From: Patescibacteria group bacterium
Lineage (GTDB): Bacteria; Patescibacteriota; Patescibacteriia; CAIXNZ01
NCBI GenBank assembly: GCA_041651155.1
Contig: JBAZJU010000006.1
Location: forward strand, 4,638 to 68,637
Length of the DNA: 64,000 nucleotides
Reading direction: 5' to 3'
Part shown: in pieces, positions 1 to 64,000 of the stretch
Position numbering within the stretch: the stretch's first letter is position 1
How the letters are laid out: every line of letters begins with the position of its first letter
Position numbers and translations under genes: made by a program
Notes under the pieces: model-generated
What the model saw: only the letters and a program-made list of their open reading frames with translations
What the model was told of the DNA's origin: nothing
The model's database searches: none

Positions 1-399
1 AAATTGCCTTTAGTTTATGGAGACAAAAAGTTGGATAACGAAAAGGTTATCAATGCGATCAAATCAGTCGGGCTTTATCATCGGCTCAATAATTTGTCAA
101 ACCAGCTGTCAGGCGGAGAAAAACAGAGAGTGGCGATTGCCCGAGCCCTGGTCAATGAGCCTTCAATTATTTTTGCAGATGAGCCGACTGGAAATTTGGA
201 CAGTAAATCCGGCAAACAGATCATGGAAATCCTGCAGGATTTAAACGATGAGGGTAAAACAATTGTCTTAGTAACACATGAACAATATACAGCCGAGCAT
301 GCGCAAAGGATTATTAGAATCAGAGATGGAGATATTGTCGGAGATATTCAGGTCGCCGAAAGGCTTTTTGCCAAAATGGAAGACCAACTGACAAAATAA
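1..399 (+). CDS. ABC transporter ATP-binding protein, C-terminal part (5' end outside window); MacB/LolD-like ATPase partner of the downstream FtsX permeases
   Basis: ABC signature LSGGEKQRVAIARAL, Walker B IIFADEPTGNLD, H-loop LVTHE. Reading frame is open from base 1 (aaa precedes first ATG in frame). Confidence 0.9.
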   Translation, partial: KLPLVYGDKKLDNEKVINAIKSVGLYHRLNNLSNQLSGGEKQRVAIARALVNEPSIIFADEPTGNLDSKSGKQIMEILQDLNDEGKTIVLVTHEQYTAEHAQRIIRIRDGDIVGDIQVAERLFAKMEDQLTK

Positions 400-420
400 T
401 GCGAATCTGCGAATAATGCG

Positions 421-524
421 AATTTACGAATGAAGTAATAGAAGTACAATTCGTATATTCGCCTGCCTGCCCTGCCTACCGGCAGGCAGGCGGTAGGCAG
501 GTACAAATTCGTAATTTCGTAGGA
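421..524. repeat. Intergenic repeat family A copy 1: imperfect palindrome of tacgaat/attcgta motifs around a GC-rich interlocked inverted repeat (cctgcctgccctgcctaccggcaggcaggcggtaggcagg), ending in aattcgtaatttcgtagga
   Basis: Seen directly; near-identical copies at 5536-5610 and a shortened copy at 17936-17986, each just upstream of a + strand start codon. Confidence 0.6.
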
Positions 525-579
525 GCATTAACTTGCCAAGCACACAAACCAAGTCCAAGCACAAACAAGCTCAAAACCT

Positions 580-1821
580 ATGCAGTTATCATCCTTACTA
601 AAAATTTCATACACAGCCTTGCTGTCAAAAAAATCCCGAACGTTTTTAACAATGCTCGGGATTATTATTGGCATTGCTTCAGTGATTATTATTATGTCAG
701 TCGGCGCAGGCGCGCAAAGTTTAATTGTAAATCAGATCAAAAGCCAGGGCTCAAACTTGATTGCTATTTTTCCCGGCAAAAGTGATGAAAAAGGACCGCC
801 GCCGAGTGTAATGGGGATTGTAAATACTAGTCTTAAAAATGAAGATATTGATGCGCTAATGAATCCTAATAATGCTCCGCATGTGGTAGCAGCTACAGGC
901 TATAATTCGGGCAGCGCCACATTTTCCTGGCGCGACCAGCAAATGGACGGCACATTCAACGGCGTGAACAGTTTTTTCCCGATTGTGGATGACGCGCCAG
1001 TGGCAGAGGGCAGGTTTTTTACAAAAGAAGAAAATATGTCTTTGGCCAGAGTGGCCATAATCGGCAGCCAGGCTAAGCTTGATCTTTTTGGCGATGCTGA
1101 TCCATTGGGCCAAGAAATAAAAATGAAAAGGGTCTCATTCACAGTTATCGGGGTGATGCCGGCCAGGGGCACGCGAGGCTTTCAAAATCAAGACAGTTTG
1201 ATATTTGTCCCGCAAAATACGGCGCAAAAACTTTTATTAGGCATAAATTATAGTTCTTTGGCCAGGGTCAAAGTGGATAGTGAAAGTAATTTAAATGTAA
1301 CAATCAATGATATTACTTTAACCTTGCGCGAAAGGCATGGCATCACTGATCCTGCCAATGATGATTTTACCATCAGGTCGCAGCAGGATTCTTTAAATGT
1401 GCTGCTATCAGTGACAGATGCTATTAAATTTTTTTTGGCAGCCATTGCCGCCATTTCATTGATAGTTGGCGGCGTGGGCATTATGAATATAATGCTTGTC
1501 TCGGTTTCTGAACGAACTCGGGAAATCGGCCTGAGAAAAGCTGTAGGCGCAAAAAGCAGCTCGATTTCCCTGCAATTTTTAGTTGAATCAGTGATTGTGA
1601 CTTTACTGGGCGGAATTATTGGAATTATTGCCGGCGCAGCGCTCTCGATTTTAGTTGCTTTGGTTGCCCGTTATTTAGGCTATGATTGGGATCTGGCGAT
1701 TTCAATCACTTCTATTTTATTAGCGACTTCTATTTCTATTATAATTGGTTTAATTTTTGGCATTTATCCGGCGCAAAGAGCAGCAAGATTAAATCCGATT
1801 GAGGCTTTGCGTTACGAGTAA
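580..1821 (+). CDS. ABC transporter permease, FtsX/MacB family (N-terminal TM, large periplasmic MacB-like domain, C-terminal FtsX 3-TM bundle)
   Basis: 413 aa. N-terminal TM LTMLGIIIGIASVIIIMSVGAG, conserved REIGLRKAVGA motif before the C-terminal TM helices, downstream of ABC ATPase. Confidence 0.85.
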   Translation: MQLSSLLKISYTALLSKKSRTFLTMLGIIIGIASVIIIMSVGAGAQSLIVNQIKSQGSNLIAIFPGKSDEKGPPPSVMGIVNTSLKNEDIDALMNPNNAPHVVAATGYNSGSATFSWRDQQMDGTFNGVNSFFPIVDDAPVAEGRFFTKEENMSLARVAIIGSQAKLDLFGDADPLGQEIKMKRVSFTVIGVMPARGTRGFQNQDSLIFVPQNTAQKLLLGINYSSLARVKVDSESNLNVTINDITLTLRERHGITDPANDDFTIRSQQDSLNVLLSVTDAIKFFLAAIAAISLIVGGVGIMNIMLVSVSERTREIGLRKAVGAKSSSISLQFLVESVIVTLLGGIIGIIAGAALSILVALVARYLGYDWDLAISITSILLATSISIIIGLIFGIYPAQRAARLNPIEALRYE

Positions 1822-1912
1822 TACTACAGATTACAGATTCTTACAGATATACGAATACAAATTGATAATCAAATCTGTAAATCTGTACGTATCCGTAATC
1901 TGTAGTAGAATT
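1822..1912. repeat. Long imperfect inverted repeat (tactacagattacagattcttacagat ... atctgtaaatctgtacgtatccgtaatctgtagtag) between the two permease genes; possible terminator/attenuator or regulatory palindrome
   Basis: Reverse-complement symmetry is visible by eye around a central tacgaat...attgataatcaaat core. Confidence 0.4.
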
Positions 1913-1927
1913 TAACAAAAAGTAATT

Positions 1928-3196
1928 ATGAACATACCAATCTGGTTAGAACAATTTGAAACGCCAGTTCAGATAGCAAAACAAGCGCTATTAAGAAACA
2001 AGGTCAGAACAATCCTGTCCATTTTAGGCGTGGTCATTGGCATTGCCGCTGTGATTATTGTTTTATCGGTCGGGCAGGGGATAAAGGGGTTTTTAATCGG
2101 ACAACTGACAACATTTGGCACTGATTATGTTGAAGTTGAAGTAAAAGTGCCTTCAACCAGCCATGTTTCAACGGAAAATGCCATTGGCATGGCTACGGGC
2201 ATCCAAATTACAACTCTGAAAGATTCTGACATGAAAGCCATTTTAAAATTAGACAATGTTAAAAATGCTTATTCAGGTTCTTTAACTCAGCAGATAACTT
2301 CTTATCAAAGCCAGAATAAACAGACCTTTATTTTTGCAGTCAGTCCTTCATTTATTGAGATTGATCCGACTAAAATTGAGCAAGGCAGGTTTTTTACTGT
2401 TGATGAAGATAATGCCATGGCCAAAGTGGCTGTCTTGGGTCCGAATTTGAAAAAAACTTTGTTTGGCGATGAAGATGCGATTGGCAAGCAAATCAAAGTC
2501 GGCAAAAATACTTTTAAAGTCATTGGCGTGACAGCTCCAAAAGGCTCTCAGTCGTTTTTTGACTTTGATTCTATGTTGTATCTGCCAATTAATACTGTGC
2601 AAAAATTAATTACCGGCGTTGATTATGTAACCTTTATTTTCGTGCAGTTAAAAGATATTTCACAAGCTGAAATCACGGCTGCTGATATCACTTCCTTAAT
2701 GCGCGATCTGCACAAAATTACTGACCCGAATAAAGATGATTTTGCAGTCGTCACTTCAGCCGAGGCTATGGATATGTTAAATACTGTAGTTGGCGCGATA
2801 ACCTTGTTATTAATTGCTATTGCCGGCATTTCACTGGTTGTGGGCGGCATTGGCATTATGAATATTATGTATGTGTCAGTGGCTGAACGCACTTTTGAAA
2901 TTGGTTTGCGAAAAGCAGTAGGCGCTAAAAGCGCTGACATTTTGCGGCAATTTTTAATGGAAGCGATTTTTGTGACTTTTTCCGGCGGGATTGTGGGCAT
3001 AATTATTGGTTCATTGGTTTCTTATCTGATTGCTGTAATTTCAACTTACTTGGGTTTTAGCTGGCAATTTGTGATGTCGCCATTGTATTTGCTTTTGGCC
3101 TGCGGAGTCTCCATAATGGTTGGCGTAATCTCTGGTTTGTATCCCGCGCGGAGCGCGGCTAAATTGGATCCGATTGTGGCCTTGCGGCAAGAGTAA
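1928..3196 (+). CDS. ABC transporter permease, FtsX/MacB family (paralog of preceding gene)
   Basis: 422 aa. Same architecture and same ERTFEIGLRKAVGAKS motif as 580-1821; tandem paralogs. Confidence 0.85.
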   Translation: MNIPIWLEQFETPVQIAKQALLRNKVRTILSILGVVIGIAAVIIVLSVGQGIKGFLIGQLTTFGTDYVEVEVKVPSTSHVSTENAIGMATGIQITTLKDSDMKAILKLDNVKNAYSGSLTQQITSYQSQNKQTFIFAVSPSFIEIDPTKIEQGRFFTVDEDNAMAKVAVLGPNLKKTLFGDEDAIGKQIKVGKNTFKVIGVTAPKGSQSFFDFDSMLYLPINTVQKLITGVDYVTFIFVQLKDISQAEITAADITSLMRDLHKITDPNKDDFAVVTSAEAMDMLNTVVGAITLLLIAIAGISLVVGGIGIMNIMYVSVAERTFEIGLRKAVGAKSADILRQFLMEAIFVTFSGGIVGIIIGSLVSYLIAVISTYLGFSWQFVMSPLYLLLACGVSIMVGVISGLYPARSAAKLDPIVALRQE

Positions 3197-3230
3197 AAAG
3201 GGAAAGAAGAGTAAAAAGGGTAAAAGGGGT

Positions 3231-3290
3231 GGCGGCTAAGGGCGCTCAATTAATTTAATTAATTGGGTTTAAATCTCGCCCTTAGCCGCC
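3231..3290. terminator. Hairpin element copy 1: 14-bp perfect stem ggcggctaagggcg / cgcccttagccgcc with a 32-nt AT-rich palindromic loop, followed by tttaaattt; part of a ~75-95 bp direct repeat also present at 4520-4600
   Basis: Seen directly; second copy differs by one base in the loop. Confidence 0.5.
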
Positions 3291-3459
3291 TTTAAATTTG
3301 AGGGAAAATTCGTATTATTTGTAGCGGATTTGTAGATTAGTATCCTATTGACTTTTTTGTTTTAAAATGTAAACTTACTTTAATAAGAGTTCTTTGAAAG
3401 CGTCAGTAGGCGCTAAAACTCAAAAAAATGGGTTTTTAACCCAAAGAAGGAGAATGGCG

Positions 3460-4284
3460 ATGGGAGAAAATCGTCAGGAAGATTTGTCTGTACAGGCAGA
3501 TCAAAAGTTTGGTCGGCAACTAAAGGAGATCATCGGCCAGTATCTGGCAGGTGATTTAACAGATAAACATTTACAAGGACTGATTGAGCACCGTAATACT
3601 TTTGACGCAATTGAATATCCTGAGTTGGATTTTGCGGTCAAAGTTTTAGGCGAAAACAAAGTAGTCAGTTCTAATGAAGCAGCTATTGCTTGGGAACTGG
3701 ACCCTGAAGGAAAAATTTGGCCTGTTGAAGTATTGGAAAATTTGGTGAAGATCAGATATTCCAAGGCAACCTTGCGCAAGGCAGCCAAAGAAAACAGAAA
3801 GGGCTTAGCTGATTGGCGACTTATCTATATCCATGGTACGAGCCTGCGTGAACAGCGCGAAAAGCGCGGCACAGACCAAGGCAAACAACCCTGTTTTTAC
3901 AAAGAGGGCATTTGGTGGCTGAAAGCCTCGGAGGACAAATGGGCGACTCATAAGCCCCAAGCCGGATACTACCTCATCAATTGTTGCGGCCAGTTCGGCA
4001 ATCTGGACTGGAAGTCGCAGGAGCAGGAGATAGCCAAACTCGGCAAGGAGTATGAGCGTTGCCATGAAACAGTTTTCAGTGAAGCCATTTTGACCATTTA
4101 TATGGTTTATAATGGTGAGCGGATTGCTGAGAAATGGTATCACTGGGGAATTTCGTTGGCTTCCGATGGCGACCGCGTCTTCGTCGGCGATCTGGTTGCC
4201 ATTGGCCTCGGTGTCAGCAACCGCTGGGATGGCTTCTCCAATCAAGACCTGCGTGTCGCGCTCGCCTGGAAGTTTGACTATTGA
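3460..4284 (+). CDS. Hypothetical protein, conspicuously GC-rich 3' half relative to the surrounding genome; no recognisable domain
   Basis: ORF 3394-4284. Start placed at ATG 3460 (MGENRQ) because GAAGGAG sits 7 nt upstream; ATG 3454 is too close to the SD. Local GC far above neighbours (e.g. gaccgcgtcttcgtcggcgatctggttgccattggcctcgg). Confidence 0.6.
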   Translation: MGENRQEDLSVQADQKFGRQLKEIIGQYLAGDLTDKHLQGLIEHRNTFDAIEYPELDFAVKVLGENKVVSSNEAAIAWELDPEGKIWPVEVLENLVKIRYSKATLRKAAKENRKGLADWRLIYIHGTSLREQREKRGTDQGKQPCFYKEGIWWLKASEDKWATHKPQAGYYLINCCGQFGNLDWKSQEQEIAKLGKEYERCHETVFSEAILTIYMVYNGERIAEKWYHWGISLASDGDRVFVGDLVAIGLGVSNRWDGFSNQDLRVALAWKFDY

Positions 4285-4330
4285 CCCTTGAACACTTGAC
4301 CTTTTTGAATTTTTGAACCTTGAATTTTTT

Positions 4331-4365
4331 CCCCGTTGGATTTATATCTGGCGGGGATTTTTTTG
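4331..4365 (+). terminator. Rho-independent terminator candidate (ccccg ... cgggg stem then T8) after the GC-rich gene
   Basis: Stem ccccgttggatttatatctggcgggg followed by attttttt. Confidence 0.5.
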
Positions 4366-4519
4366 TAATGCGAATGTTTGAATGCTAATGGTGCTAATAT
4401 AGAATTTGAATGTTTTTATGTTATCGCGGACTTTAGTCCGCGAAGTACACGGAGTAATTACGGGGATTAAAGTCCCCTGTAAAGATACCCCTAATTTACT
4501 AATAAGTTATTTTAAATGC

Positions 4520-4579
4520 GGCGGCTAAGGGCGCTCAATTAATTTAGTTAATTGGGTTTAAATCTCGCCCTTAGCCGCC
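4520..4579. terminator. Hairpin element copy 2 (same 14-bp stem and loop as 3231-3290)
   Basis: Near-identical direct repeat of 3231-3300, so the GC-rich gene is bracketed by the two copies. Confidence 0.5.
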
Positions 4580-4634
4580 TTTTTAAATTTAGGGAAATTC
4601 GTATATTTGTATATTATTCGTAATTCGTAGAGCA

Positions 4635-4661
4635 TTAGCAGTCCCACTTGACGAGTGCTAA
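4635..4661. promoter_or_regulatory. CIRCE operator (HrcA binding site) TTAGCAGTC-N9-GAGTGCTAA, one mismatch to consensus TTAGCACTC-N9-GAGTGCTAA; a TATAAT hexamer lies at 4673-4678
   Basis: Inverted repeat read directly upstream of hrcA; CIRCE is the established operator of HrcA-controlled hrcA-grpE-dnaK operons. Confidence 0.7.
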
Positions 4662-4756
4662 CTGGCTAATGTATAATACAAATGTTACGAATCTATGCTA
4701 ATGCTACGAATTATATTCGAGTCATTCGCATAATTCGTAGATTCGCATTTTTATAT

Positions 4757-5452
4757 ATGAACGAGCGTCAAAAAAAGTTATTAAACCTCATCATTAACGA
4801 GCACATTAATACAGCCGAGCCCGTTGGTTCAGGTTTTTTGGTTGAAAGTACTGGCTTAGAGTTGTCATCAGCCACTGTCAGAAATGAAATGGCTGATTTG
4901 GAAAAAGAAGGTTTTATTTATCAGCCGCACACTTCAGCCGGCCGCGTCCCGACTGAAAAGGGCTACCAGTTTTTCGTTGATAATTTTGTGGAAAAGCGGG
5001 CAATTAAAGCGACCTGGTTAAAATCATTTGAACAGGTTTTAAAAGGCAAGTTGCAGAATGACCAGCTTTTAAAACAATTAGCCAAAGAAGTGGTGGAATT
5101 AGCTGATGCCACAGTGATTGTGGCTTTTGATAAAGAAAATATTTATTACACGGGTTTATCCAATTTATTTAAAAAGCCGGAATTTAGCGAGCAGAATTTA
5201 ATTCAGGATATTTCCGAAGTCATTGATCATTTGGATGAGGAAGTGGCCAAAATTTTTGATAAAATAAATAAAGTTGAAATTTTGATAGGCAAGAAAAATC
5301 CATTTGGCAATGATTGTTCGTCAATCATCGGCAAATATCAGTTGAAAGATAAAAAGTCAGGTTTGTTTATAATTCTGGGGCCAAAGAGAATGGATTATGG
5401 GAAAAATTTGGCTTTGGTGGAATATATACGCAATTCGCTAATCAAGATTTAA
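4757..5452 (+). CDS. hrcA: Heat-inducible transcription repressor HrcA
   Basis: Start chosen at MNERQKKLLNLIINEHINTAEPVGSGFLVE, a typical HrcA N-terminus with winged-helix. ORF track extends to 4682, but that region overlaps the CIRCE/promoter. Followed by grpE-dnaK. Confidence 0.8.
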   Translation: MNERQKKLLNLIINEHINTAEPVGSGFLVESTGLELSSATVRNEMADLEKEGFIYQPHTSAGRVPTEKGYQFFVDNFVEKRAIKATWLKSFEQVLKGKLQNDQLLKQLAKEVVELADATVIVAFDKENIYYTGLSNLFKKPEFSEQNLIQDISEVIDHLDEEVAKIFDKINKVEILIGKKNPFGNDCSSIIGKYQLKDKKSGLFIILGPKRMDYGKNLALVEYIRNSLIKI

Positions 5453-5535
5453 TGCTTTTGGATAGATTGAAATGACAAATGACAAAATTCAAATAACAAA
5501 TAAATACTAAATAACAAATTTCAAATCCCAAAACA

Positions 5536-5610
5536 ATTTGTATATTCACCTGCCTGCCCTGCCTACCGGCAGGCAGGCGGCAGGCAGGTACTAATTCGTA
5601 ATTTCGTAGG
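5536..5610. repeat. Intergenic repeat family A copy 2 (ttgtatattcacc-tgcctgccctgcctaccggcaggcaggcggcaggcaggtactaattcgtaatttcgtagga), 6 nt before grpE start
   Basis: Near-identical to 448-524. Confidence 0.6.
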
Positions 5611-5615
5611 AAAAT

Positions 5616-6095
5616 ATGACAGATGAAAAAGAACAACCAAACAACAATCAGCCAACCGAATTAGCCAGGCTCCAGGCCCAATGCGACGAGTATTTAAACG
5701 GCTGGAAAAGGGCCAAGGCTGATTATATTAATTTTAAAAAAGAAACTGAAGATAAACAGGCAATGCTTTTTGAATTTGCCAATGCCACTTTATTAATGGA
5801 AGTTTTGCCGATTTATGATAATTTGAAAAAAGCAATTTTAGTCGCTGGGGAAGAAAAAAATAATTGGCTGGAAGGGATTAAACAAATTAAAAAGCAGCTG
5901 GAAGATTTATTAAAAGATCATGGCGTTGAGGAAATAAAAACTTTGGGTGAGAAATTTAATCCAGAGTTTCACGAAGCGATTTCCAAAGAAAAAAAGGAAG
6001 GCGTTGAAGCTGATACCATTATTGTTGAATTAAGTTCCGGTTATTTATTAAAAGGCAAGGTTTTGGTTGCGGCCAAAGTAATTGTGGCAGAATAA
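5616..6095 (+). CDS. grpE: Nucleotide exchange factor GrpE
   Basis: 159 aa, coiled-coil N-terminus, position between hrcA and dnaK, GrpE-like C-terminal motif (LKGKVLVAAKV). Confidence 0.85.
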   Translation: MTDEKEQPNNNQPTELARLQAQCDEYLNGWKRAKADYINFKKETEDKQAMLFEFANATLLMEVLPIYDNLKKAILVAGEEKNNWLEGIKQIKKQLEDLLKDHGVEEIKTLGEKFNPEFHEAISKEKKEGVEADTIIVELSSGYLLKGKVLVAAKVIVAE

Positions 6096-6271
6096 TAATT
6101 GAAGCCATTGGCCATAAAGCTCGGCCTAGGCTGGTTATTATGTTGTTTTACAAAAACAAGCTAAAACTAGGCCGAAGCCTGGCCATTTGGCATTGGTACT
6201 ATGAAAATTTTATTAAAAAAGAAAAAGCCGTAGTGTTTAGGCTACGGCATAAAGCTGGCGTATAGGTTGAA

Positions 6272-6553
6272 CTAATTGTTTTTCTTTTGGTTATACCAGG
6301 GAATGAGCACTGAGACGAGGTCGGCCGGTGATTGAAGGATTGCTTCTTGCCCAAGAAAGGTAATTTGTTTTTCTTCTCCTGGTACAAGGCAGAACACATG
6401 GTTGGGAATACCCCGCAGTTCTTGTTTGGCGCTTATTTGTTTTTTGCCTTTAAGCAAGTCTGGGTGAACGAAAACCATTCGGCCTTTTGTTGCGGGTTTT
6501 TGCAATCCCACGTACCCCTTTGAATGCAAAGCTCTTACTGTTTCTCCCGGCAT
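6272..6553 (-). CDS. Small hypothetical protein (93 aa) on opposite strand between grpE and dnaK; weak resemblance to HicA-like toxin N-terminal pattern
   Basis: Strong SD (AAGGAGG) 8 nt upstream of ATG at 6553 on minus strand. Pattern ETVRALHSKGYVGL...KGRMVFVHPD loosely resembles HicA (ELIKLLEEDGW...GSHHHFKHP) but lacks GSH; family assignment not reliable. Confidence 0.45.
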   Translation of the reverse strand: MPGETVRALHSKGYVGLQKPATKGRMVFVHPDLLKGKKQISAKQELRGIPNHVFCLVPGEEKQITFLGQEAILQSPADLVSVLIPWYNQKKNN

Positions 6554-6720
6554 TATCCTTTTTCCTCCTTTTTGTTTTTTGGTAGTTTTATAGGATAAGT
6601 ATAAAATACCATTTTTAGGATAACAGGCTGAAATAGATTTGTCAATAAATAAATTTGGAAAATCTGAAATCTGTGTGTTTCAGCTTTCAGCTTTCATAAT
6701 TAATAATTAATAAAAAAAAT

Positions 6721-8649
6721 ATGTCAAAAATTCTAGGTATTGACCTGGGAACTACAAATTCCTGTATGGCCATTATTGAAGGGGGTGAACCAAAAGTTTT
6801 AGAAAATAAAGAAGGTTCAAGAACCACGCCTTCTATTGTGGCGATTTCTAAAACAGGGGAGCGTTTAGTCGGCCAGTTAGCCAAAAGGCAGGCTGTGACC
6901 AATCCCTCTAACACAATTTTTTCCATTAAACGCTTGATTGGCAGGCGCTGGACAGATCCTGAAGTGCAAAAAGATAAAGAAACTTTGCCTTACAAAATCA
7001 TTCAAGCTGGTGATGGCGTTAAGGTGGCCATGAATGGCCAGGAATTTACGCCTCAGGAAATTTCAGCCATGATTTTGCAGAAATTAAAAGCTGATGCTGA
7101 GGAAAAACTGGGTGAAAAAATTACCGAAGCAATTATTACTGTCCCGGCTTATTTTGATGATTCGCAAAGACAGGCAACTAAGGATGCTGGCAGAATCGCT
7201 GGTCTGGAAGTTAAAAGAATTATTAATGAACCAACCGCTGCTGCTTTGGCCTATGGTTTTGATAAAAAAAAGGATCAGCAGATCGCTGTTTATGATTTAG
7301 GCGGCGGTACTTTTGATATTTCCATTTTAGATGTCTCAGCAAATACCGTGGAAGTTAAATCTACTAATGGCGATACTCATTTGGGCGGTGATGATTTTGA
7401 TAAAACAATTATTGATTGGATACTTGCAGAATTTAAAAGGCAAAGCGGGATTGATATTTCCAAAGATCCCATGGCTTTGCAAAGAATTAAAGAAGCTGGT
7501 GAAAAAGCCAAGATTGAATTATCTACTGCCGTGGAAACTGAAATCAACCAGCCTTTTATTACTCAGGGTTCTGATGGCAGTCCTGTTCATTTGGTCATGA
7601 AAATAACCCGCGCCAAACTGGAAGAATTAGTCGGCGATTTGGTGGACAAAACAATGGAGCCGGTGAAAAAAGCCTTGGCTGACGCTGGTTTAAAGCCAGG
7701 CGAAATTGAAGAAGTGGTTATGGTCGGCGGCATGACTCGTATGCCTTTAGTCCAGAAAAAAGTAGAAGAATTTTTTGGCAGAAAGCCACATCTGGGAGTT
7801 AATCCTGATGAAGTGGTCGCTGTTGGCGCTGCTGTCCAGGCCGGTGTTTTGCAGGGCGAAGTTAAAGATGTGCTTTTGCTTGATGTCACGCCTTTGTCAT
7901 TGGGCATTGAAACAATGGGCGGGATTGCCACCAAATTAATAACCAGAAATACTACGATCCCAACTGCCAAATCTCAGATATTTTCCACTGCTGCTGATTC
8001 GCAGACTTCAGTGGAAGTTAATGTTTTACAAGGCGAGCGCGAAATGGCTGCTGATAATAAATCACTTGGCCGCTTTATTTTGTCTGGCATACCTCCAGCG
8101 CCAAGAGGCGTGCCACAAGTTGAAGTGACTTTTGACCTTGATGCTAATGGCATTTTAAATGTTAAGGCAGTTGATAAAGCCACTAATAAAGAGCAGAAAA
8201 TCACAATTACTGCTTCTTCCGGTTTATCCAAGGAAGAAATTGACAAAATGCAAAAAGATGCGGAACTGCATGCTGAAGAAGATAAAAAGAAAAAGGAATT
8301 GATTGAAGCCAAAAATTCCGCTGACACTTTAATTTACTCAACTGAAAAAACCTTAAATGAATTAGGCGACAAGGTTAATGCTGATTTGAAAAAAGAAGTG
8401 CTGGATAAGATTGAGGAATTGAAAAAGGTGAAAGATGGTAATGATGCCGAAGTGATTAAAAAAGCTAATGACGCGGTCATGCAATCTGCACAGAAAGTTG
8501 GAGCGGAAATGTACAAGAACCAGCAGGAAGCCCAGGCAAAAGCTGGCACGCAACCTGGCCAAGGCCAAGGTGAGCCTGGCGCAGAAGAACCTAAGAAAGA
8601 TGAAGAAAAGAAGAGTCCTGAAGAGGGTGAATTTACCGAAAAGAAATAA
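6721..8649 (+). CDS. dnaK: Molecular chaperone DnaK (Hsp70)
   Basis: 642 aa. [19 protein letters not shown], full NBD+SBD, acidic GEP-rich C-terminal tail. Confidence 0.97.
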
Positions 8650-8686
8650 TATTGATTTATTTTTCGGTACTTCATAATAAACCACT

Positions 8687-9388
8687 ATGAAAAAAATTAT
8701 TTTTAGTATCGTGATATTGTTTGTTGCTATCCCAGTTTTAGTAAACGCTAGGTCTGGTTGCTGTTCTCATCATGGTGGTGTCTGCGGATGCTCTTGCTGT
8801 GATGGTTCGGCTTTATCAGCAACATGCGCGCCATATTATCCAGAGTGCAATTCTGCCCCAGTTGCTTATTGTGGCGATTATTTATGTAATAATAACGAAA
8901 CTTGTAATACTTGCCCCAAAGATTGTGGCTCTTGTCCTGCTCCAGTAGAATATTGTGGCGATGGAGTCTGTAATAATAATGAGACATGCCTGTTATGCTC
9001 TAAAGATTGTGGTTCCTGTCCCACCCCAGAACAATATTGTGGTGATGGAACCTGTAATAATGATGAAACCTGTTTATCTTGTTCTAAAGACTGTGGTTTA
9101 TGCCCGACTGCCTCGGTAAAAAATAATTCAGTAAATGTCAATGCGGTAAATAATAATCAAGAGAATTTAAATATTCCGAAACAGGAAACAAATACCTTGT
9201 CCACGGAAAGCGATAGTACCGTGCCTGTAAGTTATTCTAGCAATCCCAGTAATTCCGATTCTGCTACTAGTACTGATGGCTCAGAGGCATCTGGAGGCGT
9301 TATAGGCGCGCTATTCTTGGGCATTGTTTATTGGATATACAGAAGTAATAAGAAAAACAAAATAAATAATAATAAAGAAACGAAATAA
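8687..9388 (+). CDS. Cys-rich secreted, membrane-anchored repeat protein: signal peptide, three near-identical YCGDGxCNNxETCxxCxKDCGSCP modules, Ser/Asn-rich linker, C-terminal TM anchor
   Basis: 233 aa, about 35 Cys. The nucleotide sequence shows the triplicated ~60-bp module at roughly 8860-9110. Confidence 0.7.
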   Translation: MKKIIFSIVILFVAIPVLVNARSGCCSHHGGVCGCSCCDGSALSATCAPYYPECNSAPVAYCGDYLCNNNETCNTCPKDCGSCPAPVEYCGDGVCNNNETCLLCSKDCGSCPTPEQYCGDGTCNNDETCLSCSKDCGLCPTASVKNNSVNVNAVNNNQENLNIPKQETNTLSTESDSTVPVSYSSNPSNSDSATSTDGSEASGGVIGALFLGIVYWIYRSNKKNKINNNKETK

Positions 9389-9410
9389 ATTTAATAATTA
9401 ATTTAAAATT

Positions 9411-9896
9411 ATGGCATGGGATACAATTTTAGCTTCTATAGGAGGCGCGATTATTGGCGCTTTTATAGCAAGTTATATTTCTTACAGAATTTATAAAAAG
9501 CAGGTTTTAAGAGGACATTATAATGATATTGCCCTAAGGATACAAAAAGCTATTACATTATCTCCAATATTGAATAATCCTGGCTTTAAAGATTCTGATA
9601 GATTTAATGCAAAATTAGAGATAGATACACTCTTAAACCAAATTTGGGCCCTTTCCTTGATTGGCTTGCCAGACAAGATTTTTCAAAAATTAGATAATTT
9701 ATTTCCAAAAAGTGGTTCTGCTGCAGTTACTCCTCAAAATTTAAATCAGTTTTATTTTGAACTGAGGAAATCATTAAATAGGTGGACAAAAGTAGATTTA
9801 CAAAATATACTCAATAGGTTTATTTCAATTTCACATAGACCCTCGAAAGAAGAAACTGAAAATGAATCCCAAAAAAATAAAACCGAAAAAGTATAA
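9411..9896 (+). CDS. Hypothetical membrane protein (one N-terminal TM helix)
   Basis: 161 aa. Very AT-rich; precedes the trypsin-like protease with a 26-nt gap. Confidence 0.55.
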   Translation: MAWDTILASIGGAIIGAFIASYISYRIYKKQVLRGHYNDIALRIQKAITLSPILNNPGFKDSDRFNAKLEIDTLLNQIWALSLIGLPDKIFQKLDNLFPKSGSAAVTPQNLNQFYFELRKSLNRWTKVDLQNILNRFISISHRPSKEETENESQKNKTEKV

Positions 9897-9922
9897 TAAT
9901 TTTTTAAGATAATTTTAAATTT

Positions 9923-10636
9923 ATGAACCAATCAAGCCATATCCAACAAATTAATATTTTACCAGTTTGTGCAGGGGTACGCGCGGTAGGATTAGTAAGA
10001 CCCAGATTTGATCCTATACAGCAGGGTTTTTTACCGCCTCAATTAGATGTAATAGGAACAGCCTTTCTGTTAAAAGGCTATGAGGTAATAATCACTTGCG
10101 AGCATGTTGTAAGAGATTTTGTAAATAATCCTACTGAAATAATCGGAATGCTTGTAATAGGGAAACAAGGAATTTATTTTCCAGTTTCGATTGATTCTAC
10201 TGATTTTGCCCACGATTTAGCAATTCTAAGGTTTAGGAAAAATCCTAATATAACAGATGAAAAATTTAAAGAATTTTTAGGTAATGAATTCTCCACTGGT
10301 CTTGAATTAACAGATAGATATCCCGATGTATCAACTAAAGTTGGTTACGCAGGCTACCCTATGGGTACTCAATTATTGAATCAAAAACACGATCCCACAT
10401 ATTCAGAAGGGGTTGTGGGTATAAAATTGTGCGAGACAGATATCAGGAAAGAAATTAGGATAACAGGACCAGTTGCGGGAGGATTTAGTGGCTCGCCAAT
10501 TGTATTGAAAGAAAGTCCACAAAAAGTTATAGCAGCGCTTGCAAATAGCCCAACTAAAGAAGCAGGTGATGCAAATATTTTTTCTGGGATTTCATGGGAA
10601 CATATTAAGGCTATAGCAACCTTGGCAAAGTCATAA
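9923..10636 (+). CDS. Trypsin-like (S1/chymotrypsin-fold) serine protease, apparently cytoplasmic (no signal peptide)
   Basis: Catalytic-triad-like motifs TCEHVV (His), AHDLAIL (Asp), GGFSGSPIV (Ser, cf. GDSGGP). Confidence 0.6.
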   Translation: MNQSSHIQQINILPVCAGVRAVGLVRPRFDPIQQGFLPPQLDVIGTAFLLKGYEVIITCEHVVRDFVNNPTEIIGMLVIGKQGIYFPVSIDSTDFAHDLAILRFRKNPNITDEKFKEFLGNEFSTGLELTDRYPDVSTKVGYAGYPMGTQLLNQKHDPTYSEGVVGIKLCETDIRKEIRITGPVAGGFSGSPIVLKESPQKVIAALANSPTKEAGDANIFSGISWEHIKAIATLAKS

Positions 10637-10741
10637 TAATTAATTTAGATTTTTTTATATTTATTTTTGTCCCAACAAAACCAACCTGGCTTGGGCCAAG
10701 GTAAATCGCAACTAAATTAATATTAAAATAAAATAATTTTT

Positions 10742-10951
10742 ATGCCAATTATTGTAAATTATGAAAAATGCTGCTGGAAAGACGGCAAATGCACAGGTTG
10801 CAGCTGCGGCGGGACTTGTGTAGGCTGCGTTGAAATCTGCGCGAATCAGGCGATTACACGAGAAGATATTGTTAAAATTGATAAGAGCGCTTGCACTGAA
10901 TGCGGGGCATGTATTGCTGCCTGCAAACATGGCGCCTTGTCAATGGAATAA
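10742..10951 (+). CDS. 4Fe-4S ferredoxin-like protein (2 Cys clusters)
   Basis: 69 aa. CTGCSCGGTCVGC and CTECGACIAAC (CxxCxxCxxxC). Confidence 0.7.
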   Translation: MPIIVNYEKCCWKDGKCTGCSCGGTCVGCVEICANQAITREDIVKIDKSACTECGACIAACKHGALSME

Positions 10952-11005
10952 TTTAATTCAAAATAATTTAATTTTACGGATCAGCCTTTAATACTAACTC
11001 AAATT

Positions 11006-11857
11006 ATGCAAAAGCAAATTATTATTAAATTACATAAGAATTTTGAGGATTGCTCCCATGAAAATGACGGTGTGGAGTTTTGGTATGCTAGAGAATTACA
11101 AAGTCTTCTAGGCTATGATCGTTGGGAGAATTTTGAAAATGCCATAAAAAAGGCTAAAATCGCCTGCGAAAACTCAAAACAAAATACTGCTGATCATTTT
11201 CGTGACGTCACGAAAACGATCCCTATGCCCAAAGAAGCGAGCAAGGGAATACCCGATATTATGCTTACCCGTTATGCATGTTATCTTATAGCTCAAAATG
11301 GTGACCCAAGGAAAGATGAAATCGCTTTTGCCATGACCTATTTTGCTGTGCAGACCAGGAAACAAGAAGTTGTGGAACAAAGAATAGAACAATGGGAAAG
11401 ATTGCAGGCGCGAGAAAAGCTTTCATTGTCTGAAAAAGAATTGTCAGGAGTTTTGTTTGAACGAGGAGTAGATGGCGCCGGGTTTGCCCGAATTCGCAGT
11501 AAAGGAGACGCGGCATTATTTGGCGGTCACACGACTCAAGAGATGAAAAGTAAGCTGGGAGTTGCGGATAATAGACCATTAGCTGATTTCTTGCCCCGCG
11601 TGACAATTAAAGCCAAGGATTTGGCGAATGAAATTACCAGTTTTAATGTTAAACGAGATAAGTCTTTGAAGGGCGAAACGCCAATTACCTCTGAACATGT
11701 GAAAAATAACCAAAATATCCGCGAGGTTTTAGACAAAAGCGGAATTAGACCTGAAGCCTTGCCTCCGGAAGAAGATATTAAAAAATTAGAACGGAAATTG
11801 AAATCTGAAGATAAAAAATTGCCAAAGAATGTTAAAAAATTAAGTAATAAAAAATAA
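11006..11857 (+). CDS. DinD (DNA-damage-inducible protein D)/Bro-N-like domain protein with Lys-rich C-terminal tail
   Basis: EFWYARELQSLLGYDRWENFENAIKKAKIACENS ... LTRYACYLIAQNGDPRK resembles the DinD/RhuM-type N-terminal domain as I recall it; not verified by search. Confidence 0.55.
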   Translation: MQKQIIIKLHKNFEDCSHENDGVEFWYARELQSLLGYDRWENFENAIKKAKIACENSKQNTADHFRDVTKTIPMPKEASKGIPDIMLTRYACYLIAQNGDPRKDEIAFAMTYFAVQTRKQEVVEQRIEQWERLQAREKLSLSEKELSGVLFERGVDGAGFARIRSKGDAALFGGHTTQEMKSKLGVADNRPLADFLPRVTIKAKDLANEITSFNVKRDKSLKGETPITSEHVKNNQNIREVLDKSGIRPEALPPEEDIKKLERKLKSEDKKLPKNVKKLSNKK

Positions 11858-11911
11858 TTTAATTTTACGGATCAACCAAATCAAATAATATGCGAATGAT
11901 TATTTAAATTT

Positions 11912-12298
11912 ATGAATAACAAAGAAAATCCAATACCAATCTCGCACGGAAATGAAATAAATATACAAAAGCTAATTGATACTATAAAAGAAAAGTCATC
12001 AATGCTCGAAGAAATGCATACAGATATTGTTAAACAGATAGAAGATAAAGAAGCGCTTTACAATAGAGAGTTTATGAAATCTGCAAGTAAAATAAATTAT
12101 GGCTTGATAGCTGACTTAACTGAAGAAATTGAGACATTAAATGATATAGAAAAGAAAATTTTTGATGATCTACTTGAAGCTGAAGATTTATTGCAAGAAG
12201 GTGCAGAAAGCTTAAGAGATTATCAAGAATTGTCAGATTTGATTGAGAAAATAACTTTTTTAGAAAAATTGCTTAAAGCAGAACCAGGCAATAAATAA
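11912..12298 (+). CDS. Hypothetical coiled-coil protein
   Basis: 128 aa, acidic, heptad-like. Confidence 0.5.
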   Translation: MNNKENPIPISHGNEINIQKLIDTIKEKSSMLEEMHTDIVKQIEDKEALYNREFMKSASKINYGLIADLTEEIETLNDIEKKIFDDLLEAEDLLQEGAESLRDYQELSDLIEKITFLEKLLKAEPGNK

Positions 12299-12332
12299 TC
12301 ATTAATATTAAAAAAAATATTTTTAAAATAAC

Positions 12333-13118
12333 ATGATATTAAAACATCCGGATCTATCTCCTGATTATCCTATAATTGACCGAAGAAGAACTGAAAAATT
12401 ATATAAAGATGAATTTAAAAGGCATTTGCGGGCTTATGATTTAACCCCCGCTGATTTGCAGGGTAAAAGAATTTTGGATATTGCCAGCGGGTTAGAATTG
12501 TATTTTCCCATCGCGGCTGCCATGGCTGGTTTTGAGAATGTCTATTCTCTGGATATTAGAAAAACACCGCTTATTCAAAAAGCAGAGGCTCTGCATTATC
12601 ATGAGGCTAAATTATATCCTCATCTTAGGCGAGTCAAAGAAAACATACCGCCCAAAATTTTAGAAAGTGTTAAACAGAAATATGTTCAGGCCAACGCTGA
12701 GAAGCTGCCATTTAAAGACCAATCATTTGATCTGATTCTTTCCAGATATGCCATTCCATTGATCCTTTTACCTGAAAGAAAAAAAGCGGCCAGGCAGGCA
12801 ATCCAGGAAATTTTGCGGGTTTTAAAAAATAATGGCCAATTCAGATTTTTTAGCGTTGAGGAAAATTTTTCTCTAAAAGAAAATATCCCCAAGGAATTAG
12901 AAAAATTTTTGGTTAAGTTTATGGCCAAAAACGTCGCGCTTAATGAATTATTGGAAAAAATGGCCCAGGAAAAACTTTTAGAATATGAAACAAAAAATGT
13001 CTATCAGAAAACAACCAAATATTTCCGGCCAAAAAATAAAGAGGGATTATTAGCCTATCAAAATATCCGTCAGATGAAGATTATTAGAAAAGTTAAAGCC
13101 ACAGAAAAAAGGAAATAA
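12333..13118 (+). CDS. Class I SAM-dependent methyltransferase-like protein
   Basis: Motif I RILDIASG, post-I SLDI, motif II-like LPFKDQSFDLILS. Confidence 0.55.
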   Translation: MILKHPDLSPDYPIIDRRRTEKLYKDEFKRHLRAYDLTPADLQGKRILDIASGLELYFPIAAAMAGFENVYSLDIRKTPLIQKAEALHYHEAKLYPHLRRVKENIPPKILESVKQKYVQANAEKLPFKDQSFDLILSRYAIPLILLPERKKAARQAIQEILRVLKNNGQFRFFSVEENFSLKENIPKELEKFLVKFMAKNVALNELLEKMAQEKLLEYETKNVYQKTTKYFRPKNKEGLLAYQNIRQMKIIRKVKATEKRK

Positions 13119-13145
13119 ATGTTATAAATAAATAATTTAAAATCC

Positions 13146-13838
13146 ATGAAAAAGCTTCTTATTATTTTCGCTTTCATTGTTTTACTAGCCGGCTGTTCTT
13201 TGCAGTCTATTTTCAAGCCAAATCAACCCATTGCCAATCTTAACCAGCCCCAGTTTATCACAAATTTTAAGGAATGCGCCGCAACTGGTAATCCGGTTAT
13301 GGAAAGTTATCCCAGGCAATGCCGCGCTAATGACCAGACTTTTACGGAAATTTTAGCCAAAGTGGGTGATAGTTGTATTCAAAGCGCTGATTGCCAGTTG
13401 CCTATGGACTATGCTGCTCGTTCCAATTGTCCGTACAAGGCTTATTGTTATAAGCAGAAATGCGCAGTGGGCTGTCCTTCGTGGGCGGAAAAAACCAATA
13501 CCTGGGAGGTAAAATGTCAGACTGATAAAGATTGTAATTGTGCCAGCTGGAATGAACAGACAAATTATATTTGCGCTTGTGTTGACAATCAATGCGCTTC
13601 TATTGTTTCTGAGCCGGGCTCTGAACAACAACCCGGTCCGGTCTCCGGGGATTATGCTGGCGATTGCGTTAAAAATAATGGTACCTGGCTGGATCAATAT
13701 CAGGAATGCGAATATACTAACCAGACATGGTGTGAAAAATTCGGCGGGGTTTTTAAAGAGTGTGAATCAGCTTGCCGTCATGATCCGCAGGCACAAGTGT
13801 GCACCCTGCAATGCGTGCCAGTCTGCCAGTTTAAATAA
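13146..13838 (+). CDS. Cys-rich lipoprotein (lipobox LLAGCS)
   Basis: Signal MKKLLIIFAFIVLLAGCSLQ; 26 Cys in mature part. Confidence 0.65.
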   Translation: MKKLLIIFAFIVLLAGCSLQSIFKPNQPIANLNQPQFITNFKECAATGNPVMESYPRQCRANDQTFTEILAKVGDSCIQSADCQLPMDYAARSNCPYKAYCYKQKCAVGCPSWAEKTNTWEVKCQTDKDCNCASWNEQTNYICACVDNQCASIVSEPGSEQQPGPVSGDYAGDCVKNNGTWLDQYQECEYTNQTWCEKFGGVFKECESACRHDPQAQVCTLQCVPVCQFK

Positions 13839-13852
13839 ATAATTTTAAATCC

Positions 13853-14278
13853 ATGAAAAAGCTTTTTATCATTTTTGCTTTTATTGTTTTGCTAGCCGGC
13901 TGTTCTTTGCAGCCAATCACCAAACCAAATCAGTTGCCTAATAACACCAATCAACGCGCCTGCACTCAGGAAGCTAAACTTTGTCCTGATGGTTCAGCTG
14001 TGGGACGAACTGGCTCTAATTGCGAATTTGCGCCTTGTCCGGAAGTTAATTCTGCACTTTCTGAAGCAGAAGCCCGCGCTATTGCAGAAAAGGCCTGCAT
14101 TAAAGGCGGTGAGGCATTAAGCGCAGGAACTTATAATGCCATTACTAAAACCTGGTGGTTTGATGCTAATTTAAATGCTACCAAGCCAGGCTGCAATCCT
14201 GCTTGCGTGGTCAGTGAAACCACCAAAACTGCTGAAATAAACTGGCGCTGTACTGGCCTAATTCCGCCAAATCAATAA
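13853..14278 (+). CDS. Cys-containing lipoprotein; 5' end including upstream 18 nt is a near-identical duplicate of the preceding gene's signal-peptide region
   Basis: Signal MKKLFIIFAFIVLLAGCSLQ. DNA aataatttaaaatccatgaaaaagct... is repeated at 13128 and 13835. Confidence 0.65.
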   Translation: MKKLFIIFAFIVLLAGCSLQPITKPNQLPNNTNQRACTQEAKLCPDGSAVGRTGSNCEFAPCPEVNSALSEAEARAIAEKACIKGGEALSAGTYNAITKTWWFDANLNATKPGCNPACVVSETTKTAEINWRCTGLIPPNQ

Positions 14279-14323
14279 ATCTAATACCTATTACTAATTA
14301 CTTATTACTAATTACCAACATTT

Positions 14324-14620
14324 ATGGATCAACCTAATCAACAGGGTCAGCAACAAATCAATGTTAAGGCCGTTGACGAAATCCTGGCTGGTAAGTATAC
14401 TAATATGATGCAGGTAGCGCACACTAAAGAAGAATTTGTCCTGGATTTTATGAATATTCTGCCGCCCCAGGGAATTTTAAATGCCAGAGTTATTACCAGC
14501 CCGGGCCACATGAAAAGAATTATTAAAGCCTTACAGGATAATATGGAAAAATATGAGCAGTCATTTGGCTCAATTAATGAGGCTGAGGCGCCTAAAGGCA
14601 CGCCATTTCCGATTATTTAG
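14324..14620 (+). CDS. DUF3467-like small protein
   Basis: 98 aa. Motif YTNMMQVAHTKEEFVLDF as in DUF3467 family members; recollection only. Confidence 0.5.
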   Translation: MDQPNQQGQQQINVKAVDEILAGKYTNMMQVAHTKEEFVLDFMNILPPQGILNARVITSPGHMKRIIKALQDNMEKYEQSFGSINEAEAPKGTPFPII

Positions 14621-14719
14621 GAGAGCTGAACCACTAAATTTTTATCACAAAACTCACTAAAAAAACATTTTGTGTTTTTTGTGAATTAATTTCGTGGTTC
14701 AGAAATTCATTTAAAAACT

Positions 14720-15820
14720 ATGCCTAATTTTGAACCAAAATTTGAACAACCAACAAAAACCAGCTTTGATTATGAGCAAGCGGCTCTTTTGGCGCGACAA
14801 AAAATTGAATTGGAAACCAGCCAGGACAAGCAAAAAAAAGCCCAGGTTAAAAGAGAAATCAAAGAAACTTATGGCGCTGAAGGCCAGGCTGGGCGCAGAA
14901 TTTTTGATTTGGAATTGGCAAAACAAAGATTAGAATTGGAAAAGGAAAAATCATTGGGGGAAGGAGAAATTAAATTAAAGGTTGATAAAAGGCAGATTGA
15001 TTTTGACAAAAATACACAAAGTTTTGATTACCCGACAGAAAAAGGATTTACACAAAAAGTCAGCCAGGGCGATTTACTGGCTGATATTAATTGGGGTTTG
15101 TATTATGGATTAAGTCACGATGTGCCAAAAGAATTTAAGGACCAATACATTGAAGCTGTCTATGATCGGGAAATCGCTAAAATATTTGACCAGCAATTAA
15201 TTATTCAGCGCCGTGAGCTTGAACGCGATCAGATTGATGATCTTTTGGACAGGACGTATCAGATAATCGGCGTTAATCTGGAAAGCAAAGGCAGTGAATC
15301 AGCCGGACTGCTTTTTGAAAAAATGATTAAAAATATTTTAAGCAAAGTAGCAATTGATTTGAAAAAATACGGCTTGAAAATCGAGCCGGCCACAGTTATT
15401 GAAGACGTAGAGGAAAAAATTGATTTTATAATCAAACATAAAAAGAATCGCGGGGTTGGTTTTGAAGAAATAAAAGAATCAGAAGGCGCGGAAGAAACAC
15501 TAGGCATCCAGTTTACTTTGAAAAGCGCCAAATCAGAAGATTTTAAGCATAAGCAAAGACAGGTAGCCAGGGCGCTTGAAAAACCGCATGAAATTGATGA
15601 TTTGGTTTTAATTTCAGTGCCAGTTGAACACGATGTGATTTTTGGCAATTATAAAAAATGGCAAAAGCATGACAAGCTGCCTGGCGGCCCGGAAAATTGT
15701 TTTAAGCCAGAGGTCATTGTTAATTTTATAAAAGAGATATTGAAAAATACAGATTTGGCCAAGGATGATGACTTTTTGCAAGATGTTAAGGAATATTTTG
15801 AAGGGAAAAGGGGGAATTAG
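14720..15820 (+). CDS. Hypothetical protein (366 aa, charged, coiled-coil N-terminus)
   Basis: Long ORF with coding-like composition; no confident domain. The segment DVEEKIDFIIKHKK could be a PD-(D/E)xK-like motif but this is speculative. Confidence 0.55.
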   Translation: MPNFEPKFEQPTKTSFDYEQAALLARQKIELETSQDKQKKAQVKREIKETYGAEGQAGRRIFDLELAKQRLELEKEKSLGEGEIKLKVDKRQIDFDKNTQSFDYPTEKGFTQKVSQGDLLADINWGLYYGLSHDVPKEFKDQYIEAVYDREIAKIFDQQLIIQRRELERDQIDDLLDRTYQIIGVNLESKGSESAGLLFEKMIKNILSKVAIDLKKYGLKIEPATVIEDVEEKIDFIIKHKKNRGVGFEEIKESEGAEETLGIQFTLKSAKSEDFKHKQRQVARALEKPHEIDDLVLISVPVEHDVIFGNYKKWQKHDKLPGGPENCFKPEVIVNFIKEILKNTDLAKDDDFLQDVKEYFEGKRGN

Positions 15821-15825
15821 GTTGG

Positions 15826-15935
15826 GTGAAAAGCCCATTTGTCATTCAGAACGAAGTGAAGAATCTATTACATCCAGTATCCCACGCTATGCTTTGAATG
15901 ACATAAGGACAAAGGGGCTTTTCGCCTTTAATTGA
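15826..15935. repeat. ~110-nt hairpin (MITE/REP-like) repeat family C copy 1, between hypothetical gene and dnaJ
   Basis: Shares ttgtcattcRgaaYgaagtgaRgaatctattacWtccag ... ctgaatgaca ... acaaaRgggc with copy at 25886-25995; arms are reverse complements (aaaagccc/gggctttt). Confidence 0.55.
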
Positions 15936-15941
15936 ATTATT

Positions 15942-17078
15942 ATGGGAAAAGATTACTACAATATTTTAGGCGTGGCAAAAAGCGCTTCCAAAGACGAGAT
16001 TAAAAAAGCCTTTCGCGAGAAGGCTCATGTTTTTCATCCAGATAAACCAGGCGGCGATGAAAAGAAATTTAAAGAAATCAATGAGGCTTACCAGGTTTTG
16101 AATAATGATCAGAAAAGGCAGCAATATGACCAGTTTGGAGCGACTTTTGATCAACAAGGCGGTTTTGGCGGTGGTATGGGTTGGGAAGATTTTATGCGCG
16201 CAGCCAGGCAAGGTGGGGGAACTTACAACAATGTTGATGTGGATATGGGAGATTTAGGTGATATTTTGGGTGATTTGTTTGGCGGTGGTTTTGGGTTTGG
16301 CGGAAATACGCGCAGACGCAAGACGACCACGCGCGGCCGTGACATTGAAGTTGATTTAAATCTTGATTTTAAAGAAGCTGTTTTTGGTACTGATAAAACA
16401 ATTGAATTATACAAATTAACCGCCTGCGATAGGTGTAATGGCAATGGCGCTGAGCCAGACACCAAGATTTCTGAATGCCAGGCCTGCAAGGGCCAGGGCA
16501 ATGTGCGTACTGTCCAGCGCACGATTTTGGGTCATATTCAGACAGTCAGAGATTGTCCTGAGTGCGGAGGCGAAGGCAAAAAGCCGGAAAAAGCCTGCAC
16601 AAAATGTGGCGGTACAGGCAGAACAAAGCAAAAAACAGATATTAATGTAAAAATACCAGCTGGCATTGATAATGGCATGAGTTTGAAAATGTCAGGCGCT
16701 GGCGAGGCTGGGATTAAAGGCGGTAAGGCAGGAGATTTATACCTTCATATTCATGTTAAGCCGGATCCATATTTTAAACGTGAAAATAATAATATTTTAA
16801 CCTCAATTGAAATACCATTTAGCGCTGCTTCCTTAGGCGCAAAAATTCCAGTTAAGACTATTGATGGCGAAGTTGAACTCAAAATTCCTGCTGGAACCCA
16901 GTCAGGCAATGTTTTTATTTTACGGGGCAAAGGCGCGCCTCATTTTCAGCATTATGGCTCGTCTTGGCCGAAGCCAGGCAAAGGCGATCAATTGGTGACA
17001 GTTAATATTAAAACCCCGGAACATTTGAGTAAAAAGCAAAAGGAATTGTTGGAGGAATTGAGGGGCGAGGGGATTTAA
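15942..17078 (+). CDS. dnaJ: Molecular chaperone DnaJ
   Basis: J-domain with HPD, Gly/Phe region, four CxxCxGxG zinc-finger repeats, C-terminal domains. Confidence 0.95.
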   Translation: MGKDYYNILGVAKSASKDEIKKAFREKAHVFHPDKPGGDEKKFKEINEAYQVLNNDQKRQQYDQFGATFDQQGGFGGGMGWEDFMRAARQGGGTYNNVDVDMGDLGDILGDLFGGGFGFGGNTRRRKTTTRGRDIEVDLNLDFKEAVFGTDKTIELYKLTACDRCNGNGAEPDTKISECQACKGQGNVRTVQRTILGHIQTVRDCPECGGEGKKPEKACTKCGGTGRTKQKTDINVKIPAGIDNGMSLKMSGAGEAGIKGGKAGDLYLHIHVKPDPYFKRENNNILTSIEIPFSAASLGAKIPVKTIDGEVELKIPAGTQSGNVFILRGKGAPHFQHYGSSWPKPGKGDQLVTVNIKTPEHLSKKQKELLEELRGEGI

Positions 17079-17234
17079 ATTTTTAGGCAAAAAATGCAAC
17101 GGAACTCTTCTTCTTGTAGGCGCGATATCGTTATCGCGCCTTCGTTGTGGAATAAAGGGCATTTTTTGCCTAGAATTTTGTTTGACAGGTGATTTTATGC
17201 TATAATAAAGCCAAGAAAATTAAATATCCACAGT

Positions 17235-17759
17235 ATGGATTTTTTAACCAATATTAACTGGGCGCAGCCTAATTGGGATTTATTTATAATCTTGTTTTTT
17301 GTGGTGGCTGCCTTTTTATACGGCCTATCTTTAGGCCGCGACCGCGTGATTGTGATTTTGGTCAGCATTTATATGGGCTTGGCCATAGTTAACACAGCTC
17401 CTTATTTAAATGATTTTAGCGCTGAGATCAACTTTAACAATGCCTCAATTTTTAAAGTCACGATTTTTCTGGGCATTTTTATTGCCTTGTTTTTTCTGCT
17501 ATCGCGCAGCGCTTTACTCCACACTATTGCCGCCTCTGACAGCCCTGGACGATGGTGGCAGTCAATTTTGTTTTCTTTTTTCCATGTAGGACTAATGATT
17601 AGCATTGTGATGGCTTATTTGCCTAAAGAGGTAGTTAACAATGTTTCTGAGGGCATGAGGAATTTATTTATTTCTGATCCGGCGAAGTTTTTCTGGCTGG
17701 TTGCGCCGATTGTGGTGATGGTTTTGATTAGGAAGAGTAAGAAGAGTATAGAAGGGTAG
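17235..17759 (+). CDS. Hypothetical integral membrane protein (about 5 TM)
   Basis: 174 aa, hydrophobic. Confidence 0.6.
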   Translation: MDFLTNINWAQPNWDLFIILFFVVAAFLYGLSLGRDRVIVILVSIYMGLAIVNTAPYLNDFSAEINFNNASIFKVTIFLGIFIALFFLLSRSALLHTIAASDSPGRWWQSILFSFFHVGLMISIVMAYLPKEVVNNVSEGMRNLFISDPAKFFWLVAPIVVMVLIRKSKKSIEG

Positions 17760-17787
17760 GATGAGGAAATGACAAATAACAAATACC

Positions 17788-17831
17788 AAACCTTCGTTTG
17801 CCGTAGCAAACTACGGTTTGCAAAGGCAAAT
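17788..17831. repeat. Structured repeat family B copy 1: aaaccttcg-[hairpin ccgtagc/ctacgg]-tttgcaaaggcaaat preceded by caaat-rich tract
   Basis: Second copy at 21226-21270 has identical flanks but a different, still self-complementary stem (gtcccgc/gcgggac). Confidence 0.5.
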
Positions 17832-17935
17832 GACTCGTCTCGGCTTCAGATTTAAAGAGTAGAAATTTAACTTTTTTAAATCCGAGCCGAAGTCGGACAA
17901 AATAAATTCAAATTCCAAATTTTAAATCACAAAAA

Positions 17936-17986
17936 ATTCGTATATTCGCCTGCCGGCAGGCAGGTACTGATCCGTAATTCGTAGGA
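17936..17986. repeat. Intergenic repeat family A copy 3 (short form: ttcgtatattcgcctgccggcaggcaggtactgatccgtaattcgtagga) ending 3 nt before start codon at 17990
   Basis: Shares both flanks and the GC palindrome core with 448-524 and 5536-5610. Confidence 0.55.
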
Positions 17987-17989
17987 TTT

Positions 17990-18664
17990 ATGAGATTAAA
18001 TAGGATTACCATCATTTGTCTGGCAATCGCTGGTTTATTAACGAGCGGAGTTTTGCTTGCCAAGGCTGCTGGATTTGTCAGCTATGAGCCAAATGCTGAT
18101 CCGCAAAAAACAAAAATTATTCTCTGGGATAATGTTAAAATCGCGCCATCAAACAGGGTTGATTGCGCAGCCGATCCAAATAGCAATGACTGCCAGGTTG
18201 GCTTGAATATTTCTGATTCAGGCTCAGCAGTGAGCGCAGGTAATGTTTTTTTGGGCAATGGACGCGATCTTTTTATAAAAAAATCTATGGGTTTTGATTG
18301 CGCTGATTATCCCGCAACTCCCAAATGCAATACGCAAATTGGCGATACGGGCAGTAATATATTTTTGCAGATTGGCCAGATCTCCGGCCAGAATCTGGTA
18401 TTGCAATCTCAAAGCAGCGGGATAAGCCTGGGCGGAACCTCGCTGGAAATAACAGGCAAAATAATTCTGGCTTCAGCTAAAGATTTAATCATGACTGCAA
18501 ATCCCATTACACTCACGCCCAATAGCGTTTTTAGCGATAATTTACAGGTTAATGAAATTATTGATTTGCCAGGCTCGGGCTTGGCTGTCTCGCTTTTAAA
18601 ATTAAATCAAGGCTCATTTTTTTTGACTAATAAGCTGATTCAATACACGCCCCCTTTGCAATAA
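17990..18664 (+). CDS. Secreted hypothetical protein (Sec signal peptide), Gly/Ser/Asn-rich
   Basis: MRLNRITIICLAIAGLLTSGVLLAKA signal; first of three consecutive secreted proteins. Confidence 0.6.
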   Translation: MRLNRITIICLAIAGLLTSGVLLAKAAGFVSYEPNADPQKTKIILWDNVKIAPSNRVDCAADPNSNDCQVGLNISDSGSAVSAGNVFLGNGRDLFIKKSMGFDCADYPATPKCNTQIGDTGSNIFLQIGQISGQNLVLQSQSSGISLGGTSLEITGKIILASAKDLIMTANPITLTPNSVFSDNLQVNEIIDLPGSGLAVSLLKLNQGSFFLTNKLIQYTPPLQ

Positions 18665-18672
18665 TTTTTAAT

Positions 18673-19629
18673 ATGAGAAGAATCTATAAATTTTGCCTTA
18701 TTGCCAGCGCCCTTATTTTAACCATTTTAATCGGTAATTTTGTCTTGGCCGCAGGCCAGGGTTATTTTTTAGAAAAGGGCAATGAAGTTTATATTTATGA
18801 TAATTTGCAGGTCAATGGCTATTTAGCTGCAGCCAAAGATAATTCTAAAATAAGCGGAATAAGCGGTGATATTTTGATCGGAGCAGATTTTAACGCAGAT
18901 ATTAATTCTAATATTTATTTTTGCAAATCCGTTAATGTTACTAATGACTGTCCGCAAAAAGCCATGATCTGGCATGGTGGTCCGGATTTCTCATTAGAGG
19001 CCATTGATCCAAATTTTTATAAAATTCAGACAAATAAAATTTTGGGCATAAATTCAGATCTTAATTTATCTGCAGCTGATGGGAGTGAGATCAGTTCATC
19101 CAGTCCGATAAAAGTTACGGGCTGTTTAGCCGCTGATGGGAGCGCTGATTGTAATCAAGGTGAAGTCAAGACCAGCATAATGTATGTAGATAGTTTAAAT
19201 AGCTTGAATAAGTTTTGCGCTGGCGGGACAAATAGCGGTAAAACTTGTATTCAGCATCTTGATTGCCCAAACAGTGTTTGTCTGTCAATAATTAAATTAA
19301 ATCCAAGCACGCTCGTTTTTGAAGATTTAAATTTAGGTGAAATCGGTACTGCAAGATTAAATAATATAACTTTACCCGATGAAACAGGAGAGCAGAAGAC
19401 AACAGCGCCGCAAATAAATTTGCAGAATGTTTGTTATGTGGCAAGCAGCTTATCATCTGATTGCCTTTCACCTGCAAATGGCGCGGTGGTTGCCCCCAGC
19501 ACGTTTTTAGCGCAAAACCCTTCATGGAATTTCACCAGCACGCTTTATCCCGCCGGTTTTCAAGGCGATAATAATAAAAAAATTTGCTGCAATTTAAGCA
19601 TTATTTATCCTGTAGCGCCTGCACAATAA
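18673..19629 (+). CDS. Secreted hypothetical protein, Cys-containing
   Basis: Signal peptide LIASALILTILIGNFVLAAGQG; 318 aa. Confidence 0.6.
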   Translation: MRRIYKFCLIASALILTILIGNFVLAAGQGYFLEKGNEVYIYDNLQVNGYLAAAKDNSKISGISGDILIGADFNADINSNIYFCKSVNVTNDCPQKAMIWHGGPDFSLEAIDPNFYKIQTNKILGINSDLNLSAADGSEISSSSPIKVTGCLAADGSADCNQGEVKTSIMYVDSLNSLNKFCAGGTNSGKTCIQHLDCPNSVCLSIIKLNPSTLVFEDLNLGEIGTARLNNITLPDETGEQKTTAPQINLQNVCYVASSLSSDCLSPANGAVVAPSTFLAQNPSWNFTSTLYPAGFQGDNNKKICCNLSIIYPVAPAQ

Positions 19630-19665
19630 GACAACCTTTGGCTAAGATATTATTTACACTTAAAT

Positions 19666-20484
19666 ATGCCCAATCATTATAAAATCTGCCTAATTCTTTC
19701 ATTATTTTTACTCTCAGCTACAGCTGCCTGGGCAGGTTTTAATTATGATTCGGCCAATAATAATTTTTTATTTGATTCAATCTTGAGGACAGAAGGCAAT
19801 TATTTGCTGGTCGGCAATGCCTTTAATGAAAATTTAAAAAAGCAAGATAATAGCATTTCCACTAATTTTTTGGCCGTTTCCAATAATTTAATATTTTTAA
19901 ACAGCGGTGATGCGAATAACATTGGCGGCCAATTCTCCAGCGGTTTGCGCCAAGTTAGCAAAAATAATTTTTCCAGCCAGGCCATTACAATTGACAACAG
20001 CCAAAATTTGCAATTAGAGCCGGTTGGCGGCGCGAAATCATTGAGCCTGGAAGCCAACCGCATTTTATTAAATCAAAATTTTAGGCTCAGGAGCGGTTTG
20101 GCTTTTGATGTCCGGAGCGTGAATCAGATTTCAAATAGGACAATTTATGTTGACAAAGTATTGGCCTCTGGTCTGCAAAATTTAACCGCGGATAATCCTT
20201 TGCAGATTTCCAATAGTACTGTCTTGAATATTCCGGCCACAGCCGGAGCTGTTACGGCTGATAAAATTACTTTTGGCGCCAAAGATTTATGCGTGGTTAA
20301 GACCTGGACAGTTGTTGATAATACTTTAAAGCAGGGCGTGGGCGTGGCAGATTCTCCTATTATCACAGCGGATTGTCCTCCCAATTATTTTGTATTTGAT
20401 CTGGATGCTTCAGCAGGCAAAATGGTCTGTTGCCAGGCAGCCAGCGGGCAATTGCAGCTTAGCCAAATCCAGCAAACACCTTAA
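19666..20484 (+). CDS. Secreted hypothetical protein
   Basis: Signal peptide ICLILSLFLLSATAAWAG; 272 aa, Asn/Ser-rich. Confidence 0.6.
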   Translation: MPNHYKICLILSLFLLSATAAWAGFNYDSANNNFLFDSILRTEGNYLLVGNAFNENLKKQDNSISTNFLAVSNNLIFLNSGDANNIGGQFSSGLRQVSKNNFSSQAITIDNSQNLQLEPVGGAKSLSLEANRILLNQNFRLRSGLAFDVRSVNQISNRTIYVDKVLASGLQNLTADNPLQISNSTVLNIPATAGAVTADKITFGAKDLCVVKTWTVVDNTLKQGVGVADSPIITADCPPNYFVFDLDASAGKMVCCQAASGQLQLSQIQQTP

Positions 20485-20501
20485 AAATAAAAAAACAGAT
20501 A

Positions 20502-20975
20502 ATGGACCAAGGCTTTAATTTTAAAATTAACAAGCAAGCTCAAAGCATAGAATTTACCATAAATACTGAAATTTATTCTTTGACAGCGATTTACAATGCC
20601 GCCTATTTATTTTTGGATAAGGCGTATGTTTTTTTAGATGGCGATCCGAAGGCAGAGATCATCGCAATATTTAAAAGGAAAGAAGGGCAAAAAGAGGAAA
20701 ATGGGAGAGAAGGCTTGGAAAAGATTGCCGGAGAATTTTATAATGAACTTTTAAATCAGCTGTTGCGGGAAAAAGTAAGCGAGTCAAATGCAAAAATCAG
20801 GGAATATGTGGTTTCAGCCGCGCTTTATAACGCTGTGCCCAATGAGGTGGATAAGCTTTTGCAGGAAGTTGAGGAGGAAGATTGGCAGGAAGATCCTTTA
20901 GGGATTGCAAAAACATGGGAGGATAATGAGAAGAGCAAAGAGGGTAAGAAGGGAGAAATGGGAAAATGGAAGTAA
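20502..20975 (+). CDS. Hypothetical protein
   Basis: 157 aa; acidic/basic C-terminus. Confidence 0.5.
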   Translation: MDQGFNFKINKQAQSIEFTINTEIYSLTAIYNAAYLFLDKAYVFLDGDPKAEIIAIFKRKEGQKEENGREGLEKIAGEFYNELLNQLLREKVSESNAKIREYVVSAALYNAVPNEVDKLLQEVEEEDWQEDPLGIAKTWEDNEKSKEGKKGEMGKWK

Positions 20976-21166
20976 TTAAGTTTAATAAAAAGATTTATAG
21001 TCTTGAAGCAATTGAAAAGGCGATTAATGAATTTAAAAATTTAGCTGAATTTAAGATAAAAGATGAGGCTGATTACTTTGAAGTGCAAATTGATAAAATT
21101 GATAATGAATATGAAGGTGTTTTGAAAGATGAATTTGGAAATTATGTATTGGGATTGATGAGCTGA
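20966..21166 (+). CDS. Small hypothetical protein (66 aa), start overlaps previous stop
   Basis: ORF only; overlap ATGGAAGTAATTAAG with previous gene end suggests coupling. Confidence 0.35.
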   Translation: MEVIKFNKKIYSLEAIEKAINEFKNLAEFKIKDEADYFEVQIDKIDNEYEGVLKDEFGNYVLGLMS

Positions 21167-21225
21167 TCTATAAGCACCAAAATTCAAATCCCAAATCACA
21201 AATAAATTTCAAAAATCAAATAACA

Positions 21226-21270
21226 AACCTTCGTCCCGCCCAGCGGGACTACGGTTTGCAAAGGCAAATA
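21226..21270. repeat. Structured repeat family B copy 2 (aaaccttcg-gtcccgcccagcgggac-tacggtttgcaaaggcaaat)
   Basis: See 17788-17831; compensatory stem substitution. Confidence 0.5.
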
Positions 21271-21288
21271 AAAAACAAAAACAAAAAT

Positions 21289-21636
21289 ATGGATAAGAAG
21301 TACGATTTAGAAGATCGCACCTTAGAGCTTGGAAAAGAAATAATTCGTTTATGTAAAACTTTACCTGCTAATACTATAAACTTTAGGCTAATAGATCAGT
21401 CTATTCGCTCTGGGACATCAGTTGGCGCCAATTATCGAGAAGCAAATGAAACTGACACAAAGAAAGATTTTAGATTTAAAATTAGAATTTGTTTAAGAGA
21501 AGCTAGGGAAACAATTTATTGGCTTGAGCTTATAAAAGAGGCTAACCAAAATTTTTCTGCCAGGATTGATAAATTGATTAGTGAGACAAGAGAAATAGTT
21601 AAGATTTTTGGTTCAATTTTGGAGAAATCTAAATAG
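21289..21636 (+). CDS. Four-helix-bundle protein (23S rRNA intervening-sequence-type protein family)
   Basis: Start at MDKKYDLEDRTLELGKEI; motif SVGANYREA ... DF ... REA...E typical of this family. Confidence 0.65.
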   Translation: MDKKYDLEDRTLELGKEIIRLCKTLPANTINFRLIDQSIRSGTSVGANYREANETDTKKDFRFKIRICLREARETIYWLELIKEANQNFSARIDKLISETREIVKIFGSILEKSK

Positions 21637-21737
21637 TTTGTGATTTGCTATCTGTGATTTGCTATTTATTTGAAGCTTGCAATTTGGTGCTTGGGATTTG
21701 AAACAAAGATTTAGGGGGTAAATTTTTTAAAATATTC

Positions 21738-23219
21738 ATGTTAGATTTACAAACCATCAACAATTTAGATACCAAGTCAGTAGGATATTTTCGATTTAAA
21801 CAGTTTGGCAATGAATATCTGCTGACTAATGAAACTGGGGAGTATGTTTTTTTACCTGAAAATAATTTCAAGGAATTTTTAACTGGAAAGCTAGATTCTA
21901 AAAGTGAAAATTTTCAGGAGTTACTAAACAAGTCGTTCCTTAAAGATAAAAATTATCTGGCGAATGCAGTTTTAAAGTATCGCGAGCGCTATCATTTTTT
22001 AAAATTCGGGCCGTCTTTGCATATTGTGGTTGTAACTTTAAGATGCAATCATAAGTGTATTTATTGCCATGCCAGCGCCGGTAGCAGCGAGGATAAAGGT
22101 TTAGACATGGATTTGGCAACTGCCAAGAAAGTAGTAGATACGATTTTTCTCACTACCAATGATGCGATTTGTATTGAGTTCCAGGGCGGAGAGCCGCTTC
22201 TAAATTGGCCGGTGGTTAAATTTATCATTTCTTACGCAGCGGAAAAAAATAAGCTGGAAAAGAAAAATTTAATTTTTAGGCTCGTGTCCAATTTTAGCTT
22301 GATGGATGAAGAAAAAATGAAGTTCCTGATGGACAATGAAGTTTACTTCTGCACTTCGCTTGACGGCGACGAGGAAACTCATAATTATAATCGCATTTAT
22401 ACGGAAGGCAATAGCTATCAGAACGCGGTCAACTGGATAAAAAAGATAAACGCCGAATACGAGGAAGTAAATAAGGGCAAGAAAAAAAATTATTATAGAG
22501 TAGGCGCCTTGATAACTGTGACCAAAAAAACACTGGCTAGTTACAAAGAAGTGATAGATACTTATCTTGAGCTTGGCTTTAAAAGCATTTATCTGCGCTA
22601 TTTATATCCTTATGGCTTTGCCAGGCAAGCCAAAGAAAAAATTTGGTACACAGTAGATGAGTATGTTGACTTTTATAAAAAATCTCTTGATTATATTTTA
22701 GCCAAAAATTATCAGGGCCAGCTTTTTTACGAGAACATGGCCGCGACTTATTTGCGCAAGATTTTAGACCAGGAGGAGCCTCATAATCTGGATATGCGTT
22801 CGCCCTGCGGCGCGGTCATCGGCCAATTATCTTACAATTACAATGGTGATGTGTACACTTGTGATGATTCCAGGTCTCTTTCCAGACTAGGTGATGAAAC
22901 ATTTAAACTGGGCAATATTAAGCAAAATACTTTTAGCGAGCTGGTAAATAACAGTTTATGCAAATCAATGTGCGTTGCCTCATGCACCAATGGCTTGCCT
23001 GGCCATAATGAGAGCGTTTACCAGCCATATTGGGGAGCCTGTCCGGTCTACAATTATTGTCTTTCCGGCAATATATTCCCGGCCATGAAGGAAAATTTTA
23101 AATGGCAAATTGATGAGCAAATTCTTGATTATATTTTTGAAAAATTAAAAGATAAAAAAAATAAGGATATTTTTAAGGAATGGTGCAAAGCTTCACGGCC
23201 GAGAGCGAAATATGAATAA
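21738..23219 (+). CDS. Radical SAM/SPASM-domain peptide-maturase-like enzyme (493 aa)
   Basis: CX3CX2C at LRCNHKCIYCHA, GGEPLL motif, C-terminal Cys-rich SPASM-like region (CGAVIG ... CDDS ... CKSMCVASCTNG ... CPVYNYC). N-terminal region YFRFKQFGNEYLLTNETGEYVFL resembles peptide-maturase N-termini. Confidence 0.85.
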   Translation: MLDLQTINNLDTKSVGYFRFKQFGNEYLLTNETGEYVFLPENNFKEFLTGKLDSKSENFQELLNKSFLKDKNYLANAVLKYRERYHFLKFGPSLHIVVVTLRCNHKCIYCHASAGSSEDKGLDMDLATAKKVVDTIFLTTNDAICIEFQGGEPLLNWPVVKFIISYAAEKNKLEKKNLIFRLVSNFSLMDEEKMKFLMDNEVYFCTSLDGDEETHNYNRIYTEGNSYQNAVNWIKKINAEYEEVNKGKKKNYYRVGALITVTKKTLASYKEVIDTYLELGFKSIYLRYLYPYGFARQAKEKIWYTVDEYVDFYKKSLDYILAKNYQGQLFYENMAATYLRKILDQEEPHNLDMRSPCGAVIGQLSYNYNGDVYTCDDSRSLSRLGDETFKLGNIKQNTFSELVNNSLCKSMCVASCTNGLPGHNESVYQPYWGACPVYNYCLSGNIFPAMKENFKWQIDEQILDYIFEKLKDKKNKDIFKEWCKASRPRAKYE

Positions 23220-23300
23220 CTATAACTTTGGTTGTATTTTACGTTTAAAATCGCACAATGCTTTAAAATTTAATAAAAAGATAGTATAATAAAGATAACT

Positions 23301-23801
23301 ATGCTAAACAAACTGCCAAAACTAAAGAAAAAATTTCAGGAATTTCTTAATGATGAAGAAGGCAAGATAACTAAAAAAGATATTATCATGCTTGGCATTG
23401 GCGCAAGCGCGCTTGGCATCATGGCCGAAGGAATCAATGCTGCTCATGCTGCTACGCCCACTTGTAGCGCAGGTGGTGGAGTTTATACCTCACCGCCAAA
23501 TTATGTTCAATGCAATGAAGGTTGGGCAGGAAGTTCAGGCTGCGGACCTCATGATTGCAACGGCGGTGGCTCGGGCTCAACTACCAATCTATGCCAAAAT
23601 AATTTGTCATACCCTTTGGGTTCTTGCACTAATACCCCCGGAGCTATTTGCGGGGTGGATATAGGAGATACTCATTTCGGCCATAATAATTTTGTTCATA
23701 ATGAAGGAGTAGTCGGTTCTCATTGCTCACACGGCTCTCATGGCTCTCACGGCTCACACGGCTCTCATGGCTCTCATGGCTCTCATGGGTTTGCCGGTTA
23801 A
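23301..23801 (+). CDS. Secreted Cys/Gly-rich protein with C-terminal (Ser-His-Gly)x7 = His-Xaa-Ser repeat tail; candidate radical-SAM substrate (HxsA-like)
   Basis: Charged N-terminal ~30 aa, hydrophobic segment MLGIGASALGIMAEGINAAHAA, 10 Cys core, then SHCSHGSHGSHGSHGSHGSHGSHGFAG. Confidence 0.7.
   Translation: MLNKLPKLKKKFQEFLNDEEGKITKKDIIMLGIGASALGIMAEGINAAHAATPTCSAGGGVYTSPPNYVQCNEGWAGSSGCGPHDCNGGGSGSTTNLCQNNLSYPLGSCTNTPGAICGVDIGDTHFGHNNFVHNEGVVGSHCSHGSHGSHGSHGSHGSHGSHGFAG
23726..23789 (+). repeat. Tandem 9-bp repeat (cayggctcw)x7 encoding the His-Gly-Ser repeats; frame-preserving simple sequence repeat
   Basis: Seen directly: cacggctct catggctct cacggctca cacggctct catggctct catggctct catgggttt. 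Confidence 0.8.
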
Positions 23802-23811
23802 ATTATATTTT

Positions 23812-24648
23812 ATGAAAAAAATAATTTTGATATTAGCGATAATAGCCTTATTAATAATTGTTGGTGTAGTTATTTTTTTTATTTATCTCAAAGCACCAGC
23901 GCGGCCAACAAATGTAAATCAGCCAGTGGCGGTTGCCAAAGAAAAAATTATTGGTAATTTTTCATTATTTCTTAATGAGCTAATAAATGTACAAAAAGTA
24001 CAGCCAGTTGCACTCACACCAATATTGGAATACTTAAGTTTTTGTGAATTTAAAAATAATAACATCTCTTTTGATCAGCAATGCATTAAGACCAATGAAA
24101 CATATTATGGCGTAAAAAATAGCTCTGCCGATTGCACCATTAAAGATGGAGATTTTGCTGAAATTGATTTTATCAAAAAAGGAGAACAAGACAATTTTTT
24201 GAAAATTTGCCAAGAATATATTTCTGCTCTTAATACCTATTACAATAATAATTCTCAAGAAAAAACAAGTTTAAACGCCCAAAGGTTTTATCAGTTTTAT
24301 AATGATTGTAATTTGCTTTGGGATAATAAGCTATATGGCGATAACGAATATTGTGATGCTGGAGATAATTGCTATGCAATCTTGCTGCCAGAGGACCAAA
24401 ATTGTCCTAATAAAATAAAGATTGATACCGTCAGTCTTGATAGCATTAAAACGGTTCAATGCCAAACTCAAGTCGGCTTTAGAAGAGCCAGCCAAAAATC
24501 AGATTGTCTGAACATCAAGAATTTAATGGCTCGGCTCTTTTGCCTTGACGCATTTGACAATAATCTTTGCTCAGAAGTCACAGCCAGCGTGGAAAATTTA
24601 AAATTACAAGATTTTGTGACAAAATATCAATTACAAACTGCCCAGTAA
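23812..24648 (+). CDS. Cys-rich membrane-anchored (signal-anchor) extracytoplasmic protein
   Basis: Start at MKKIILILAIIALLIIVGVVIFFIYL (ATG 23812), since the six-frame ORF start at 23740 lies inside the previous gene's repeat; about 14 Cys. Confidence 0.6.
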   Translation: MKKIILILAIIALLIIVGVVIFFIYLKAPARPTNVNQPVAVAKEKIIGNFSLFLNELINVQKVQPVALTPILEYLSFCEFKNNNISFDQQCIKTNETYYGVKNSSADCTIKDGDFAEIDFIKKGEQDNFLKICQEYISALNTYYNNNSQEKTSLNAQRFYQFYNDCNLLWDNKLYGDNEYCDAGDNCYAILLPEDQNCPNKIKIDTVSLDSIKTVQCQTQVGFRRASQKSDCLNIKNLMARLFCLDAFDNNLCSEVTASVENLKLQDFVTKYQLQTAQ

Positions 24649-24741
24649 ATTATGTAAAATTTTACCGATAGGCCATTGCCAAAATGGCTTATTTTTTTTA
24701 TTATTAAGTAACAATGGGGTGAAAAAGCCTTTGGTTTAATT

Positions 24742-25881
24742 ATGGCAAAAACGCTTAAAAACGATAAATTTTGGCTATCAATCAGCACCAGATGCAATAA
24801 TCAGTGCCTTTTTTGCCATGATAAGGAAAATCAGGTAAACGGACGTTTTTTTACATTGGCAGAGGTTCAAGATAAGATTGAACAGGCAAAAAAAGAAGGT
24901 TACAAGCGTTTGATTTTAAGCGGCGGGGAAGCTTCAATTAATCCTGATTTTTTGAAAATAGTCAGATATGCTCACGATTTAGGCTTTAAAGAAATCCAGA
25001 CAATCACTAATGGCCGCTATTTTTATTATTCCAAATTTGCCGCTGAGGCGATTAAAGCCGGTCTGACTGAAATAACTTTTTCTCTGCACGGCCATAACGA
25101 AGAACTGCACGAGGAATTTACCGGAGTTAAGGGTTCTTTTCAGCAGGCTTTAACTGGCCTGGCTAATGTCAGAAAATATCCGCAAATAATTGTTAATATT
25201 GATATAGTGATTAATAAATTGAATTACCCAAAGTTATATGACATAATTCAGTTTTATGCCCAGAATTTCGGGGTCTATGAATTTGATCTTTTACAAGTTG
25301 TCCCTTTTGGCCAAGCCTGGGAAAATCGTGATAAATTATTTTATGATTTTAATGATGCTTTGCCTTATCTGAACAAAGTGTGGGAGCTGGCAAAAAATGA
25401 CCAGAGATTTCATATCTGGACCAATCGTTTCCCGGCGCAATATCTGGAGGGTTATGAATTTTTGATTCAGGATCCGTATAAATATTTTGACGATGTTTTG
25501 GGACGCAAAAAAATGTTTGCGGAATTTATAAATGAAAATAAATTAATGCCTTGTTTTAATCCGGAGCGTTGCAAATCGTGCAACCTAAACGATTTTTGCC
25601 AGAAATTAATTAATTTAACAAAAGGAGATTTGTCAGACAAATTAATGAAATTAACAATGCCGCCTGTTTGTCTTGATTTGCCCCGCGATAATTATGAGAT
25701 TAATTTTTTGAATGCGCAAGGCAGAATCAATTTGGAAAAATTTGTGGATTTTTATATTAATAATTTGTACAACCTTAAATCTTTACGTTGCGATGATTGT
25801 AATAAATTTAAAGATTGTAACGGATTGAATATTAATTTAATTAAGGAAAAGGGTTTTAAAGTTTTAAAGCCAATATCATGA
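24742..25881 (+). CDS. Radical SAM enzyme with C-terminal partial-SPASM/twitch Cys motif; paralog 1 of six tandem copies (379 aa, longest)
   Basis: CX3CX2C at RCNNQCLFCHD (residues 18-25), SGGEASINP, CKSCNLNDFC (CX2CX5C). Confidence 0.85.
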   Translation: MAKTLKNDKFWLSISTRCNNQCLFCHDKENQVNGRFFTLAEVQDKIEQAKKEGYKRLILSGGEASINPDFLKIVRYAHDLGFKEIQTITNGRYFYYSKFAAEAIKAGLTEITFSLHGHNEELHEEFTGVKGSFQQALTGLANVRKYPQIIVNIDIVINKLNYPKLYDIIQFYAQNFGVYEFDLLQVVPFGQAWENRDKLFYDFNDALPYLNKVWELAKNDQRFHIWTNRFPAQYLEGYEFLIQDPYKYFDDVLGRKKMFAEFINENKLMPCFNPERCKSCNLNDFCQKLINLTKGDLSDKLMKLTMPPVCLDLPRDNYEINFLNAQGRINLEKFVDFYINNLYNLKSLRCDDCNKFKDCNGLNINLIKEKGFKVLKPIS

Positions 25882-25885
25882 CCAG

Positions 25886-25995
25886 GGCGAGAACGCCCTT
25901 TTGTCATTCCGAATGAAGTGAGGAATCTATTACTTCCAGGATTCTTCGCTTCGCTCTGAATGACAGTGAAGACAAAAGGGCGTTTTCGCCCGACA
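25886..25995. repeat. ~110-nt hairpin repeat family C copy 2, inserted between radical SAM paralogs 1 and 2
   Basis: Same conserved core as 15826-15935 with compensatory arm changes (acgccc/gggcgt vs agccc/gggct). Confidence 0.55.
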
Positions 25996-26004
25996 ATTAA
26001 TTCT

Positions 26005-26940
26005 ATGGCTAATCTAGGCTACATCCAATTAAACAGAACCTGTAATCAAAAATGCCTTTTTTGTTCTAATCCAGAAAACGGCAATGTTTTGGATTTAGCT
26101 CAAGTCAAATTTTATATTGATGATTTTGCGAATAAAAATTATCAGGGCGTAATTTTAACCGGCGGCGAGCCGACTTTAAATGCAGATTTAGAAAAAGTAA
26201 TTAGTTATGCCAAGTCCAAAGGTTTGGAAGTAAGGATAATTACCAATGGCCAAAAAACAGCTGACTTAGAATATCTAAAGAAACTAAAAAATGTCGGCTT
26301 GGATTTAATTCATGTTTCAGTGCAGTCTTATGACCCGAAAATCCAGGATTATCTGAGCCAAAATCCAGGTTCATTAAAAAATATCCTAAAAACTTTGGTT
26401 AATGCTTGGCGCCTGAATTTGCCTGTAAATATAAATACAGTGATCAATAGTTTTAATGCCAAAAGCCTGGATAAAAATATTAAATTTTTTCTGGTTAAAT
26501 TTCCAGAAATTAATCATTTTGTTTTTAATAATCTAGATCCTGAAATGAATCGGGTAGAGCAAAATAAATTTGTGGTGCCAAGATTAATTGATTTCAAGGA
26601 ATCTTTAAAAAGAGCTTTTGAATCGTTAAGTAAATTTGGCAAAACTTTCCGGGCAGAAAGAGTGCCTTTATGCTATATGGCTGAATATGGAGAATTTTCC
26701 ACCGAAACCAGAAAAATAGTTAAAAATGAAGAAAGAAGCATTTTATTTCTGGATGATAGAAAAGATCCTTATAGCATCCAAAAAAATTTTTATTATAAAA
26801 AAGCAAAACAGTGCGGCCAATGCAGCCTGAATGATATTTGCGCGGGTCTGTATGCCATGGATACGTATTTTGACAGTAGGGAATTGGAGCCGCAGCTGAT
26901 TGATAAGCAACTCATTATTAATAAAATTAAAAATGAATAA
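26005..26940 (+). CDS. Radical SAM twitch-domain enzyme, tandem paralog 2
   Basis: Start at MANLGYIQLNRTCNQKCLFCSNPENG (ORF track start 25960 lies in the repeat element); LTGGEPTLN; CGQCSLNDIC. Confidence 0.8.
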   Translation: MANLGYIQLNRTCNQKCLFCSNPENGNVLDLAQVKFYIDDFANKNYQGVILTGGEPTLNADLEKVISYAKSKGLEVRIITNGQKTADLEYLKKLKNVGLDLIHVSVQSYDPKIQDYLSQNPGSLKNILKTLVNAWRLNLPVNINTVINSFNAKSLDKNIKFFLVKFPEINHFVFNNLDPEMNRVEQNKFVVPRLIDFKESLKRAFESLSKFGKTFRAERVPLCYMAEYGEFSTETRKIVKNEERSILFLDDRKDPYSIQKNFYYKKAKQCGQCSLNDICAGLYAMDTYFDSRELEPQLIDKQLIINKIKNE

Positions 26941-27814
26941 GCGGGTGGAAATTTATATTGGTTTTAAATGCAATAATGATTGTGTTTTTTGCGTTGAAAG
27001 AAATATCCGCCTGCAAAATAAAGATAAAATTTTATACTCCGATCTGACTGCAATTGTCAATAAAATTAAGGATTTGAAAAATCAAGGCTATGGCCATATT
27101 AATTTTTTGGGCGGGGAGCCATTTTTGGAAAAAAACTTTTTGCCTTTTTTGCAGGCCGCTAAACAAAATGGCCTGTCCACCGCAGTCACCACCAATGGCA
27201 GCCTGCTTAGCAATGAAGAAATCGCCAAGTCACATTTGCCTTTGCTTGATGATTTGATTATCTCTATTCATGGCCACAATGAAGAACTGATAAGCCAGCA
27301 ATCAAAAAATCCCGGTTTGTTTAAAAGTTTGCTTGAGGCTTTTGCTAATATAAAAAAATATTTTCAAGGCAGACTGCTTAAAGCCAATTGCGTAATAAAT
27401 AAATTAAATTATAAAGATCTGCCGGAAATTATTGAGTTTATTTGTACTAACGGCATCCACGAAATTAGCCTGACAAATATGTCTCTCAAAGGTTACAATA
27501 ATGAATATGTTGTGCCTTTGAGCGAACTAAAAAAAGTTATACCCAAAATCGCAGATTATGCCAAAGAAAATAATTTGGTTCTTCGTTTTTCTGATTTGCC
27601 CTTTTGTATTTTGGGGGATAATTATTATCTGACTAATGAAATTTTTGCCGATGAGCGCGTTAAATATAATGCGGCCAATAAAGAGGAAAGTTTTTGGCGG
27701 CCCAAGCTTAAAACCGAAAAATGTAATGAGTGCAAGCTCAAGGATCTATGCATGGGAATTGATTTAGAATATTATAAATTATTTGGGGATTGTGAATTGA
27801 ATTCGGTAATATGA
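26933..27814 (+). CDS. Radical SAM twitch-domain enzyme, tandem paralog 3 (start overlaps stop of paralog 2: ATGAATAA)
   Basis: MNKRVEIYIGFKCNNDCVFCVERN; LGGEPFLE; CNECKLKDLC. Confidence 0.8.
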   Translation: MNKRVEIYIGFKCNNDCVFCVERNIRLQNKDKILYSDLTAIVNKIKDLKNQGYGHINFLGGEPFLEKNFLPFLQAAKQNGLSTAVTTNGSLLSNEEIAKSHLPLLDDLIISIHGHNEELISQQSKNPGLFKSLLEAFANIKKYFQGRLLKANCVINKLNYKDLPEIIEFICTNGIHEISLTNMSLKGYNNEYVVPLSELKKVIPKIADYAKENNLVLRFSDLPFCILGDNYYLTNEIFADERVKYNAANKEESFWRPKLKTEKCNECKLKDLCMGIDLEYYKLFGDCELNSVI

Positions 27815-27986
27815 AATTTTTTGTATTTTTGGATCTCCGCCTTTTGATTCTAGACAAAATTACAAATTAGCTACAAATTTAACAAAACAATAACTAGAAA
27901 AAGTCTTTTTGTATGTTTTGTATAAAAATTCGTAATTTTGTAGGAGTCAACCATTTTATACCCCACCTAAAGTTAAATATACCGAT

Positions 27987-28883
27987 ATGAGAAACATTGA
28001 GATTAACATTGGCAATAGCTGCAATAATGAATGTCTTTTTTGTATGGTGGACCACTCCAGCCGTGGTTTTGTTGCTTATAAAACAATTGAAAAAGAGATT
28101 ATCAGGGCAAAACAAAATGGTTTTGAGTCCATTGGTTTTTTAGGCGGGGAATTTACCTTGCATCCTGAGGTTTTAAAAATTGTAAAACTAGCCAAGATTT
28201 TAGGTTTTAAGATTATTCACATCATTAGTAATGGCCGTAAATATCAAGATGAGAATTTTGTCAAACAACTAATTAATAATGGCGTTAATCGCTTCTCAGT
28301 TTCAATCCATAGCCATAAGATGGAAGTTGAAGATTATTTAACGCAAAGGCCGGGAGGATTTGCAGAAAAAATTCAGGGCTTGAAAAATTTGGTAAAAATG
28401 AATCAGCCTGTTTCAGCTAATTTAGTCATCAACAACTTGAATTATCAGGATATTGCGGAAACTTTAAATTTTTTAAACGGGCTAGGAATTATTGATTTTC
28501 GTTTGAATTTTATCTGGTTGCATGGCCGGGCTTTAGCTAACCAAAATTTATTTCTTAAATTTAATGACTTTTTGCCTTTGGTGGATAAAATTATTAATCT
28601 GGCAAAAGAGAAAAATCTTACCATTGCTTTTGAAGGAATACCCGCTTGTTTAATTAAAGATAACAATAAATTGGATTACATCGGCGAATTAAGAGATTTA
28701 AAAACAGAAGTGGTAGCTTTTAATAATCCGCAAAAAGAAAGAGAAAATTTTAATTGGCAGGAAAGGAAGACCAATGAATTTAAAATTAAGCATGAAAAAT
28801 GCCTGGAGTGCGTTTATAATAATTCTTGCGAGGGTGTATGGAGAGATTATATTAACTTCTTTGGCTGGAAGGAATTTTTTTAA
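27987..28883 (+). CDS. Radical SAM twitch-domain enzyme, tandem paralog 4
   Basis: IGNSCNNECLFCMVDHS; LGGEFTLHP; CLECVYNNSCEGVW; ends FGWKEFF. Confidence 0.8.
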   Translation: MRNIEINIGNSCNNECLFCMVDHSSRGFVAYKTIEKEIIRAKQNGFESIGFLGGEFTLHPEVLKIVKLAKILGFKIIHIISNGRKYQDENFVKQLINNGVNRFSVSIHSHKMEVEDYLTQRPGGFAEKIQGLKNLVKMNQPVSANLVINNLNYQDIAETLNFLNGLGIIDFRLNFIWLHGRALANQNLFLKFNDFLPLVDKIINLAKEKNLTIAFEGIPACLIKDNNKLDYIGELRDLKTEVVAFNNPQKERENFNWQERKTNEFKIKHEKCLECVYNNSCEGVWRDYINFFGWKEFF

Positions 28884-28937
28884 ATATCAATCCGAAGAAG
28901 CGATTGGCCAATCGCTTCTTCGGACAAGTTTTATCCT

Positions 28938-29786
28938 ATGTCTTTAATCCGCTTAACAAATTTATGCAATGCAAAATGTTTATTCTGCAATTTCCCAGAT
29001 GATTGCCGAGTTTTAAGTTTGGACGAAGCAAAAAAAGAAATTGATACTATTACTGATGATTCGGTTGCTTTTACTGGCGGTGAGCCAACGATTCATCCGT
29101 TTCTTAAAGAGACAATTAGTTATGCCAAGCAAAAAGGGATTAAAAACATTGAACTGCAAAGCAATTGTTTTTTGCTTGAAAATTTAGATTTGGTTAAGGA
29201 ATTAAAAGCATTGGGTTTGACCGGAGTTTTTGTTACAGTTCATTCTGAGCAAAAAGAAGTTTTTGAAAAAATCACCCAGGTGCCCGGGAGTTTTGAAAAA
29301 GTTTTGCAAGGAATCGCTAATTTAATTTCCTTAGGGGTTAAAGTGCGAATCAATATTGTTATTAATTTTTTAAATTATAAGAATCTAGAAGAAATCACTA
29401 AATTTATTTACAGCCAATTTCCACAAATAAAAAGTATTGATTATTCTTTTGTCGTACCGGTTGAAAAAGTTTTAAAGCAGCCAGAATTATTGCCAAAAAT
29501 AAGCGAGGTTGTACCATTTTTAAAAAAAGCCTTTAAATATTGCCAGGAAAATAAAATTAGTTTTTCTAATCCAGGCTGTGGCCTGCCTTTATGTTTTATT
29601 CCCGAATATAAAGAAAATAGTTTGGAATATAATTTTTTAAAAAAACAAATAGAAAATGGGTTAATTTCTGATAATCGTTTTGAAAAGATTAAGTTTGCTA
29701 AATGCAAAACCTGTGAATTTGATGAATTTTGTCTGGGCTTTTGGCCAAATTATGTTAAAATTCACGGTGAGCAGGAATTTATTTAA
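28938..29786 (+). CDS. Radical SAM twitch-domain enzyme, tandem paralog 5
   Basis: RLTNLCNAKCLFCNFPDD; FTGGEPTIHP; CKTCEFDEFCLGFW. Confidence 0.8.
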   Translation: MSLIRLTNLCNAKCLFCNFPDDCRVLSLDEAKKEIDTITDDSVAFTGGEPTIHPFLKETISYAKQKGIKNIELQSNCFLLENLDLVKELKALGLTGVFVTVHSEQKEVFEKITQVPGSFEKVLQGIANLISLGVKVRINIVINFLNYKNLEEITKFIYSQFPQIKSIDYSFVVPVEKVLKQPELLPKISEVVPFLKKAFKYCQENKISFSNPGCGLPLCFIPEYKENSLEYNFLKKQIENGLISDNRFEKIKFAKCKTCEFDEFCLGFWPNYVKIHGEQEFI

Positions 29787-29797
29787 TTTTATTATTT

Positions 29798-30691
29798 ATG
29801 GACAGAGTTGATATAAAAATCGGCTTTAAGTGCAATAACAATTGCCAGTTTTGCGTCCAGGGTGAAAAAAGGTATAAACATGAGAACAGAACATTGGATG
29901 AGATTAGGAACGCTTTAGCAGAGGCCAAAGGACAAGGCGCCGCAGGCGTGGTTTTTACCGGAGGTGAGCCGACCATTCATCCTGATATTTTGGCAGCCGT
30001 AAAATCCGCCCGTGATTTGGGTTTTAAAAATATCCAGATTCAATCAAACGGCCGGATGTTTGCCTATTTGGATTTTTGCAAAAAGTTAGTTTTGGCCGGG
30101 GCAAATGAATTTTCCCCGGCTTTGCACGGCTCAAACCCAGAAATCCATGATGAATTAACCAGCAGTCCTGGCGCGTGGCAGCAAGTGGTGCAGGGGATTA
30201 AAAATTTAAAATCACTGGGGCAGCATGTTTTGACCAATACAGTAATTAATTCTGAAAATTATCAGGATTTGCCAAAGCTGGCCCAGCTTTTTGTTGATTT
30301 GGGCGTTGACCAATTCCAATTTGCCTTTGTCCATATTTTGGGTACGGCAGAAAAAAATAAAGATTGGATTGTGCCAAAGATGAGTGAAGTGATGCCTTTT
30401 GTAAAACAAGGCTTGGAGATCGGGATTAAGGCAGGGAAGGTTGTGATGACTGAAGCTATCCCTTTTTGTTTAATGCAGGGCTATGAAGATTTTATTGCCG
30501 AAAGGATAATGCCTGAAACAAAAATTGTTGATGCCGAAGGCGTAATTGAAAATTTTGCTGACTATCGTTGGAATCAGGGGAAAGTTAAAAGGGAAGAATG
30601 CAAGGTGTGTAAATTTTTTAAGCTTTGCGAAGGCCCCTGGAAAGAATACCCGGAAATTTTTGGCTGGGATGAATTCCAGCCGATCTTATAA
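29798..30691 (+). CDS. Radical SAM twitch-domain enzyme, tandem paralog 6
   Basis: IGFKCNNNCQFCVQGEKR; FTGGEPTIHP; CKVCKFFKLCEGPW; ends FGWDEFQPIL. Confidence 0.8.
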   Translation: MDRVDIKIGFKCNNNCQFCVQGEKRYKHENRTLDEIRNALAEAKGQGAAGVVFTGGEPTIHPDILAAVKSARDLGFKNIQIQSNGRMFAYLDFCKKLVLAGANEFSPALHGSNPEIHDELTSSPGAWQQVVQGIKNLKSLGQHVLTNTVINSENYQDLPKLAQLFVDLGVDQFQFAFVHILGTAEKNKDWIVPKMSEVMPFVKQGLEIGIKAGKVVMTEAIPFCLMQGYEDFIAERIMPETKIVDAEGVIENFADYRWNQGKVKREECKVCKFFKLCEGPWKEYPEIFGWDEFQPIL

Positions 30692-30693
30692 AT

Positions 30694-32175
30694 ATGCAAA
30701 ATCCATTTGAAGTTATTTTTTTAGCTTTTTTATTTATCTTTGGCATCATAATCTGCTATGAGGATTTTAGGTTTGACAAAATCAGGAATAAATGGATTAA
30801 ATGGGGTTTTATAATCGGCGTTGCTTTGTACTTGTTGCAGATTATTTATTTAATTTTTTCATCTCAAACAATTGAATTGCATAATTATTGGCAGATAATT
30901 TTAAATACCTTGATTGCCTTTGTTTTGGGGTTTACCCTCTGGTATTTTAAGCTTTGGTCAGGAGGTGATGCGAAACTATTTACTCTCTTTGTTTTTTTAC
31001 TGCCGATCAGCTTCTATTCTGAATGGAATTTTATTTATTGGCCGCCTTTAAATTTATTGATAAATATTACAATTCCGATTTTTATTTATTTGCTGATTAA
31101 ATTTTTACTTTATCCCTTTCAATTGCTGATAAATTATCTAAAAAATCCCCATTTACTTAAAGAATATTATCGCAATTATAAAAGCAGGAATAAGCTTGAT
31201 AAGAAAAAAATCAATGAATATTTGGCTGCGGCCTTGAGCTTTGTTATAATTTTGATATTTTTTCAAATTATAAGAGTGCGGTTGGGCGATTTTTTGCATC
31301 CTTATCTCGGCAGCCTGATGATTGCTTTTTACTTTTTTATGGGTTTTGTAGTTTTTCAGCCCTTGCGGAAATTAATGCAAAAAAGAATTATTTTGGCTTT
31401 AATTTCAGTGATTGCGTACTTTGTGGCTGGAATCATATTTTTTCGTAATTTGGTTTTCGCTGATTTGCACAATTTATTTGCCGTGCAGTTAATTTTTATG
31501 CTTTCTTATTATTATATCTTCAAATACGGCAAAGCCCTGATTATGTTTTTGTATAATTCAGCTGAAGTAAGAATGATTCCGGTAGAAGAACTGCAGGCCG
31601 GAGTTTACATTAACAAAGATTATGTCAGTAATGTTTTAGGCAATCGTTTTAATCTGGAAAATTTTAAAAACAGCCTGGATGCAACTTTGGCTAATGAGGA
31701 CAAGGAACAATTATGGAGCCTGCTTAAGCAAAAATCAGACAAAAGCCATAAGGAAAAACAATATATTCAGCTGGTTGCTTATTTGAATCCGCAAAGTTGG
31801 CCGTATTTAATCAAGCAAATTTTTCAGATAAGAAAACAAAAAAAGGCTGGCCAAGACCTGTTGGAAAAAATTTCCGCCAAGTTAAATTTAGAACAAAAAT
31901 CAGAATTAGAAAATATTTTAAATCACACGGATGAATTTAAAAAATTTTTAAAGTCAATTCGCGGAAAATTAACTGCAGAGCAAGCAGACAAACTAAAGGC
32001 CATGATAATGCAAAGAAACGAAGAGATTAAAGCCCATGGCTTGCAGCCGATTGATAAAATTATTTTGCATAAAACCTTTGCTTTTGCGCCTTTTATGCTT
32101 TTGGGCGTGATTATAACTCTCGTCACAAAAAGTTCTTTAATTCATTTAATTTACGTTTACATTTTGCACAAGTAG
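30694..32175 (+). CDS. Prepilin-peptidase (A24 aspartyl protease)-like polytopic membrane protein fused to a ~330-aa C-terminal TM/coiled-coil extension
   Basis: Motifs CYEDFRFDKIRNKW (first Asp region) and LWSGGDAKLFTLFVFLLP (cf. GxGDVKL second catalytic Asp of PilD/FlaK/TadV); starts 3 nt after paralog 6. Confidence 0.6.
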   Translation: MQNPFEVIFLAFLFIFGIIICYEDFRFDKIRNKWIKWGFIIGVALYLLQIIYLIFSSQTIELHNYWQIILNTLIAFVLGFTLWYFKLWSGGDAKLFTLFVFLLPISFYSEWNFIYWPPLNLLINITIPIFIYLLIKFLLYPFQLLINYLKNPHLLKEYYRNYKSRNKLDKKKINEYLAAALSFVIILIFFQIIRVRLGDFLHPYLGSLMIAFYFFMGFVVFQPLRKLMQKRIILALISVIAYFVAGIIFFRNLVFADLHNLFAVQLIFMLSYYYIFKYGKALIMFLYNSAEVRMIPVEELQAGVYINKDYVSNVLGNRFNLENFKNSLDATLANEDKEQLWSLLKQKSDKSHKEKQYIQLVAYLNPQSWPYLIKQIFQIRKQKKAGQDLLEKISAKLNLEQKSELENILNHTDEFKKFLKSIRGKLTAEQADKLKAMIMQRNEEIKAHGLQPIDKIILHKTFAFAPFMLLGVIITLVTKSSLIHLIYVYILHK

Positions 32176-32187
32176 GCCTTTACATCT

Positions 32188-32559
32188 ATGGGTTTTAAGC
32201 CTATAATAAAGATATCAAAATTAATTAAAGATATGGAAAACGAACAAAAATATTTAACTAAAACTGAATTAGCTGAATTTACTGAAGAAACTTTATTGCC
32301 GGCTGTGGAAAAAATTGTTGATGATAAGCTCGAGGAAAAACTAGAAAATAAGCTAAATGCAAAGTTTGGTGAATTTAAGCATGAAATAAAAAGCTATATT
32401 GATGATAAGCTAGCTGATACAAAAGGCGATATTATAGCGGTAATAAAGGGCGAAAAGGAAAGAGACAGGAGTTTTAAAGAAAAAGTGGTTGAAATTTTTA
32501 AAAGAAATAAATTGGCAGATAGAAAGGAAGCTGAATTATTAGAATCTTTGATTCATTAA
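32188..32559 (+). CDS. Hypothetical coiled-coil protein
   Basis: 123 aa, repetitive DDKL/EEKL heptads. Confidence 0.5.
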   Translation: MGFKPIIKISKLIKDMENEQKYLTKTELAEFTEETLLPAVEKIVDDKLEEKLENKLNAKFGEFKHEIKSYIDDKLADTKGDIIAVIKGEKERDRSFKEKVVEIFKRNKLADRKEAELLESLIH

Positions 32560-32593
32560 GCTTGTATTTTAAAGCTATAAAAAGGATATAAAT

Positions 32594-32875
32594 TTGATTA
32601 ATTTAAAATATATGTTAGAAAAAAATGATTTATTACAACTTGAGCAACTTTTAGATAGAAAGCTGGATGAAAAATTAGATGAAAAGCTTGATCCTATCAT
32701 GCAAAGGCTAAATTCTATTGAGGAAGAAATTGCTGATATTAAAATAATATTAGCGAGAATTGATAAAAGGACAGATGAGGATGTTAGTGCGGCCTATAAA
32801 GAAATTGAGAAATTAAAAGATAGAGTCAGCGACTTAGAAAATCAAGTAAAAATGCTTAAAATTCAAAGTGCTTGA
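32594..32875 (+). CDS. Hypothetical coiled-coil protein (paralogous repeats KLDEKLDEKLD to preceding gene)
   Basis: 93 aa. Confidence 0.5.
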   Translation: MINLKYMLEKNDLLQLEQLLDRKLDEKLDEKLDPIMQRLNSIEEEIADIKIILARIDKRTDEDVSAAYKEIEKLKDRVSDLENQVKMLKIQSA

Positions 32876-32961
32876 TTTTTTATTTAGTCATAGTATCTTT
32901 AGGGCCTCTTTAATAGAGGCTTTTTGATTTTTTTTAAAATTTAAGTTAAGATAAAAGTATT

Positions 32962-34338
32962 ATGATAAAGCTATACAATACTTACTCTAAAAAAATTGAA
33001 GAATTTAAAGCCCTAAATGACAAAAAGGTGAGCATGTACACTTGTGGCGTGACTGTTTATGATTATGATCACCTTGGCCATGCCTGGACTTATACTTACG
33101 CAGATTTATTGCGCCGGATGTTTGAATATAATGGCTATAAAGTAAAACAAGCCTTGAATATCACAGATGTCGGGCATTTAACCAGTGATGCTGATACTGG
33201 CGAGGACAAGCTGGAGAAAAAAGCCCGCGAACAGGGCAAAACAGCCTGGGAAATTGCAGAATTTTTTACTAAAGTTTACTTAGACAATCGCCAGAAATTA
33301 AATCTGGAAAAACCAGAGATTATTTGCAAGGCCACAGATCATATCAAAGAAATGATTAAATTAGTCCAGGTTTTGCTGGATAAGGGTTATGCTTATGAAA
33401 TCAGCGACGGCATATATTTTGATACTTCAAAATTTAAAGATTATGGCAAATTATCAGGCAATACCTTGGCCAGTTTAATGGAAGGAGCCAGAGTTGAAAT
33501 CAACCCAGAAAAGAAAAACCCGACTGATTTTGCTGTCTGGAAATTCTCATCTCAGAGCCAAAAACGCCAGATGGAATGGCAGGCTTTTGGGCATAAAGGT
33601 TTTCCAGGCTGGCATATAGAATGTTCTGCCATGAGCATGGCTTATTTAGGCCCATCTTTAGATGTGCACACTGGCGGTGAAGATAATATCTTTCCCCATC
33701 ATGAATGCGAAATTGCCCAGTCAGAAAGCTCAACTGGCCAGAAATTTGTGGACTATTGGTTTCATACCAGATTTTTATTAATTGAAGGCCAGAAAATGTC
33801 CAAATCCTTAAAGAATTTTTTTACGATTAAGGATCTTGAAGCTAAAGGTTTTTCTGCTTTGGATTTGCGCTATTTATTTTTAACTGCTCATTACCGCTCC
33901 CAGCTGAATTTTACCTGGCCAAGTTTAGAAGCAGCCAAAACCGCGCGCCAGAAAATGAATGATTTTGTTTTGAGCATTAAAGTTAAAGGCAAAGTTAATA
34001 AAGAATACAAGGAAAAATTTACTGAAAAAATTAATAATGATTTGGATTTGCCAGGGGCTTTAGCCATTGCCTGGCTAATGATTAAAAATAATAATATCAG
34101 CGCCGAAGATAAAAAAGCGACTCTGCTTGATTTTGATAAAGTCCTGGGCTTGAATTTAGCCAAAGTGAAAAAAGAAAAAATTAATATTACCAAGGATGTT
34201 GAGAAATTGGTTAAGCAAAGGGAAATTGCGCGCAAAAAGAAAGATTTTAAAAAATCCGATGAATTAAGAGATAAAATTGAAGGTTTTGGTTATTTGGTTG
34301 AGGATACCGCCGATGGTTCATTAGTTAAGAAAAAGTAA
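32962..34338 (+). CDS. cysS: Cysteine--tRNA ligase
   Basis: HIGH motif as HLGHAWTY, KMSKS present, zinc-binding Cys (CGVTVYD, HIEC). Confidence 0.93.
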   Translation: MIKLYNTYSKKIEEFKALNDKKVSMYTCGVTVYDYDHLGHAWTYTYADLLRRMFEYNGYKVKQALNITDVGHLTSDADTGEDKLEKKAREQGKTAWEIAEFFTKVYLDNRQKLNLEKPEIICKATDHIKEMIKLVQVLLDKGYAYEISDGIYFDTSKFKDYGKLSGNTLASLMEGARVEINPEKKNPTDFAVWKFSSQSQKRQMEWQAFGHKGFPGWHIECSAMSMAYLGPSLDVHTGGEDNIFPHHECEIAQSESSTGQKFVDYWFHTRFLLIEGQKMSKSLKNFFTIKDLEAKGFSALDLRYLFLTAHYRSQLNFTWPSLEAAKTARQKMNDFVLSIKVKGKVNKEYKEKFTEKINNDLDLPGALAIAWLMIKNNNISAEDKKATLLDFDKVLGLNLAKVKKEKINITKDVEKLVKQREIARKKKDFKKSDELRDKIEGFGYLVEDTADGSLVKKK

Positions 34339-34361
34339 ATTTAAAGAAGTAAACAAGTTGT

Positions 34362-35522
34362 ATGGATTTAGAAAGCTATAAGAAATTAGTTGAGGAATTA
34401 GATGATAAAATTGGGAAAAAAAGAAATTCGATTAGAATATTATTTTTCATTGCTTTATTCATAGTTTTGTTTATTTTAGCTAATAAATATTCTTGGGCTG
34501 AAACTTTGGGCTGGAAGTTTGCATTAGCTTTTATTTATACTTGCTATCCAGGCTTTATGCTATGGGCTCCATGGGATTTTAACTGGATTTTGCAGTATTT
34601 TAAAAGCTATAGGGAATTATTGCAAAAAATAAAAAGTTATAAGGAGGAAATAAAAAAAATAGAAGAAACAAATAAAGTAGTGAAAAATAAGGAAGGGATT
34701 GAGAAGCTTGAAAGATTGAGAACTGTTTATTCAGAAATTTTTAATAGAAGAATAAGCGTTGAATCTTTGGAAGAATATGAGGAGTTTATTAGTATTGATA
34801 AAGATTTGTCAACCAATAATTATTACTTTGATTATGAGACTCGTAGGAAATATGAATTACTGCACAAATATTCAAAACAATTACAAGAAAGAATAATAAA
34901 TTTTAATCAAGATAAAAGAATCGGGGTGGTAAAAACGTTTATTGGTATAAAAAATGAAAATATTTCTAATGAATCTGATGTAAAAATAAATTTTAATGCT
35001 GAACAAAAAGTAAGATTAGTAAATATTGAAAGTTTTAAAAATAAATATAAGCAGTATAAGATTCGAGACGGAAAAGAGGATTGGAGGTCTGGTAGAAAGA
35101 TCAAAATTGATTATTTAAAGAAAAATTTGCAAAACATTAATCTTGGGTTACAAGGCGAATTAATTGTATTGGATTGGGAGAGAGATAATCTAATTCAATG
35201 CGGTCTTAACAATTTAGCTGAAAAAGTTCGGCACATATCGCAAGAGCTTGGAGACGGAGTAGGATTCGACATACTTTCTTATGACGAAAATGGTAACGAA
35301 AAATTTATAGAAGTAAAAACTACAAAAAGTGGCATGAATACTCAGTTTTATTATTCTGAAGGTGAATTGAATTTTATTAATAATACACAAAATTATTATT
35401 TATATCGTTTGAATTTAGAAAATGAGGATGAAGCGGAATTGACGATTATTAGTAAGGACGAATTTTTGAATAAGTTTGAAGTTTTACCTTATCAATATAG
35501 TGTTAAATTTAAAAATGAATGA
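34362..35522 (+). CDS. Membrane-anchored protein with C-terminal DUF3883-like (PD-(D/E)xK nuclease-fold) domain
   Basis: Two N-terminal TM helices, coiled-coil middle, C-terminus GELIVLDWERD...GFDILSYDENGNEKFIEVKTT...YLYRL matching DUF3883/NOV C-terminal signature (D...E-V-K). Confidence 0.6.
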   Translation: MDLESYKKLVEELDDKIGKKRNSIRILFFIALFIVLFILANKYSWAETLGWKFALAFIYTCYPGFMLWAPWDFNWILQYFKSYRELLQKIKSYKEEIKKIEETNKVVKNKEGIEKLERLRTVYSEIFNRRISVESLEEYEEFISIDKDLSTNNYYFDYETRRKYELLHKYSKQLQERIINFNQDKRIGVVKTFIGIKNENISNESDVKINFNAEQKVRLVNIESFKNKYKQYKIRDGKEDWRSGRKIKIDYLKKNLQNINLGLQGELIVLDWERDNLIQCGLNNLAEKVRHISQELGDGVGFDILSYDENGNEKFIEVKTTKSGMNTQFYYSEGELNFINNTQNYYLYRLNLENEDEAELTIISKDEFLNKFEVLPYQYSVKFKNE

Positions 35523-35642
35523 CAAAAATATAAAACTTATGTAAAATGTCGCACTTTAGTTCGACTAAGCTCAATGTAAACTTTTGACTAAGTTCTGAGC
35601 TGGCCGAATGACCAATGTGGCATTTTTTTGATTTTATAGTTT

Positions 35643-36587
35643 ATGAAAAAGAATTTCTGGAACAATTTAAAAAAGCCGATTATTGCTTTGGCGCCAATGG
35701 CGGGAATTACTGATTCTTCTTTTCGGCAGATTTGTAAAAAGTTTGGCGCAGACGTAGTATATTCGGAAATGATTTCCGTTGACGGCTTGAATTATTTGTC
35801 AGCAAAAACTTTTGAATTGCTTAAATTTGAGCAAAAAGAAAAGCCAATCGTTATTCAGCTATTTGGTTCTAAACCTGAATTTTTCGCCAAAGCAGCCCAA
35901 GTAGTGCAGGAAGTCGGAGCTGACGGGGTGGATATTAATTTTGGCTGTCCGGCGCCCAAGGTTTTTAAATGCGGCGGGGGAGCGAGCTTAATGAAAGATT
36001 TGGATTTATGTTATGAAATTATTAAGGCAACTTGTTCTGCGGTTAAAATTCCGGTTTCCATAAAAATTAGAAGTTCAGTTGGCAAAGTCACGGCTTTGGA
36101 TTTGGTTAAAAAGATTAAGAACTTACCAGTAGCAGCGATTATGGTTCATGGACGGCGTTATGAGCAAGTTTTTAGCGGGGAAGTTGATTTGGCTATGATC
36201 AAGAAAGTAAAAGAAAATTTCAGGAACATTGTTTTGGGTAATGGGGGAATTATAAATCCACACAAGGCCAAAGAACTGTTGGTTCAGACCAAAGTTGATG
36301 GTCTTGGTTTGGCTCAAGGTATTTTGGGTAAACCCTGGCTGTTTAAGCAAATTAAGGATTATTTAAAAACTGGCAAGTTTAAGGAAATTAAATTAGCTCA
36401 AATAAAAAAAGTCGCTTTGGAACACGCGGCTTTGAATTATAAATTAAAAGGCAAACAAGGGATTTTGGAAATGCGCAAGCATTTGGCTTGGTATTTCAAA
36501 GGTTTTAGCGGAGCCCATGATTTACGGCAAAAATTAATTCAGGTAAATAGTTTAAAAGAAGTCAAAGACATTTTAGGCAATCTTTAA
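35643..36587 (+). CDS. dus: tRNA-dihydrouridine synthase (DusB-like)
   Basis: ALAPMAGITDSSFR, FMN-binding TIM-barrel motifs, catalytic Cys in NFGCPAPKV. Confidence 0.88.
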   Translation: MKKNFWNNLKKPIIALAPMAGITDSSFRQICKKFGADVVYSEMISVDGLNYLSAKTFELLKFEQKEKPIVIQLFGSKPEFFAKAAQVVQEVGADGVDINFGCPAPKVFKCGGGASLMKDLDLCYEIIKATCSAVKIPVSIKIRSSVGKVTALDLVKKIKNLPVAAIMVHGRRYEQVFSGEVDLAMIKKVKENFRNIVLGNGGIINPHKAKELLVQTKVDGLGLAQGILGKPWLFKQIKDYLKTGKFKEIKLAQIKKVALEHAALNYKLKGKQGILEMRKHLAWYFKGFSGAHDLRQKLIQVNSLKEVKDILGNL

Positions 36588-37519
36588 ATCCATTTTTTAC
36601 CTCTAAAATAGAAATACATCATAAGAGAGAAAAAGAGCATTAAGCTTAATATTTTCCAAAAATCCAGATATGAGCCGGCAATGGGCATATGGTTGACATT
36701 CATGCCAAAAATTGCCGCCATTAAAGTCAGGGGAAAAACAATTACTGAAAAAATAGTCAGGGTTCTCATGATGTCATTTAATTTAAAAGTAACTAAGGAG
36801 CTATTAGTATCTTCCAAAGCATTAATCGTTTGTTGATAATTTTCCAGTAAGTCCCAGATATTCTGGGTATGGTCAATCAAATCATTGTAATAAGATTGTA
36901 TCTTGGCCGCCTGGCCATTGAATAGATTCATTTCCTGCTTTACCAATTTTTGTAAAACTACCCGGTGGACTTGCATGATTTTGCGGAAATAAACAATATT
37001 TCTTTTAACTACTAAAATTTCACTGACCATTTCGCGCTCTTTGCCGGCAAAGATGTTTTTTTCAATATTGCTAATGTCCAGGCTGATATGATCAAGCATG
37101 GGGAAAATGGAAACATAAATGCGATCCAGAATCTCATAAAGCAGCATGGCCGGCGAATTATTCAGATATTTTTCTCTGGTTGCCTTGGCAGTCAGGCAGG
37201 CATCAAAAAGATCTCGCAGCGGCTGAAGCTGGTTATAATGAATGGTGATTAGATCATTTTTAGCCAAATAAATATCAATCTCAGCTGGCGTTATCTCTCT
37301 TGTTCTGCGATTATAAACCGGAAAAAGTAAAACCAAAAAGTAATAATTTGGCCTGACGTTTAGTTTCGGCCTTTGGGCATGTTTATGAGAATATGAATCA
37401 TCCAGATCAAGCTGGTCAAATTTATATTTTTTCTTTAAATTTGAGATTTCTTTTTCTGAAGCATTAAGGATGTTAATCCAGCTTGATTTTGAGCCATTGA
37501 TTATTTGGGTTTGAGGCAT
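36584..37519 (-). CDS. corA: Magnesium/cobalt transporter CorA
   Basis: GMN motif (FGMNVNHMP) before two C-terminal TM helices; convergent 4-nt overlap with dus. Confidence 0.85.
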   Translation of the reverse strand: MPQTQIINGSKSSWINILNASEKEISNLKKKYKFDQLDLDDSYSHKHAQRPKLNVRPNYYFLVLLFPVYNRRTREITPAEIDIYLAKNDLITIHYNQLQPLRDLFDACLTAKATREKYLNNSPAMLLYEILDRIYVSIFPMLDHISLDISNIEKNIFAGKEREMVSEILVVKRNIVYFRKIMQVHRVVLQKLVKQEMNLFNGQAAKIQSYYNDLIDHTQNIWDLLENYQQTINALEDTNSSLVTFKLNDIMRTLTIFSVIVFPLTLMAAIFGMNVNHMPIAGSYLDFWKILSLMLFFSLMMYFYFRGKKWI

Positions 37520-37729
37520 GGGTTTTATTTAATATTTGTTTGAATATATTATAGCATAGAAAAGGAATTAGCTATAGGTTTTTAGTCGGGGCAACCAGTT
37601 TAGTCTTCCGGCTTATGCCTTAAGTTCTTGATAAAGACCAGCTACTATTTACCAAGCTGGCAGTTAAGACTTATAACCAAAGCCCATTTTCTTTTTTTTC
37701 CCAAAATATGCTATTATAAATACAAGTTT

Positions 37730-38269
37730 ATGCCCCAGAAAATAACAGATATTACCAAGAAAATTGAAGATCCTCAGGAGAAAGAGGTTAAAATCCAGCC
37801 AGAGCATACACAAGAAGCTCCGCGCATAATTGAAGTTGAAAAAAAAATAGAAGCCGCGCCTTCTGCTGAAATTTTGGTTACCCAGATTGTAAAAGAAGAA
37901 AAGGGAGAACCGCCTGTTTCTGCCGGGATCAGACAGGCGCCGGCCGAACCGGTAAAAAGCCCCATTCTGGAAAAAATTGAAGATGTTTTGCAGGAAGATT
38001 TGGAAGATATTTATTTTCAGCTGACTCCGGAAAAACAGGAAGAATTCAGGCAAACAGGCGAACAAACCGCCTCACAAATTGCGGTTTTAATGGGCGCAGT
38101 TAAAATTCAGGTCACTAAAATATTAGGCCTGATTATCAAATGGCTCAGAATTATACCTCACGTCAATAGATATTTTTTAGAACAGGAAGCAAAAATTAAG
38201 ACTGATAAGCTTATAGAGCTTAGAAATAAGGGAGAGATTATTAGTCCTGAAAATCAAAACAAAATCTAG
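37730..38269 (+). CDS. Hypothetical protein (Glu/Lys-rich)
   Basis: Start at MPQKITDITKK; upstream portion of the six-frame ORF overlaps corA promoter region. Confidence 0.5.
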   Translation: MPQKITDITKKIEDPQEKEVKIQPEHTQEAPRIIEVEKKIEAAPSAEILVTQIVKEEKGEPPVSAGIRQAPAEPVKSPILEKIEDVLQEDLEDIYFQLTPEKQEEFRQTGEQTASQIAVLMGAVKIQVTKILGLIIKWLRIIPHVNRYFLEQEAKIKTDKLIELRNKGEIISPENQNKI

Positions 38270-38278
38270 TAAAAACAA

Positions 38279-40834
38279 ATGGATAATTTTTTCATTCAAT
38301 TAGCTAATTTTGAAATCAGCGGCCCTAAATTATACATCCTTTTAGGCTTAGTTATATTTGTCGGTGTTTTGATCCTGTGGCTGCTGTTTTTTTTAATTAA
38401 AAAAATATTAAAGAAAATTTTAAAAAATTCAGCCAGCTTTAAGCAGGCAGTACTTTTAATCCAGGTGCCAAAATATGAAATCGTGGAAACAGGCGAGCGG
38501 ACTCAGCCAAAAACCCAGGAAGATTTAGCAGAAAAGATTGCGACCATGGAAGCCTTTTTTGCCAATATCGCAGGTTTGCCGGCGCAGAAAGGCTTGAAAT
38601 ACGAATTTATTAACCGCACTGATCATTTATCTTTGGAAATAGTTTTGAAAGATGGCTTGATTTATTTTTATGCGGTGGTGCCGCAAAATTGGAAAGATTT
38701 TATTGAACAGCAGATAATGGCCCAGTTCCCCAAGGCTTTTGTGGCAGAAGTAGAAGATTATAATATTTTTAGCCCGCAGGGCGTGATAGCCGGCTCTATG
38801 CTCAAATTCAGGAAAGAATATATTTACCCTATTAAAACTTATAGAAAATTGGAAACAGATTCTTTGAATGCTTTAACCGGCGCCTTAAGCAAACTGGATA
38901 AAAATTCAGGCGCGGCTATTCAGGTCGTGCTCAGATCAGCCAACCCCAAATGGCATAGGTGGGGTCGCCAGGCTGCTTCAATCGCGCATCAGGGCAAAAA
39001 AGTCAGCGAAGCAATCTCAGAAGCAGGGGGCAGTTTTTTCTCACTAGATAAAATCTTAAAGTTTTTTCAGGGCTGGAGCAGTCCGCCAAAACCTGTGGCA
39101 GGTCAGGAGCCGCTCAAACCTTACCAGTTGTCTTCCCTGGAAGAGGAAATTCTGAAAGGCATTGAAGAAAAATCAGCCAAGGGCGGCTTGGAAGCAAACA
39201 TCAGGGTCATTGTCTCCGCAGAAAATCAAGAAAAGGCGAATATGTATCTGGAAAATATTTTAAATAGTTTCGGCCAGTTTAATATTTATGAATACGGCAA
39301 TGCTTTTAAAAGATATTCACCGAATAAAAATAAATTAATCAAAGATTTTATTTTTCGTGAGTTTGATGATAAAGCTAAGATGATCATGAATACAGAAGAG
39401 ATCACCTCTGTTTATCATTTTCCTTTGGGTCACACTGAAACGCCGAATATCATCTGGTTGCAGGCCAGAAAAGCTGCTCCGCCGGCTGAATTGCCCAGCG
39501 AAGGACTTTTAATCGGCTATAATGATTTTCGCGGCATAAATAGAGAAATACGCTTAACAGATGATGATCGCCGCCGCCATGTTTATATTATAGGTCAAAC
39601 TGGTACTGGTAAATCGCAGTTGCAAATTAATATGATCATCCAGGATATTGCTAATGGCAAAGGCGTTTGTTTCATTGATCCTCATGGTGATACAATTGAC
39701 ACGATCATGCAATATATCCCCAAAGAAAGGGCTGAAGATGTAATTCTTTTTGATCCTTCAGATACGCAAAGGCCAATGGCTTTAAATATGATGGAATTTG
39801 AAAATCCTGAACAAAAGACAATGGTGATAAATGAAATGATGAATGTCTTTGATAAATTGTATGATTTAAAAACAACCGGCGGTCCGATTTTTGAACAGTA
39901 TATGAGAAACACCATGCTTTTAAACATGGAAGATCCTGAATCAGGCTCTACTTTGTTAGAAGTTTCCAAAGTTTTATCAGATGAAGATTTTAGAAAATAT
40001 AAATTGTCCAAAACCAAAACTCAGGTAGTTAAAGATTTCTGGGAAAAAGAAGCAGAAAAGGCAGGCGGTGAAGCTGCTTTAGCTAATATGGTGCCTTATA
40101 TTACTTCCAAATTAACTTCATTTATTGCCAATGACGTGATGAGGCCAATTATCGCCCAGCAAAAAAGCGCATTCAGCTTCAGAAAAGCCATGGATGAACA
40201 AAAGATTATTATGGTGAAATTGTCTAAGGGCTTGCTTGGCGAAATTAATGCTAATTTATTAGGCATGGTAATTGTGGGGAAAATCCTTTTGGCTGCTTTA
40301 AGCCGAGTAGACCAGCCTGAGGCATCAAGAAAAGATTTTTATTTATATATTGATGAGTTCCAGAATTTTTTAACTGAGGGCATTCAGGTGATTTTATCAG
40401 AAGCCAGGAAGTATAGATTGTGCTTAACGATTGCCCATCAATTTATCGGCCAATTGGTAAAGAATAATGACACGCGATTTAAAGACGCGATTTTTGGCAA
40501 TGTGGGCAGCAAAGTAGCTTTCCGAGTAGGCGTGGAAGATGCGGAAATTTTTGCCAAAGAATTTGCGCCGGTTTTCAACCAATATGATGTGATGAACGTG
40601 CCGAATTTAAACGGCTTTATTAAGCCTCTGATTTTGGGCAAAGTTGTGCCGCCTTTTAGTTTTCAGCTGATGCCGTTTGAAACAAGGCCAAAAGCTAATC
40701 CTGAATTAGCCCAGGCCATTAAAGAACTTTCCCGTTTGAAATACGGCCGAGACAGAAATATTGTGGAAGCGGAAATTATTGAAAGAACAAAAAAGACAGT
40801 GGCTAAAGAAGAAAATGAGGATATCTTCGCTTAA
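38279..40834 (+). CDS. Membrane-anchored P-loop ATPase, VirD4/TraG-coupling-protein or HerA/DUF87-like (851 aa)
   Basis: N-terminal TM, Walker A IIGQTGTGKSQL, Walker B YIDEFQNF; architecture common in CPR type IV secretion/competence-like loci. Confidence 0.65.
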   Translation: MDNFFIQLANFEISGPKLYILLGLVIFVGVLILWLLFFLIKKILKKILKNSASFKQAVLLIQVPKYEIVETGERTQPKTQEDLAEKIATMEAFFANIAGLPAQKGLKYEFINRTDHLSLEIVLKDGLIYFYAVVPQNWKDFIEQQIMAQFPKAFVAEVEDYNIFSPQGVIAGSMLKFRKEYIYPIKTYRKLETDSLNALTGALSKLDKNSGAAIQVVLRSANPKWHRWGRQAASIAHQGKKVSEAISEAGGSFFSLDKILKFFQGWSSPPKPVAGQEPLKPYQLSSLEEEILKGIEEKSAKGGLEANIRVIVSAENQEKANMYLENILNSFGQFNIYEYGNAFKRYSPNKNKLIKDFIFREFDDKAKMIMNTEEITSVYHFPLGHTETPNIIWLQARKAAPPAELPSEGLLIGYNDFRGINREIRLTDDDRRRHVYIIGQTGTGKSQLQINMIIQDIANGKGVCFIDPHGDTIDTIMQYIPKERAEDVILFDPSDTQRPMALNMMEFENPEQKTMVINEMMNVFDKLYDLKTTGGPIFEQYMRNTMLLNMEDPESGSTLLEVSKVLSDEDFRKYKLSKTKTQVVKDFWEKEAEKAGGEAALANMVPYITSKLTSFIANDVMRPIIAQQKSAFSFRKAMDEQKIIMVKLSKGLLGEINANLLGMVIVGKILLAALSRVDQPEASRKDFYLYIDEFQNFLTEGIQVILSEARKYRLCLTIAHQFIGQLVKNNDTRFKDAIFGNVGSKVAFRVGVEDAEIFAKEFAPVFNQYDVMNVPNLNGFIKPLILGKVVPPFSFQLMPFETRPKANPELAQAIKELSRLKYGRDRNIVEAEIIERTKKTVAKEENEDIFA

Positions 40835-40957
40835 GGAGGTTTTATGAAGTTTTATGACGTTTATGATGCTGCATAAAACCAGAAGCAACCTCATAAAACT
40901 TAATATAACATTATATAACCTCATATAACCTAAACAATATAAATAAAAAATAAACCC

Positions 40958-41542
40958 ATGAAAAACAAAAATCAAAACTCAGAGTCAATTATTTTGTCGC
41001 AAAGCAAATATCTGCTGATCCAAAAAATTTTAAGGAACATCCATGAGAATTTGGGCAAGGTTATCCAGATTTTAGAACAAGGCCCGGAAGAAATGGAAGA
41101 CTGGGACAATTCTTTACAGGGAATTTCTCAGACTTTAAAAGAGGCTGAAAGAGATTTAGAGGTCATGGGTGGAGAAAGAGTAATTGAAGGTGTTTTTGAC
41201 GGAGAAAAAATGATTGGACCCGATGGCCAGGAATATGCCGTGCCAGCCAATTATGCTTCCAAATCAAAATTAGTTGAAGGCGATATTCTAAAATTAACGA
41301 TCAATGGCCGGGGGGATTTCCTTTATAAACAAATAGGCCCGGTGGAAAGAAAAAAGATCCTGGGTACGATTGGTCTGGATAAAAATGGGGATTATTTTGT
41401 AGCTGCTGAAAAAAAGAAATGGAAAGTACTGCCAGCCAGTGTCACTTATTTTAAAGGCCAGCCTGGCGATGAAGCAGTAATTCTGGTGCCTAAAGATGCT
41501 GTCAGTAAATGGGCGGCTGTGGAAAATGTGGTAAAAAAGTAA
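40958..41542 (+). CDS. Hypothetical protein
   Basis: 194 aa; immediately downstream of ATPase. Confidence 0.5.
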   Translation: MKNKNQNSESIILSQSKYLLIQKILRNIHENLGKVIQILEQGPEEMEDWDNSLQGISQTLKEAERDLEVMGGERVIEGVFDGEKMIGPDGQEYAVPANYASKSKLVEGDILKLTINGRGDFLYKQIGPVERKKILGTIGLDKNGDYFVAAEKKKWKVLPASVTYFKGQPGDEAVILVPKDAVSKWAAVENVVKK

Positions 41543-41662
41543 GTCAAACCACAGATTTTTTATCACAGATAACACTGATACATTTAAATCCCGGGGAACT
41601 GGGATTTTTATAACTGTAACAAAAATTTGGCTTTGGCGTTTAATAAGTTATAACGAAAGATT

Positions 41663-42199
41663 ATGAATCTTTCAGAAAAAGAAATACAAAATTTAATATT
41701 GCAGGCCCAGCAAGGGGACCAGAGTTCTTTTACGCAAATTTATAATTTGTTTTTTGAACGTGTGTATAAATTCATCTTTTTTAGGACTAAAATAAGGGAA
41801 GAAGCTGAAGATCTGACCAGCCGCGTTTTTCTGAAAGTCTGGCAGAATCTGACTAAATATAAAGAGCAAAAAACAGCGAAATTTTCCACTTGGCTATTTC
41901 AAATCGCCAGGTTCACAGTGATTGATTATTATCGGCAGGCAAAAACTAAAGTTTCTTTGACTGAAGTTGAAAATTATATTGGCAGTGAATTTAATCAAGC
42001 TGAGCAGGAAATTGCCGAGGTTAAAAGGAGCATCCATAATTTGCCTGTTGAATGGCAAAATATAATCACGCTGCGCTATTTTGATGGTTTGGATTATGCG
42101 CAGATAGCTAAAATTACAGGCAAAACTGCAGTCGGAGTACGGGTGATTGCGCATCGGGCGATAAAAAGATTGGGTAAATTATTAAAAATATATGAATAA
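41663..42199 (+). CDS. RNA polymerase sigma-70 factor, ECF subfamily
   Basis: Region 2 (FERVYKFIFFR...AEDLTSRVFLKVW) and region 4 HTH (LRYFDGLDYAQIAKITGKTAVGVRVIAHRAIKRL). Confidence 0.85.
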   Translation: MNLSEKEIQNLILQAQQGDQSSFTQIYNLFFERVYKFIFFRTKIREEAEDLTSRVFLKVWQNLTKYKEQKTAKFSTWLFQIARFTVIDYYRQAKTKVSLTEVENYIGSEFNQAEQEIAEVKRSIHNLPVEWQNIITLRYFDGLDYAQIAKITGKTAVGVRVIAHRAIKRLGKLLKIYE

Positions 42200-42947
42200 T
42201 AAAAAAGCCAAAATTGAAAATTTATTAACCAAAACAAACCAGCAGTTTGTAGTTTTAGATTTGCCGCAGAATGCCACCAGAGACAAATTAATGCGGCAAA
42301 TTAATCAGCCTGTAACAAATTTATCAGCCGATCGATTAAATATAGGCAAAGAGCTTTTTAAATTAAAAATTTTTAGATTGGCAAGCTCTGGCACAATTGT
42401 TTTGGTTGCCATGCTACTTTTAGGCGGTTCAAGTGTTTACGCAGCGACCCAATCATTGCCCGGCGATATGCTTTATCCGGTCAATAGAAAAATAGAGGAT
42501 TTTAATCTGGCCCTGGCCAGAAATCAGGTCCAAAGGCATCAGATTATTATTATTCATTTGCAAAAACGGGCAACTGAATGGGAAAAAATAAAAGCCCACA
42601 ATAATGATGTTCAGGTTTTAACAACTCAGGAAAAGCTGGCAATGGAAAACATGAAAGCAGCTTTTGCTCAGACTATTAATGAGTTGCGGGCACAAAAGCA
42701 AAATTATCTTAATGATAATTTTGACCAATTAACCGAGAAACAGCAATTTGAGCAGGAGATTATCAGAATGAATGAGATTATGGTCCAGCATCTGCAATTT
42801 TTAAAAAATCGTGAAAGTGAAATTGAACAAGGCATAAATTCCGTGCAGGATGATAAAAAGGAAATTGAAGATTTGGTTAATTCAATGAATGCGCAGATGG
42901 CTGAACATAAGCAGATGATGCAGGCAGCCCAGATGATTTCCCAATAA
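42192..42947 (+). CDS. Putative anti-sigma factor (single TM, coiled-coil periplasmic part); start overlaps sigma gene stop
   Basis: Position after the ECF sigma, one TM helix (GTIVLVAMLLLGGSSVYA). Confidence 0.5.
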   Translation: MNNKKAKIENLLTKTNQQFVVLDLPQNATRDKLMRQINQPVTNLSADRLNIGKELFKLKIFRLASSGTIVLVAMLLLGGSSVYAATQSLPGDMLYPVNRKIEDFNLALARNQVQRHQIIIIHLQKRATEWEKIKAHNNDVQVLTTQEKLAMENMKAAFAQTINELRAQKQNYLNDNFDQLTEKQQFEQEIIRMNEIMVQHLQFLKNRESEIEQGINSVQDDKKEIEDLVNSMNAQMAEHKQMMQAAQMISQ

Positions 42948-43103
42948 TTTTTAGCAAAAAGGTCGAAAAATAATAATATTTAAGCATGGCAAAGAATTCC
43001 CTTGGCAAATGTCCGGGGATTCTTTGTTTTTATTCGCCTTGATTTTCTGATCCGTTTGGCTTAAAATAGAGTTAGACGCAAAGATAAAAACACTCAAAAT
43101 AAT

Positions 43104-43724
43104 ATGCCTAAAAAAGAAACTCAGATATTTTATATACATGGAGGAATGACTTTTAAAAATAAAAGGGATTATTTGCATTTTTTAAAAAACAGAGATGTAA
43201 CTATCGAAAAGAAGATGAAGTGGAGCGACGCCTACTTGGAAAAAAAACTAGGCAGAAATTTCCAGATTATAAGACCCAGAATGCCACTTCAGGATAATGC
43301 TAAATATTACGATTGGGCGACTCACTTTGAAAGATATATCCCAAAATTAAAAAACAATATTATTTTGATTGGCGAATCTCTTGGCGGTATATTTTTGGCC
43401 AAATATTTATCTGAAAATACATTTCCCAAAAAGATAAGGGCAACATATTTAATCTGTCCTCCATTTGACAACTCGCTTCCGGGCGAAGATTTGGTTGGCG
43501 GGTTTACTTTGAAAAAAGATATATCAAAAATCGAAAAAAATTCTAAAAAGCTTTATCTGCTTTTTTCAAAGAACGACCCCGTGGTTCCTCCGTCTCAAGC
43601 TAAAAAATATGCCGCCAAGTTAAAAAATGCAAATATTATTATATATGACCACATTGCAGGACATTTTCAAATATCTGAGTTTCCAGAAATTATAAAAATT
43701 ATTAAAGCGGATGTAAGAAAGTAG
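43104..43724 (+). CDS. Alpha/beta-fold serine hydrolase (YdeN/RBBP9-like esterase family)
   Basis: GXSXG nucleophile elbow IGESLGG; catalytic His near C-terminus (HIAGHF); ~200 aa. Confidence 0.6.
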   Translation: MPKKETQIFYIHGGMTFKNKRDYLHFLKNRDVTIEKKMKWSDAYLEKKLGRNFQIIRPRMPLQDNAKYYDWATHFERYIPKLKNNIILIGESLGGIFLAKYLSENTFPKKIRATYLICPPFDNSLPGEDLVGGFTLKKDISKIEKNSKKLYLLFSKNDPVVPPSQAKKYAAKLKNANIIIYDHIAGHFQISEFPEIIKIIKADVRK

Positions 43725-43933
43725 TGTTTTTATTGCAGCAAATAACAAGTTCTATCGGGTTCCAGGAATTTGCCATAATACAATATATAAAACCCCGGGA
43801 AACTGGGGTTTTTCGCCCTTGCTTTTATCCCATAATTCGCTTAAAATAGAGTTATCAATTAAGAGCTAAAACGTTAAAATCTCTAAACTTATACACATTT
43901 AGCTCCTCTTAAACCTCTAAAACCTATTATCAC

Positions 43934-45607
43934 ATGTCTTTAGCTTTATACAGAAAATACAGGCCGCAGACCTGGCAGGAATTAACCGGCCAGAATCACA
44001 TTAAAGTGACCTTGCAGCATGAAATTGAAACTGGCAAAGTTAGCCATGCTTATCTTTTTACTGGCCCGCGCGGGATCGGTAAAACTACCACGGCGCGGCT
44101 TTTAGCCAAGGCAATTAATTGCGAAAAGCGCCAGGAAGGCGAAAGCGAACCTTGCGGTCAGTGTGATTCATGCTTGGAATTAACTGCTGGCAATGATTTG
44201 GATATTTTGGAAATAGATGCAGCTTCGCATACAGGAGTTGATAATGTGCGCGAGAATATTATTGCCAACGCGCGTTTTACTCCTGCTAAAAGAAAATTCA
44301 AAGTGTTTATCATTGATGAAGTGCACATGCTGTCAATCTCGGCTTTTAATGCGCTTTTAAAAACCCTGGAAGAACCGCCGGCTCATGCCATATTTATTTT
44401 AGCTACGACTGAAGTGCATAAAGTGCCAGCCACTATTATTTCCCGCTGCCAGAGATTTGATTTTAAAAAAGTTAATGCTGATGATTTAATTAAGCGCTTA
44501 AGCTGGATGTGCCAGCAGGAAAACGTGAAAGTCACTAGTGATGTCTTAACTGATATCGCCCGCTTTAGCGAAGGTTCTTTGCGCGATGCTGAGAGCTTGC
44601 TCGGACAAATTCTCTCGCTTGGTGAAAAGGAAATTGGCAGGGCAGAAGCCAGCTTAATCATTCCTGCTTCAAATTATAATTTGGTTCTAGAGCTTGTTGA
44701 ATATTTAGTCTATAAAAATTTGGAAGCCAGCATTACCTTAATTAATAAATTAGTGCAGGAAGGCGTTGATCTTAATAAGTTTGTTGATGACTTGGTGGAA
44801 TTTTTACGCAAAATAATTTTGGCAAAAATCAGCGGAAGTTTAAAATCGTATTCTTTTGAATTGGATGAAAAAATGGAAAAAGCCATACTGGAGGTCTCGC
44901 AGAAATTTGAAGCGGCAGAACTGGTTGATTTGATTAATTCATTTAGCTCAAAAAAATTTGAAATAAAAACAGCGGCTATTCCTCAGCTGCCTTTAGAAAT
45001 CGCAGTGATAGAGTATTGCGGCAAAGGTTCCTCCTTTGCTTCTGGCGAAGCTTCGGAGGACAAGAAAGATGGGAAATTCCCGCCGGGCGGAGGAGCAATT
45101 TCAGGCAGCAAATTGGCAGACAAAGGAAAAGAAAATACAGGTGGTGCGAACAGCGCCACTTTAAAAAATTCAATTTCTGTGAATAAAGGCGACTTAAACA
45201 AAAAGATAAATATAAGTCTTGACAAAATAAAAAATAAATGGCATAATTTTTTAGTAAAACTCCAGGAGACCAATGCATCTTTAGTTTTTATTCTAAAAGT
45301 ATCAGAACCTTTAGAATTAAACGGTAATATCTTAAAGATCGGCTTTAAATATCCTTTTCATGAACAGCGTGTGAACCAGGCTAAAGTTAAAGACGCAGTG
45401 GAAAATATTTTAGCAGAATTTTTTAATGAGCAAATTATTGTTGCGACCAGCCTTTTGCCCAAGGATTATGAAAGTGATTTTATTAAAGAAGAAACTAAGT
45501 CTGATGAGGTTGAATTAGTGGAAGAAATATCCAGCCCTGTTAACGGTGAACAGCAAGCTATGATTGATAATTTGGTTAAGACGTTTGGAGGGAAGGTGGT
45601 GGAATAA
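43934..45607 (+). CDS. dnaX: DNA polymerase III subunit gamma/tau
   Basis: LYRKYRPQTWQEL, Walker A GPRGIGKTT, zinc module CGQCDSC, DEVHML, SRCQ sensor motif. Confidence 0.92.
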   Translation: MSLALYRKYRPQTWQELTGQNHIKVTLQHEIETGKVSHAYLFTGPRGIGKTTTARLLAKAINCEKRQEGESEPCGQCDSCLELTAGNDLDILEIDAASHTGVDNVRENIIANARFTPAKRKFKVFIIDEVHMLSISAFNALLKTLEEPPAHAIFILATTEVHKVPATIISRCQRFDFKKVNADDLIKRLSWMCQQENVKVTSDVLTDIARFSEGSLRDAESLLGQILSLGEKEIGRAEASLIIPASNYNLVLELVEYLVYKNLEASITLINKLVQEGVDLNKFVDDLVEFLRKIILAKISGSLKSYSFELDEKMEKAILEVSQKFEAAELVDLINSFSSKKFEIKTAAIPQLPLEIAVIEYCGKGSSFASGEASEDKKDGKFPPGGGAISGSKLADKGKENTGGANSATLKNSISVNKGDLNKKINISLDKIKNKWHNFLVKLQETNASLVFILKVSEPLELNGNILKIGFKYPFHEQRVNQAKVKDAVENILAEFFNEQIIVATSLLPKDYESDFIKEETKSDEVELVEEISSPVNGEQQAMIDNLVKTFGGKVVE

Positions 45608-45703
45608 GTTTAAAATTCAAAGTTAAAAGTTTAAATTTGCAGTTCAAAATTAAAAATTTTAATTTTTTTGTCATTTGTTATTTGTCATTTGATATTTCTA
45701 TAT

Positions 45704-45775
45704 TGGGGAGTAGCCAAGTGGTAAGGCACCTGCCTCTGGAGCAGGCATTCGTAGGTTCGATCCCTACCTCCCCAG
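45704..45775 (+). tRNA. tRNA-Gln (anticodon CTG)
   Basis: Cloverleaf by eye: acceptor tggggag/ctcccca, D arm gcc-aagtggtaa-ggc, anticodon stem cctgc/gcagg with loop ctCTGga, T arm gtagg-ttcgatc-cctac, discriminator g; CCA not encoded. Confidence 0.8.
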
Positions 45776-45951
45776 TCCTATATTTATCCGCAGAAGGTAT
45801 GCTTAAGCGCACATTTTTTCTCTTGGCAAGAATGATTTATGTTCAACAATATTTTATAAACGAATTAATATATGTCTATCGATAAGGAACTTAAATGTTG
45901 AAATGGCGCTGATATCAATTTAAAATTCTAACCGAATCGTAAAATTATTTT

Positions 45952-46851
45952 ATGCCCGAAATAAAGAGACCCGATATCAGTGAATTCAAAAATTTCGTTC
46001 TGCTCCGCGCGATAAGCGATAAACTTTTATTATCTGATATTCAATTAAAAGAAATTCAGTCCAACATCTTATTGGTTAATGGGACGAATAAGTTGGGACA
46101 AAAAGAAAATTTTATTTTCAAAAAGCAACGTAATCGCAGTCCGTTACTTGGGGACAATACTAACAATAGAGAGGCGCTATTTTATCATGTCATGGCAGAT
46201 GAGGTCACTTTTGATTTACCGCGGTATTTCGGGAGGGTTAATGATTTTGAAGTTTTTTCTTTTTTAAAAAAAGATGAAATGGAAATTAACACTGAGCAGA
46301 TGTTAAGTCCGCTCGAGAAATTGCAGAGAATTGGCATTGCAAAACAGGACAAGGTCATGTTTGCGGGGGAATACAGAGACAAAGACAAAATTATCCATTT
46401 TATAGACAAATTGCTTATTGATATTAGGAGGAATCCTTTGTTAAAGCCGACTGCGGATAAAATTTCTGAGAATATGGATTTATTTGTTCAAGCAATTGAT
46501 TACTTGAGCCAGTTACCCCAGGTTTTTGTTCATGGAGATTACTGGAGAAATAATTTGATTGTTTCGAACGGAAGAGTATATATTATTGATTGGGAAAACT
46601 GTCAGATAAATAACAACTACTACGATTTAACAACGTTATTCTATACTGAAAAAATCATGTTTGCTAATGAAAAATTTGATCCGACAATAAATGGTCATAA
46701 TGACATTCGGGCGATGGATTATAATTTTTTGCTTCAAACAGTATCGCAAATAATCCCGGAATTGGCGGGAAAGAAGGGTTCCCCCCACGACTGGGAGAAA
46801 AATTGGCTCGATGCCTTTATTGATATTATGAATAAATACGGTGTAAAATAA
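45952..46851 (+). CDS. Aminoglycoside-phosphotransferase (APH)-fold kinase family protein
   Basis: VFVHGDYWRNNLIV ... YIIDWENCQ (Brenner motif HGD, DxxxxN and IDWE motif). Confidence 0.65.
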   Translation: MPEIKRPDISEFKNFVLLRAISDKLLLSDIQLKEIQSNILLVNGTNKLGQKENFIFKKQRNRSPLLGDNTNNREALFYHVMADEVTFDLPRYFGRVNDFEVFSFLKKDEMEINTEQMLSPLEKLQRIGIAKQDKVMFAGEYRDKDKIIHFIDKLLIDIRRNPLLKPTADKISENMDLFVQAIDYLSQLPQVFVHGDYWRNNLIVSNGRVYIIDWENCQINNNYYDLTTLFYTEKIMFANEKFDPTINGHNDIRAMDYNFLLQTVSQIIPELAGKKGSPHDWEKNWLDAFIDIMNKYGVK

Positions 46852-46864
46852 TAAACTTATTTTT

Positions 46865-47557
46865 ATGATTAGAGCTACAAATCTTTTGTCTAAATACTAT
46901 GGGGAGACAGGCGGATACCTGAGGGAGCATGACACATTTTTACGTTCGGCGGATATCAAAAAGGATCTGCTTTTCTTAATTAGGGCGCTTGATATAAAAA
47001 AGAGTGATGTCATTTTAGATATTGCTTGCGGCCAGGGGCGTCATAGCAACGCTTTGGCGGAAAAGGGTTATCAAGTAGACGGTGTTGATTTTTCCCAATA
47101 CTTGCTTGATAAGGCAAGGGCAGGGGAAAAAGAATTATCAAGGGGAAGACCTAATTATTATAAAGCTAATGTTGAACAACTAAATTTGAAAAAAAAGTAT
47201 AGCAAAGCCTATTGGTTTTTTTCTGATTTGGCGGATATTGATTTGCCCAAGGCAATTGTCTCTATAAGTCATAATATGAAAGTAGGGGGAATGGTTCTTC
47301 TCGACACGGATAATATTTTCAGAATCCTTGCCTACCTTTCTAAAAATCACGATTCGGGTTTTGATTTTGACGCTAGCCGCTTGGAGCTTATTGTTAAAAA
47401 AAACAATTTGCGCATAAAATACCCCGTCTTACCTTTGTGGGAACAATGGCTGAGGGCATCTGGTTTTTTCATTAAAGATTTTTGGGGAGATTATAAATTT
47501 AGCAAGTATTCGGTTAAAAGCCCCAGATTAATAATATTAGCAAAAAAAATCGCTTAG
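46865..47557 (+). CDS. Class I SAM-dependent methyltransferase
   Basis: Motif I VILDIACGQGRH, post-I VDGVDFS, motif II-like MVLLDTD. Confidence 0.65.
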   Translation: MIRATNLLSKYYGETGGYLREHDTFLRSADIKKDLLFLIRALDIKKSDVILDIACGQGRHSNALAEKGYQVDGVDFSQYLLDKARAGEKELSRGRPNYYKANVEQLNLKKKYSKAYWFFSDLADIDLPKAIVSISHNMKVGGMVLLDTDNIFRILAYLSKNHDSGFDFDASRLELIVKKNNLRIKYPVLPLWEQWLRASGFFIKDFWGDYKFSKYSVKSPRLIILAKKIA

Positions 47558-47591
47558 GTTCTTGAACTTAAGCGATTTATGTTTGCGAGCT

Positions 47592-49025
47592 TTATGCTGT
47601 TGTCGCATGGGAATTAACTGTAGCATATAGCTGGTTGACTTTGCACTTGAAAAGATCAGGTTCTTCAGTAAGTATCCACATTAATTCCAGTATTGAATCG
47701 TGAATTTCTTCGCATTTAAAGTGCGGGCTTTTGAGTTCTCCAGTCGTCTGGTAATTTTCTCCGCGACAATTACCGGCGCACAAATACCGCACATCGCATG
47801 CCGAACATTTGGGGTTTAAAGAATCTATGTTTAAAGTGCGGAGTTCCTTTAAAATGGGTGAGGTTTCCCAAATATCGGCAAGATTAGTATCCAGAAGGTT
47901 CCCCAGCTTAAAGTCCTGTAATGCTGTGTCTGCGCAGGGGTAAAGGGTTCCATCAGCTTTGACGTAAACAGCTCGATTCGTGCCGATGCCACAACTATAG
48001 CTTTTCACTCCTCCCGCAATGCCCATGATTTGATTAGCAAAAGTAGAACACATCATCAACTCTTGCAATCTTGGCTCATTGCGAATCGCTTCAAACACTT
48101 TTCGGTAGAAAGTGGCTAAAGGCACTGGAATTAGAAGTTGTTTGGTTTTCTTGCTATTGCCTCGGCCTACATGCATCATATTTAGGCAATTAAACCCTTC
48201 CACGCCAAGCGAGTTGGCTAAAATCATCGTTCCTTTCATGTCGTCAATGTTTTCAGCATGAACGAACATATTTATAGCCACAGACACACCGCTTTGGCAA
48301 AGTGCTCTTATATTTTTTATGGTGAGATTAAAGGTATCTTTGCCCCTGATGTACTCATGTGTGGCTTTTTGGCAGCCATCAAGCGAAATTGACATCTTTA
48401 GTCTTGGATACTCAGCCAGCTTGGCGATTTGGTTTTTCGTAAGCAGTGTGGCGTTGGTATTGACTTGGACAAAAAAACCTTGGTTGTGGACATATTCAAT
48501 TAAGTCTAGGGCATCTGGACGCGTAAATAGCTCGCCACCTGTTAGAGCTACGCGTGAAATGCCGTTTTGCCAAGGCATTTTAGTGAGTTGATCGACAACC
48601 ATTTTTATTTGTTTAGTTGTCATTTCACTTGGCATCTTTTGGCTGGCCATTGCATAGCACATCGGACAGGTCATATTGCATTGCTGGGTAGTAGCAATGA
48701 CCAATACATTTTCTACTTCATTAACCTGGAAGTCGGGGGAATATTCTTTAGCTTGAGCCATTTCGCCGTCAATAGCCAAAACTCCCGAGGAATAAAGCAA
48801 ATCTTTTAGATCGGAATAGACAACTTCCGCATCTATTATTGAAACAGACAAAATGCTAGCAATTTTTTCAATGATTTGCGATGACTCCCCAAGATTAAAA
48901 GCTTTGAGGATATCAATGACTTCATTAGATGCCGAAAACCAGTAAGGTCTTGAAGGAAAAATTACTATAGCATTGTCATCTCGGCTATAGCACGAAGGTT
49001 CTTCGGACATTGTCACTTTACTCAT
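47592..49025 (-). CDS. Radical SAM/SPASM peptide maturase with N-terminal PqqD-like RRE (~110 aa)
   Basis: CX3CX2C at CNMTCPMCYA, LTGGELF, C-terminal SPASM Cys cluster (CSTFANQ ... CGIGTN ... CADTALQ ... CSACDVRYLCAGNC). N-terminal IVIFPSRPYWFSASNEVIDILKAF resembles RiPP recognition element. Confidence 0.85.
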   Translation of the reverse strand: MSKVTMSEEPSCYSRDDNAIVIFPSRPYWFSASNEVIDILKAFNLGESSQIIEKIASILSVSIIDAEVVYSDLKDLLYSSGVLAIDGEMAQAKEYSPDFQVNEVENVLVIATTQQCNMTCPMCYAMASQKMPSEMTTKQIKMVVDQLTKMPWQNGISRVALTGGELFTRPDALDLIEYVHNQGFFVQVNTNATLLTKNQIAKLAEYPRLKMSISLDGCQKATHEYIRGKDTFNLTIKNIRALCQSGVSVAINMFVHAENIDDMKGTMILANSLGVEGFNCLNMMHVGRGNSKKTKQLLIPVPLATFYRKVFEAIRNEPRLQELMMCSTFANQIMGIAGGVKSYSCGIGTNRAVYVKADGTLYPCADTALQDFKLGNLLDTNLADIWETSPILKELRTLNIDSLNPKCSACDVRYLCAGNCRGENYQTTGELKSPHFKCEEIHDSILELMWILTEEPDLFKCKVNQLYATVNSHATTA

Positions 49026-49088
49026 CGATATTTCTCCTTTTTTTAAAAAATGGCAGGGAGGTTGAACCCACCCTGCCTGGCCATTGAG

Positions 49089-49181
49089 TCACTGACCCCG
49101 ATAGTACATCACGCCCTGCGATTCTTTGGTCAGGACGATGACGCCACAATTGCCGCGATTCAGAATCCGGAATCGTTTCAT
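49089..49181 (-). CDS. Candidate precursor peptide (30 aa) MKRFRILNRGNCGVIVLTKESQGVMYYRGQ immediately upstream of the RRE-radical SAM/SPASM gene
   Basis: AGGAGG 5 nt upstream of ATG (49181). Stop followed by hairpin ggcagggtgg-gttcaa-cctccctgcc plus T-tract, then SD and radical SAM start. The overlapping 70-aa six-frame ORF (49018-49230) reads through this hairpin and the next gene start, so it is less plausible. Confidence 0.55.
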   Translation of the reverse strand: MKRFRILNRGNCGVIVLTKESQGVMYYRGQ

Positions 49182-49563
49182 GTGTACCTCCTTTCATAGA
49201 ATTTGGTAATGAGATATGCTTTACTGCCATATTTCATCCATTCATAACTTAACACTAATTTAGTTAGGTTGTCAAAAGAAGCGCTTTAGCGCTTTTTATA
49301 GTGTCTCATTTTGTGCTTAAATAGCCCGACCCAGGTGCCTCAAATCAGCTCTTGAAAAGAATCTCAAAATTCCTTAAAATATCCCTATAACACAGGTCCT
49401 AGACCGGATTGTTCAGCCTTCGCTCTCCGAAGCGAAAAGTGCTCACGCACTTTTTGCATAGGCGAGCCACTACTCAATTTAAGCTTGGCGAGCTACGGCT
49501 GGTGATGACCAGCCAAATGCACCAAATCTAGAAGATTAATCGTAATATATTATAATAGCTAGA

Positions 49564-50250
49564 GTGCAAATGTCTCCAAGATTTAATTACGATTCTATCA
49601 CTACTTATTATCAAAAAATTAACAAAATTTATTTTTCAAAACATTTCTATTATATTGTAGCGGGTGTTTTTTTATTTTGTGTTGCAGGTTTATTTTTGTA
49701 TGTAAATTATCTGCGGGATAATAGAGATTTGGCTCAAAAAAATATGTGTGATGCAGTGACACAATCATTTGCTCCTTTACCGACAGAAATAAATCCTAAC
49801 TTTTTAACCCAGATAAATGATTGTTTCATCCCCAGCGCTGCTGTTTATGGCTATTCTTTGCGGATTACTTCAGGATTTCGGACAGTAGCGGAGCAGAATC
49901 AAATATATAATCAAGGACGAAATGATGATGGTGATATTGTGACCGAGGCGCCAGGCGGCAGAAGCATTCACAACTTTGGCTATGCCGCAGACGTGGTTGA
50001 TAGCAATCATGAATACAATATAAACTGGAAAAGACTGGCCAAGATTGGAGCATTCTGCGGGCTTGAAGCAGGTGATGATTGGGATTTTGCCCATTACGAA
50101 TATCGGGGCGGCCTAACCACGGCTGATTTTGTCACTGGCAGCCGACCCTCGCCGCTTATGTTGCCATGTGCTGTAATGCAAAAGCGGGCAAAAGACGGCC
50201 AGCCTCTAACACTTAAGGATTTACAAAATTGTGGAGCTCCTAAGTTTTAA
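49564..50250 (+). CDS. Peptidase M15 (VanY/D-alanyl-D-alanine carboxypeptidase-like) family protein with N-terminal TM anchor
   Basis: SGFRTVAEQNQIY, SIHNFGYAADV, DWDFAHYEY match the zinc-binding H/D/H motifs of the M15 family. Confidence 0.7.
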   Translation: MQMSPRFNYDSITTYYQKINKIYFSKHFYYIVAGVFLFCVAGLFLYVNYLRDNRDLAQKNMCDAVTQSFAPLPTEINPNFLTQINDCFIPSAAVYGYSLRITSGFRTVAEQNQIYNQGRNDDGDIVTEAPGGRSIHNFGYAADVVDSNHEYNINWKRLAKIGAFCGLEAGDDWDFAHYEYRGGLTTADFVTGSRPSPLMLPCAVMQKRAKDGQPLTLKDLQNCGAPKF

Positions 50251-50313
50251 TAATAAATATTTTAATAATTTTTAATAATTTCCGTCTTTGGCGGGAAATT
50301 TAACCTTAATTTT

Positions 50314-51024
50314 ATGGATAATGAAACAAGTCAAGCTCAACCAGGCAATGCTCAAAATTTACAGCCAGAAGCGGAGAAAATAACAATTTTGCCAGAAGCT
50401 CACAGTAAGCAGATAAAAAAAGGGGAAGCAATAAAAAAATTTATTAAAGATAACCTGAGAATAGTTATTATAATTGCGGTGATTGTAGTTGTGGGCATTT
50501 TGGCGTATTTTTTTAGAGGTTTAGTTATTGCCGCTACTGTTGATGGCAGTCCCATTAGCCGCTTGGCCGTGATTCAAAAGTTGGAAAAAGAATCAGGCAA
50601 AAATTTATTAGATTCTTTGATTACGCAAAAGCTGGTGCAAAACGCAGCCAGCGCGAATAAGCTCAGTGTCAGCGATGATGATGTCAATGGCGAGATTAAA
50701 AAAATAGAAGATCAGGTCGCCTCAATGGGCAGCACGATGGATGAGGCTCTCTCAGCGCAAGGCATGACCATGGCTGATTTAAAAGAGCGGATTGTTTTGC
50801 AAAAAGAATTGGAAAAATTGCTGGCAGACAAAATTAATGTGGCTGATGAAGAAATTGCGCAATACATTAAAGATAATAATATTACGGTTCCAACAGGGCA
50901 GGAAGCAGCTACCAATGACCAGATAAAAAGTGAAATAAGTTCGCAAAAGTTTAATAGCGAAGCCGAGACTTATATTGCAGAATTAAAAGCCAAGGCCAAT
51001 ATCCAATACTTTGTAAATTACTAG
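50314..51024 (+). CDS. SurA N-terminal-domain-like periplasmic chaperone-type protein (single TM anchor, no obvious PPIase domain)
   Basis: TM IVIIIAVIVVVGILAYFF then GSPISRLAVIQKLEKESGKNLLDSLITQKLV, the typical SurA_N pattern. Confidence 0.45.
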   Translation: MDNETSQAQPGNAQNLQPEAEKITILPEAHSKQIKKGEAIKKFIKDNLRIVIIIAVIVVVGILAYFFRGLVIAATVDGSPISRLAVIQKLEKESGKNLLDSLITQKLVQNAASANKLSVSDDDVNGEIKKIEDQVASMGSTMDEALSAQGMTMADLKERIVLQKELEKLLADKINVADEEIAQYIKDNNITVPTGQEAATNDQIKSEISSQKFNSEAETYIAELKAKANIQYFVNY

Positions 51025-51119
51025 ATATAGCATAATATAAAAAACCGTCCTGATACTCAGAACGGTTTTTTAGTTTTATGGTATAATTAGGTTAGATTTA
51101 TATTATAAATGACATTTTT

Positions 51120-52028
51120 ATGCAATGGTTTTGGATTTCTTTGGCAGCGTCTGCTATTTGGGCGCTAGTCAATCATGCTGACAAATACATTATCTCCAAA
51201 TACTTTGTAGGCAAAGGCGTTGGCTCGCTTGTGATTTTTACGAGTTTAAGCGGCTTTATCTTTGCTCTTTTTATTCTACTCTTTGACCGCAGCGTTTTGG
51301 CTTTTGATTTTTTAAGCGCTGTGATTATTGCGATTAGCGGCGCGATTTTAGTGGCTTCGTTTATCCCATATCTTTATGCCCTGGAAAAAGAAGAGGCTTC
51401 CATGGTTTCTACGCTTTTTCAATTGATTCCAGTTTTTAGTTATTTTTTAGCTTTATTTTTTCTTAATGAAACACTAAGCCTTAAGCAAATTTTTGCCTCG
51501 CTTCTAATACTTTTAGGCGCGGTTATTATTTCTCTGGATCTTTCAAAAAAAATAAATTTAAAATTAAGGCCTTTTCTGCTGATGGTTGTTTCTTCATTTA
51601 TGAGCGCTTTAAGCGCGCTTATTTTTAAAATAATTGCGCTGGAGCAAAATTACTGGGGGACTGCTTTTTGGGAATATATCGGTGGCGCGTTTTTTGGCTT
51701 ATTTTTGTTCACCTGTATTGGTTTATACCGAAAACAATTTTTAGCCACGATTGCGAAAGGCAGGCTAGTTGTTTTTAGCATAAATTTTTTGGCTGAACTT
51801 TTAAATATCATTGCCAAGCTTTTAGTCAATTTCGCCAGCCTTTTAGCGCCGCTGACTCTGGTTTTGGTGGTTAATGGCTTTCAGCCTCTTTTTGTTTTTG
51901 TCTACGGAATTTTGATTACGATTTTTTTGCCGAAAATCGGCAAGGAAACTTTGACGAAAAAAGTGATTGTCCAAAAGCTAATTGCGATTTTTGTTATTTT
52001 TATCGGGGTATATTTTCTTTTTGTATAG
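51120..52028 (+). CDS. EamA/DMT-family transporter (10 TM)
   Basis: 302 aa, two repeated 5-TM halves. Confidence 0.6.
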   Translation: MQWFWISLAASAIWALVNHADKYIISKYFVGKGVGSLVIFTSLSGFIFALFILLFDRSVLAFDFLSAVIIAISGAILVASFIPYLYALEKEEASMVSTLFQLIPVFSYFLALFFLNETLSLKQIFASLLILLGAVIISLDLSKKINLKLRPFLLMVVSSFMSALSALIFKIIALEQNYWGTAFWEYIGGAFFGLFLFTCIGLYRKQFLATIAKGRLVVFSINFLAELLNIIAKLLVNFASLLAPLTLVLVVNGFQPLFVFVYGILITIFLPKIGKETLTKKVIVQKLIAIFVIFIGVYFLFV

Positions 52029-52102
52029 AATTATTGATTGAGATGCAAGTGTTAATTGACATTAACCATTTCACCTGATAATTTCACCTCAAGGAGGATC
52101 CA

Positions 52103-52594
52103 ATGAAAAAAGTAGTTTTTGTTTGTTTGCTGGTCAGCACCTTGTTAATTTCGGGAAACTTCATCTATTCAAAAACAACTGCGACAGTTATTTTTGGAAC
52201 CTGCCAGATGCAGGACAGGTTGCCTGATCCAGTTTGCACGCCAGGTGCGATTTTTCAGGTGACTGAAGAGGATATTTGCGTCAAAGGGTACACTAAAAAA
52301 GTGCGCAATGTGACTGCCAAAACAAAAAACTTGGTCTTTCAGGAATATGGCATTACCACGCACGCCAAAGGCGAATACGAGGTTGATCACTTTATTCCCC
52401 TGGAATTAGGCGGATCCAATGACCTCAAAAACCTCTGGCCTGAACCAGCCGAACCTCGGCCAGGGTTTCATGAAAAAGACAGGGTGGAGAATTATTTGCA
52501 CAGGCAAGTCTGCACAGGCCAGATGACTTTGGCTGAAGCGCAAAAACAAATACAGACAAACTGGCTTGAAGTTTACGAGCAAATCATAAAATAA
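52103..52594 (+). CDS. Secreted HNH-motif nuclease family protein
   Basis: Signal peptide; EYEVDHFIPLELGGSNDLKNLWPE resembles the HNH beta-beta-alpha metal-finger motif. Confidence 0.5.
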   Translation: MKKVVFVCLLVSTLLISGNFIYSKTTATVIFGTCQMQDRLPDPVCTPGAIFQVTEEDICVKGYTKKVRNVTAKTKNLVFQEYGITTHAKGEYEVDHFIPLELGGSNDLKNLWPEPAEPRPGFHEKDRVENYLHRQVCTGQMTLAEAQKQIQTNWLEVYEQIIK

Positions 52595-52776
52595 GTCAGA
52601 CGCTCCTGCATTGGGGCGTTTTTTTTAATACCTGCTTAATTGTAAAATTTATTATTGAGAAGGCAATTAGTGAGATTTAATAAATTTTTAACCAAAATTT
52701 AATTAGTTTTTTTATATCTTATTAAGACAGGCTGTATTTTGACAAAACAGCAAAAAACCAAAAAAGAGGAGGAATT

Positions 52777-53484
52777 ATGGAGTTGTTTAAGGTCTTAGAT
52801 TTGAGCAGGCAGGATTTGTCCGCAATTTGCAGGCAAATTACCATTCCGCTCAGCCACAGTTTTAGTCTGCGGCAAGCCACCCTGGCTGACATCCCCCGCA
52901 TAGTGGAAGTGGATAAAAAGAGTTTTGGCGCAGAAGATCTGGCCATGACTGAGGAAATGATGACCAGTCGCATCAAGATTTTTCCCGAAGGCAATTGGGT
53001 TCTGCAAAAGGAAAAGGAAATTGTCGGCGTCGGCTGCAGCATGCTAATCAGCGATGATGAAGACAAAATCACTTCCTGGTCCGAGCTTACCGGCAATGGA
53101 ACCATTAGCACGCATAAGCCTGACGGCAAAGCGCTTTTAGGCATAAATGTGAGCCTGCTGCCGGATGTCCATGGTTTTGGTTCGGCTTTTTTAAATGAGT
53201 TTACCCACATTTTAGTCGTGGGCTTAAAACTGAAATTGGCTTTTGGGGTGGGCAGGCTGCTTGGCTATAAAGAGTTTGCTGACAAAATGAGCCCGCAGGA
53301 ATTCCTCTGCCTTTGCGTCGCAGAAAATAATATTCTGCCAGTTTCGCCGGTTGTCTCATTTTTAATGAGAGCTGGCGGCAAACTAATTAAATTGGTGCCG
53401 AATTATTGGCCTGTTGACACTGACAGCCTTGGCTACGGCGTCTTGATGGAATGGGTAAATCCCTATTGGCGGTTTTTAAGCTAA
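52777..53484 (+). CDS. GNAT-family N-acetyltransferase-like protein (higher local GC)
   Basis: RQATLADIPRIVEVDKKSFG N-terminal motif typical of GNAT; rest unassigned. Confidence 0.45.
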   Translation: MELFKVLDLSRQDLSAICRQITIPLSHSFSLRQATLADIPRIVEVDKKSFGAEDLAMTEEMMTSRIKIFPEGNWVLQKEKEIVGVGCSMLISDDEDKITSWSELTGNGTISTHKPDGKALLGINVSLLPDVHGFGSAFLNEFTHILVVGLKLKLAFGVGRLLGYKEFADKMSPQEFLCLCVAENNILPVSPVVSFLMRAGGKLIKLVPNYWPVDTDSLGYGVLMEWVNPYWRFLS

Positions 53485-53528
53485 TAAAAAAAGCCTGACT
53501 TCTTTTTAGCAGTCAGGCTTAAATCTTT

Positions 53529-54569
53529 TTAAATATTACATTTTTCCAGCCATTCTTTTTTGCAGGCGCAAGTCAGATTGCTTAGCAAATTTAGGTCTGG
53601 CATTTGGCGATAATTTTTTAGCTGCTTGTAAATCGCAGCGGAACAGCGCGGACAGTTTTTGGGCACGGCCAAAGGCAGGGGATATTCATTTTCAAAATTG
53701 CCGATTTGAATCGGACCCAAATGGTGAGTTTTTTTCAGCACTTCAATGATGCTCCACAGCCAGGGCGGCTGATACATTCCCTGCTCGTAGATTACAGCCA
53801 TTTTTGTGCCCGGCTGGACAAAGGCAGACTCCAGACCGACACTGTCGCTGCCTGATTGAAAAGCAAATTCAATCGTTTTAATCGCTTCAGCGATGGCCAG
53901 GCGTTCGTTGACGCCAACAGGCTTTAAAAATACATAAGTTGAAACTAGGACATCCTGGGCTTTTAGCACTTTAACAGCCTTTTGATAATCAGCCCGGCTA
54001 AAGCCTTTGTTAATGCATTTTTGCCTGATTTCATCATCTTGAGTTTCCAGGCCAATAGCCACTTCCAGCTGTTTTGGGCCTAATTGCTTTTTCAGCGCCA
54101 TGATTTTTTCAAGACTGATCAGCTCTGCTCTAGACTCAATTAAAATATGCCGGCAGCTTGCGTCATCTTTCAGAGAAGTGAGAATTTTTTTCTGGGCAGT
54201 CAAGGGCAGATCCAGGAAACTTCCGCCGGTAAAAATCATAATTTTTCTCGGACCCGAGATCAGCTGCAGGCCCAGCTGAAACATCAAGGCCAAATTTTTG
54301 CCTGAGAAAGGGATATCCTGGGTGAATTCCTTGACAGCCTGCTGGAATCCGCACATCGTGCATTTTCCCCAGGAACAAGGACCTGGTAAAAGCACATACC
54401 CGACGCTTTCGGCTTTATTTGTCTCCGGACAGTACAGAGATTCCAGGTAAGCAAACTCTTCGCCCCGGGTTAAGAAGAAAACTATTTTTCTGCATATTTT
54501 TTTGCCCAGGACGATTTTTAAGAAAATGAGAATCCTAAAAAGAAGATTGCGGCTGAAATTTTTCATCAT
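53529..54569 (-). CDS. Radical SAM-like protein with noncanonical CX4CX2C cluster
   Basis: GPCSWGKCTMCGF near N-terminus; FTGGSF; C-terminal CPRCSAAIY ... CACKKEW. Family not assigned. Confidence 0.55.
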   Translation of the reverse strand: MMKNFSRNLLFRILIFLKIVLGKKICRKIVFFLTRGEEFAYLESLYCPETNKAESVGYVLLPGPCSWGKCTMCGFQQAVKEFTQDIPFSGKNLALMFQLGLQLISGPRKIMIFTGGSFLDLPLTAQKKILTSLKDDASCRHILIESRAELISLEKIMALKKQLGPKQLEVAIGLETQDDEIRQKCINKGFSRADYQKAVKVLKAQDVLVSTYVFLKPVGVNERLAIAEAIKTIEFAFQSGSDSVGLESAFVQPGTKMAVIYEQGMYQPPWLWSIIEVLKKTHHLGPIQIGNFENEYPLPLAVPKNCPRCSAAIYKQLKNYRQMPDLNLLSNLTCACKKEWLEKCNI

Positions 54570-54676
54570 GCCTCCTTTCTATTTTTTTCAAGGTCCGCTA
54601 AGCTCTGTCTGATTATTTATAAATTTAACCTATTACTATTTTCTTGGCAAGTAAAAGAGAAGTGTAAATTAATTTT

Positions 54677-56854
54677 TTGGACTTATTTATGGCTTTTATT
54701 ATCAGCTTAATTATTACCGTGCTTTTGGATATCCTGATCCTTTATTTGGGACTGCTGGTATTTAAAAAAAATCCTCAGGGCAAGATTAATCAAATTTTTT
54801 TCATTCTGGCTTTTGCCATTTTAAGCTGGATAGTTTTTAATTTTTTGGAAAACGAAATCAGTTATTTGCCGCTGGCCGCTTTTTTTTTAAAGCTTGATTT
54901 TTCAACCGGCCCTTTGATTGTCAGTTTTTTCCTGCTATTTGCGGTTTATTTCCCTGACCGGGCGGAAATTTTGGCAATCTGGAAAAAAATATTATTAGCC
55001 GCGGTCTGCGCTCTGTTTGCCATTTTGCCGTTTAGCAATCTGCTGCTTAATAATTTTACGATCAAAAATCGCGGCATCCGTTACGAGGAGGGGAGCCTGT
55101 ATGAAGCGTATGCAATCTTTTTGCTGGGCATGATCATGTGGGGCAGTTATATCCTAATAAAAAAATACTTGAGCTATACCGGCCAAAAAAGATTGCAAGT
55201 CATCTACGTTTTAGTAAGTTTCGGCCTAACTGGCCTGATTACCGCAGTGATAAATTTATTTTTTTCAAACAGCCTGCCGATTGAAGTCTCAAGAATCGGC
55301 ATCTATTGCTTTATTATATTTATCGGCAGTACAACTTATGCCATGGTGCGCCATCATCTGATGGATATCAGGGTGATTATCCAAAAAAGCTTGGTTTTTA
55401 CTTTTTTGCTGGTAATAATTTCTGTCCTTTACGCGCTGATAGTTTTTTCCGTTAATTTTATTGCTAAGGGTTTGTCCCTGAATTGGTTGATATTTTCCGC
55501 CGCCCTCACCGTGATTATCCTCTCTTTTACTTTGCCTGTTTTAGAAAAAAAATTCACAAAACTGACTGACAAAATTTTTTTTAAGGCTCCCATTGATTAC
55601 AAGGAGGCGCTGAAAACATTAAGCTATATTTTTGCCACGGAAATAAAACTGCCCGAACTAGTCAAAAAAACCCGGCAATTTCTGCAAAAAACATTTAAAA
55701 TTGACTTGGTCAGCTTTTATTTTTCGGCCAGCATAAAAAAATATTACCGCATTTCCTCTGCTGATAAGAATAAGATTTATTTTTTGCCTGCCAAGGGCAG
55801 TTATCTGGCTAAATATTTTACCAGCCAGTCAAGCGTTTCCAAAATTATTGCCAGAGACGATTTAGAATGGCAGGCAGCGGCGGATAAAACTAAAATCGCG
55901 CGCAAGATGATTTTAGAAATGGACGCGCTTAAAGGTGATTTAGTTATCGCGATTTTCGGCCAAAAAGAGCTTTTAGGCATAATTTGTCTGGGACATAAGC
56001 TTGATGACAATCCATATTTCAGCCAGGATATTGAGTGGTTTGACATTATTGCAAAGCAATTAGGCCTGGCGTTGGAAACTTCATTGCTTTATGAAAATTT
56101 GGAGGATTTAGTGGCGGAAAGGACAGAACAATTAAAACAGGCGAATCAAAAATTAAAGCAAATCAGCGCGGCCAAATCAGAATTCGTTTCTGTGGCCTCG
56201 CACCAGTTAAAGACTCCTTTGTCAGTCATCAGAAATATTTTTTCTTTGCTAAAAGACGGGGATTTGGGCAAAGTCACAGCGAAGCAGTCTGATTATGGGC
56301 AAAGAGGCTTTAAGCAAAGCGAGAAATTAATCAAATTAGTCAAAATGCTTTTAAATATCAGCAGGATTGAAACAGGCAGACTTAATCTTGAGCTGAGCAA
56401 AAGTAATCTTGATCCTATCATTAAAGAGCACCTGCCAATGTTTGAGACTTTAGCCAAACAAAAGAAAATACAAATTCAGTTTTCGCCGGGTTTAGACAAC
56501 AGGCTGTTTAATTTTGATAAGAATTTAATAGGCGAGGTCATAGATAATTTACTTGATAATGCAATTAAATACACGCCTCAAGGCAAGATTATAATTAAAA
56601 GCCAAAAAATCGGCAAACTGGCCAGAGTCAGCATTAGCGACACTGGCCTGGGCATCAAGCCTGACAATCTTAAGGAATTATTTCAAAGGTTTATCCGCGG
56701 CAGCGACAAAAAAAAGATCGCGATTGCCGGCACGGGCTTGGGCTTATATTTTTGCCGGCGCGTGATTGAGGTCCACAATGGCAAAATTTGGGCTGAAAGC
56801 CCTGGCCTGGACAAAGGCGCTGTTTTTATTTTTGAATTGCCCATGATCAAATAA
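54677..56854 (+). CDS. Sensor histidine kinase with ~10 TM N-terminal domain, GAF-like linker, HisKA and HATPase_c
   Basis: H-box VASHQLKTPLSVI, N box DNLLDNAIKY, G boxes DTGLGI and GTGLGL. Confidence 0.85.
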   Translation: MDLFMAFIISLIITVLLDILILYLGLLVFKKNPQGKINQIFFILAFAILSWIVFNFLENEISYLPLAAFFLKLDFSTGPLIVSFFLLFAVYFPDRAEILAIWKKILLAAVCALFAILPFSNLLLNNFTIKNRGIRYEEGSLYEAYAIFLLGMIMWGSYILIKKYLSYTGQKRLQVIYVLVSFGLTGLITAVINLFFSNSLPIEVSRIGIYCFIIFIGSTTYAMVRHHLMDIRVIIQKSLVFTFLLVIISVLYALIVFSVNFIAKGLSLNWLIFSAALTVIILSFTLPVLEKKFTKLTDKIFFKAPIDYKEALKTLSYIFATEIKLPELVKKTRQFLQKTFKIDLVSFYFSASIKKYYRISSADKNKIYFLPAKGSYLAKYFTSQSSVSKIIARDDLEWQAAADKTKIARKMILEMDALKGDLVIAIFGQKELLGIICLGHKLDDNPYFSQDIEWFDIIAKQLGLALETSLLYENLEDLVAERTEQLKQANQKLKQISAAKSEFVSVASHQLKTPLSVIRNIFSLLKDGDLGKVTAKQSDYGQRGFKQSEKLIKLVKMLLNISRIETGRLNLELSKSNLDPIIKEHLPMFETLAKQKKIQIQFSPGLDNRLFNFDKNLIGEVIDNLLDNAIKYTPQGKIIIKSQKIGKLARVSISDTGLGIKPDNLKELFQRFIRGSDKKKIAIAGTGLGLYFCRRVIEVHNGKIWAESPGLDKGAVFIFELPMIK

Positions 56855-56892
56855 ACAATTAAATATTTTTTAACAATTTAATTTTTAAATCT

Positions 56893-57279
56893 ATGAAACT
56901 GGAAGAGAAAACTATTTTAATAATTGAAGATGAGCAGGATTTGGCCGACACTTATAAATTAAAGCTAAAAAATGCGGGTTACAATGTCATTATTGCTGCT
57001 GACGGGCTAAAAGCCTTGGCAGCGGTCAAGGAAAACAAGCAGATAGATTTGATTCTTTTGGATCTTATCCTGCCCCAAAGAAGCGGGTTTTCCCTATTAA
57101 AAGATTTTAAAGAAAATCCCGAATCTGAGAAGATCCCGATTTTTATTTTGTCTAATTTGAGCCTGGAAAAGGAAATTGACCAGGGGCTGAAATTGAAAGC
57201 TGACAAATACCTGATAAAAACAGATTATACTCCGGAAAAAATCGTCAATCTGGTGAATGAATATTTTGCCGGCAAATAA
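56893..57279 (+). CDS. Response regulator, stand-alone receiver domain
   Basis: IEDEQDL, phospho-acceptor D in LILLDLILP, K in conserved position (KADKYLIK). Confidence 0.8.
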   Translation: MKLEEKTILIIEDEQDLADTYKLKLKNAGYNVIIAADGLKALAAVKENKQIDLILLDLILPQRSGFSLLKDFKENPESEKIPIFILSNLSLEKEIDQGLKLKADKYLIKTDYTPEKIVNLVNEYFAGK

Positions 57280-57342
57280 GCAGCTTAAAAATGGATTTTA
57301 AAAAAAATCGCTGTTATGGCGATTTTTTGTTATAATTAAGCC

Positions 57343-59097
57343 ATGAACAAAAGGTTTTTTATATATTTAGTATTCATAAGTTTACTGGCAGTAATTGCGC
57401 CCATTACTGTCGCTTTTTATTATTTGCCAAAATTAAGCCAGGCTGTAATTAATGTTGAGTCAACACCAAAAAGCGCGCCTGCTAAGAGCTTATCAATTGC
57501 CGGAGGCATTGTGCCGCATCATTTGGCTGCGAAGCCAATTATTGACCAGTTTTGGCAAAAAATTGGAGAACAAAAACCAGATACAATAATTTTAATTAGC
57601 CCTGATCATTTTAAAAAAGGTGAACTAAGCGAGACGCCTAAAATAATTACTGTTGGTTTGGCAGAAAGTAAATTTGGCGATTTAATAATTGCGCAGGATC
57701 TTTTGGCAAAACTTGACCCAAAAATATTTGTTTTCAATTCCGCTGATTTAGATCTGGATCATGGCATTATGGCTCATTTGGATTTTATAAAAAAGTATTT
57801 GCCCGAGGTTAAGATTTTGCCTTTTTTAGTTCCGGCTGACATTAATCAAACGCAGATCGCAGATTTTACTAAACAATTAGCTCAGCATGCAGATTCTAAG
57901 GTCGTGGTGATTGCCAGCGTTGATTTTTCCCATTATCTGCCCAGGCAGGCAGCTGATTTGCATGATGCCAAGAGTTTGGCTGCAATTGTAAATTTTGACG
58001 AGCCGCAATTCCCTAAGCTGGAAGTTGATTGCTGGCAATGCCTTTACTCAAGCTGTTTATATGCGCAATTAGAAAAAAAAGATAAGCCTGAAGTTTTAGA
58101 ACATAAAAATTCTTTAGATTTTTTAGCTCCGCTTGATCTGAATAAAACCACTTCATATTTTACTATTATTTTTAAGCAGTCTAATTTATCCATTAAAAAA
58201 ATAGGCGCTAAAACTATTTTATTTGTCGGCGATATGATGCTGGATCGCAATGTAGAGGCTTTAATGAACAAAAATAGCTTTAATTATCCCTTTGAGAAAA
58301 TTGGTCAGTTTTTTAAAGGCCTGGATTTGGTTTTTGCCAATCTGGAAGGGCCAATCGTTAAAAACCCGACCCAGTTTCCAGCTCATTCTTTGCAGTTCGC
58401 TTTTTCTCCCAAAGTAACCACAGCTTTGAACTTCAACGGCATTAATTTGGTTTCCTTAGCCAATAACCATATTTTAAATATGGGCTCTGACGGCTTAAAT
58501 CAAACTCGGGAATTTTTAAAAGACAGCAAGATAAATTTCGCAGGCGATCCCAATAGTTGCGACAAAAAGTTTGCCTATCAGAACGATTATCTGGTGATGC
58601 TGGCTTTTAATAAAACAAATTCTGCCTGCACCAGCGAAGATATTATAAAAACTATTACTGAAATTAAAGCTGAAAATAAAATCAAGTTTTTAGCAGTTTC
58701 AATTCATTGGGGCAATGAATATCAAACAAATAATACTGATTTTCAGCAGAAAGCGGGCAGGCAAATGATTGAAGCCGGTGCCGATGTGATTATTGGCCAT
58801 CATCCTCACGTGGTAGAAAATATTGAAGTTTATAAAAATAAATTAATTTTTTATTCTTTGGGAAATTTTGTTTTTGACCAGTATTTTTCCAAAAATACCC
58901 AGCAAGGCCTGGCAGTGGGCTTGGAAATTAATAATGATAAGCTTGTTTATAGATTATTTCCTTTGCAGTCTAAACTTTCTCAGCCGCAGCTAATGGAAAA
59001 ATCTGAGGCCGATAAATTTTTAGCTGATTTGGCTAATAGATCTAGTCTTGGATTAAAGGAAAAGATTAGGAATGGTATAATTAAAATGAATTTTTAA
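57343..59097 (+). CDS. Fusion protein: N-terminal MEMO1/AmmeMemoRadiSam-system-protein-B-like domain plus C-terminal CapA (poly-gamma-glutamate/capsule biosynthesis, metallophosphatase-like) domain
   Basis: GGIVPHHL and SPDHF (Memo family); FVGDMMLDRNVE, ANLEGPI, ANNHILNMG, HWGNEYQ, IIGHHPHV (CapA family). Confidence 0.6.
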   Translation: MNKRFFIYLVFISLLAVIAPITVAFYYLPKLSQAVINVESTPKSAPAKSLSIAGGIVPHHLAAKPIIDQFWQKIGEQKPDTIILISPDHFKKGELSETPKIITVGLAESKFGDLIIAQDLLAKLDPKIFVFNSADLDLDHGIMAHLDFIKKYLPEVKILPFLVPADINQTQIADFTKQLAQHADSKVVVIASVDFSHYLPRQAADLHDAKSLAAIVNFDEPQFPKLEVDCWQCLYSSCLYAQLEKKDKPEVLEHKNSLDFLAPLDLNKTTSYFTIIFKQSNLSIKKIGAKTILFVGDMMLDRNVEALMNKNSFNYPFEKIGQFFKGLDLVFANLEGPIVKNPTQFPAHSLQFAFSPKVTTALNFNGINLVSLANNHILNMGSDGLNQTREFLKDSKINFAGDPNSCDKKFAYQNDYLVMLAFNKTNSACTSEDIIKTITEIKAENKIKFLAVSIHWGNEYQTNNTDFQQKAGRQMIEAGADVIIGHHPHVVENIEVYKNKLIFYSLGNFVFDQYFSKNTQQGLAVGLEINNDKLVYRLFPLQSKLSQPQLMEKSEADKFLADLANRSSLGLKEKIRNGIIKMNF

Positions 59098-59148
59098 TTT
59101 ATAATTTATAATTTTTAAATATAAAGTTTTAATTTTTAATTATTTACT

Positions 59149-61758
59149 ATGCTTAAACAAAAAGGGATATTATTAATTATTTTGATAATTGTTATTGTTG
59201 TTTTAGCCAGTGCAGGATTGGCTATTTATTATTTAAAGATTGGCTGGCCAATTTTGAAGCAAAATGCCAATACAAATGCTACAGTAAATTTAGAGCCGAT
59301 TACTGCAAATTTGGCAGTAGCTAATAAAAATCTAATTTCCAAAGATGATTTAGAATTAAAAAAAGCAGTAATTGAGCCAAAGATTCCTAAGTACGATTTG
59401 CCATTAGAAGCTGACCAGGATATTAAAAATTATTCGGACGTGGTTAAAAAGATCGGCCTGAGTTTGGCAGCCAATGACCTTTTGCAGAAAAATGGCTTTG
59501 TGGTGATTGATACCCCTGCGGATTTTTTAGCCAAAGCCGATGATTTTGCAGATTATTATGGCCAATTAGAATCAAAAGAATTGCCTGTTTTTATCACCTC
59601 AGACAGCATGCTTCATTATTATCACATTTTTTTTGATACGACTTTAATGAAATTAGAACGAGATTTATTCTATGATGATGTCTGGCAGATGAGCCAGGAA
59701 TTATACAATGAATCGCTGGCTGTTTATAGCAATTCAACAGGCGATTTGCAGGAAGCAGCCAAGCGCAACCTGGCTTATCTAAGCGTGGCCATGGAACTTT
59801 TAAAACCAAAGCCAGACCAGGTGGCTACTGATAAAACCTTAAAAGCCGAATACTGCGAGCAATATATGGATGAGGCGACTTGCCAGATGGTCATTAAAGG
59901 CGTGAAAGAGCAGTATGGCGATAAAACCAGCTTTAAATATTTTTCCAATGAAGATGTACAAAAATATAATTTTCAAACCTCGGATATTGTCACAGATACT
60001 GTGGCTGCTGAATTAGATTTAATCAGCCGGCATGAGGGCTGGAAAAATTCGCCGCTTTTTGTTTATAAAGAAGATTACTCCCAGTATGTGCCGCGCGGAC
60101 ATTATACCAAGTCAGAAAAGCTGAAAAATTATTTCCAGGCAATGATTTGGTTTGGCCGCATGACTGATTTATTAAATGGCACTGACCAATTGCAACCAAA
60201 TGATTCAGCTTGTGATGGCCGCTGGACAGGCATTGTCTCAGACTATGATGCTAAGATTCAGACTTTGCAGGCAGAATTAATCGCCGCGAAATTTTTAGGC
60301 AGCCAGGATTTGCAAAACCATTGGCAGAGAATGTATGCTATTACTGGTTTTTTTGCCGGGTTTTCCGATGATTTAGGCCCTTATGAATATGGCCAAGCCA
60401 TTGAAGCTGTTTTGGGCAAAAATTTTTCAGTGCAGGATTTAGAAACAAAATTTACTGAGCTAAAAAATAAGCTAAATGAATTAAATTATGCGCCGAAAAT
60501 TTATAGCGGTTTGGGAGCATGTCAAATGATCATGTCTTGTCCGCCGCTTTTGGCTTCTGAAGTGCAAAATCTTAAAGTTCAGGCCAAGACTTTATTAAAT
60601 CAGACCAAAGGATTTCGGTTAATGGGGCAAAGATTTGCCCTGGACTCATATTTATTTTCTGAAATTGTTTCGCCATATTCTGGCCAGTATTCAGGTGAAA
60701 TTTCACCTTTGCCAACGCAGGAATTGCCTTTAACATTTTCTTGGGATGATCCTTTTACTGCAGCGCAAAAAAACAGGCCTTTCACCTGGGTTAAAACACA
60801 GGTAGCCGGCTGTTCAGAAGGCAGGGAGGTGAGAGGCTTTCCCACAGGCTTGGATGTTTTGGCAATCTTTGGTTCAGACCGAGCCAAAGAAGTTATCAGC
60901 CAAATAGGTGATGATAAATACAGTGATTATCAAACCAAGTTTGACCAGCTGAAAAAAGAAATTGAGGCTATGCCACAAGAGGATTGGTATAAAAATATAT
61001 ATAATAATTGGCTGTATGTTTTAAATAGTTTGCCGGTTAAATATGGCCAAGGTTATCAGTCATTTATGCAGACTGCTGCCTGGCAAGACAAAGAATTAAA
61101 TACCAGCTTGGCGTCCTGGTCTGAATTAAGGCATGATACTATTTTGTATGTTAAGCAAAGCTATACGATTGCTGAATTGGGAGCAGGGGAACCGCCTCCA
61201 ATTGTCGGCTATGTTGAACCAGTGCCAGAATTTTATGTGCGTTTATTAAATTTAACCAATCTGACTAAAAAAGGCCTGGATAAATTAGTGCCGCAGGATA
61301 CTATGGATAATTTAAAAATTGACGCGGCTTTGACAAATTTTTCCAGTATTTTAGAAAAACTTCAGACCATGTCACAAAAAGAATTGGCCAATCAGGCTTT
61401 AAGCGATCAAGAAAATGAATTCATCAGGAATTTTGGCGATTCACTGGTAAATTTAATCAGCACCTTAAGCGGCGGTGATGTTGATCCGCAGATTTTCAAA
61501 TCAGTGATGGTGGCTGATGTGCATACTGAAGGCAATGTTAAAAAAGTTCTGGAAGAAGGTGTTGGCTATATTAAAACATTGTTAGCAGCTTATAAATTGC
61601 CTGATAATCGCATCTTACTCGGAGTCGGACCGGTATTTAGCTATTATGAATTTAAACAAGACATGGATAATCGTTTAACTGATGAAGCCTGGAGGCAAAT
61701 GCTAGACAGTGATAAGCACCCAGCTTTGCCGAGTTGGACACAAAGTTTTACTGAATAA
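59149..61758 (+). CDS. Large membrane-anchored extracytoplasmic hypothetical protein (869 aa)
   Basis: N-terminal TM ILLIILIIVIVVLASAGLAIYYL; long Trp/Tyr-rich ectodomain; no family assigned. Confidence 0.6.
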   Translation: MLKQKGILLIILIIVIVVLASAGLAIYYLKIGWPILKQNANTNATVNLEPITANLAVANKNLISKDDLELKKAVIEPKIPKYDLPLEADQDIKNYSDVVKKIGLSLAANDLLQKNGFVVIDTPADFLAKADDFADYYGQLESKELPVFITSDSMLHYYHIFFDTTLMKLERDLFYDDVWQMSQELYNESLAVYSNSTGDLQEAAKRNLAYLSVAMELLKPKPDQVATDKTLKAEYCEQYMDEATCQMVIKGVKEQYGDKTSFKYFSNEDVQKYNFQTSDIVTDTVAAELDLISRHEGWKNSPLFVYKEDYSQYVPRGHYTKSEKLKNYFQAMIWFGRMTDLLNGTDQLQPNDSACDGRWTGIVSDYDAKIQTLQAELIAAKFLGSQDLQNHWQRMYAITGFFAGFSDDLGPYEYGQAIEAVLGKNFSVQDLETKFTELKNKLNELNYAPKIYSGLGACQMIMSCPPLLASEVQNLKVQAKTLLNQTKGFRLMGQRFALDSYLFSEIVSPYSGQYSGEISPLPTQELPLTFSWDDPFTAAQKNRPFTWVKTQVAGCSEGREVRGFPTGLDVLAIFGSDRAKEVISQIGDDKYSDYQTKFDQLKKEIEAMPQEDWYKNIYNNWLYVLNSLPVKYGQGYQSFMQTAAWQDKELNTSLASWSELRHDTILYVKQSYTIAELGAGEPPPIVGYVEPVPEFYVRLLNLTNLTKKGLDKLVPQDTMDNLKIDAALTNFSSILEKLQTMSQKELANQALSDQENEFIRNFGDSLVNLISTLSGGDVDPQIFKSVMVADVHTEGNVKKVLEEGVGYIKTLLAAYKLPDNRILLGVGPVFSYYEFKQDMDNRLTDEAWRQMLDSDKHPALPSWTQSFTE

Positions 61759-61836
61759 ACCTGTAACTTTTTGGCTAATTTTACGTCCTATATATAGTAG
61801 TACTCCGCAGATTACTGTGGAGTATTTACTTATTTT

Positions 61837-63597
61837 ATGAAATATAATACCAAACAAACCCTGAAAATTTATTGGCAATATGCCATGCGCTACAAAATAG
61901 CGGTTTTTTTCGTTGTTCTGACTACAATTGGCGCATCTATAATAAACGTGGTTACGCCTTTGTATTACAAGAAATTTTTTGATGTTATTTCCAGCGGACT
62001 GGATAAACAGTCACTTGGTTCTCAGCTTATAACTATAATTATTTATGTTTTAGTTTTGGATGTGGTTAGCTGGATTTGCTGGCGCGTGGCGACTTTTACT
62101 GCTTCATATTTTCAGGCTCATGTTATGGCTGACTTGTCAAATTATTGCTTTGCTTATTTACATAAGCATTCTTTTGCTTACTTTAATAATAACTTTGTTG
62201 GCTCATTAGTTAAAAGAGTAAAATGGTTTACTGCTGCTTTTGAAGATATTAGCGATAGAATAATATGGGATATAATTGTTTTAATAGTTAATTTGGTTGG
62301 AATCTTGTATGTTCTTTATACCCGTAATGCTCTTTTGGCGCTAGCCATGATTATTTGGGTGGCAATTTTTATGGTGTTTAACTGGGTATTTGTCAGATAT
62401 AAATATAAATTTGATGTGGCGAGAAATGAAGCGGAAACAGAATCAAGCGGGCTTTTGGCTGATACAATTACCAATAATGCCAATGTCAAGCTTTTTAACG
62501 GTTATAAAAAAGAACTTAAAAGCTTTGCTCTAATCACGAAAAAATTGCGCGATTTGCGCAAATTTGCCTGGTATTTAGGCGGTTATTTTGAATCAGCGCA
62601 AGGCGCCATGGGCGTAATTTTGGATTTTGTCATTTTTTATATTGCCATAAAATTGTGGCAGAAAAATTTGTTGACTATTGGCGATTTTGTCCTGATCCAG
62701 GCTTATATTATAAATATTATCAGCCGTGTTTGGGGTTTTGGCCGAATGATTCAAAAAGTTTATGAAAAGTTGTCAGACGCTGAAGAAATGACGGTGGTCT
62801 TAACTACGCCTCATGAGATTCAGGATATCCCGGAGGCTAAGGATCTAATTGTTAAACAAGGCAAAATAGAATTTCAAAATGTTAATTTTAATTATCACCA
62901 GACTCGCAAGGTCTTGTCTAATTTTAATTTAACAATTATGCCCGGTGAAAAAATCGCTTTGGTCGGGCCTTCAGGCGCTGGCAAAACCACCATCGCCAGA
63001 GTGCTATTGCGCATGTATGATTTGACCAGCGGCAAGATTTTGATTGATGGGCAAAATATTGCCAAGGTGACCCAGGAAAGTTTGTGGCGCAACATCAGCA
63101 AAGTGCCGCAAGACCCGATTTTGTTTCATCGCAGTTTAATGGAAAATATCCGTTATGGAAATTTTAAGGCTACGGACAAAGAAGTTATTCAGGCATCTAA
63201 ATTAGCCTATTGTCATGAATTTATCAGCAAACTCTCAGACGGTTATAGTACTTTTGTCGGCGAACGGGGGATTAAGCTTTCGGGCGGAGAACGCCAGCGC
63301 GTAGCAATTGCGCGGGCGATTTTGCACAATACGCCGATTTTAATCCTGGATGAAGCAACTTCCAGCTTGGATTCTGAATCTGAAATGCTGATTCAAAAAG
63401 CTTTGGATGAATTAATGAAAGATAAAACCGTGATTGCTATTGCTCATCGCTTGTCCACGATTAGAAAAATGGACAGGATTATTGTGATTGGTGAAAAGGG
63501 GATAATTGAAGAGGGGACTCATGAATCTTTAATTGCGCAAAAAGAAGGACTCTATAAAAAACTTTGGGGATTGCAGGCCGGTGGGTTTATACAATGA
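61837..63597 (+). CDS. ABC transporter, fused permease/ATP-binding protein (MsbA-type exporter)
   Basis: 6-TM domain then Walker A GPSGAGKTT, LSGGERQRVAIARA, Walker B ILILDEATS, H-loop IAHRL. Confidence 0.9.
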   Translation: MKYNTKQTLKIYWQYAMRYKIAVFFVVLTTIGASIINVVTPLYYKKFFDVISSGLDKQSLGSQLITIIIYVLVLDVVSWICWRVATFTASYFQAHVMADLSNYCFAYLHKHSFAYFNNNFVGSLVKRVKWFTAAFEDISDRIIWDIIVLIVNLVGILYVLYTRNALLALAMIIWVAIFMVFNWVFVRYKYKFDVARNEAETESSGLLADTITNNANVKLFNGYKKELKSFALITKKLRDLRKFAWYLGGYFESAQGAMGVILDFVIFYIAIKLWQKNLLTIGDFVLIQAYIINIISRVWGFGRMIQKVYEKLSDAEEMTVVLTTPHEIQDIPEAKDLIVKQGKIEFQNVNFNYHQTRKVLSNFNLTIMPGEKIALVGPSGAGKTTIARVLLRMYDLTSGKILIDGQNIAKVTQESLWRNISKVPQDPILFHRSLMENIRYGNFKATDKEVIQASKLAYCHEFISKLSDGYSTFVGERGIKLSGGERQRVAIARAILHNTPILILDEATSSLDSESEMLIQKALDELMKDKTVIAIAHRLSTIRKMDRIIVIGEKGIIEEGTHESLIAQKEGLYKKLWGLQAGGFIQ

Positions 63598-63760
63598 GAA
63601 TAAATTTAACGATGGAAAAACTTTTAAAGAATATTTGGTAAAACTGTGGTAATAAAGTGGTAAAAAGTAGTAAGACATTGTTTTACAACTGTCTTACTAT
63701 CGTCTTCCAGCCATTACATTTCTATTTATGCTTTGAGCTAAAATTTGGAAATAAAAAAAA

Positions 63761-63815
63761 GCGGCCTGCACTCCGTAGCTTTAACGAAGGATGTGGCCGC
63801 TTGTTTTGTTTGTTT
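63761..63815. terminator. Bidirectional rho-independent terminator candidate (A8-gcggcc...ggccgc-ttgttttgtttgttt)
   Basis: Stem gcggcctgcactccgtagctttaacgaaggatgtggccgc flanked by A-run and T-rich run. Confidence 0.5.
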
Positions 63816-64000
63816 ATCCTCTAATCCGAAAGGAGTTTACGATAATCCGACCCATTTTTGAATCGGAAAATTTCAATTTTAAATTCTCCGTGGTCAAGTT
63901 CCTTTCTTACAACTGCAATATTTTTGAGGAAAGAATCTTTCCCCAAGGAAGGCGAAAATCTCTTAATGACAGCCTTCAATGACGTTAGCAAATAATCTTC

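Follow-up and report, generated by a model that had tools for sequence, protein, structure and literature searches.

Does the 30-codon reading frame that lies directly upstream of a radical SAM/SPASM gene in a Patescibacteria contig encode a real product and, if so, what does the neighboring enzyme do with it? The question concerns one locus of the 64,000-nucleotide stretch of DNA that we analyzed as a whole (hereafter, the window). A 30-codon ORF lacking conservation carries no weight, because 92 ORFs with a length of 25 aa or more overlap this 9-kb stretch; its significance consequently depends on conservation across loci. The features discussed below are collected in Table 1.

Table 1. Features of the locus (window coordinates)
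Feature	Position	Strand	Remarks
Candidate precursor-peptide gene, 30 aa, MKRFRILNRGNCGVIVLTKESQGVMYYRGQ	49089..49181	minus	conserved in 38 distinct loci
TGA stop of the 30-aa ORF	49091..49089	minus	
Shine-Dalgarno (SD) AGGAGG of peptide gene	49187..49192	minus	5 nt, then ATG at 49181
Putative sigma-70 promoter of peptide gene	49246..49275	minus	read from sequence
Intergenic GC-rich hairpin + T6	49045..49077	minus	GGCAGGG-N12-CCCTGCC at 49077..49052; T6 at 49050..49045
SD GGAG of radical SAM gene	49034..49037	minus	8 nt before ATG at 49025
Radical SAM/SPASM peptide maturase (predicted), 477 aa	47592..49025	minus	Pfam Radical_SAM 9e-23, SPASM 1e-10
RRE domain (by fold), maturase residues 1-98	48732..49025	minus	four strands, then three helices
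Maturase CX3CX2C: C116, C120, C123	48657..48680	minus	
Maturase SPASM cysteines: C345, C364, C407, C410, C416, C420, C438	47712..47993	minus	
Terminator hairpin after maturase gene, ATCGCTTAAG...CCTAAGCGAT + T8	47542..47576	minus	RNAfold -16.9 kcal/mol
Class I SAM-dependent methyltransferase, 230 aa	46865..47557	plus	Pfam Methyltransf_25 + Methyltransf_11; convergent with maturase
APH-family phosphotransferase, 299 aa	45952..46851	plus	Pfam APH 4.4e-11; directly upstream of, and co-directional with, methyltransferase

The short gene and its peptide

The original prediction had an AGGAGG-N5-ATG at 49181 open a 30-codon ORF on the minus strand, and all of these elements were found where it put them. 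It had also proposed a search for homologous short ORFs upstream of orthologous radical SAM genes. Such an ORF was present directly 5' of the radical SAM/SPASM gene in 38 of 38 distinct loci; in all 14 genome loci it encoded 27-32 aa and had an SD-preceded start, and SD sequences of the AGGAGG, GGAGG or GGAG type preceded the equivalent start in other loci. Pairwise differences among the peptide ORFs numbered 600, 353 and 1500 at codon positions 1, 2 and 3, respectively, and the differing codon pairs comprised 1131 synonymous and 609 nonsynonymous ones. Judged by this substitution pattern, the ORF is under selection at the protein level. It is a genuine conserved gene that gene callers have mis-framed.

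For this genome, the JGI/ENA gene callers list a 70-aa product from another frame, which forms a one-member cluster; the 30-aa peptide sequence itself was not found in the protein collection holding that product. The 70-aa frame, already called implausible in the original prediction, can be dismissed as a real gene, being a singleton that is interrupted by stop codons in most orthologous loci. Conservation resides in the 30-aa ORF, kept in 38 loci, and not in the longer frame, the reverse of the outcome that had been named as fatal to the prediction. The locus is a practical case of a spurious overlapping frame put by gene callers in the place of a real gene. An ncRNA reading, in which the hairpin described below would belong to a conserved RNA, was likewise rejected: Rfam gave no match over the whole window at gathering thresholds and only chance-level matches (E above 2) over 48900..49600 at permissive ones, and the codon-position pattern is that of a protein-coding sequence.

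Among 45 peptide sequences, residues K19, E20, G23, M25, Y26 and Y27 were invariant. In one real variant, present on three contigs, Y26 is replaced by His; Y27 did not change in any and is the only aromatic residue always present in the core. This core, the nearly invariant stretch L-T-K-E-S-Q-G-x-M-Y-Y, is likely to be the modified part, and the N-terminal motif [FV]-R-I-L-N-[RK]-G-N is likely to be a recognition part. After the two tyrosines come [RLKF][GAS][QE] and sometimes further residues. Two features that had been thought meaningful in the window peptide were not sustained by the family alignment. Its single Cys occupies position 12, where C, A, S, R, H, K, N, E and Q all occur, and no conserved Cys column exists elsewhere in the alignment; its GVMYY is not a C-terminal signature, as the Val position is occupied by V, T or A, and 3-4 residues, or more, come after the Tyr pair. 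With both the Cys and the GV unconserved, the suggested likeness to the CGVY motif of MftA is lost as well. Trp was absent from all family members.

An alignment-based search retrieved 50 database homologues of the peptide, all unnamed. When 1.84 billion representatives were searched exhaustively with an HMM, only 12 true peptide clusters emerged, all of this same small family, the remaining hits being low-complexity noise, and no Pfam or NCBIfam model matched the peptide.

Promoter and intergenic hairpin

The putative promoter of the peptide gene consists of a -35 element TTGACA (49275..49270), an 18-nt spacer and a TGn-extended -10 element TGtTAAGTT (49254..49246). A consensus scan did not pick it up, because the -10 hexamer matches the consensus at only 3 of 6 positions; in 32 of the 38 distinct loci, a perfect TTGAC[AT] stood no more than 200 nt 5' of the peptide start. 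A 5'-UTR hairpin upstream of the peptide SD, suspected by eye, folded no better than shuffled sequences in the window (z = 0.06) and was discarded.

A GC-rich hairpin with a T-tract does separate the peptide and enzyme genes, as had been noticed originally. It begins 11 nt after the end of the peptide ORF and folds with -19.5 kcal/mol (z = -2.2; 5 of 200 shuffles fold as well). The spacer could be delimited in 34 loci, and about 31 of these have a hairpin of 10-17 bp at this place, unrelated in sequence between loci. However, only about a third of the loci have a T-tract 3' of the hairpin, and the most divergent clade (L018-L020) retains the peptide but has a spacer of 18 nt and no hairpin, so that termination is not a universal feature. 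The hairpin is probably a leaky terminator or an RNA stabilizer. A separate terminator hairpin, located after the maturase gene, extends into the 3'-terminal codons of the methyltransferase gene, which is convergent with the maturase gene.

A short ORF that stops just before a terminator-like hairpin might also be a regulatory leader or arrest peptide, whose translation would set read-through of the hairpin and hence expression of the maturase; arrest peptides, too, can show conservation of their amino-acid sequence. We nevertheless deem this explanation very improbable. In the predicted fold, the main hairpin does not sequester the maturase SD, and neither the scarcity of T-tracts nor the persistence of the peptide in L018-L020 fits a device of this kind. 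Moreover, the strong SD and the dedicated promoter fit a highly expressed product, and the RRE of the enzyme would be left without a ligand.

Maturase, methyltransferase and gene neighborhood

The gene downstream of the peptide encodes, as predicted, a radical SAM/SPASM enzyme, both domains being recognized by Pfam (Table 1). In 94 homologues its seven SPASM cysteines were invariant, together with C120 and C123 of the CX3CX2C motif, and C116 was conserved in at least 90%. The best Foldseek matches to the AF2 model of the enzyme (pLDDT 93.4, pTM 0.92) were CteB, SkfB, SuiB, anSME, TigE and PqqE, with CteB giving the best whole-length superposition (E = 7e-17, TM 0.63-0.71, about 480 columns, RRE included). 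Of these, CteB, SkfB, SuiB and TigE are peptide maturases that bear an RRE. None of the NCBIfam equivalogs reached its cutoff; the best HMM matches (TIGR04053, StsB, WgkB and MftC) scored alike, at 128-154 bits and far below the cutoffs, and consequently do not discriminate between families.

The proposal that the first ~110 residues form a PqqD-type RRE, on whose folding the prediction had been made to depend, was upheld by the model, in which residues 1-98 adopt a PqqD-like winged-helix RRE fold. This domain is recognized by fold comparison rather than by sequence: the Pfam PqqD HMM matched only 4 of 94 members, weakly, and a profile search of the PDB returned no meaningful match. Its best-conserved stretch is the strand at 28-33, FPSRPYWFSA.

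The methyltransferase, which the original prediction had missed, is the third conserved gene of the cassette. It adjoins the maturase in all 16 genome loci and in 34 of the 36 distinct loci that could be assessed, convergent in the clade of the window and co-directional in others, the adjacency thus surviving an inversion of orientation between clades. Gene packing is tight in L018, with an 11-nt overlap between the methyltransferase and the maturase stop. The orthologues of the methyltransferase form a discrete group that is limited to the same contigs, as marked by a sharp drop in E-value from 1e-41 to 1e-10. Its substrate could be a molecule other than the peptide. About 7 of 38 loci, belonging to three divergent clades (the window, L002, L005, L023, L012, L041 and L018/19), carry an APH-family gene close to the methyltransferase, and in L018 this gene completes an operon of the order peptide-rSAM-MTase-APH. 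This kinase is a possible accessory tailoring gene, an occasional fourth gene whose membership in the cassette is uncertain.

When all ORFs of the 38 loci were clustered, the methyltransferase and sometimes the APH kinase were the only recurring neighbors; no conserved protease, transporter/exporter or immunity gene emerged. Leader removal and export are usual for RiPPs, and both are unaccounted for here, given that no protease or exporter is conserved nearby. This lack of leader-cleavage machinery, along with the conservation of all 30 aa and not of the core alone, would suit a small protein that is not a substrate at all: it might serve the enzyme as a partner or regulatory subunit, or the enzyme might in truth act on some other protein or on a small molecule. 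We find this quite improbable, however, because the enzyme bears an RRE, a domain known to bind precursor peptides, and a full set of SPASM auxiliary clusters; its closest structures are those of peptide maturases, and the peptide gene is the only small gene universally linked to it.

The cassette was found in 16 of about 185,000 species genomes, and decayed copies exist. So far the three-gene set is known only from Patescibacteria, where the carrier lineages, according to the source records, include Uhrbacteria, Magasanikbacteria, Berkelbacteria, Parcubacteria/Paceibacterota and Peregrinibacteria-like bins. A full-text literature search, covering papers outside subscription-only access, found none on this family. 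The cassette is a new family of a known kind, for which Pfam and NCBIfam hold no model.

Proposed function and comparison with known systems

Taken as a whole, the locus is probably a RiPP-type cassette made up of a promoter, a 30-aa precursor, a terminator-like hairpin, an RRE-radical SAM-SPASM maturase and an adjoining methyltransferase, the two enzymes most likely modifying the small peptide. The fused RRE would bind the peptide at the conserved N-terminal segment, xRILN[RK]GN, and thereby present the C-terminal core to the radical SAM site. A 5'-deoxyadenosyl radical would then take a hydrogen atom from the core, with the two auxiliary SPASM clusters handling the oxidative half-reaction. 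The product may be a C-C (or C-O) crosslink between an aliphatic carbon of K19, E20 or M25 and a Tyr ring, which the methyltransferase would subsequently methylate. As for expression, a leaky or stabilizing hairpin would let the precursor mRNA outnumber that of the enzyme. By analogy with known maturases, a Tyr-directed crosslink followed by methylation appears the most likely chemistry, since the peptides have no conserved Cys or Trp and Y27 is the sole aromatic residue always present.

The modified peptide might alternatively be the precursor of an intracellular cofactor similar to PQQ or mycofactocin, and not a secreted bioactive peptide, with housekeeping proteases freeing a fragment that comprises the invariant Glu/Lys and Tyr. 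Conservation is higher in the core than in the N-terminal part, and the core hardly changes even where the enzyme has fallen to about 48% identity, a frozen-core pattern that is shown by PqqA and MftA and not by antimicrobial RiPPs. In addition, conserved genes for an exporter, immunity or a dedicated protease are lacking, and the invariant Glu and Tyr are the building blocks of PQQ. Still, we rate a cofactor precursor as unlikely. The 38 neighborhoods contained neither PqqB/C/F-like or MftD/E/F-like genes nor a recurring candidate client dehydrogenase, the patchy distribution and the decayed copies suggest a dispensable accessory trait, and the E-x5-Y spacing of the peptide differs from the E-x3-Y of PqqA.

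A broader proposal, which we put forward only tentatively, is that the cassette makes either a Tyr-derived, methylated peptide modification or a peptide-derived cofactor that acts inside Patescibacteria, by means of a radical SAM enzyme that would work on the invariant K-E-S-Q-G-x-M-Y-Y core and use neither Cys nor Trp. If true, it would amount to a PQQ- or mycofactocin-like invention in organisms thought to be nearly devoid of biosynthetic capacity. Because the core is almost frozen yet has none of the usual Cys or Trp, the enzyme may perform uncatalogued radical chemistry on Tyr, Lys, Glu or Met. Patescibacteria have minimal genomes with very few recognized biosynthetic gene clusters, so that a three-gene cassette spread across several of their lineages offers a concrete handle on the products of uncultured symbionts. 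The small size of its members (30, 477 and 230 aa) makes heterologous co-expression directly feasible.

Among known systems, the streptide-type RaS-RiPPs (StrA/StrB, SuiA/SuiB; WgkB, RrrB, StsB) share with the cassette a short precursor directly upstream of a single fused RRE-radical SAM-SPASM polypeptide. StrB/SuiB, WgkB and RrrB join an aliphatic side chain to an aromatic ring by a C-C crosslink, whereas StsB forms a sactionine thioether; the chemistry we expect for the cassette is the aliphatic-to-aromatic one of the former. SuiB is among the top structural matches of the maturase, and StsB and WgkB are its top named HMM matches. However, the peptide has no conserved Trp or Cys, and the Trp acceptor conserved in StrB/WgkB/DarE-like systems is accordingly missing from its core. 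Maturase scores lie far below the family cutoffs (StsB, 151.5 vs 625; WgkB, 138 vs 650), as is also true of DynA (91.7 vs 450). Unlike the streptide-type loci, the cassette has a conserved methyltransferase and no conserved transporter genes, and its hosts are Patescibacteria instead of Firmicutes.

The resemblance to mycofactocin (MftA, MftB, MftC) lies in a peptide of roughly 30 aa with an invariant, Tyr-containing C-terminal region, in the combination of a PqqD-like RRE with a radical SAM/SPASM enzyme, and in a core conserved across a wide phylogenetic distance. The RRE is fused to the maturase, however, whereas MftB is separate; the GV is unconserved, and MftB/D/E/F genes are absent. MftA ends in ...GVY, while the Tyr of the cassette peptide is not the C-terminal residue, so that an oxidative decarboxylation of the MftC type is not applicable. 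The TIGR03962 (MftC) score is 128.6 against a cutoff of 265. With regard to PQQ (PqqA, PqqD, PqqE), the differences comprise the Glu-Tyr spacing noted above, the fused RRE, the absence of PqqB/C/F genes nearby and a TIGR02109 score of 99.4 against a cutoff of 381.

The original prediction had likened the gene layout to that of sactipeptide, ranthipeptide, mycofactocin and PQQ loci and had pointed to the single Cys and to GVMYY; without conservation of the Cys and the GV, the sactipeptide, ranthipeptide and mycofactocin analogies break down. Structurally, the best match is indeed the sactisynthase-like CteB, and StsB and MftC are among the top HMM matches, but at the scores just given. A sactipeptide or ranthipeptide thioether needs a Cys donor in the core, which the peptide family does not conserve; nor, for a mycofactocin-type system, are the Val fixed, the Tyr pair C-terminal or mft accessory genes present nearby. 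Membership in any of these three groups is refuted at the level of defining features and strikes us as barely credible. Triceptides have an aromatic-X-X motif, usually repeated, with a crosslink from residue 1 to residue 3. The cassette peptide has a single Y-Y-[RLKF] or Y-[RLKF]-[GAS], with a variable third residue and no repetition, and none of the triceptide-enzyme HMMs passed its cutoff for the maturase. What the cassette has in common with the general class of RRE-radical SAM/SPASM RiPP systems is the CX3CX2C motif and core fold, the seven-Cys SPASM domain, the RRE and a co-conserved, adjoining short gene for the presumed precursor.

Reality of the peptide gene

On re-reading, the peptide–hairpin–enzyme layout of the original prediction proved exact to the single base, in both positions and elements (see the table). 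A 30-codon ORF, however, is no more than chance would produce (25 aa is reached by 92 of the ORFs overlapping the 9-kb stretch), and we therefore examined orthologous loci. We scanned species-representative genomes, which gave 16 loci, and JGI metagenomes, which gave 59; a recognizable peptide copy was kept in 38 distinct loci (duplicates removed), each time directly upstream of the enzyme gene; the ORF is thus a conserved gene, as had been proposed. Starts preceded by a strong Shine–Dalgarno sequence give lengths of 27–32 aa. Over the last 26 codons (gap-free), pairwise differences at codon positions 1, 2 and 3 numbered 600, 353 and 1500, and differing codon pairs were synonymous in 1131 cases vs 609 nonsynonymous, meaning that selection acts on the protein and not on the RNA.

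The overlapping 70-aa frame, already judged implausible, is broken by stop codons in the majority of other loci; it is nevertheless the product recorded by the JGI and ENA gene callers for the window genome, as a single-member cluster. The 30-aa window sequence was absent from a collection of 15 billion proteins, and copies called in other genomes are always "hypothetical protein", without any Pfam domain. Searched exhaustively with an HMM, 1.84 billion cluster representatives contained only 12 genuine peptide clusters: the family is small and does not occur outside the cassette. No Pfam or NCBIfam model (June 2026) matched the peptide, and a full-text search of the openly accessible literature found no paper on this peptide–maturase family.

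The peptide consensus is M-K-K-[FV]-R-I-L-N-[RK]-G-N-x-x-V-V-x-L-T-K-E-S-Q-G-[VTA]-M-Y-Y-[RLKF]-[GAS]-[QE], with the C-terminal half more strongly conserved than the N-terminal half. In 45 sequences K19, E20, G23, M25, Y26 and Y27 were invariant, and I6, G10, N11, L17, T18, S21 and Q22 at least 90% conserved. The peptide of a divergent clade (three contigs) carries ...LTKEAQGTMHYKAQK, indicating that Y26 can be replaced by His, whereas Y27 never changes. The single Cys and the GVMYY ending had been pointed out, with a likeness to the mycofactocin motif called only suggestive; neither Cys12 of the window peptide nor the Val before Met is conserved among relatives. A sactipeptide or mycofactocin type of system fails on defining features, and we give it almost no credence.

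The predicted hairpin between the two genes recurs structurally: in about 31 of 34 loci with a delimitable spacer, a GC-rich stem of 10–17 bp, typically −20 to −28 kcal/mol, lies within 54–95 nt of spacer. The hairpin sequences are unrelated between loci, a T-tract follows in about a third, and in the most divergent clade the spacer is 18 nt and the hairpin is missing. The predicted fold leaves the maturase Shine–Dalgarno sequence unsequestered, and Rfam, at gathering and permissive thresholds alike, returned no family over the peptide/hairpin region. A role of the ORF as a regulatory leader is very improbable. The hairpin would fit a leaky terminator or 3′-end stabilizer, leaving more precursor than enzyme mRNA. 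A comparable layout is known from lantibiotic and subtilosin operons.

Upstream of the peptide promoter, a palindromic hairpin directly before the −35 box may be an insulating terminator. Further out, towards a VanY-like gene, the divergent intergenic region holds a structured, GC-richer stretch (about 0.5; folding z −3.1 on the plus and −2.3 on the minus strand) that had no Rfam match and may be a bidirectional terminator, insulator or leader.

Coordinates of features in the window and, with locus-own numbering, in related loci (L0xx) of other genomes and metagenomes
Feature	Location	Strand	Remarks
Putative promoter	−35 49275..49270; −10 49254..49246	minus	TTGACA (perfect); 18-nt spacer; TGn-extended −10
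Shine–Dalgarno, peptide	49192..49187	minus	AGGAGG, 5 nt before ATG
Candidate precursor-peptide ORF	ATG 49181; stop 49091..49089	minus	30 codons; MKRFRILNRGNCGVIVLTKESQGVMYYRGQ
Intergenic hairpin	49077..49052	minus	GGCAGGG-N12-CCCTGCC, then T6; −19.5 kcal/mol, z = −2.2
Radical SAM gene	GGAG 49037..49034; ATG 49025; end 47592	minus	477 aa
Shared terminator hairpin	47576..47542		maturase and convergent methyltransferase; −16.9 kcal/mol
Class I SAM methyltransferase	46865..47557	plus	230 aa; Pfam Methyltransf_25/11
APH-family phosphotransferase	45952..46851	plus	near methyltransferase
tRNA-Gln (CTG)	45703..45778	plus	ordinary; between dnaX (43934..45607) and APH-like gene
Palindromic hairpin	49281..49296	minus	AAGCGC-taaa-GCGCTT, then CTTTT
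Structured stretch	49380..49505		hairpin AAAAGUGC-ucac-GCACUUUU
Second radical SAM protein	53529..54569	minus	346 aa; Pfam Radical_SAM 3.8e-07, without SPASM
Histidine kinase	54677..57279	plus	then 128-aa receiver protein
Histidine kinase, other loci	L002 1089..2747; L003 6222..6929; L011 6886..8643; L041 1..1796
APH-family, other loci	L018 3563..4705; L012 8026..8955; L041 6944..7861		L018: same operon as cassette
L011 Cys-rich ORF	897..1037		46 aa; MENIAITSLVELEAISMATANLDNPGHKLSGECCCDQCCDDYVCKD; good SD
L011 radical SAM protein	1104..2411		435 aa
L062 upstream ORF	1688..1852		54 aa; ends ...NRTECREGCGW
L062 sibling maturase	1892..3343		32% identity
L049 methyltransferase-like ORF	647..1405		252 aa
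L016 decayed cassette	4001..5283

The maturase and its recognition domain

Maturase homologues number in the hundreds, and nearly all those with a named source come from Patescibacteria/CPR MAGs (Uhrbacteria, Magasanikbacteria, Parcubacteria/Paceibacterota and Peribacteraceae, with one further locus labelled Berkelbacteria). The window matches a Logan contig, and NCBI lists its methyltransferase under "Patescibacteria group bacterium". Pfam Radical_SAM (residues 112–267) and SPASM (345–411) domains bear out the assignment of the downstream gene. Among 94 homologues, down to 47% identity, the seven SPASM cysteines, C120 and C123 were invariant, and C116 was at least 90% conserved. No NCBIfam (June 2026) equivalog cutoff was reached: TIGR04053 scored 154 bits (cutoff 395), StsB 151.5 (625), WgkB 138 (650), MftC 128.6 (265) and PqqE 99 (381).

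The AlphaFold2 model, built on the 94-sequence alignment, was confident (pLDDT 93.4, pTM 0.92). In the PDB it most resembles RRE-bearing peptide maturases: CteB along the full chain (E = 7e-17, TM 0.63–0.71), then SkfB, SuiB, anSME, TigE and PqqE. Sequence-based methods fail to detect the RRE (residues 1–98), so the proposed PqqD-type domain could be verified by fold alone; fold comparison confirmed it, matching TfuB1 with leader (7.5), the PbtF RRE (7.5), TbtB, MibB, LynD, PqqD (6.5), McbB, NisB, TglI and MccB. The best-conserved RRE segment is the strand FPSRPYWFSA (residues 23–32), presumably the counterpart of the edge strand with which leader peptides pair in known RREs.

At L062, a sibling maturase with the same N-terminal "VIFP" strand follows a different small ORF, and the maturase clade may serve several unrelated precursor families. 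At L011 (a Patescibacteria MAG), the cassette is preceded at a distance of 1.6 kb by a second RiPP-like pair, a Cys-rich ORF directly before a radical SAM gene; the pair looks like a ranthipeptide/SCIFF-type system.

Linked and unlinked neighbours

When ORFs were clustered over the related loci, the methyltransferase was the only other universally linked gene, adjoining the maturase in all 16 genome loci and in 34 of 36 assessable distinct loci. It is convergent with the maturase in the window's clade and co-directional in other clades (at L018 with an 11-nt overlap across the maturase stop codon). A linkage kept despite inversion speaks for a shared function. The methyltransferase orthologues are a self-contained set, found on the contigs that carry the maturase, and E-values drop from 1e-41 directly to 1e-10. 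Of the two loci without the usual methyltransferase, L049 has, 2.4 kb before the peptide, a class I methyltransferase-like ORF that is unrelated to it and may have taken its place as a non-orthologous substitute.

About 7 of the 38 loci, spread over three divergent clades, have an APH-family gene close to the methyltransferase, a possible accessory; the kinase might phosphorylate the peptide at Thr18, Ser21 or a Tyr, or might be unrelated. Otherwise, flanking genes vary from locus to locus, which makes the cassette a portable module. A multi-pass membrane sensor histidine kinase occurs within a few kb in 5 of 38 loci and may be a coincidence or a regulator. The second radical SAM gene, about 4.3 kb from the cassette, had no counterpart near the cassette in other loci.

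Decayed copies (L016, L064–L066, L071–L072, L075–L080) retain only the C-terminal 100–170 maturase residues, sometimes alongside a frameshifted methyltransferase; in L016 two ORFs share the methyltransferase sequence, and no peptide motif was detected. These copies suggest a dispensable cassette that some lineages are losing. Four cassette MAGs (TPA assemblies L010, L012, L013 and L014) are labelled "uncultured Gammaproteobacteria"; the nearest relatives of their cassette genes are in loci with a Patescibacteria or Paceibacterota label (L011, P0049), and we suspect mislabelling.

Possible chemistry and product

What we say of function is inferred wherever it goes further than the reality of the gene, the domain identities, the fold and the linkage. 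The peptide is probably matured by the radical SAM/SPASM enzyme under guidance of its RRE, and then methylated, the methyltransferase acting after the radical step. That the small protein is instead a partner of the enzyme, and not its substrate, seems improbable. The ORF clustering recovered no recurring protease, transporter or immunity gene. An intracellular peptide-derived cofactor as product would suit the frozen peptide core and the lack of export genes with the cassette, but is rather unlikely: the cassette is patchily distributed and no processing or client genes accompany it.

For RRE-guided maturation, the lack of a conserved Cys or Trp excludes thioether and Trp-crosslink chemistries, and the invariant K, E, M and Y-Y suggest hydrogen abstraction from an aliphatic side chain followed by addition to a Tyr ring. 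In architecture the system belongs to a known kind, the radical SAM RiPP cassette; a new crosslink type or a cofactor role is possible. Known enzymes of this kind form Glu-Tyr (PqqE), Val-Tyr (MftC), Arg-Tyr (RrrB) and Lys-Trp (StrB) crosslinks, to which the proposed aliphatic-to-Tyr crosslink would be analogous.
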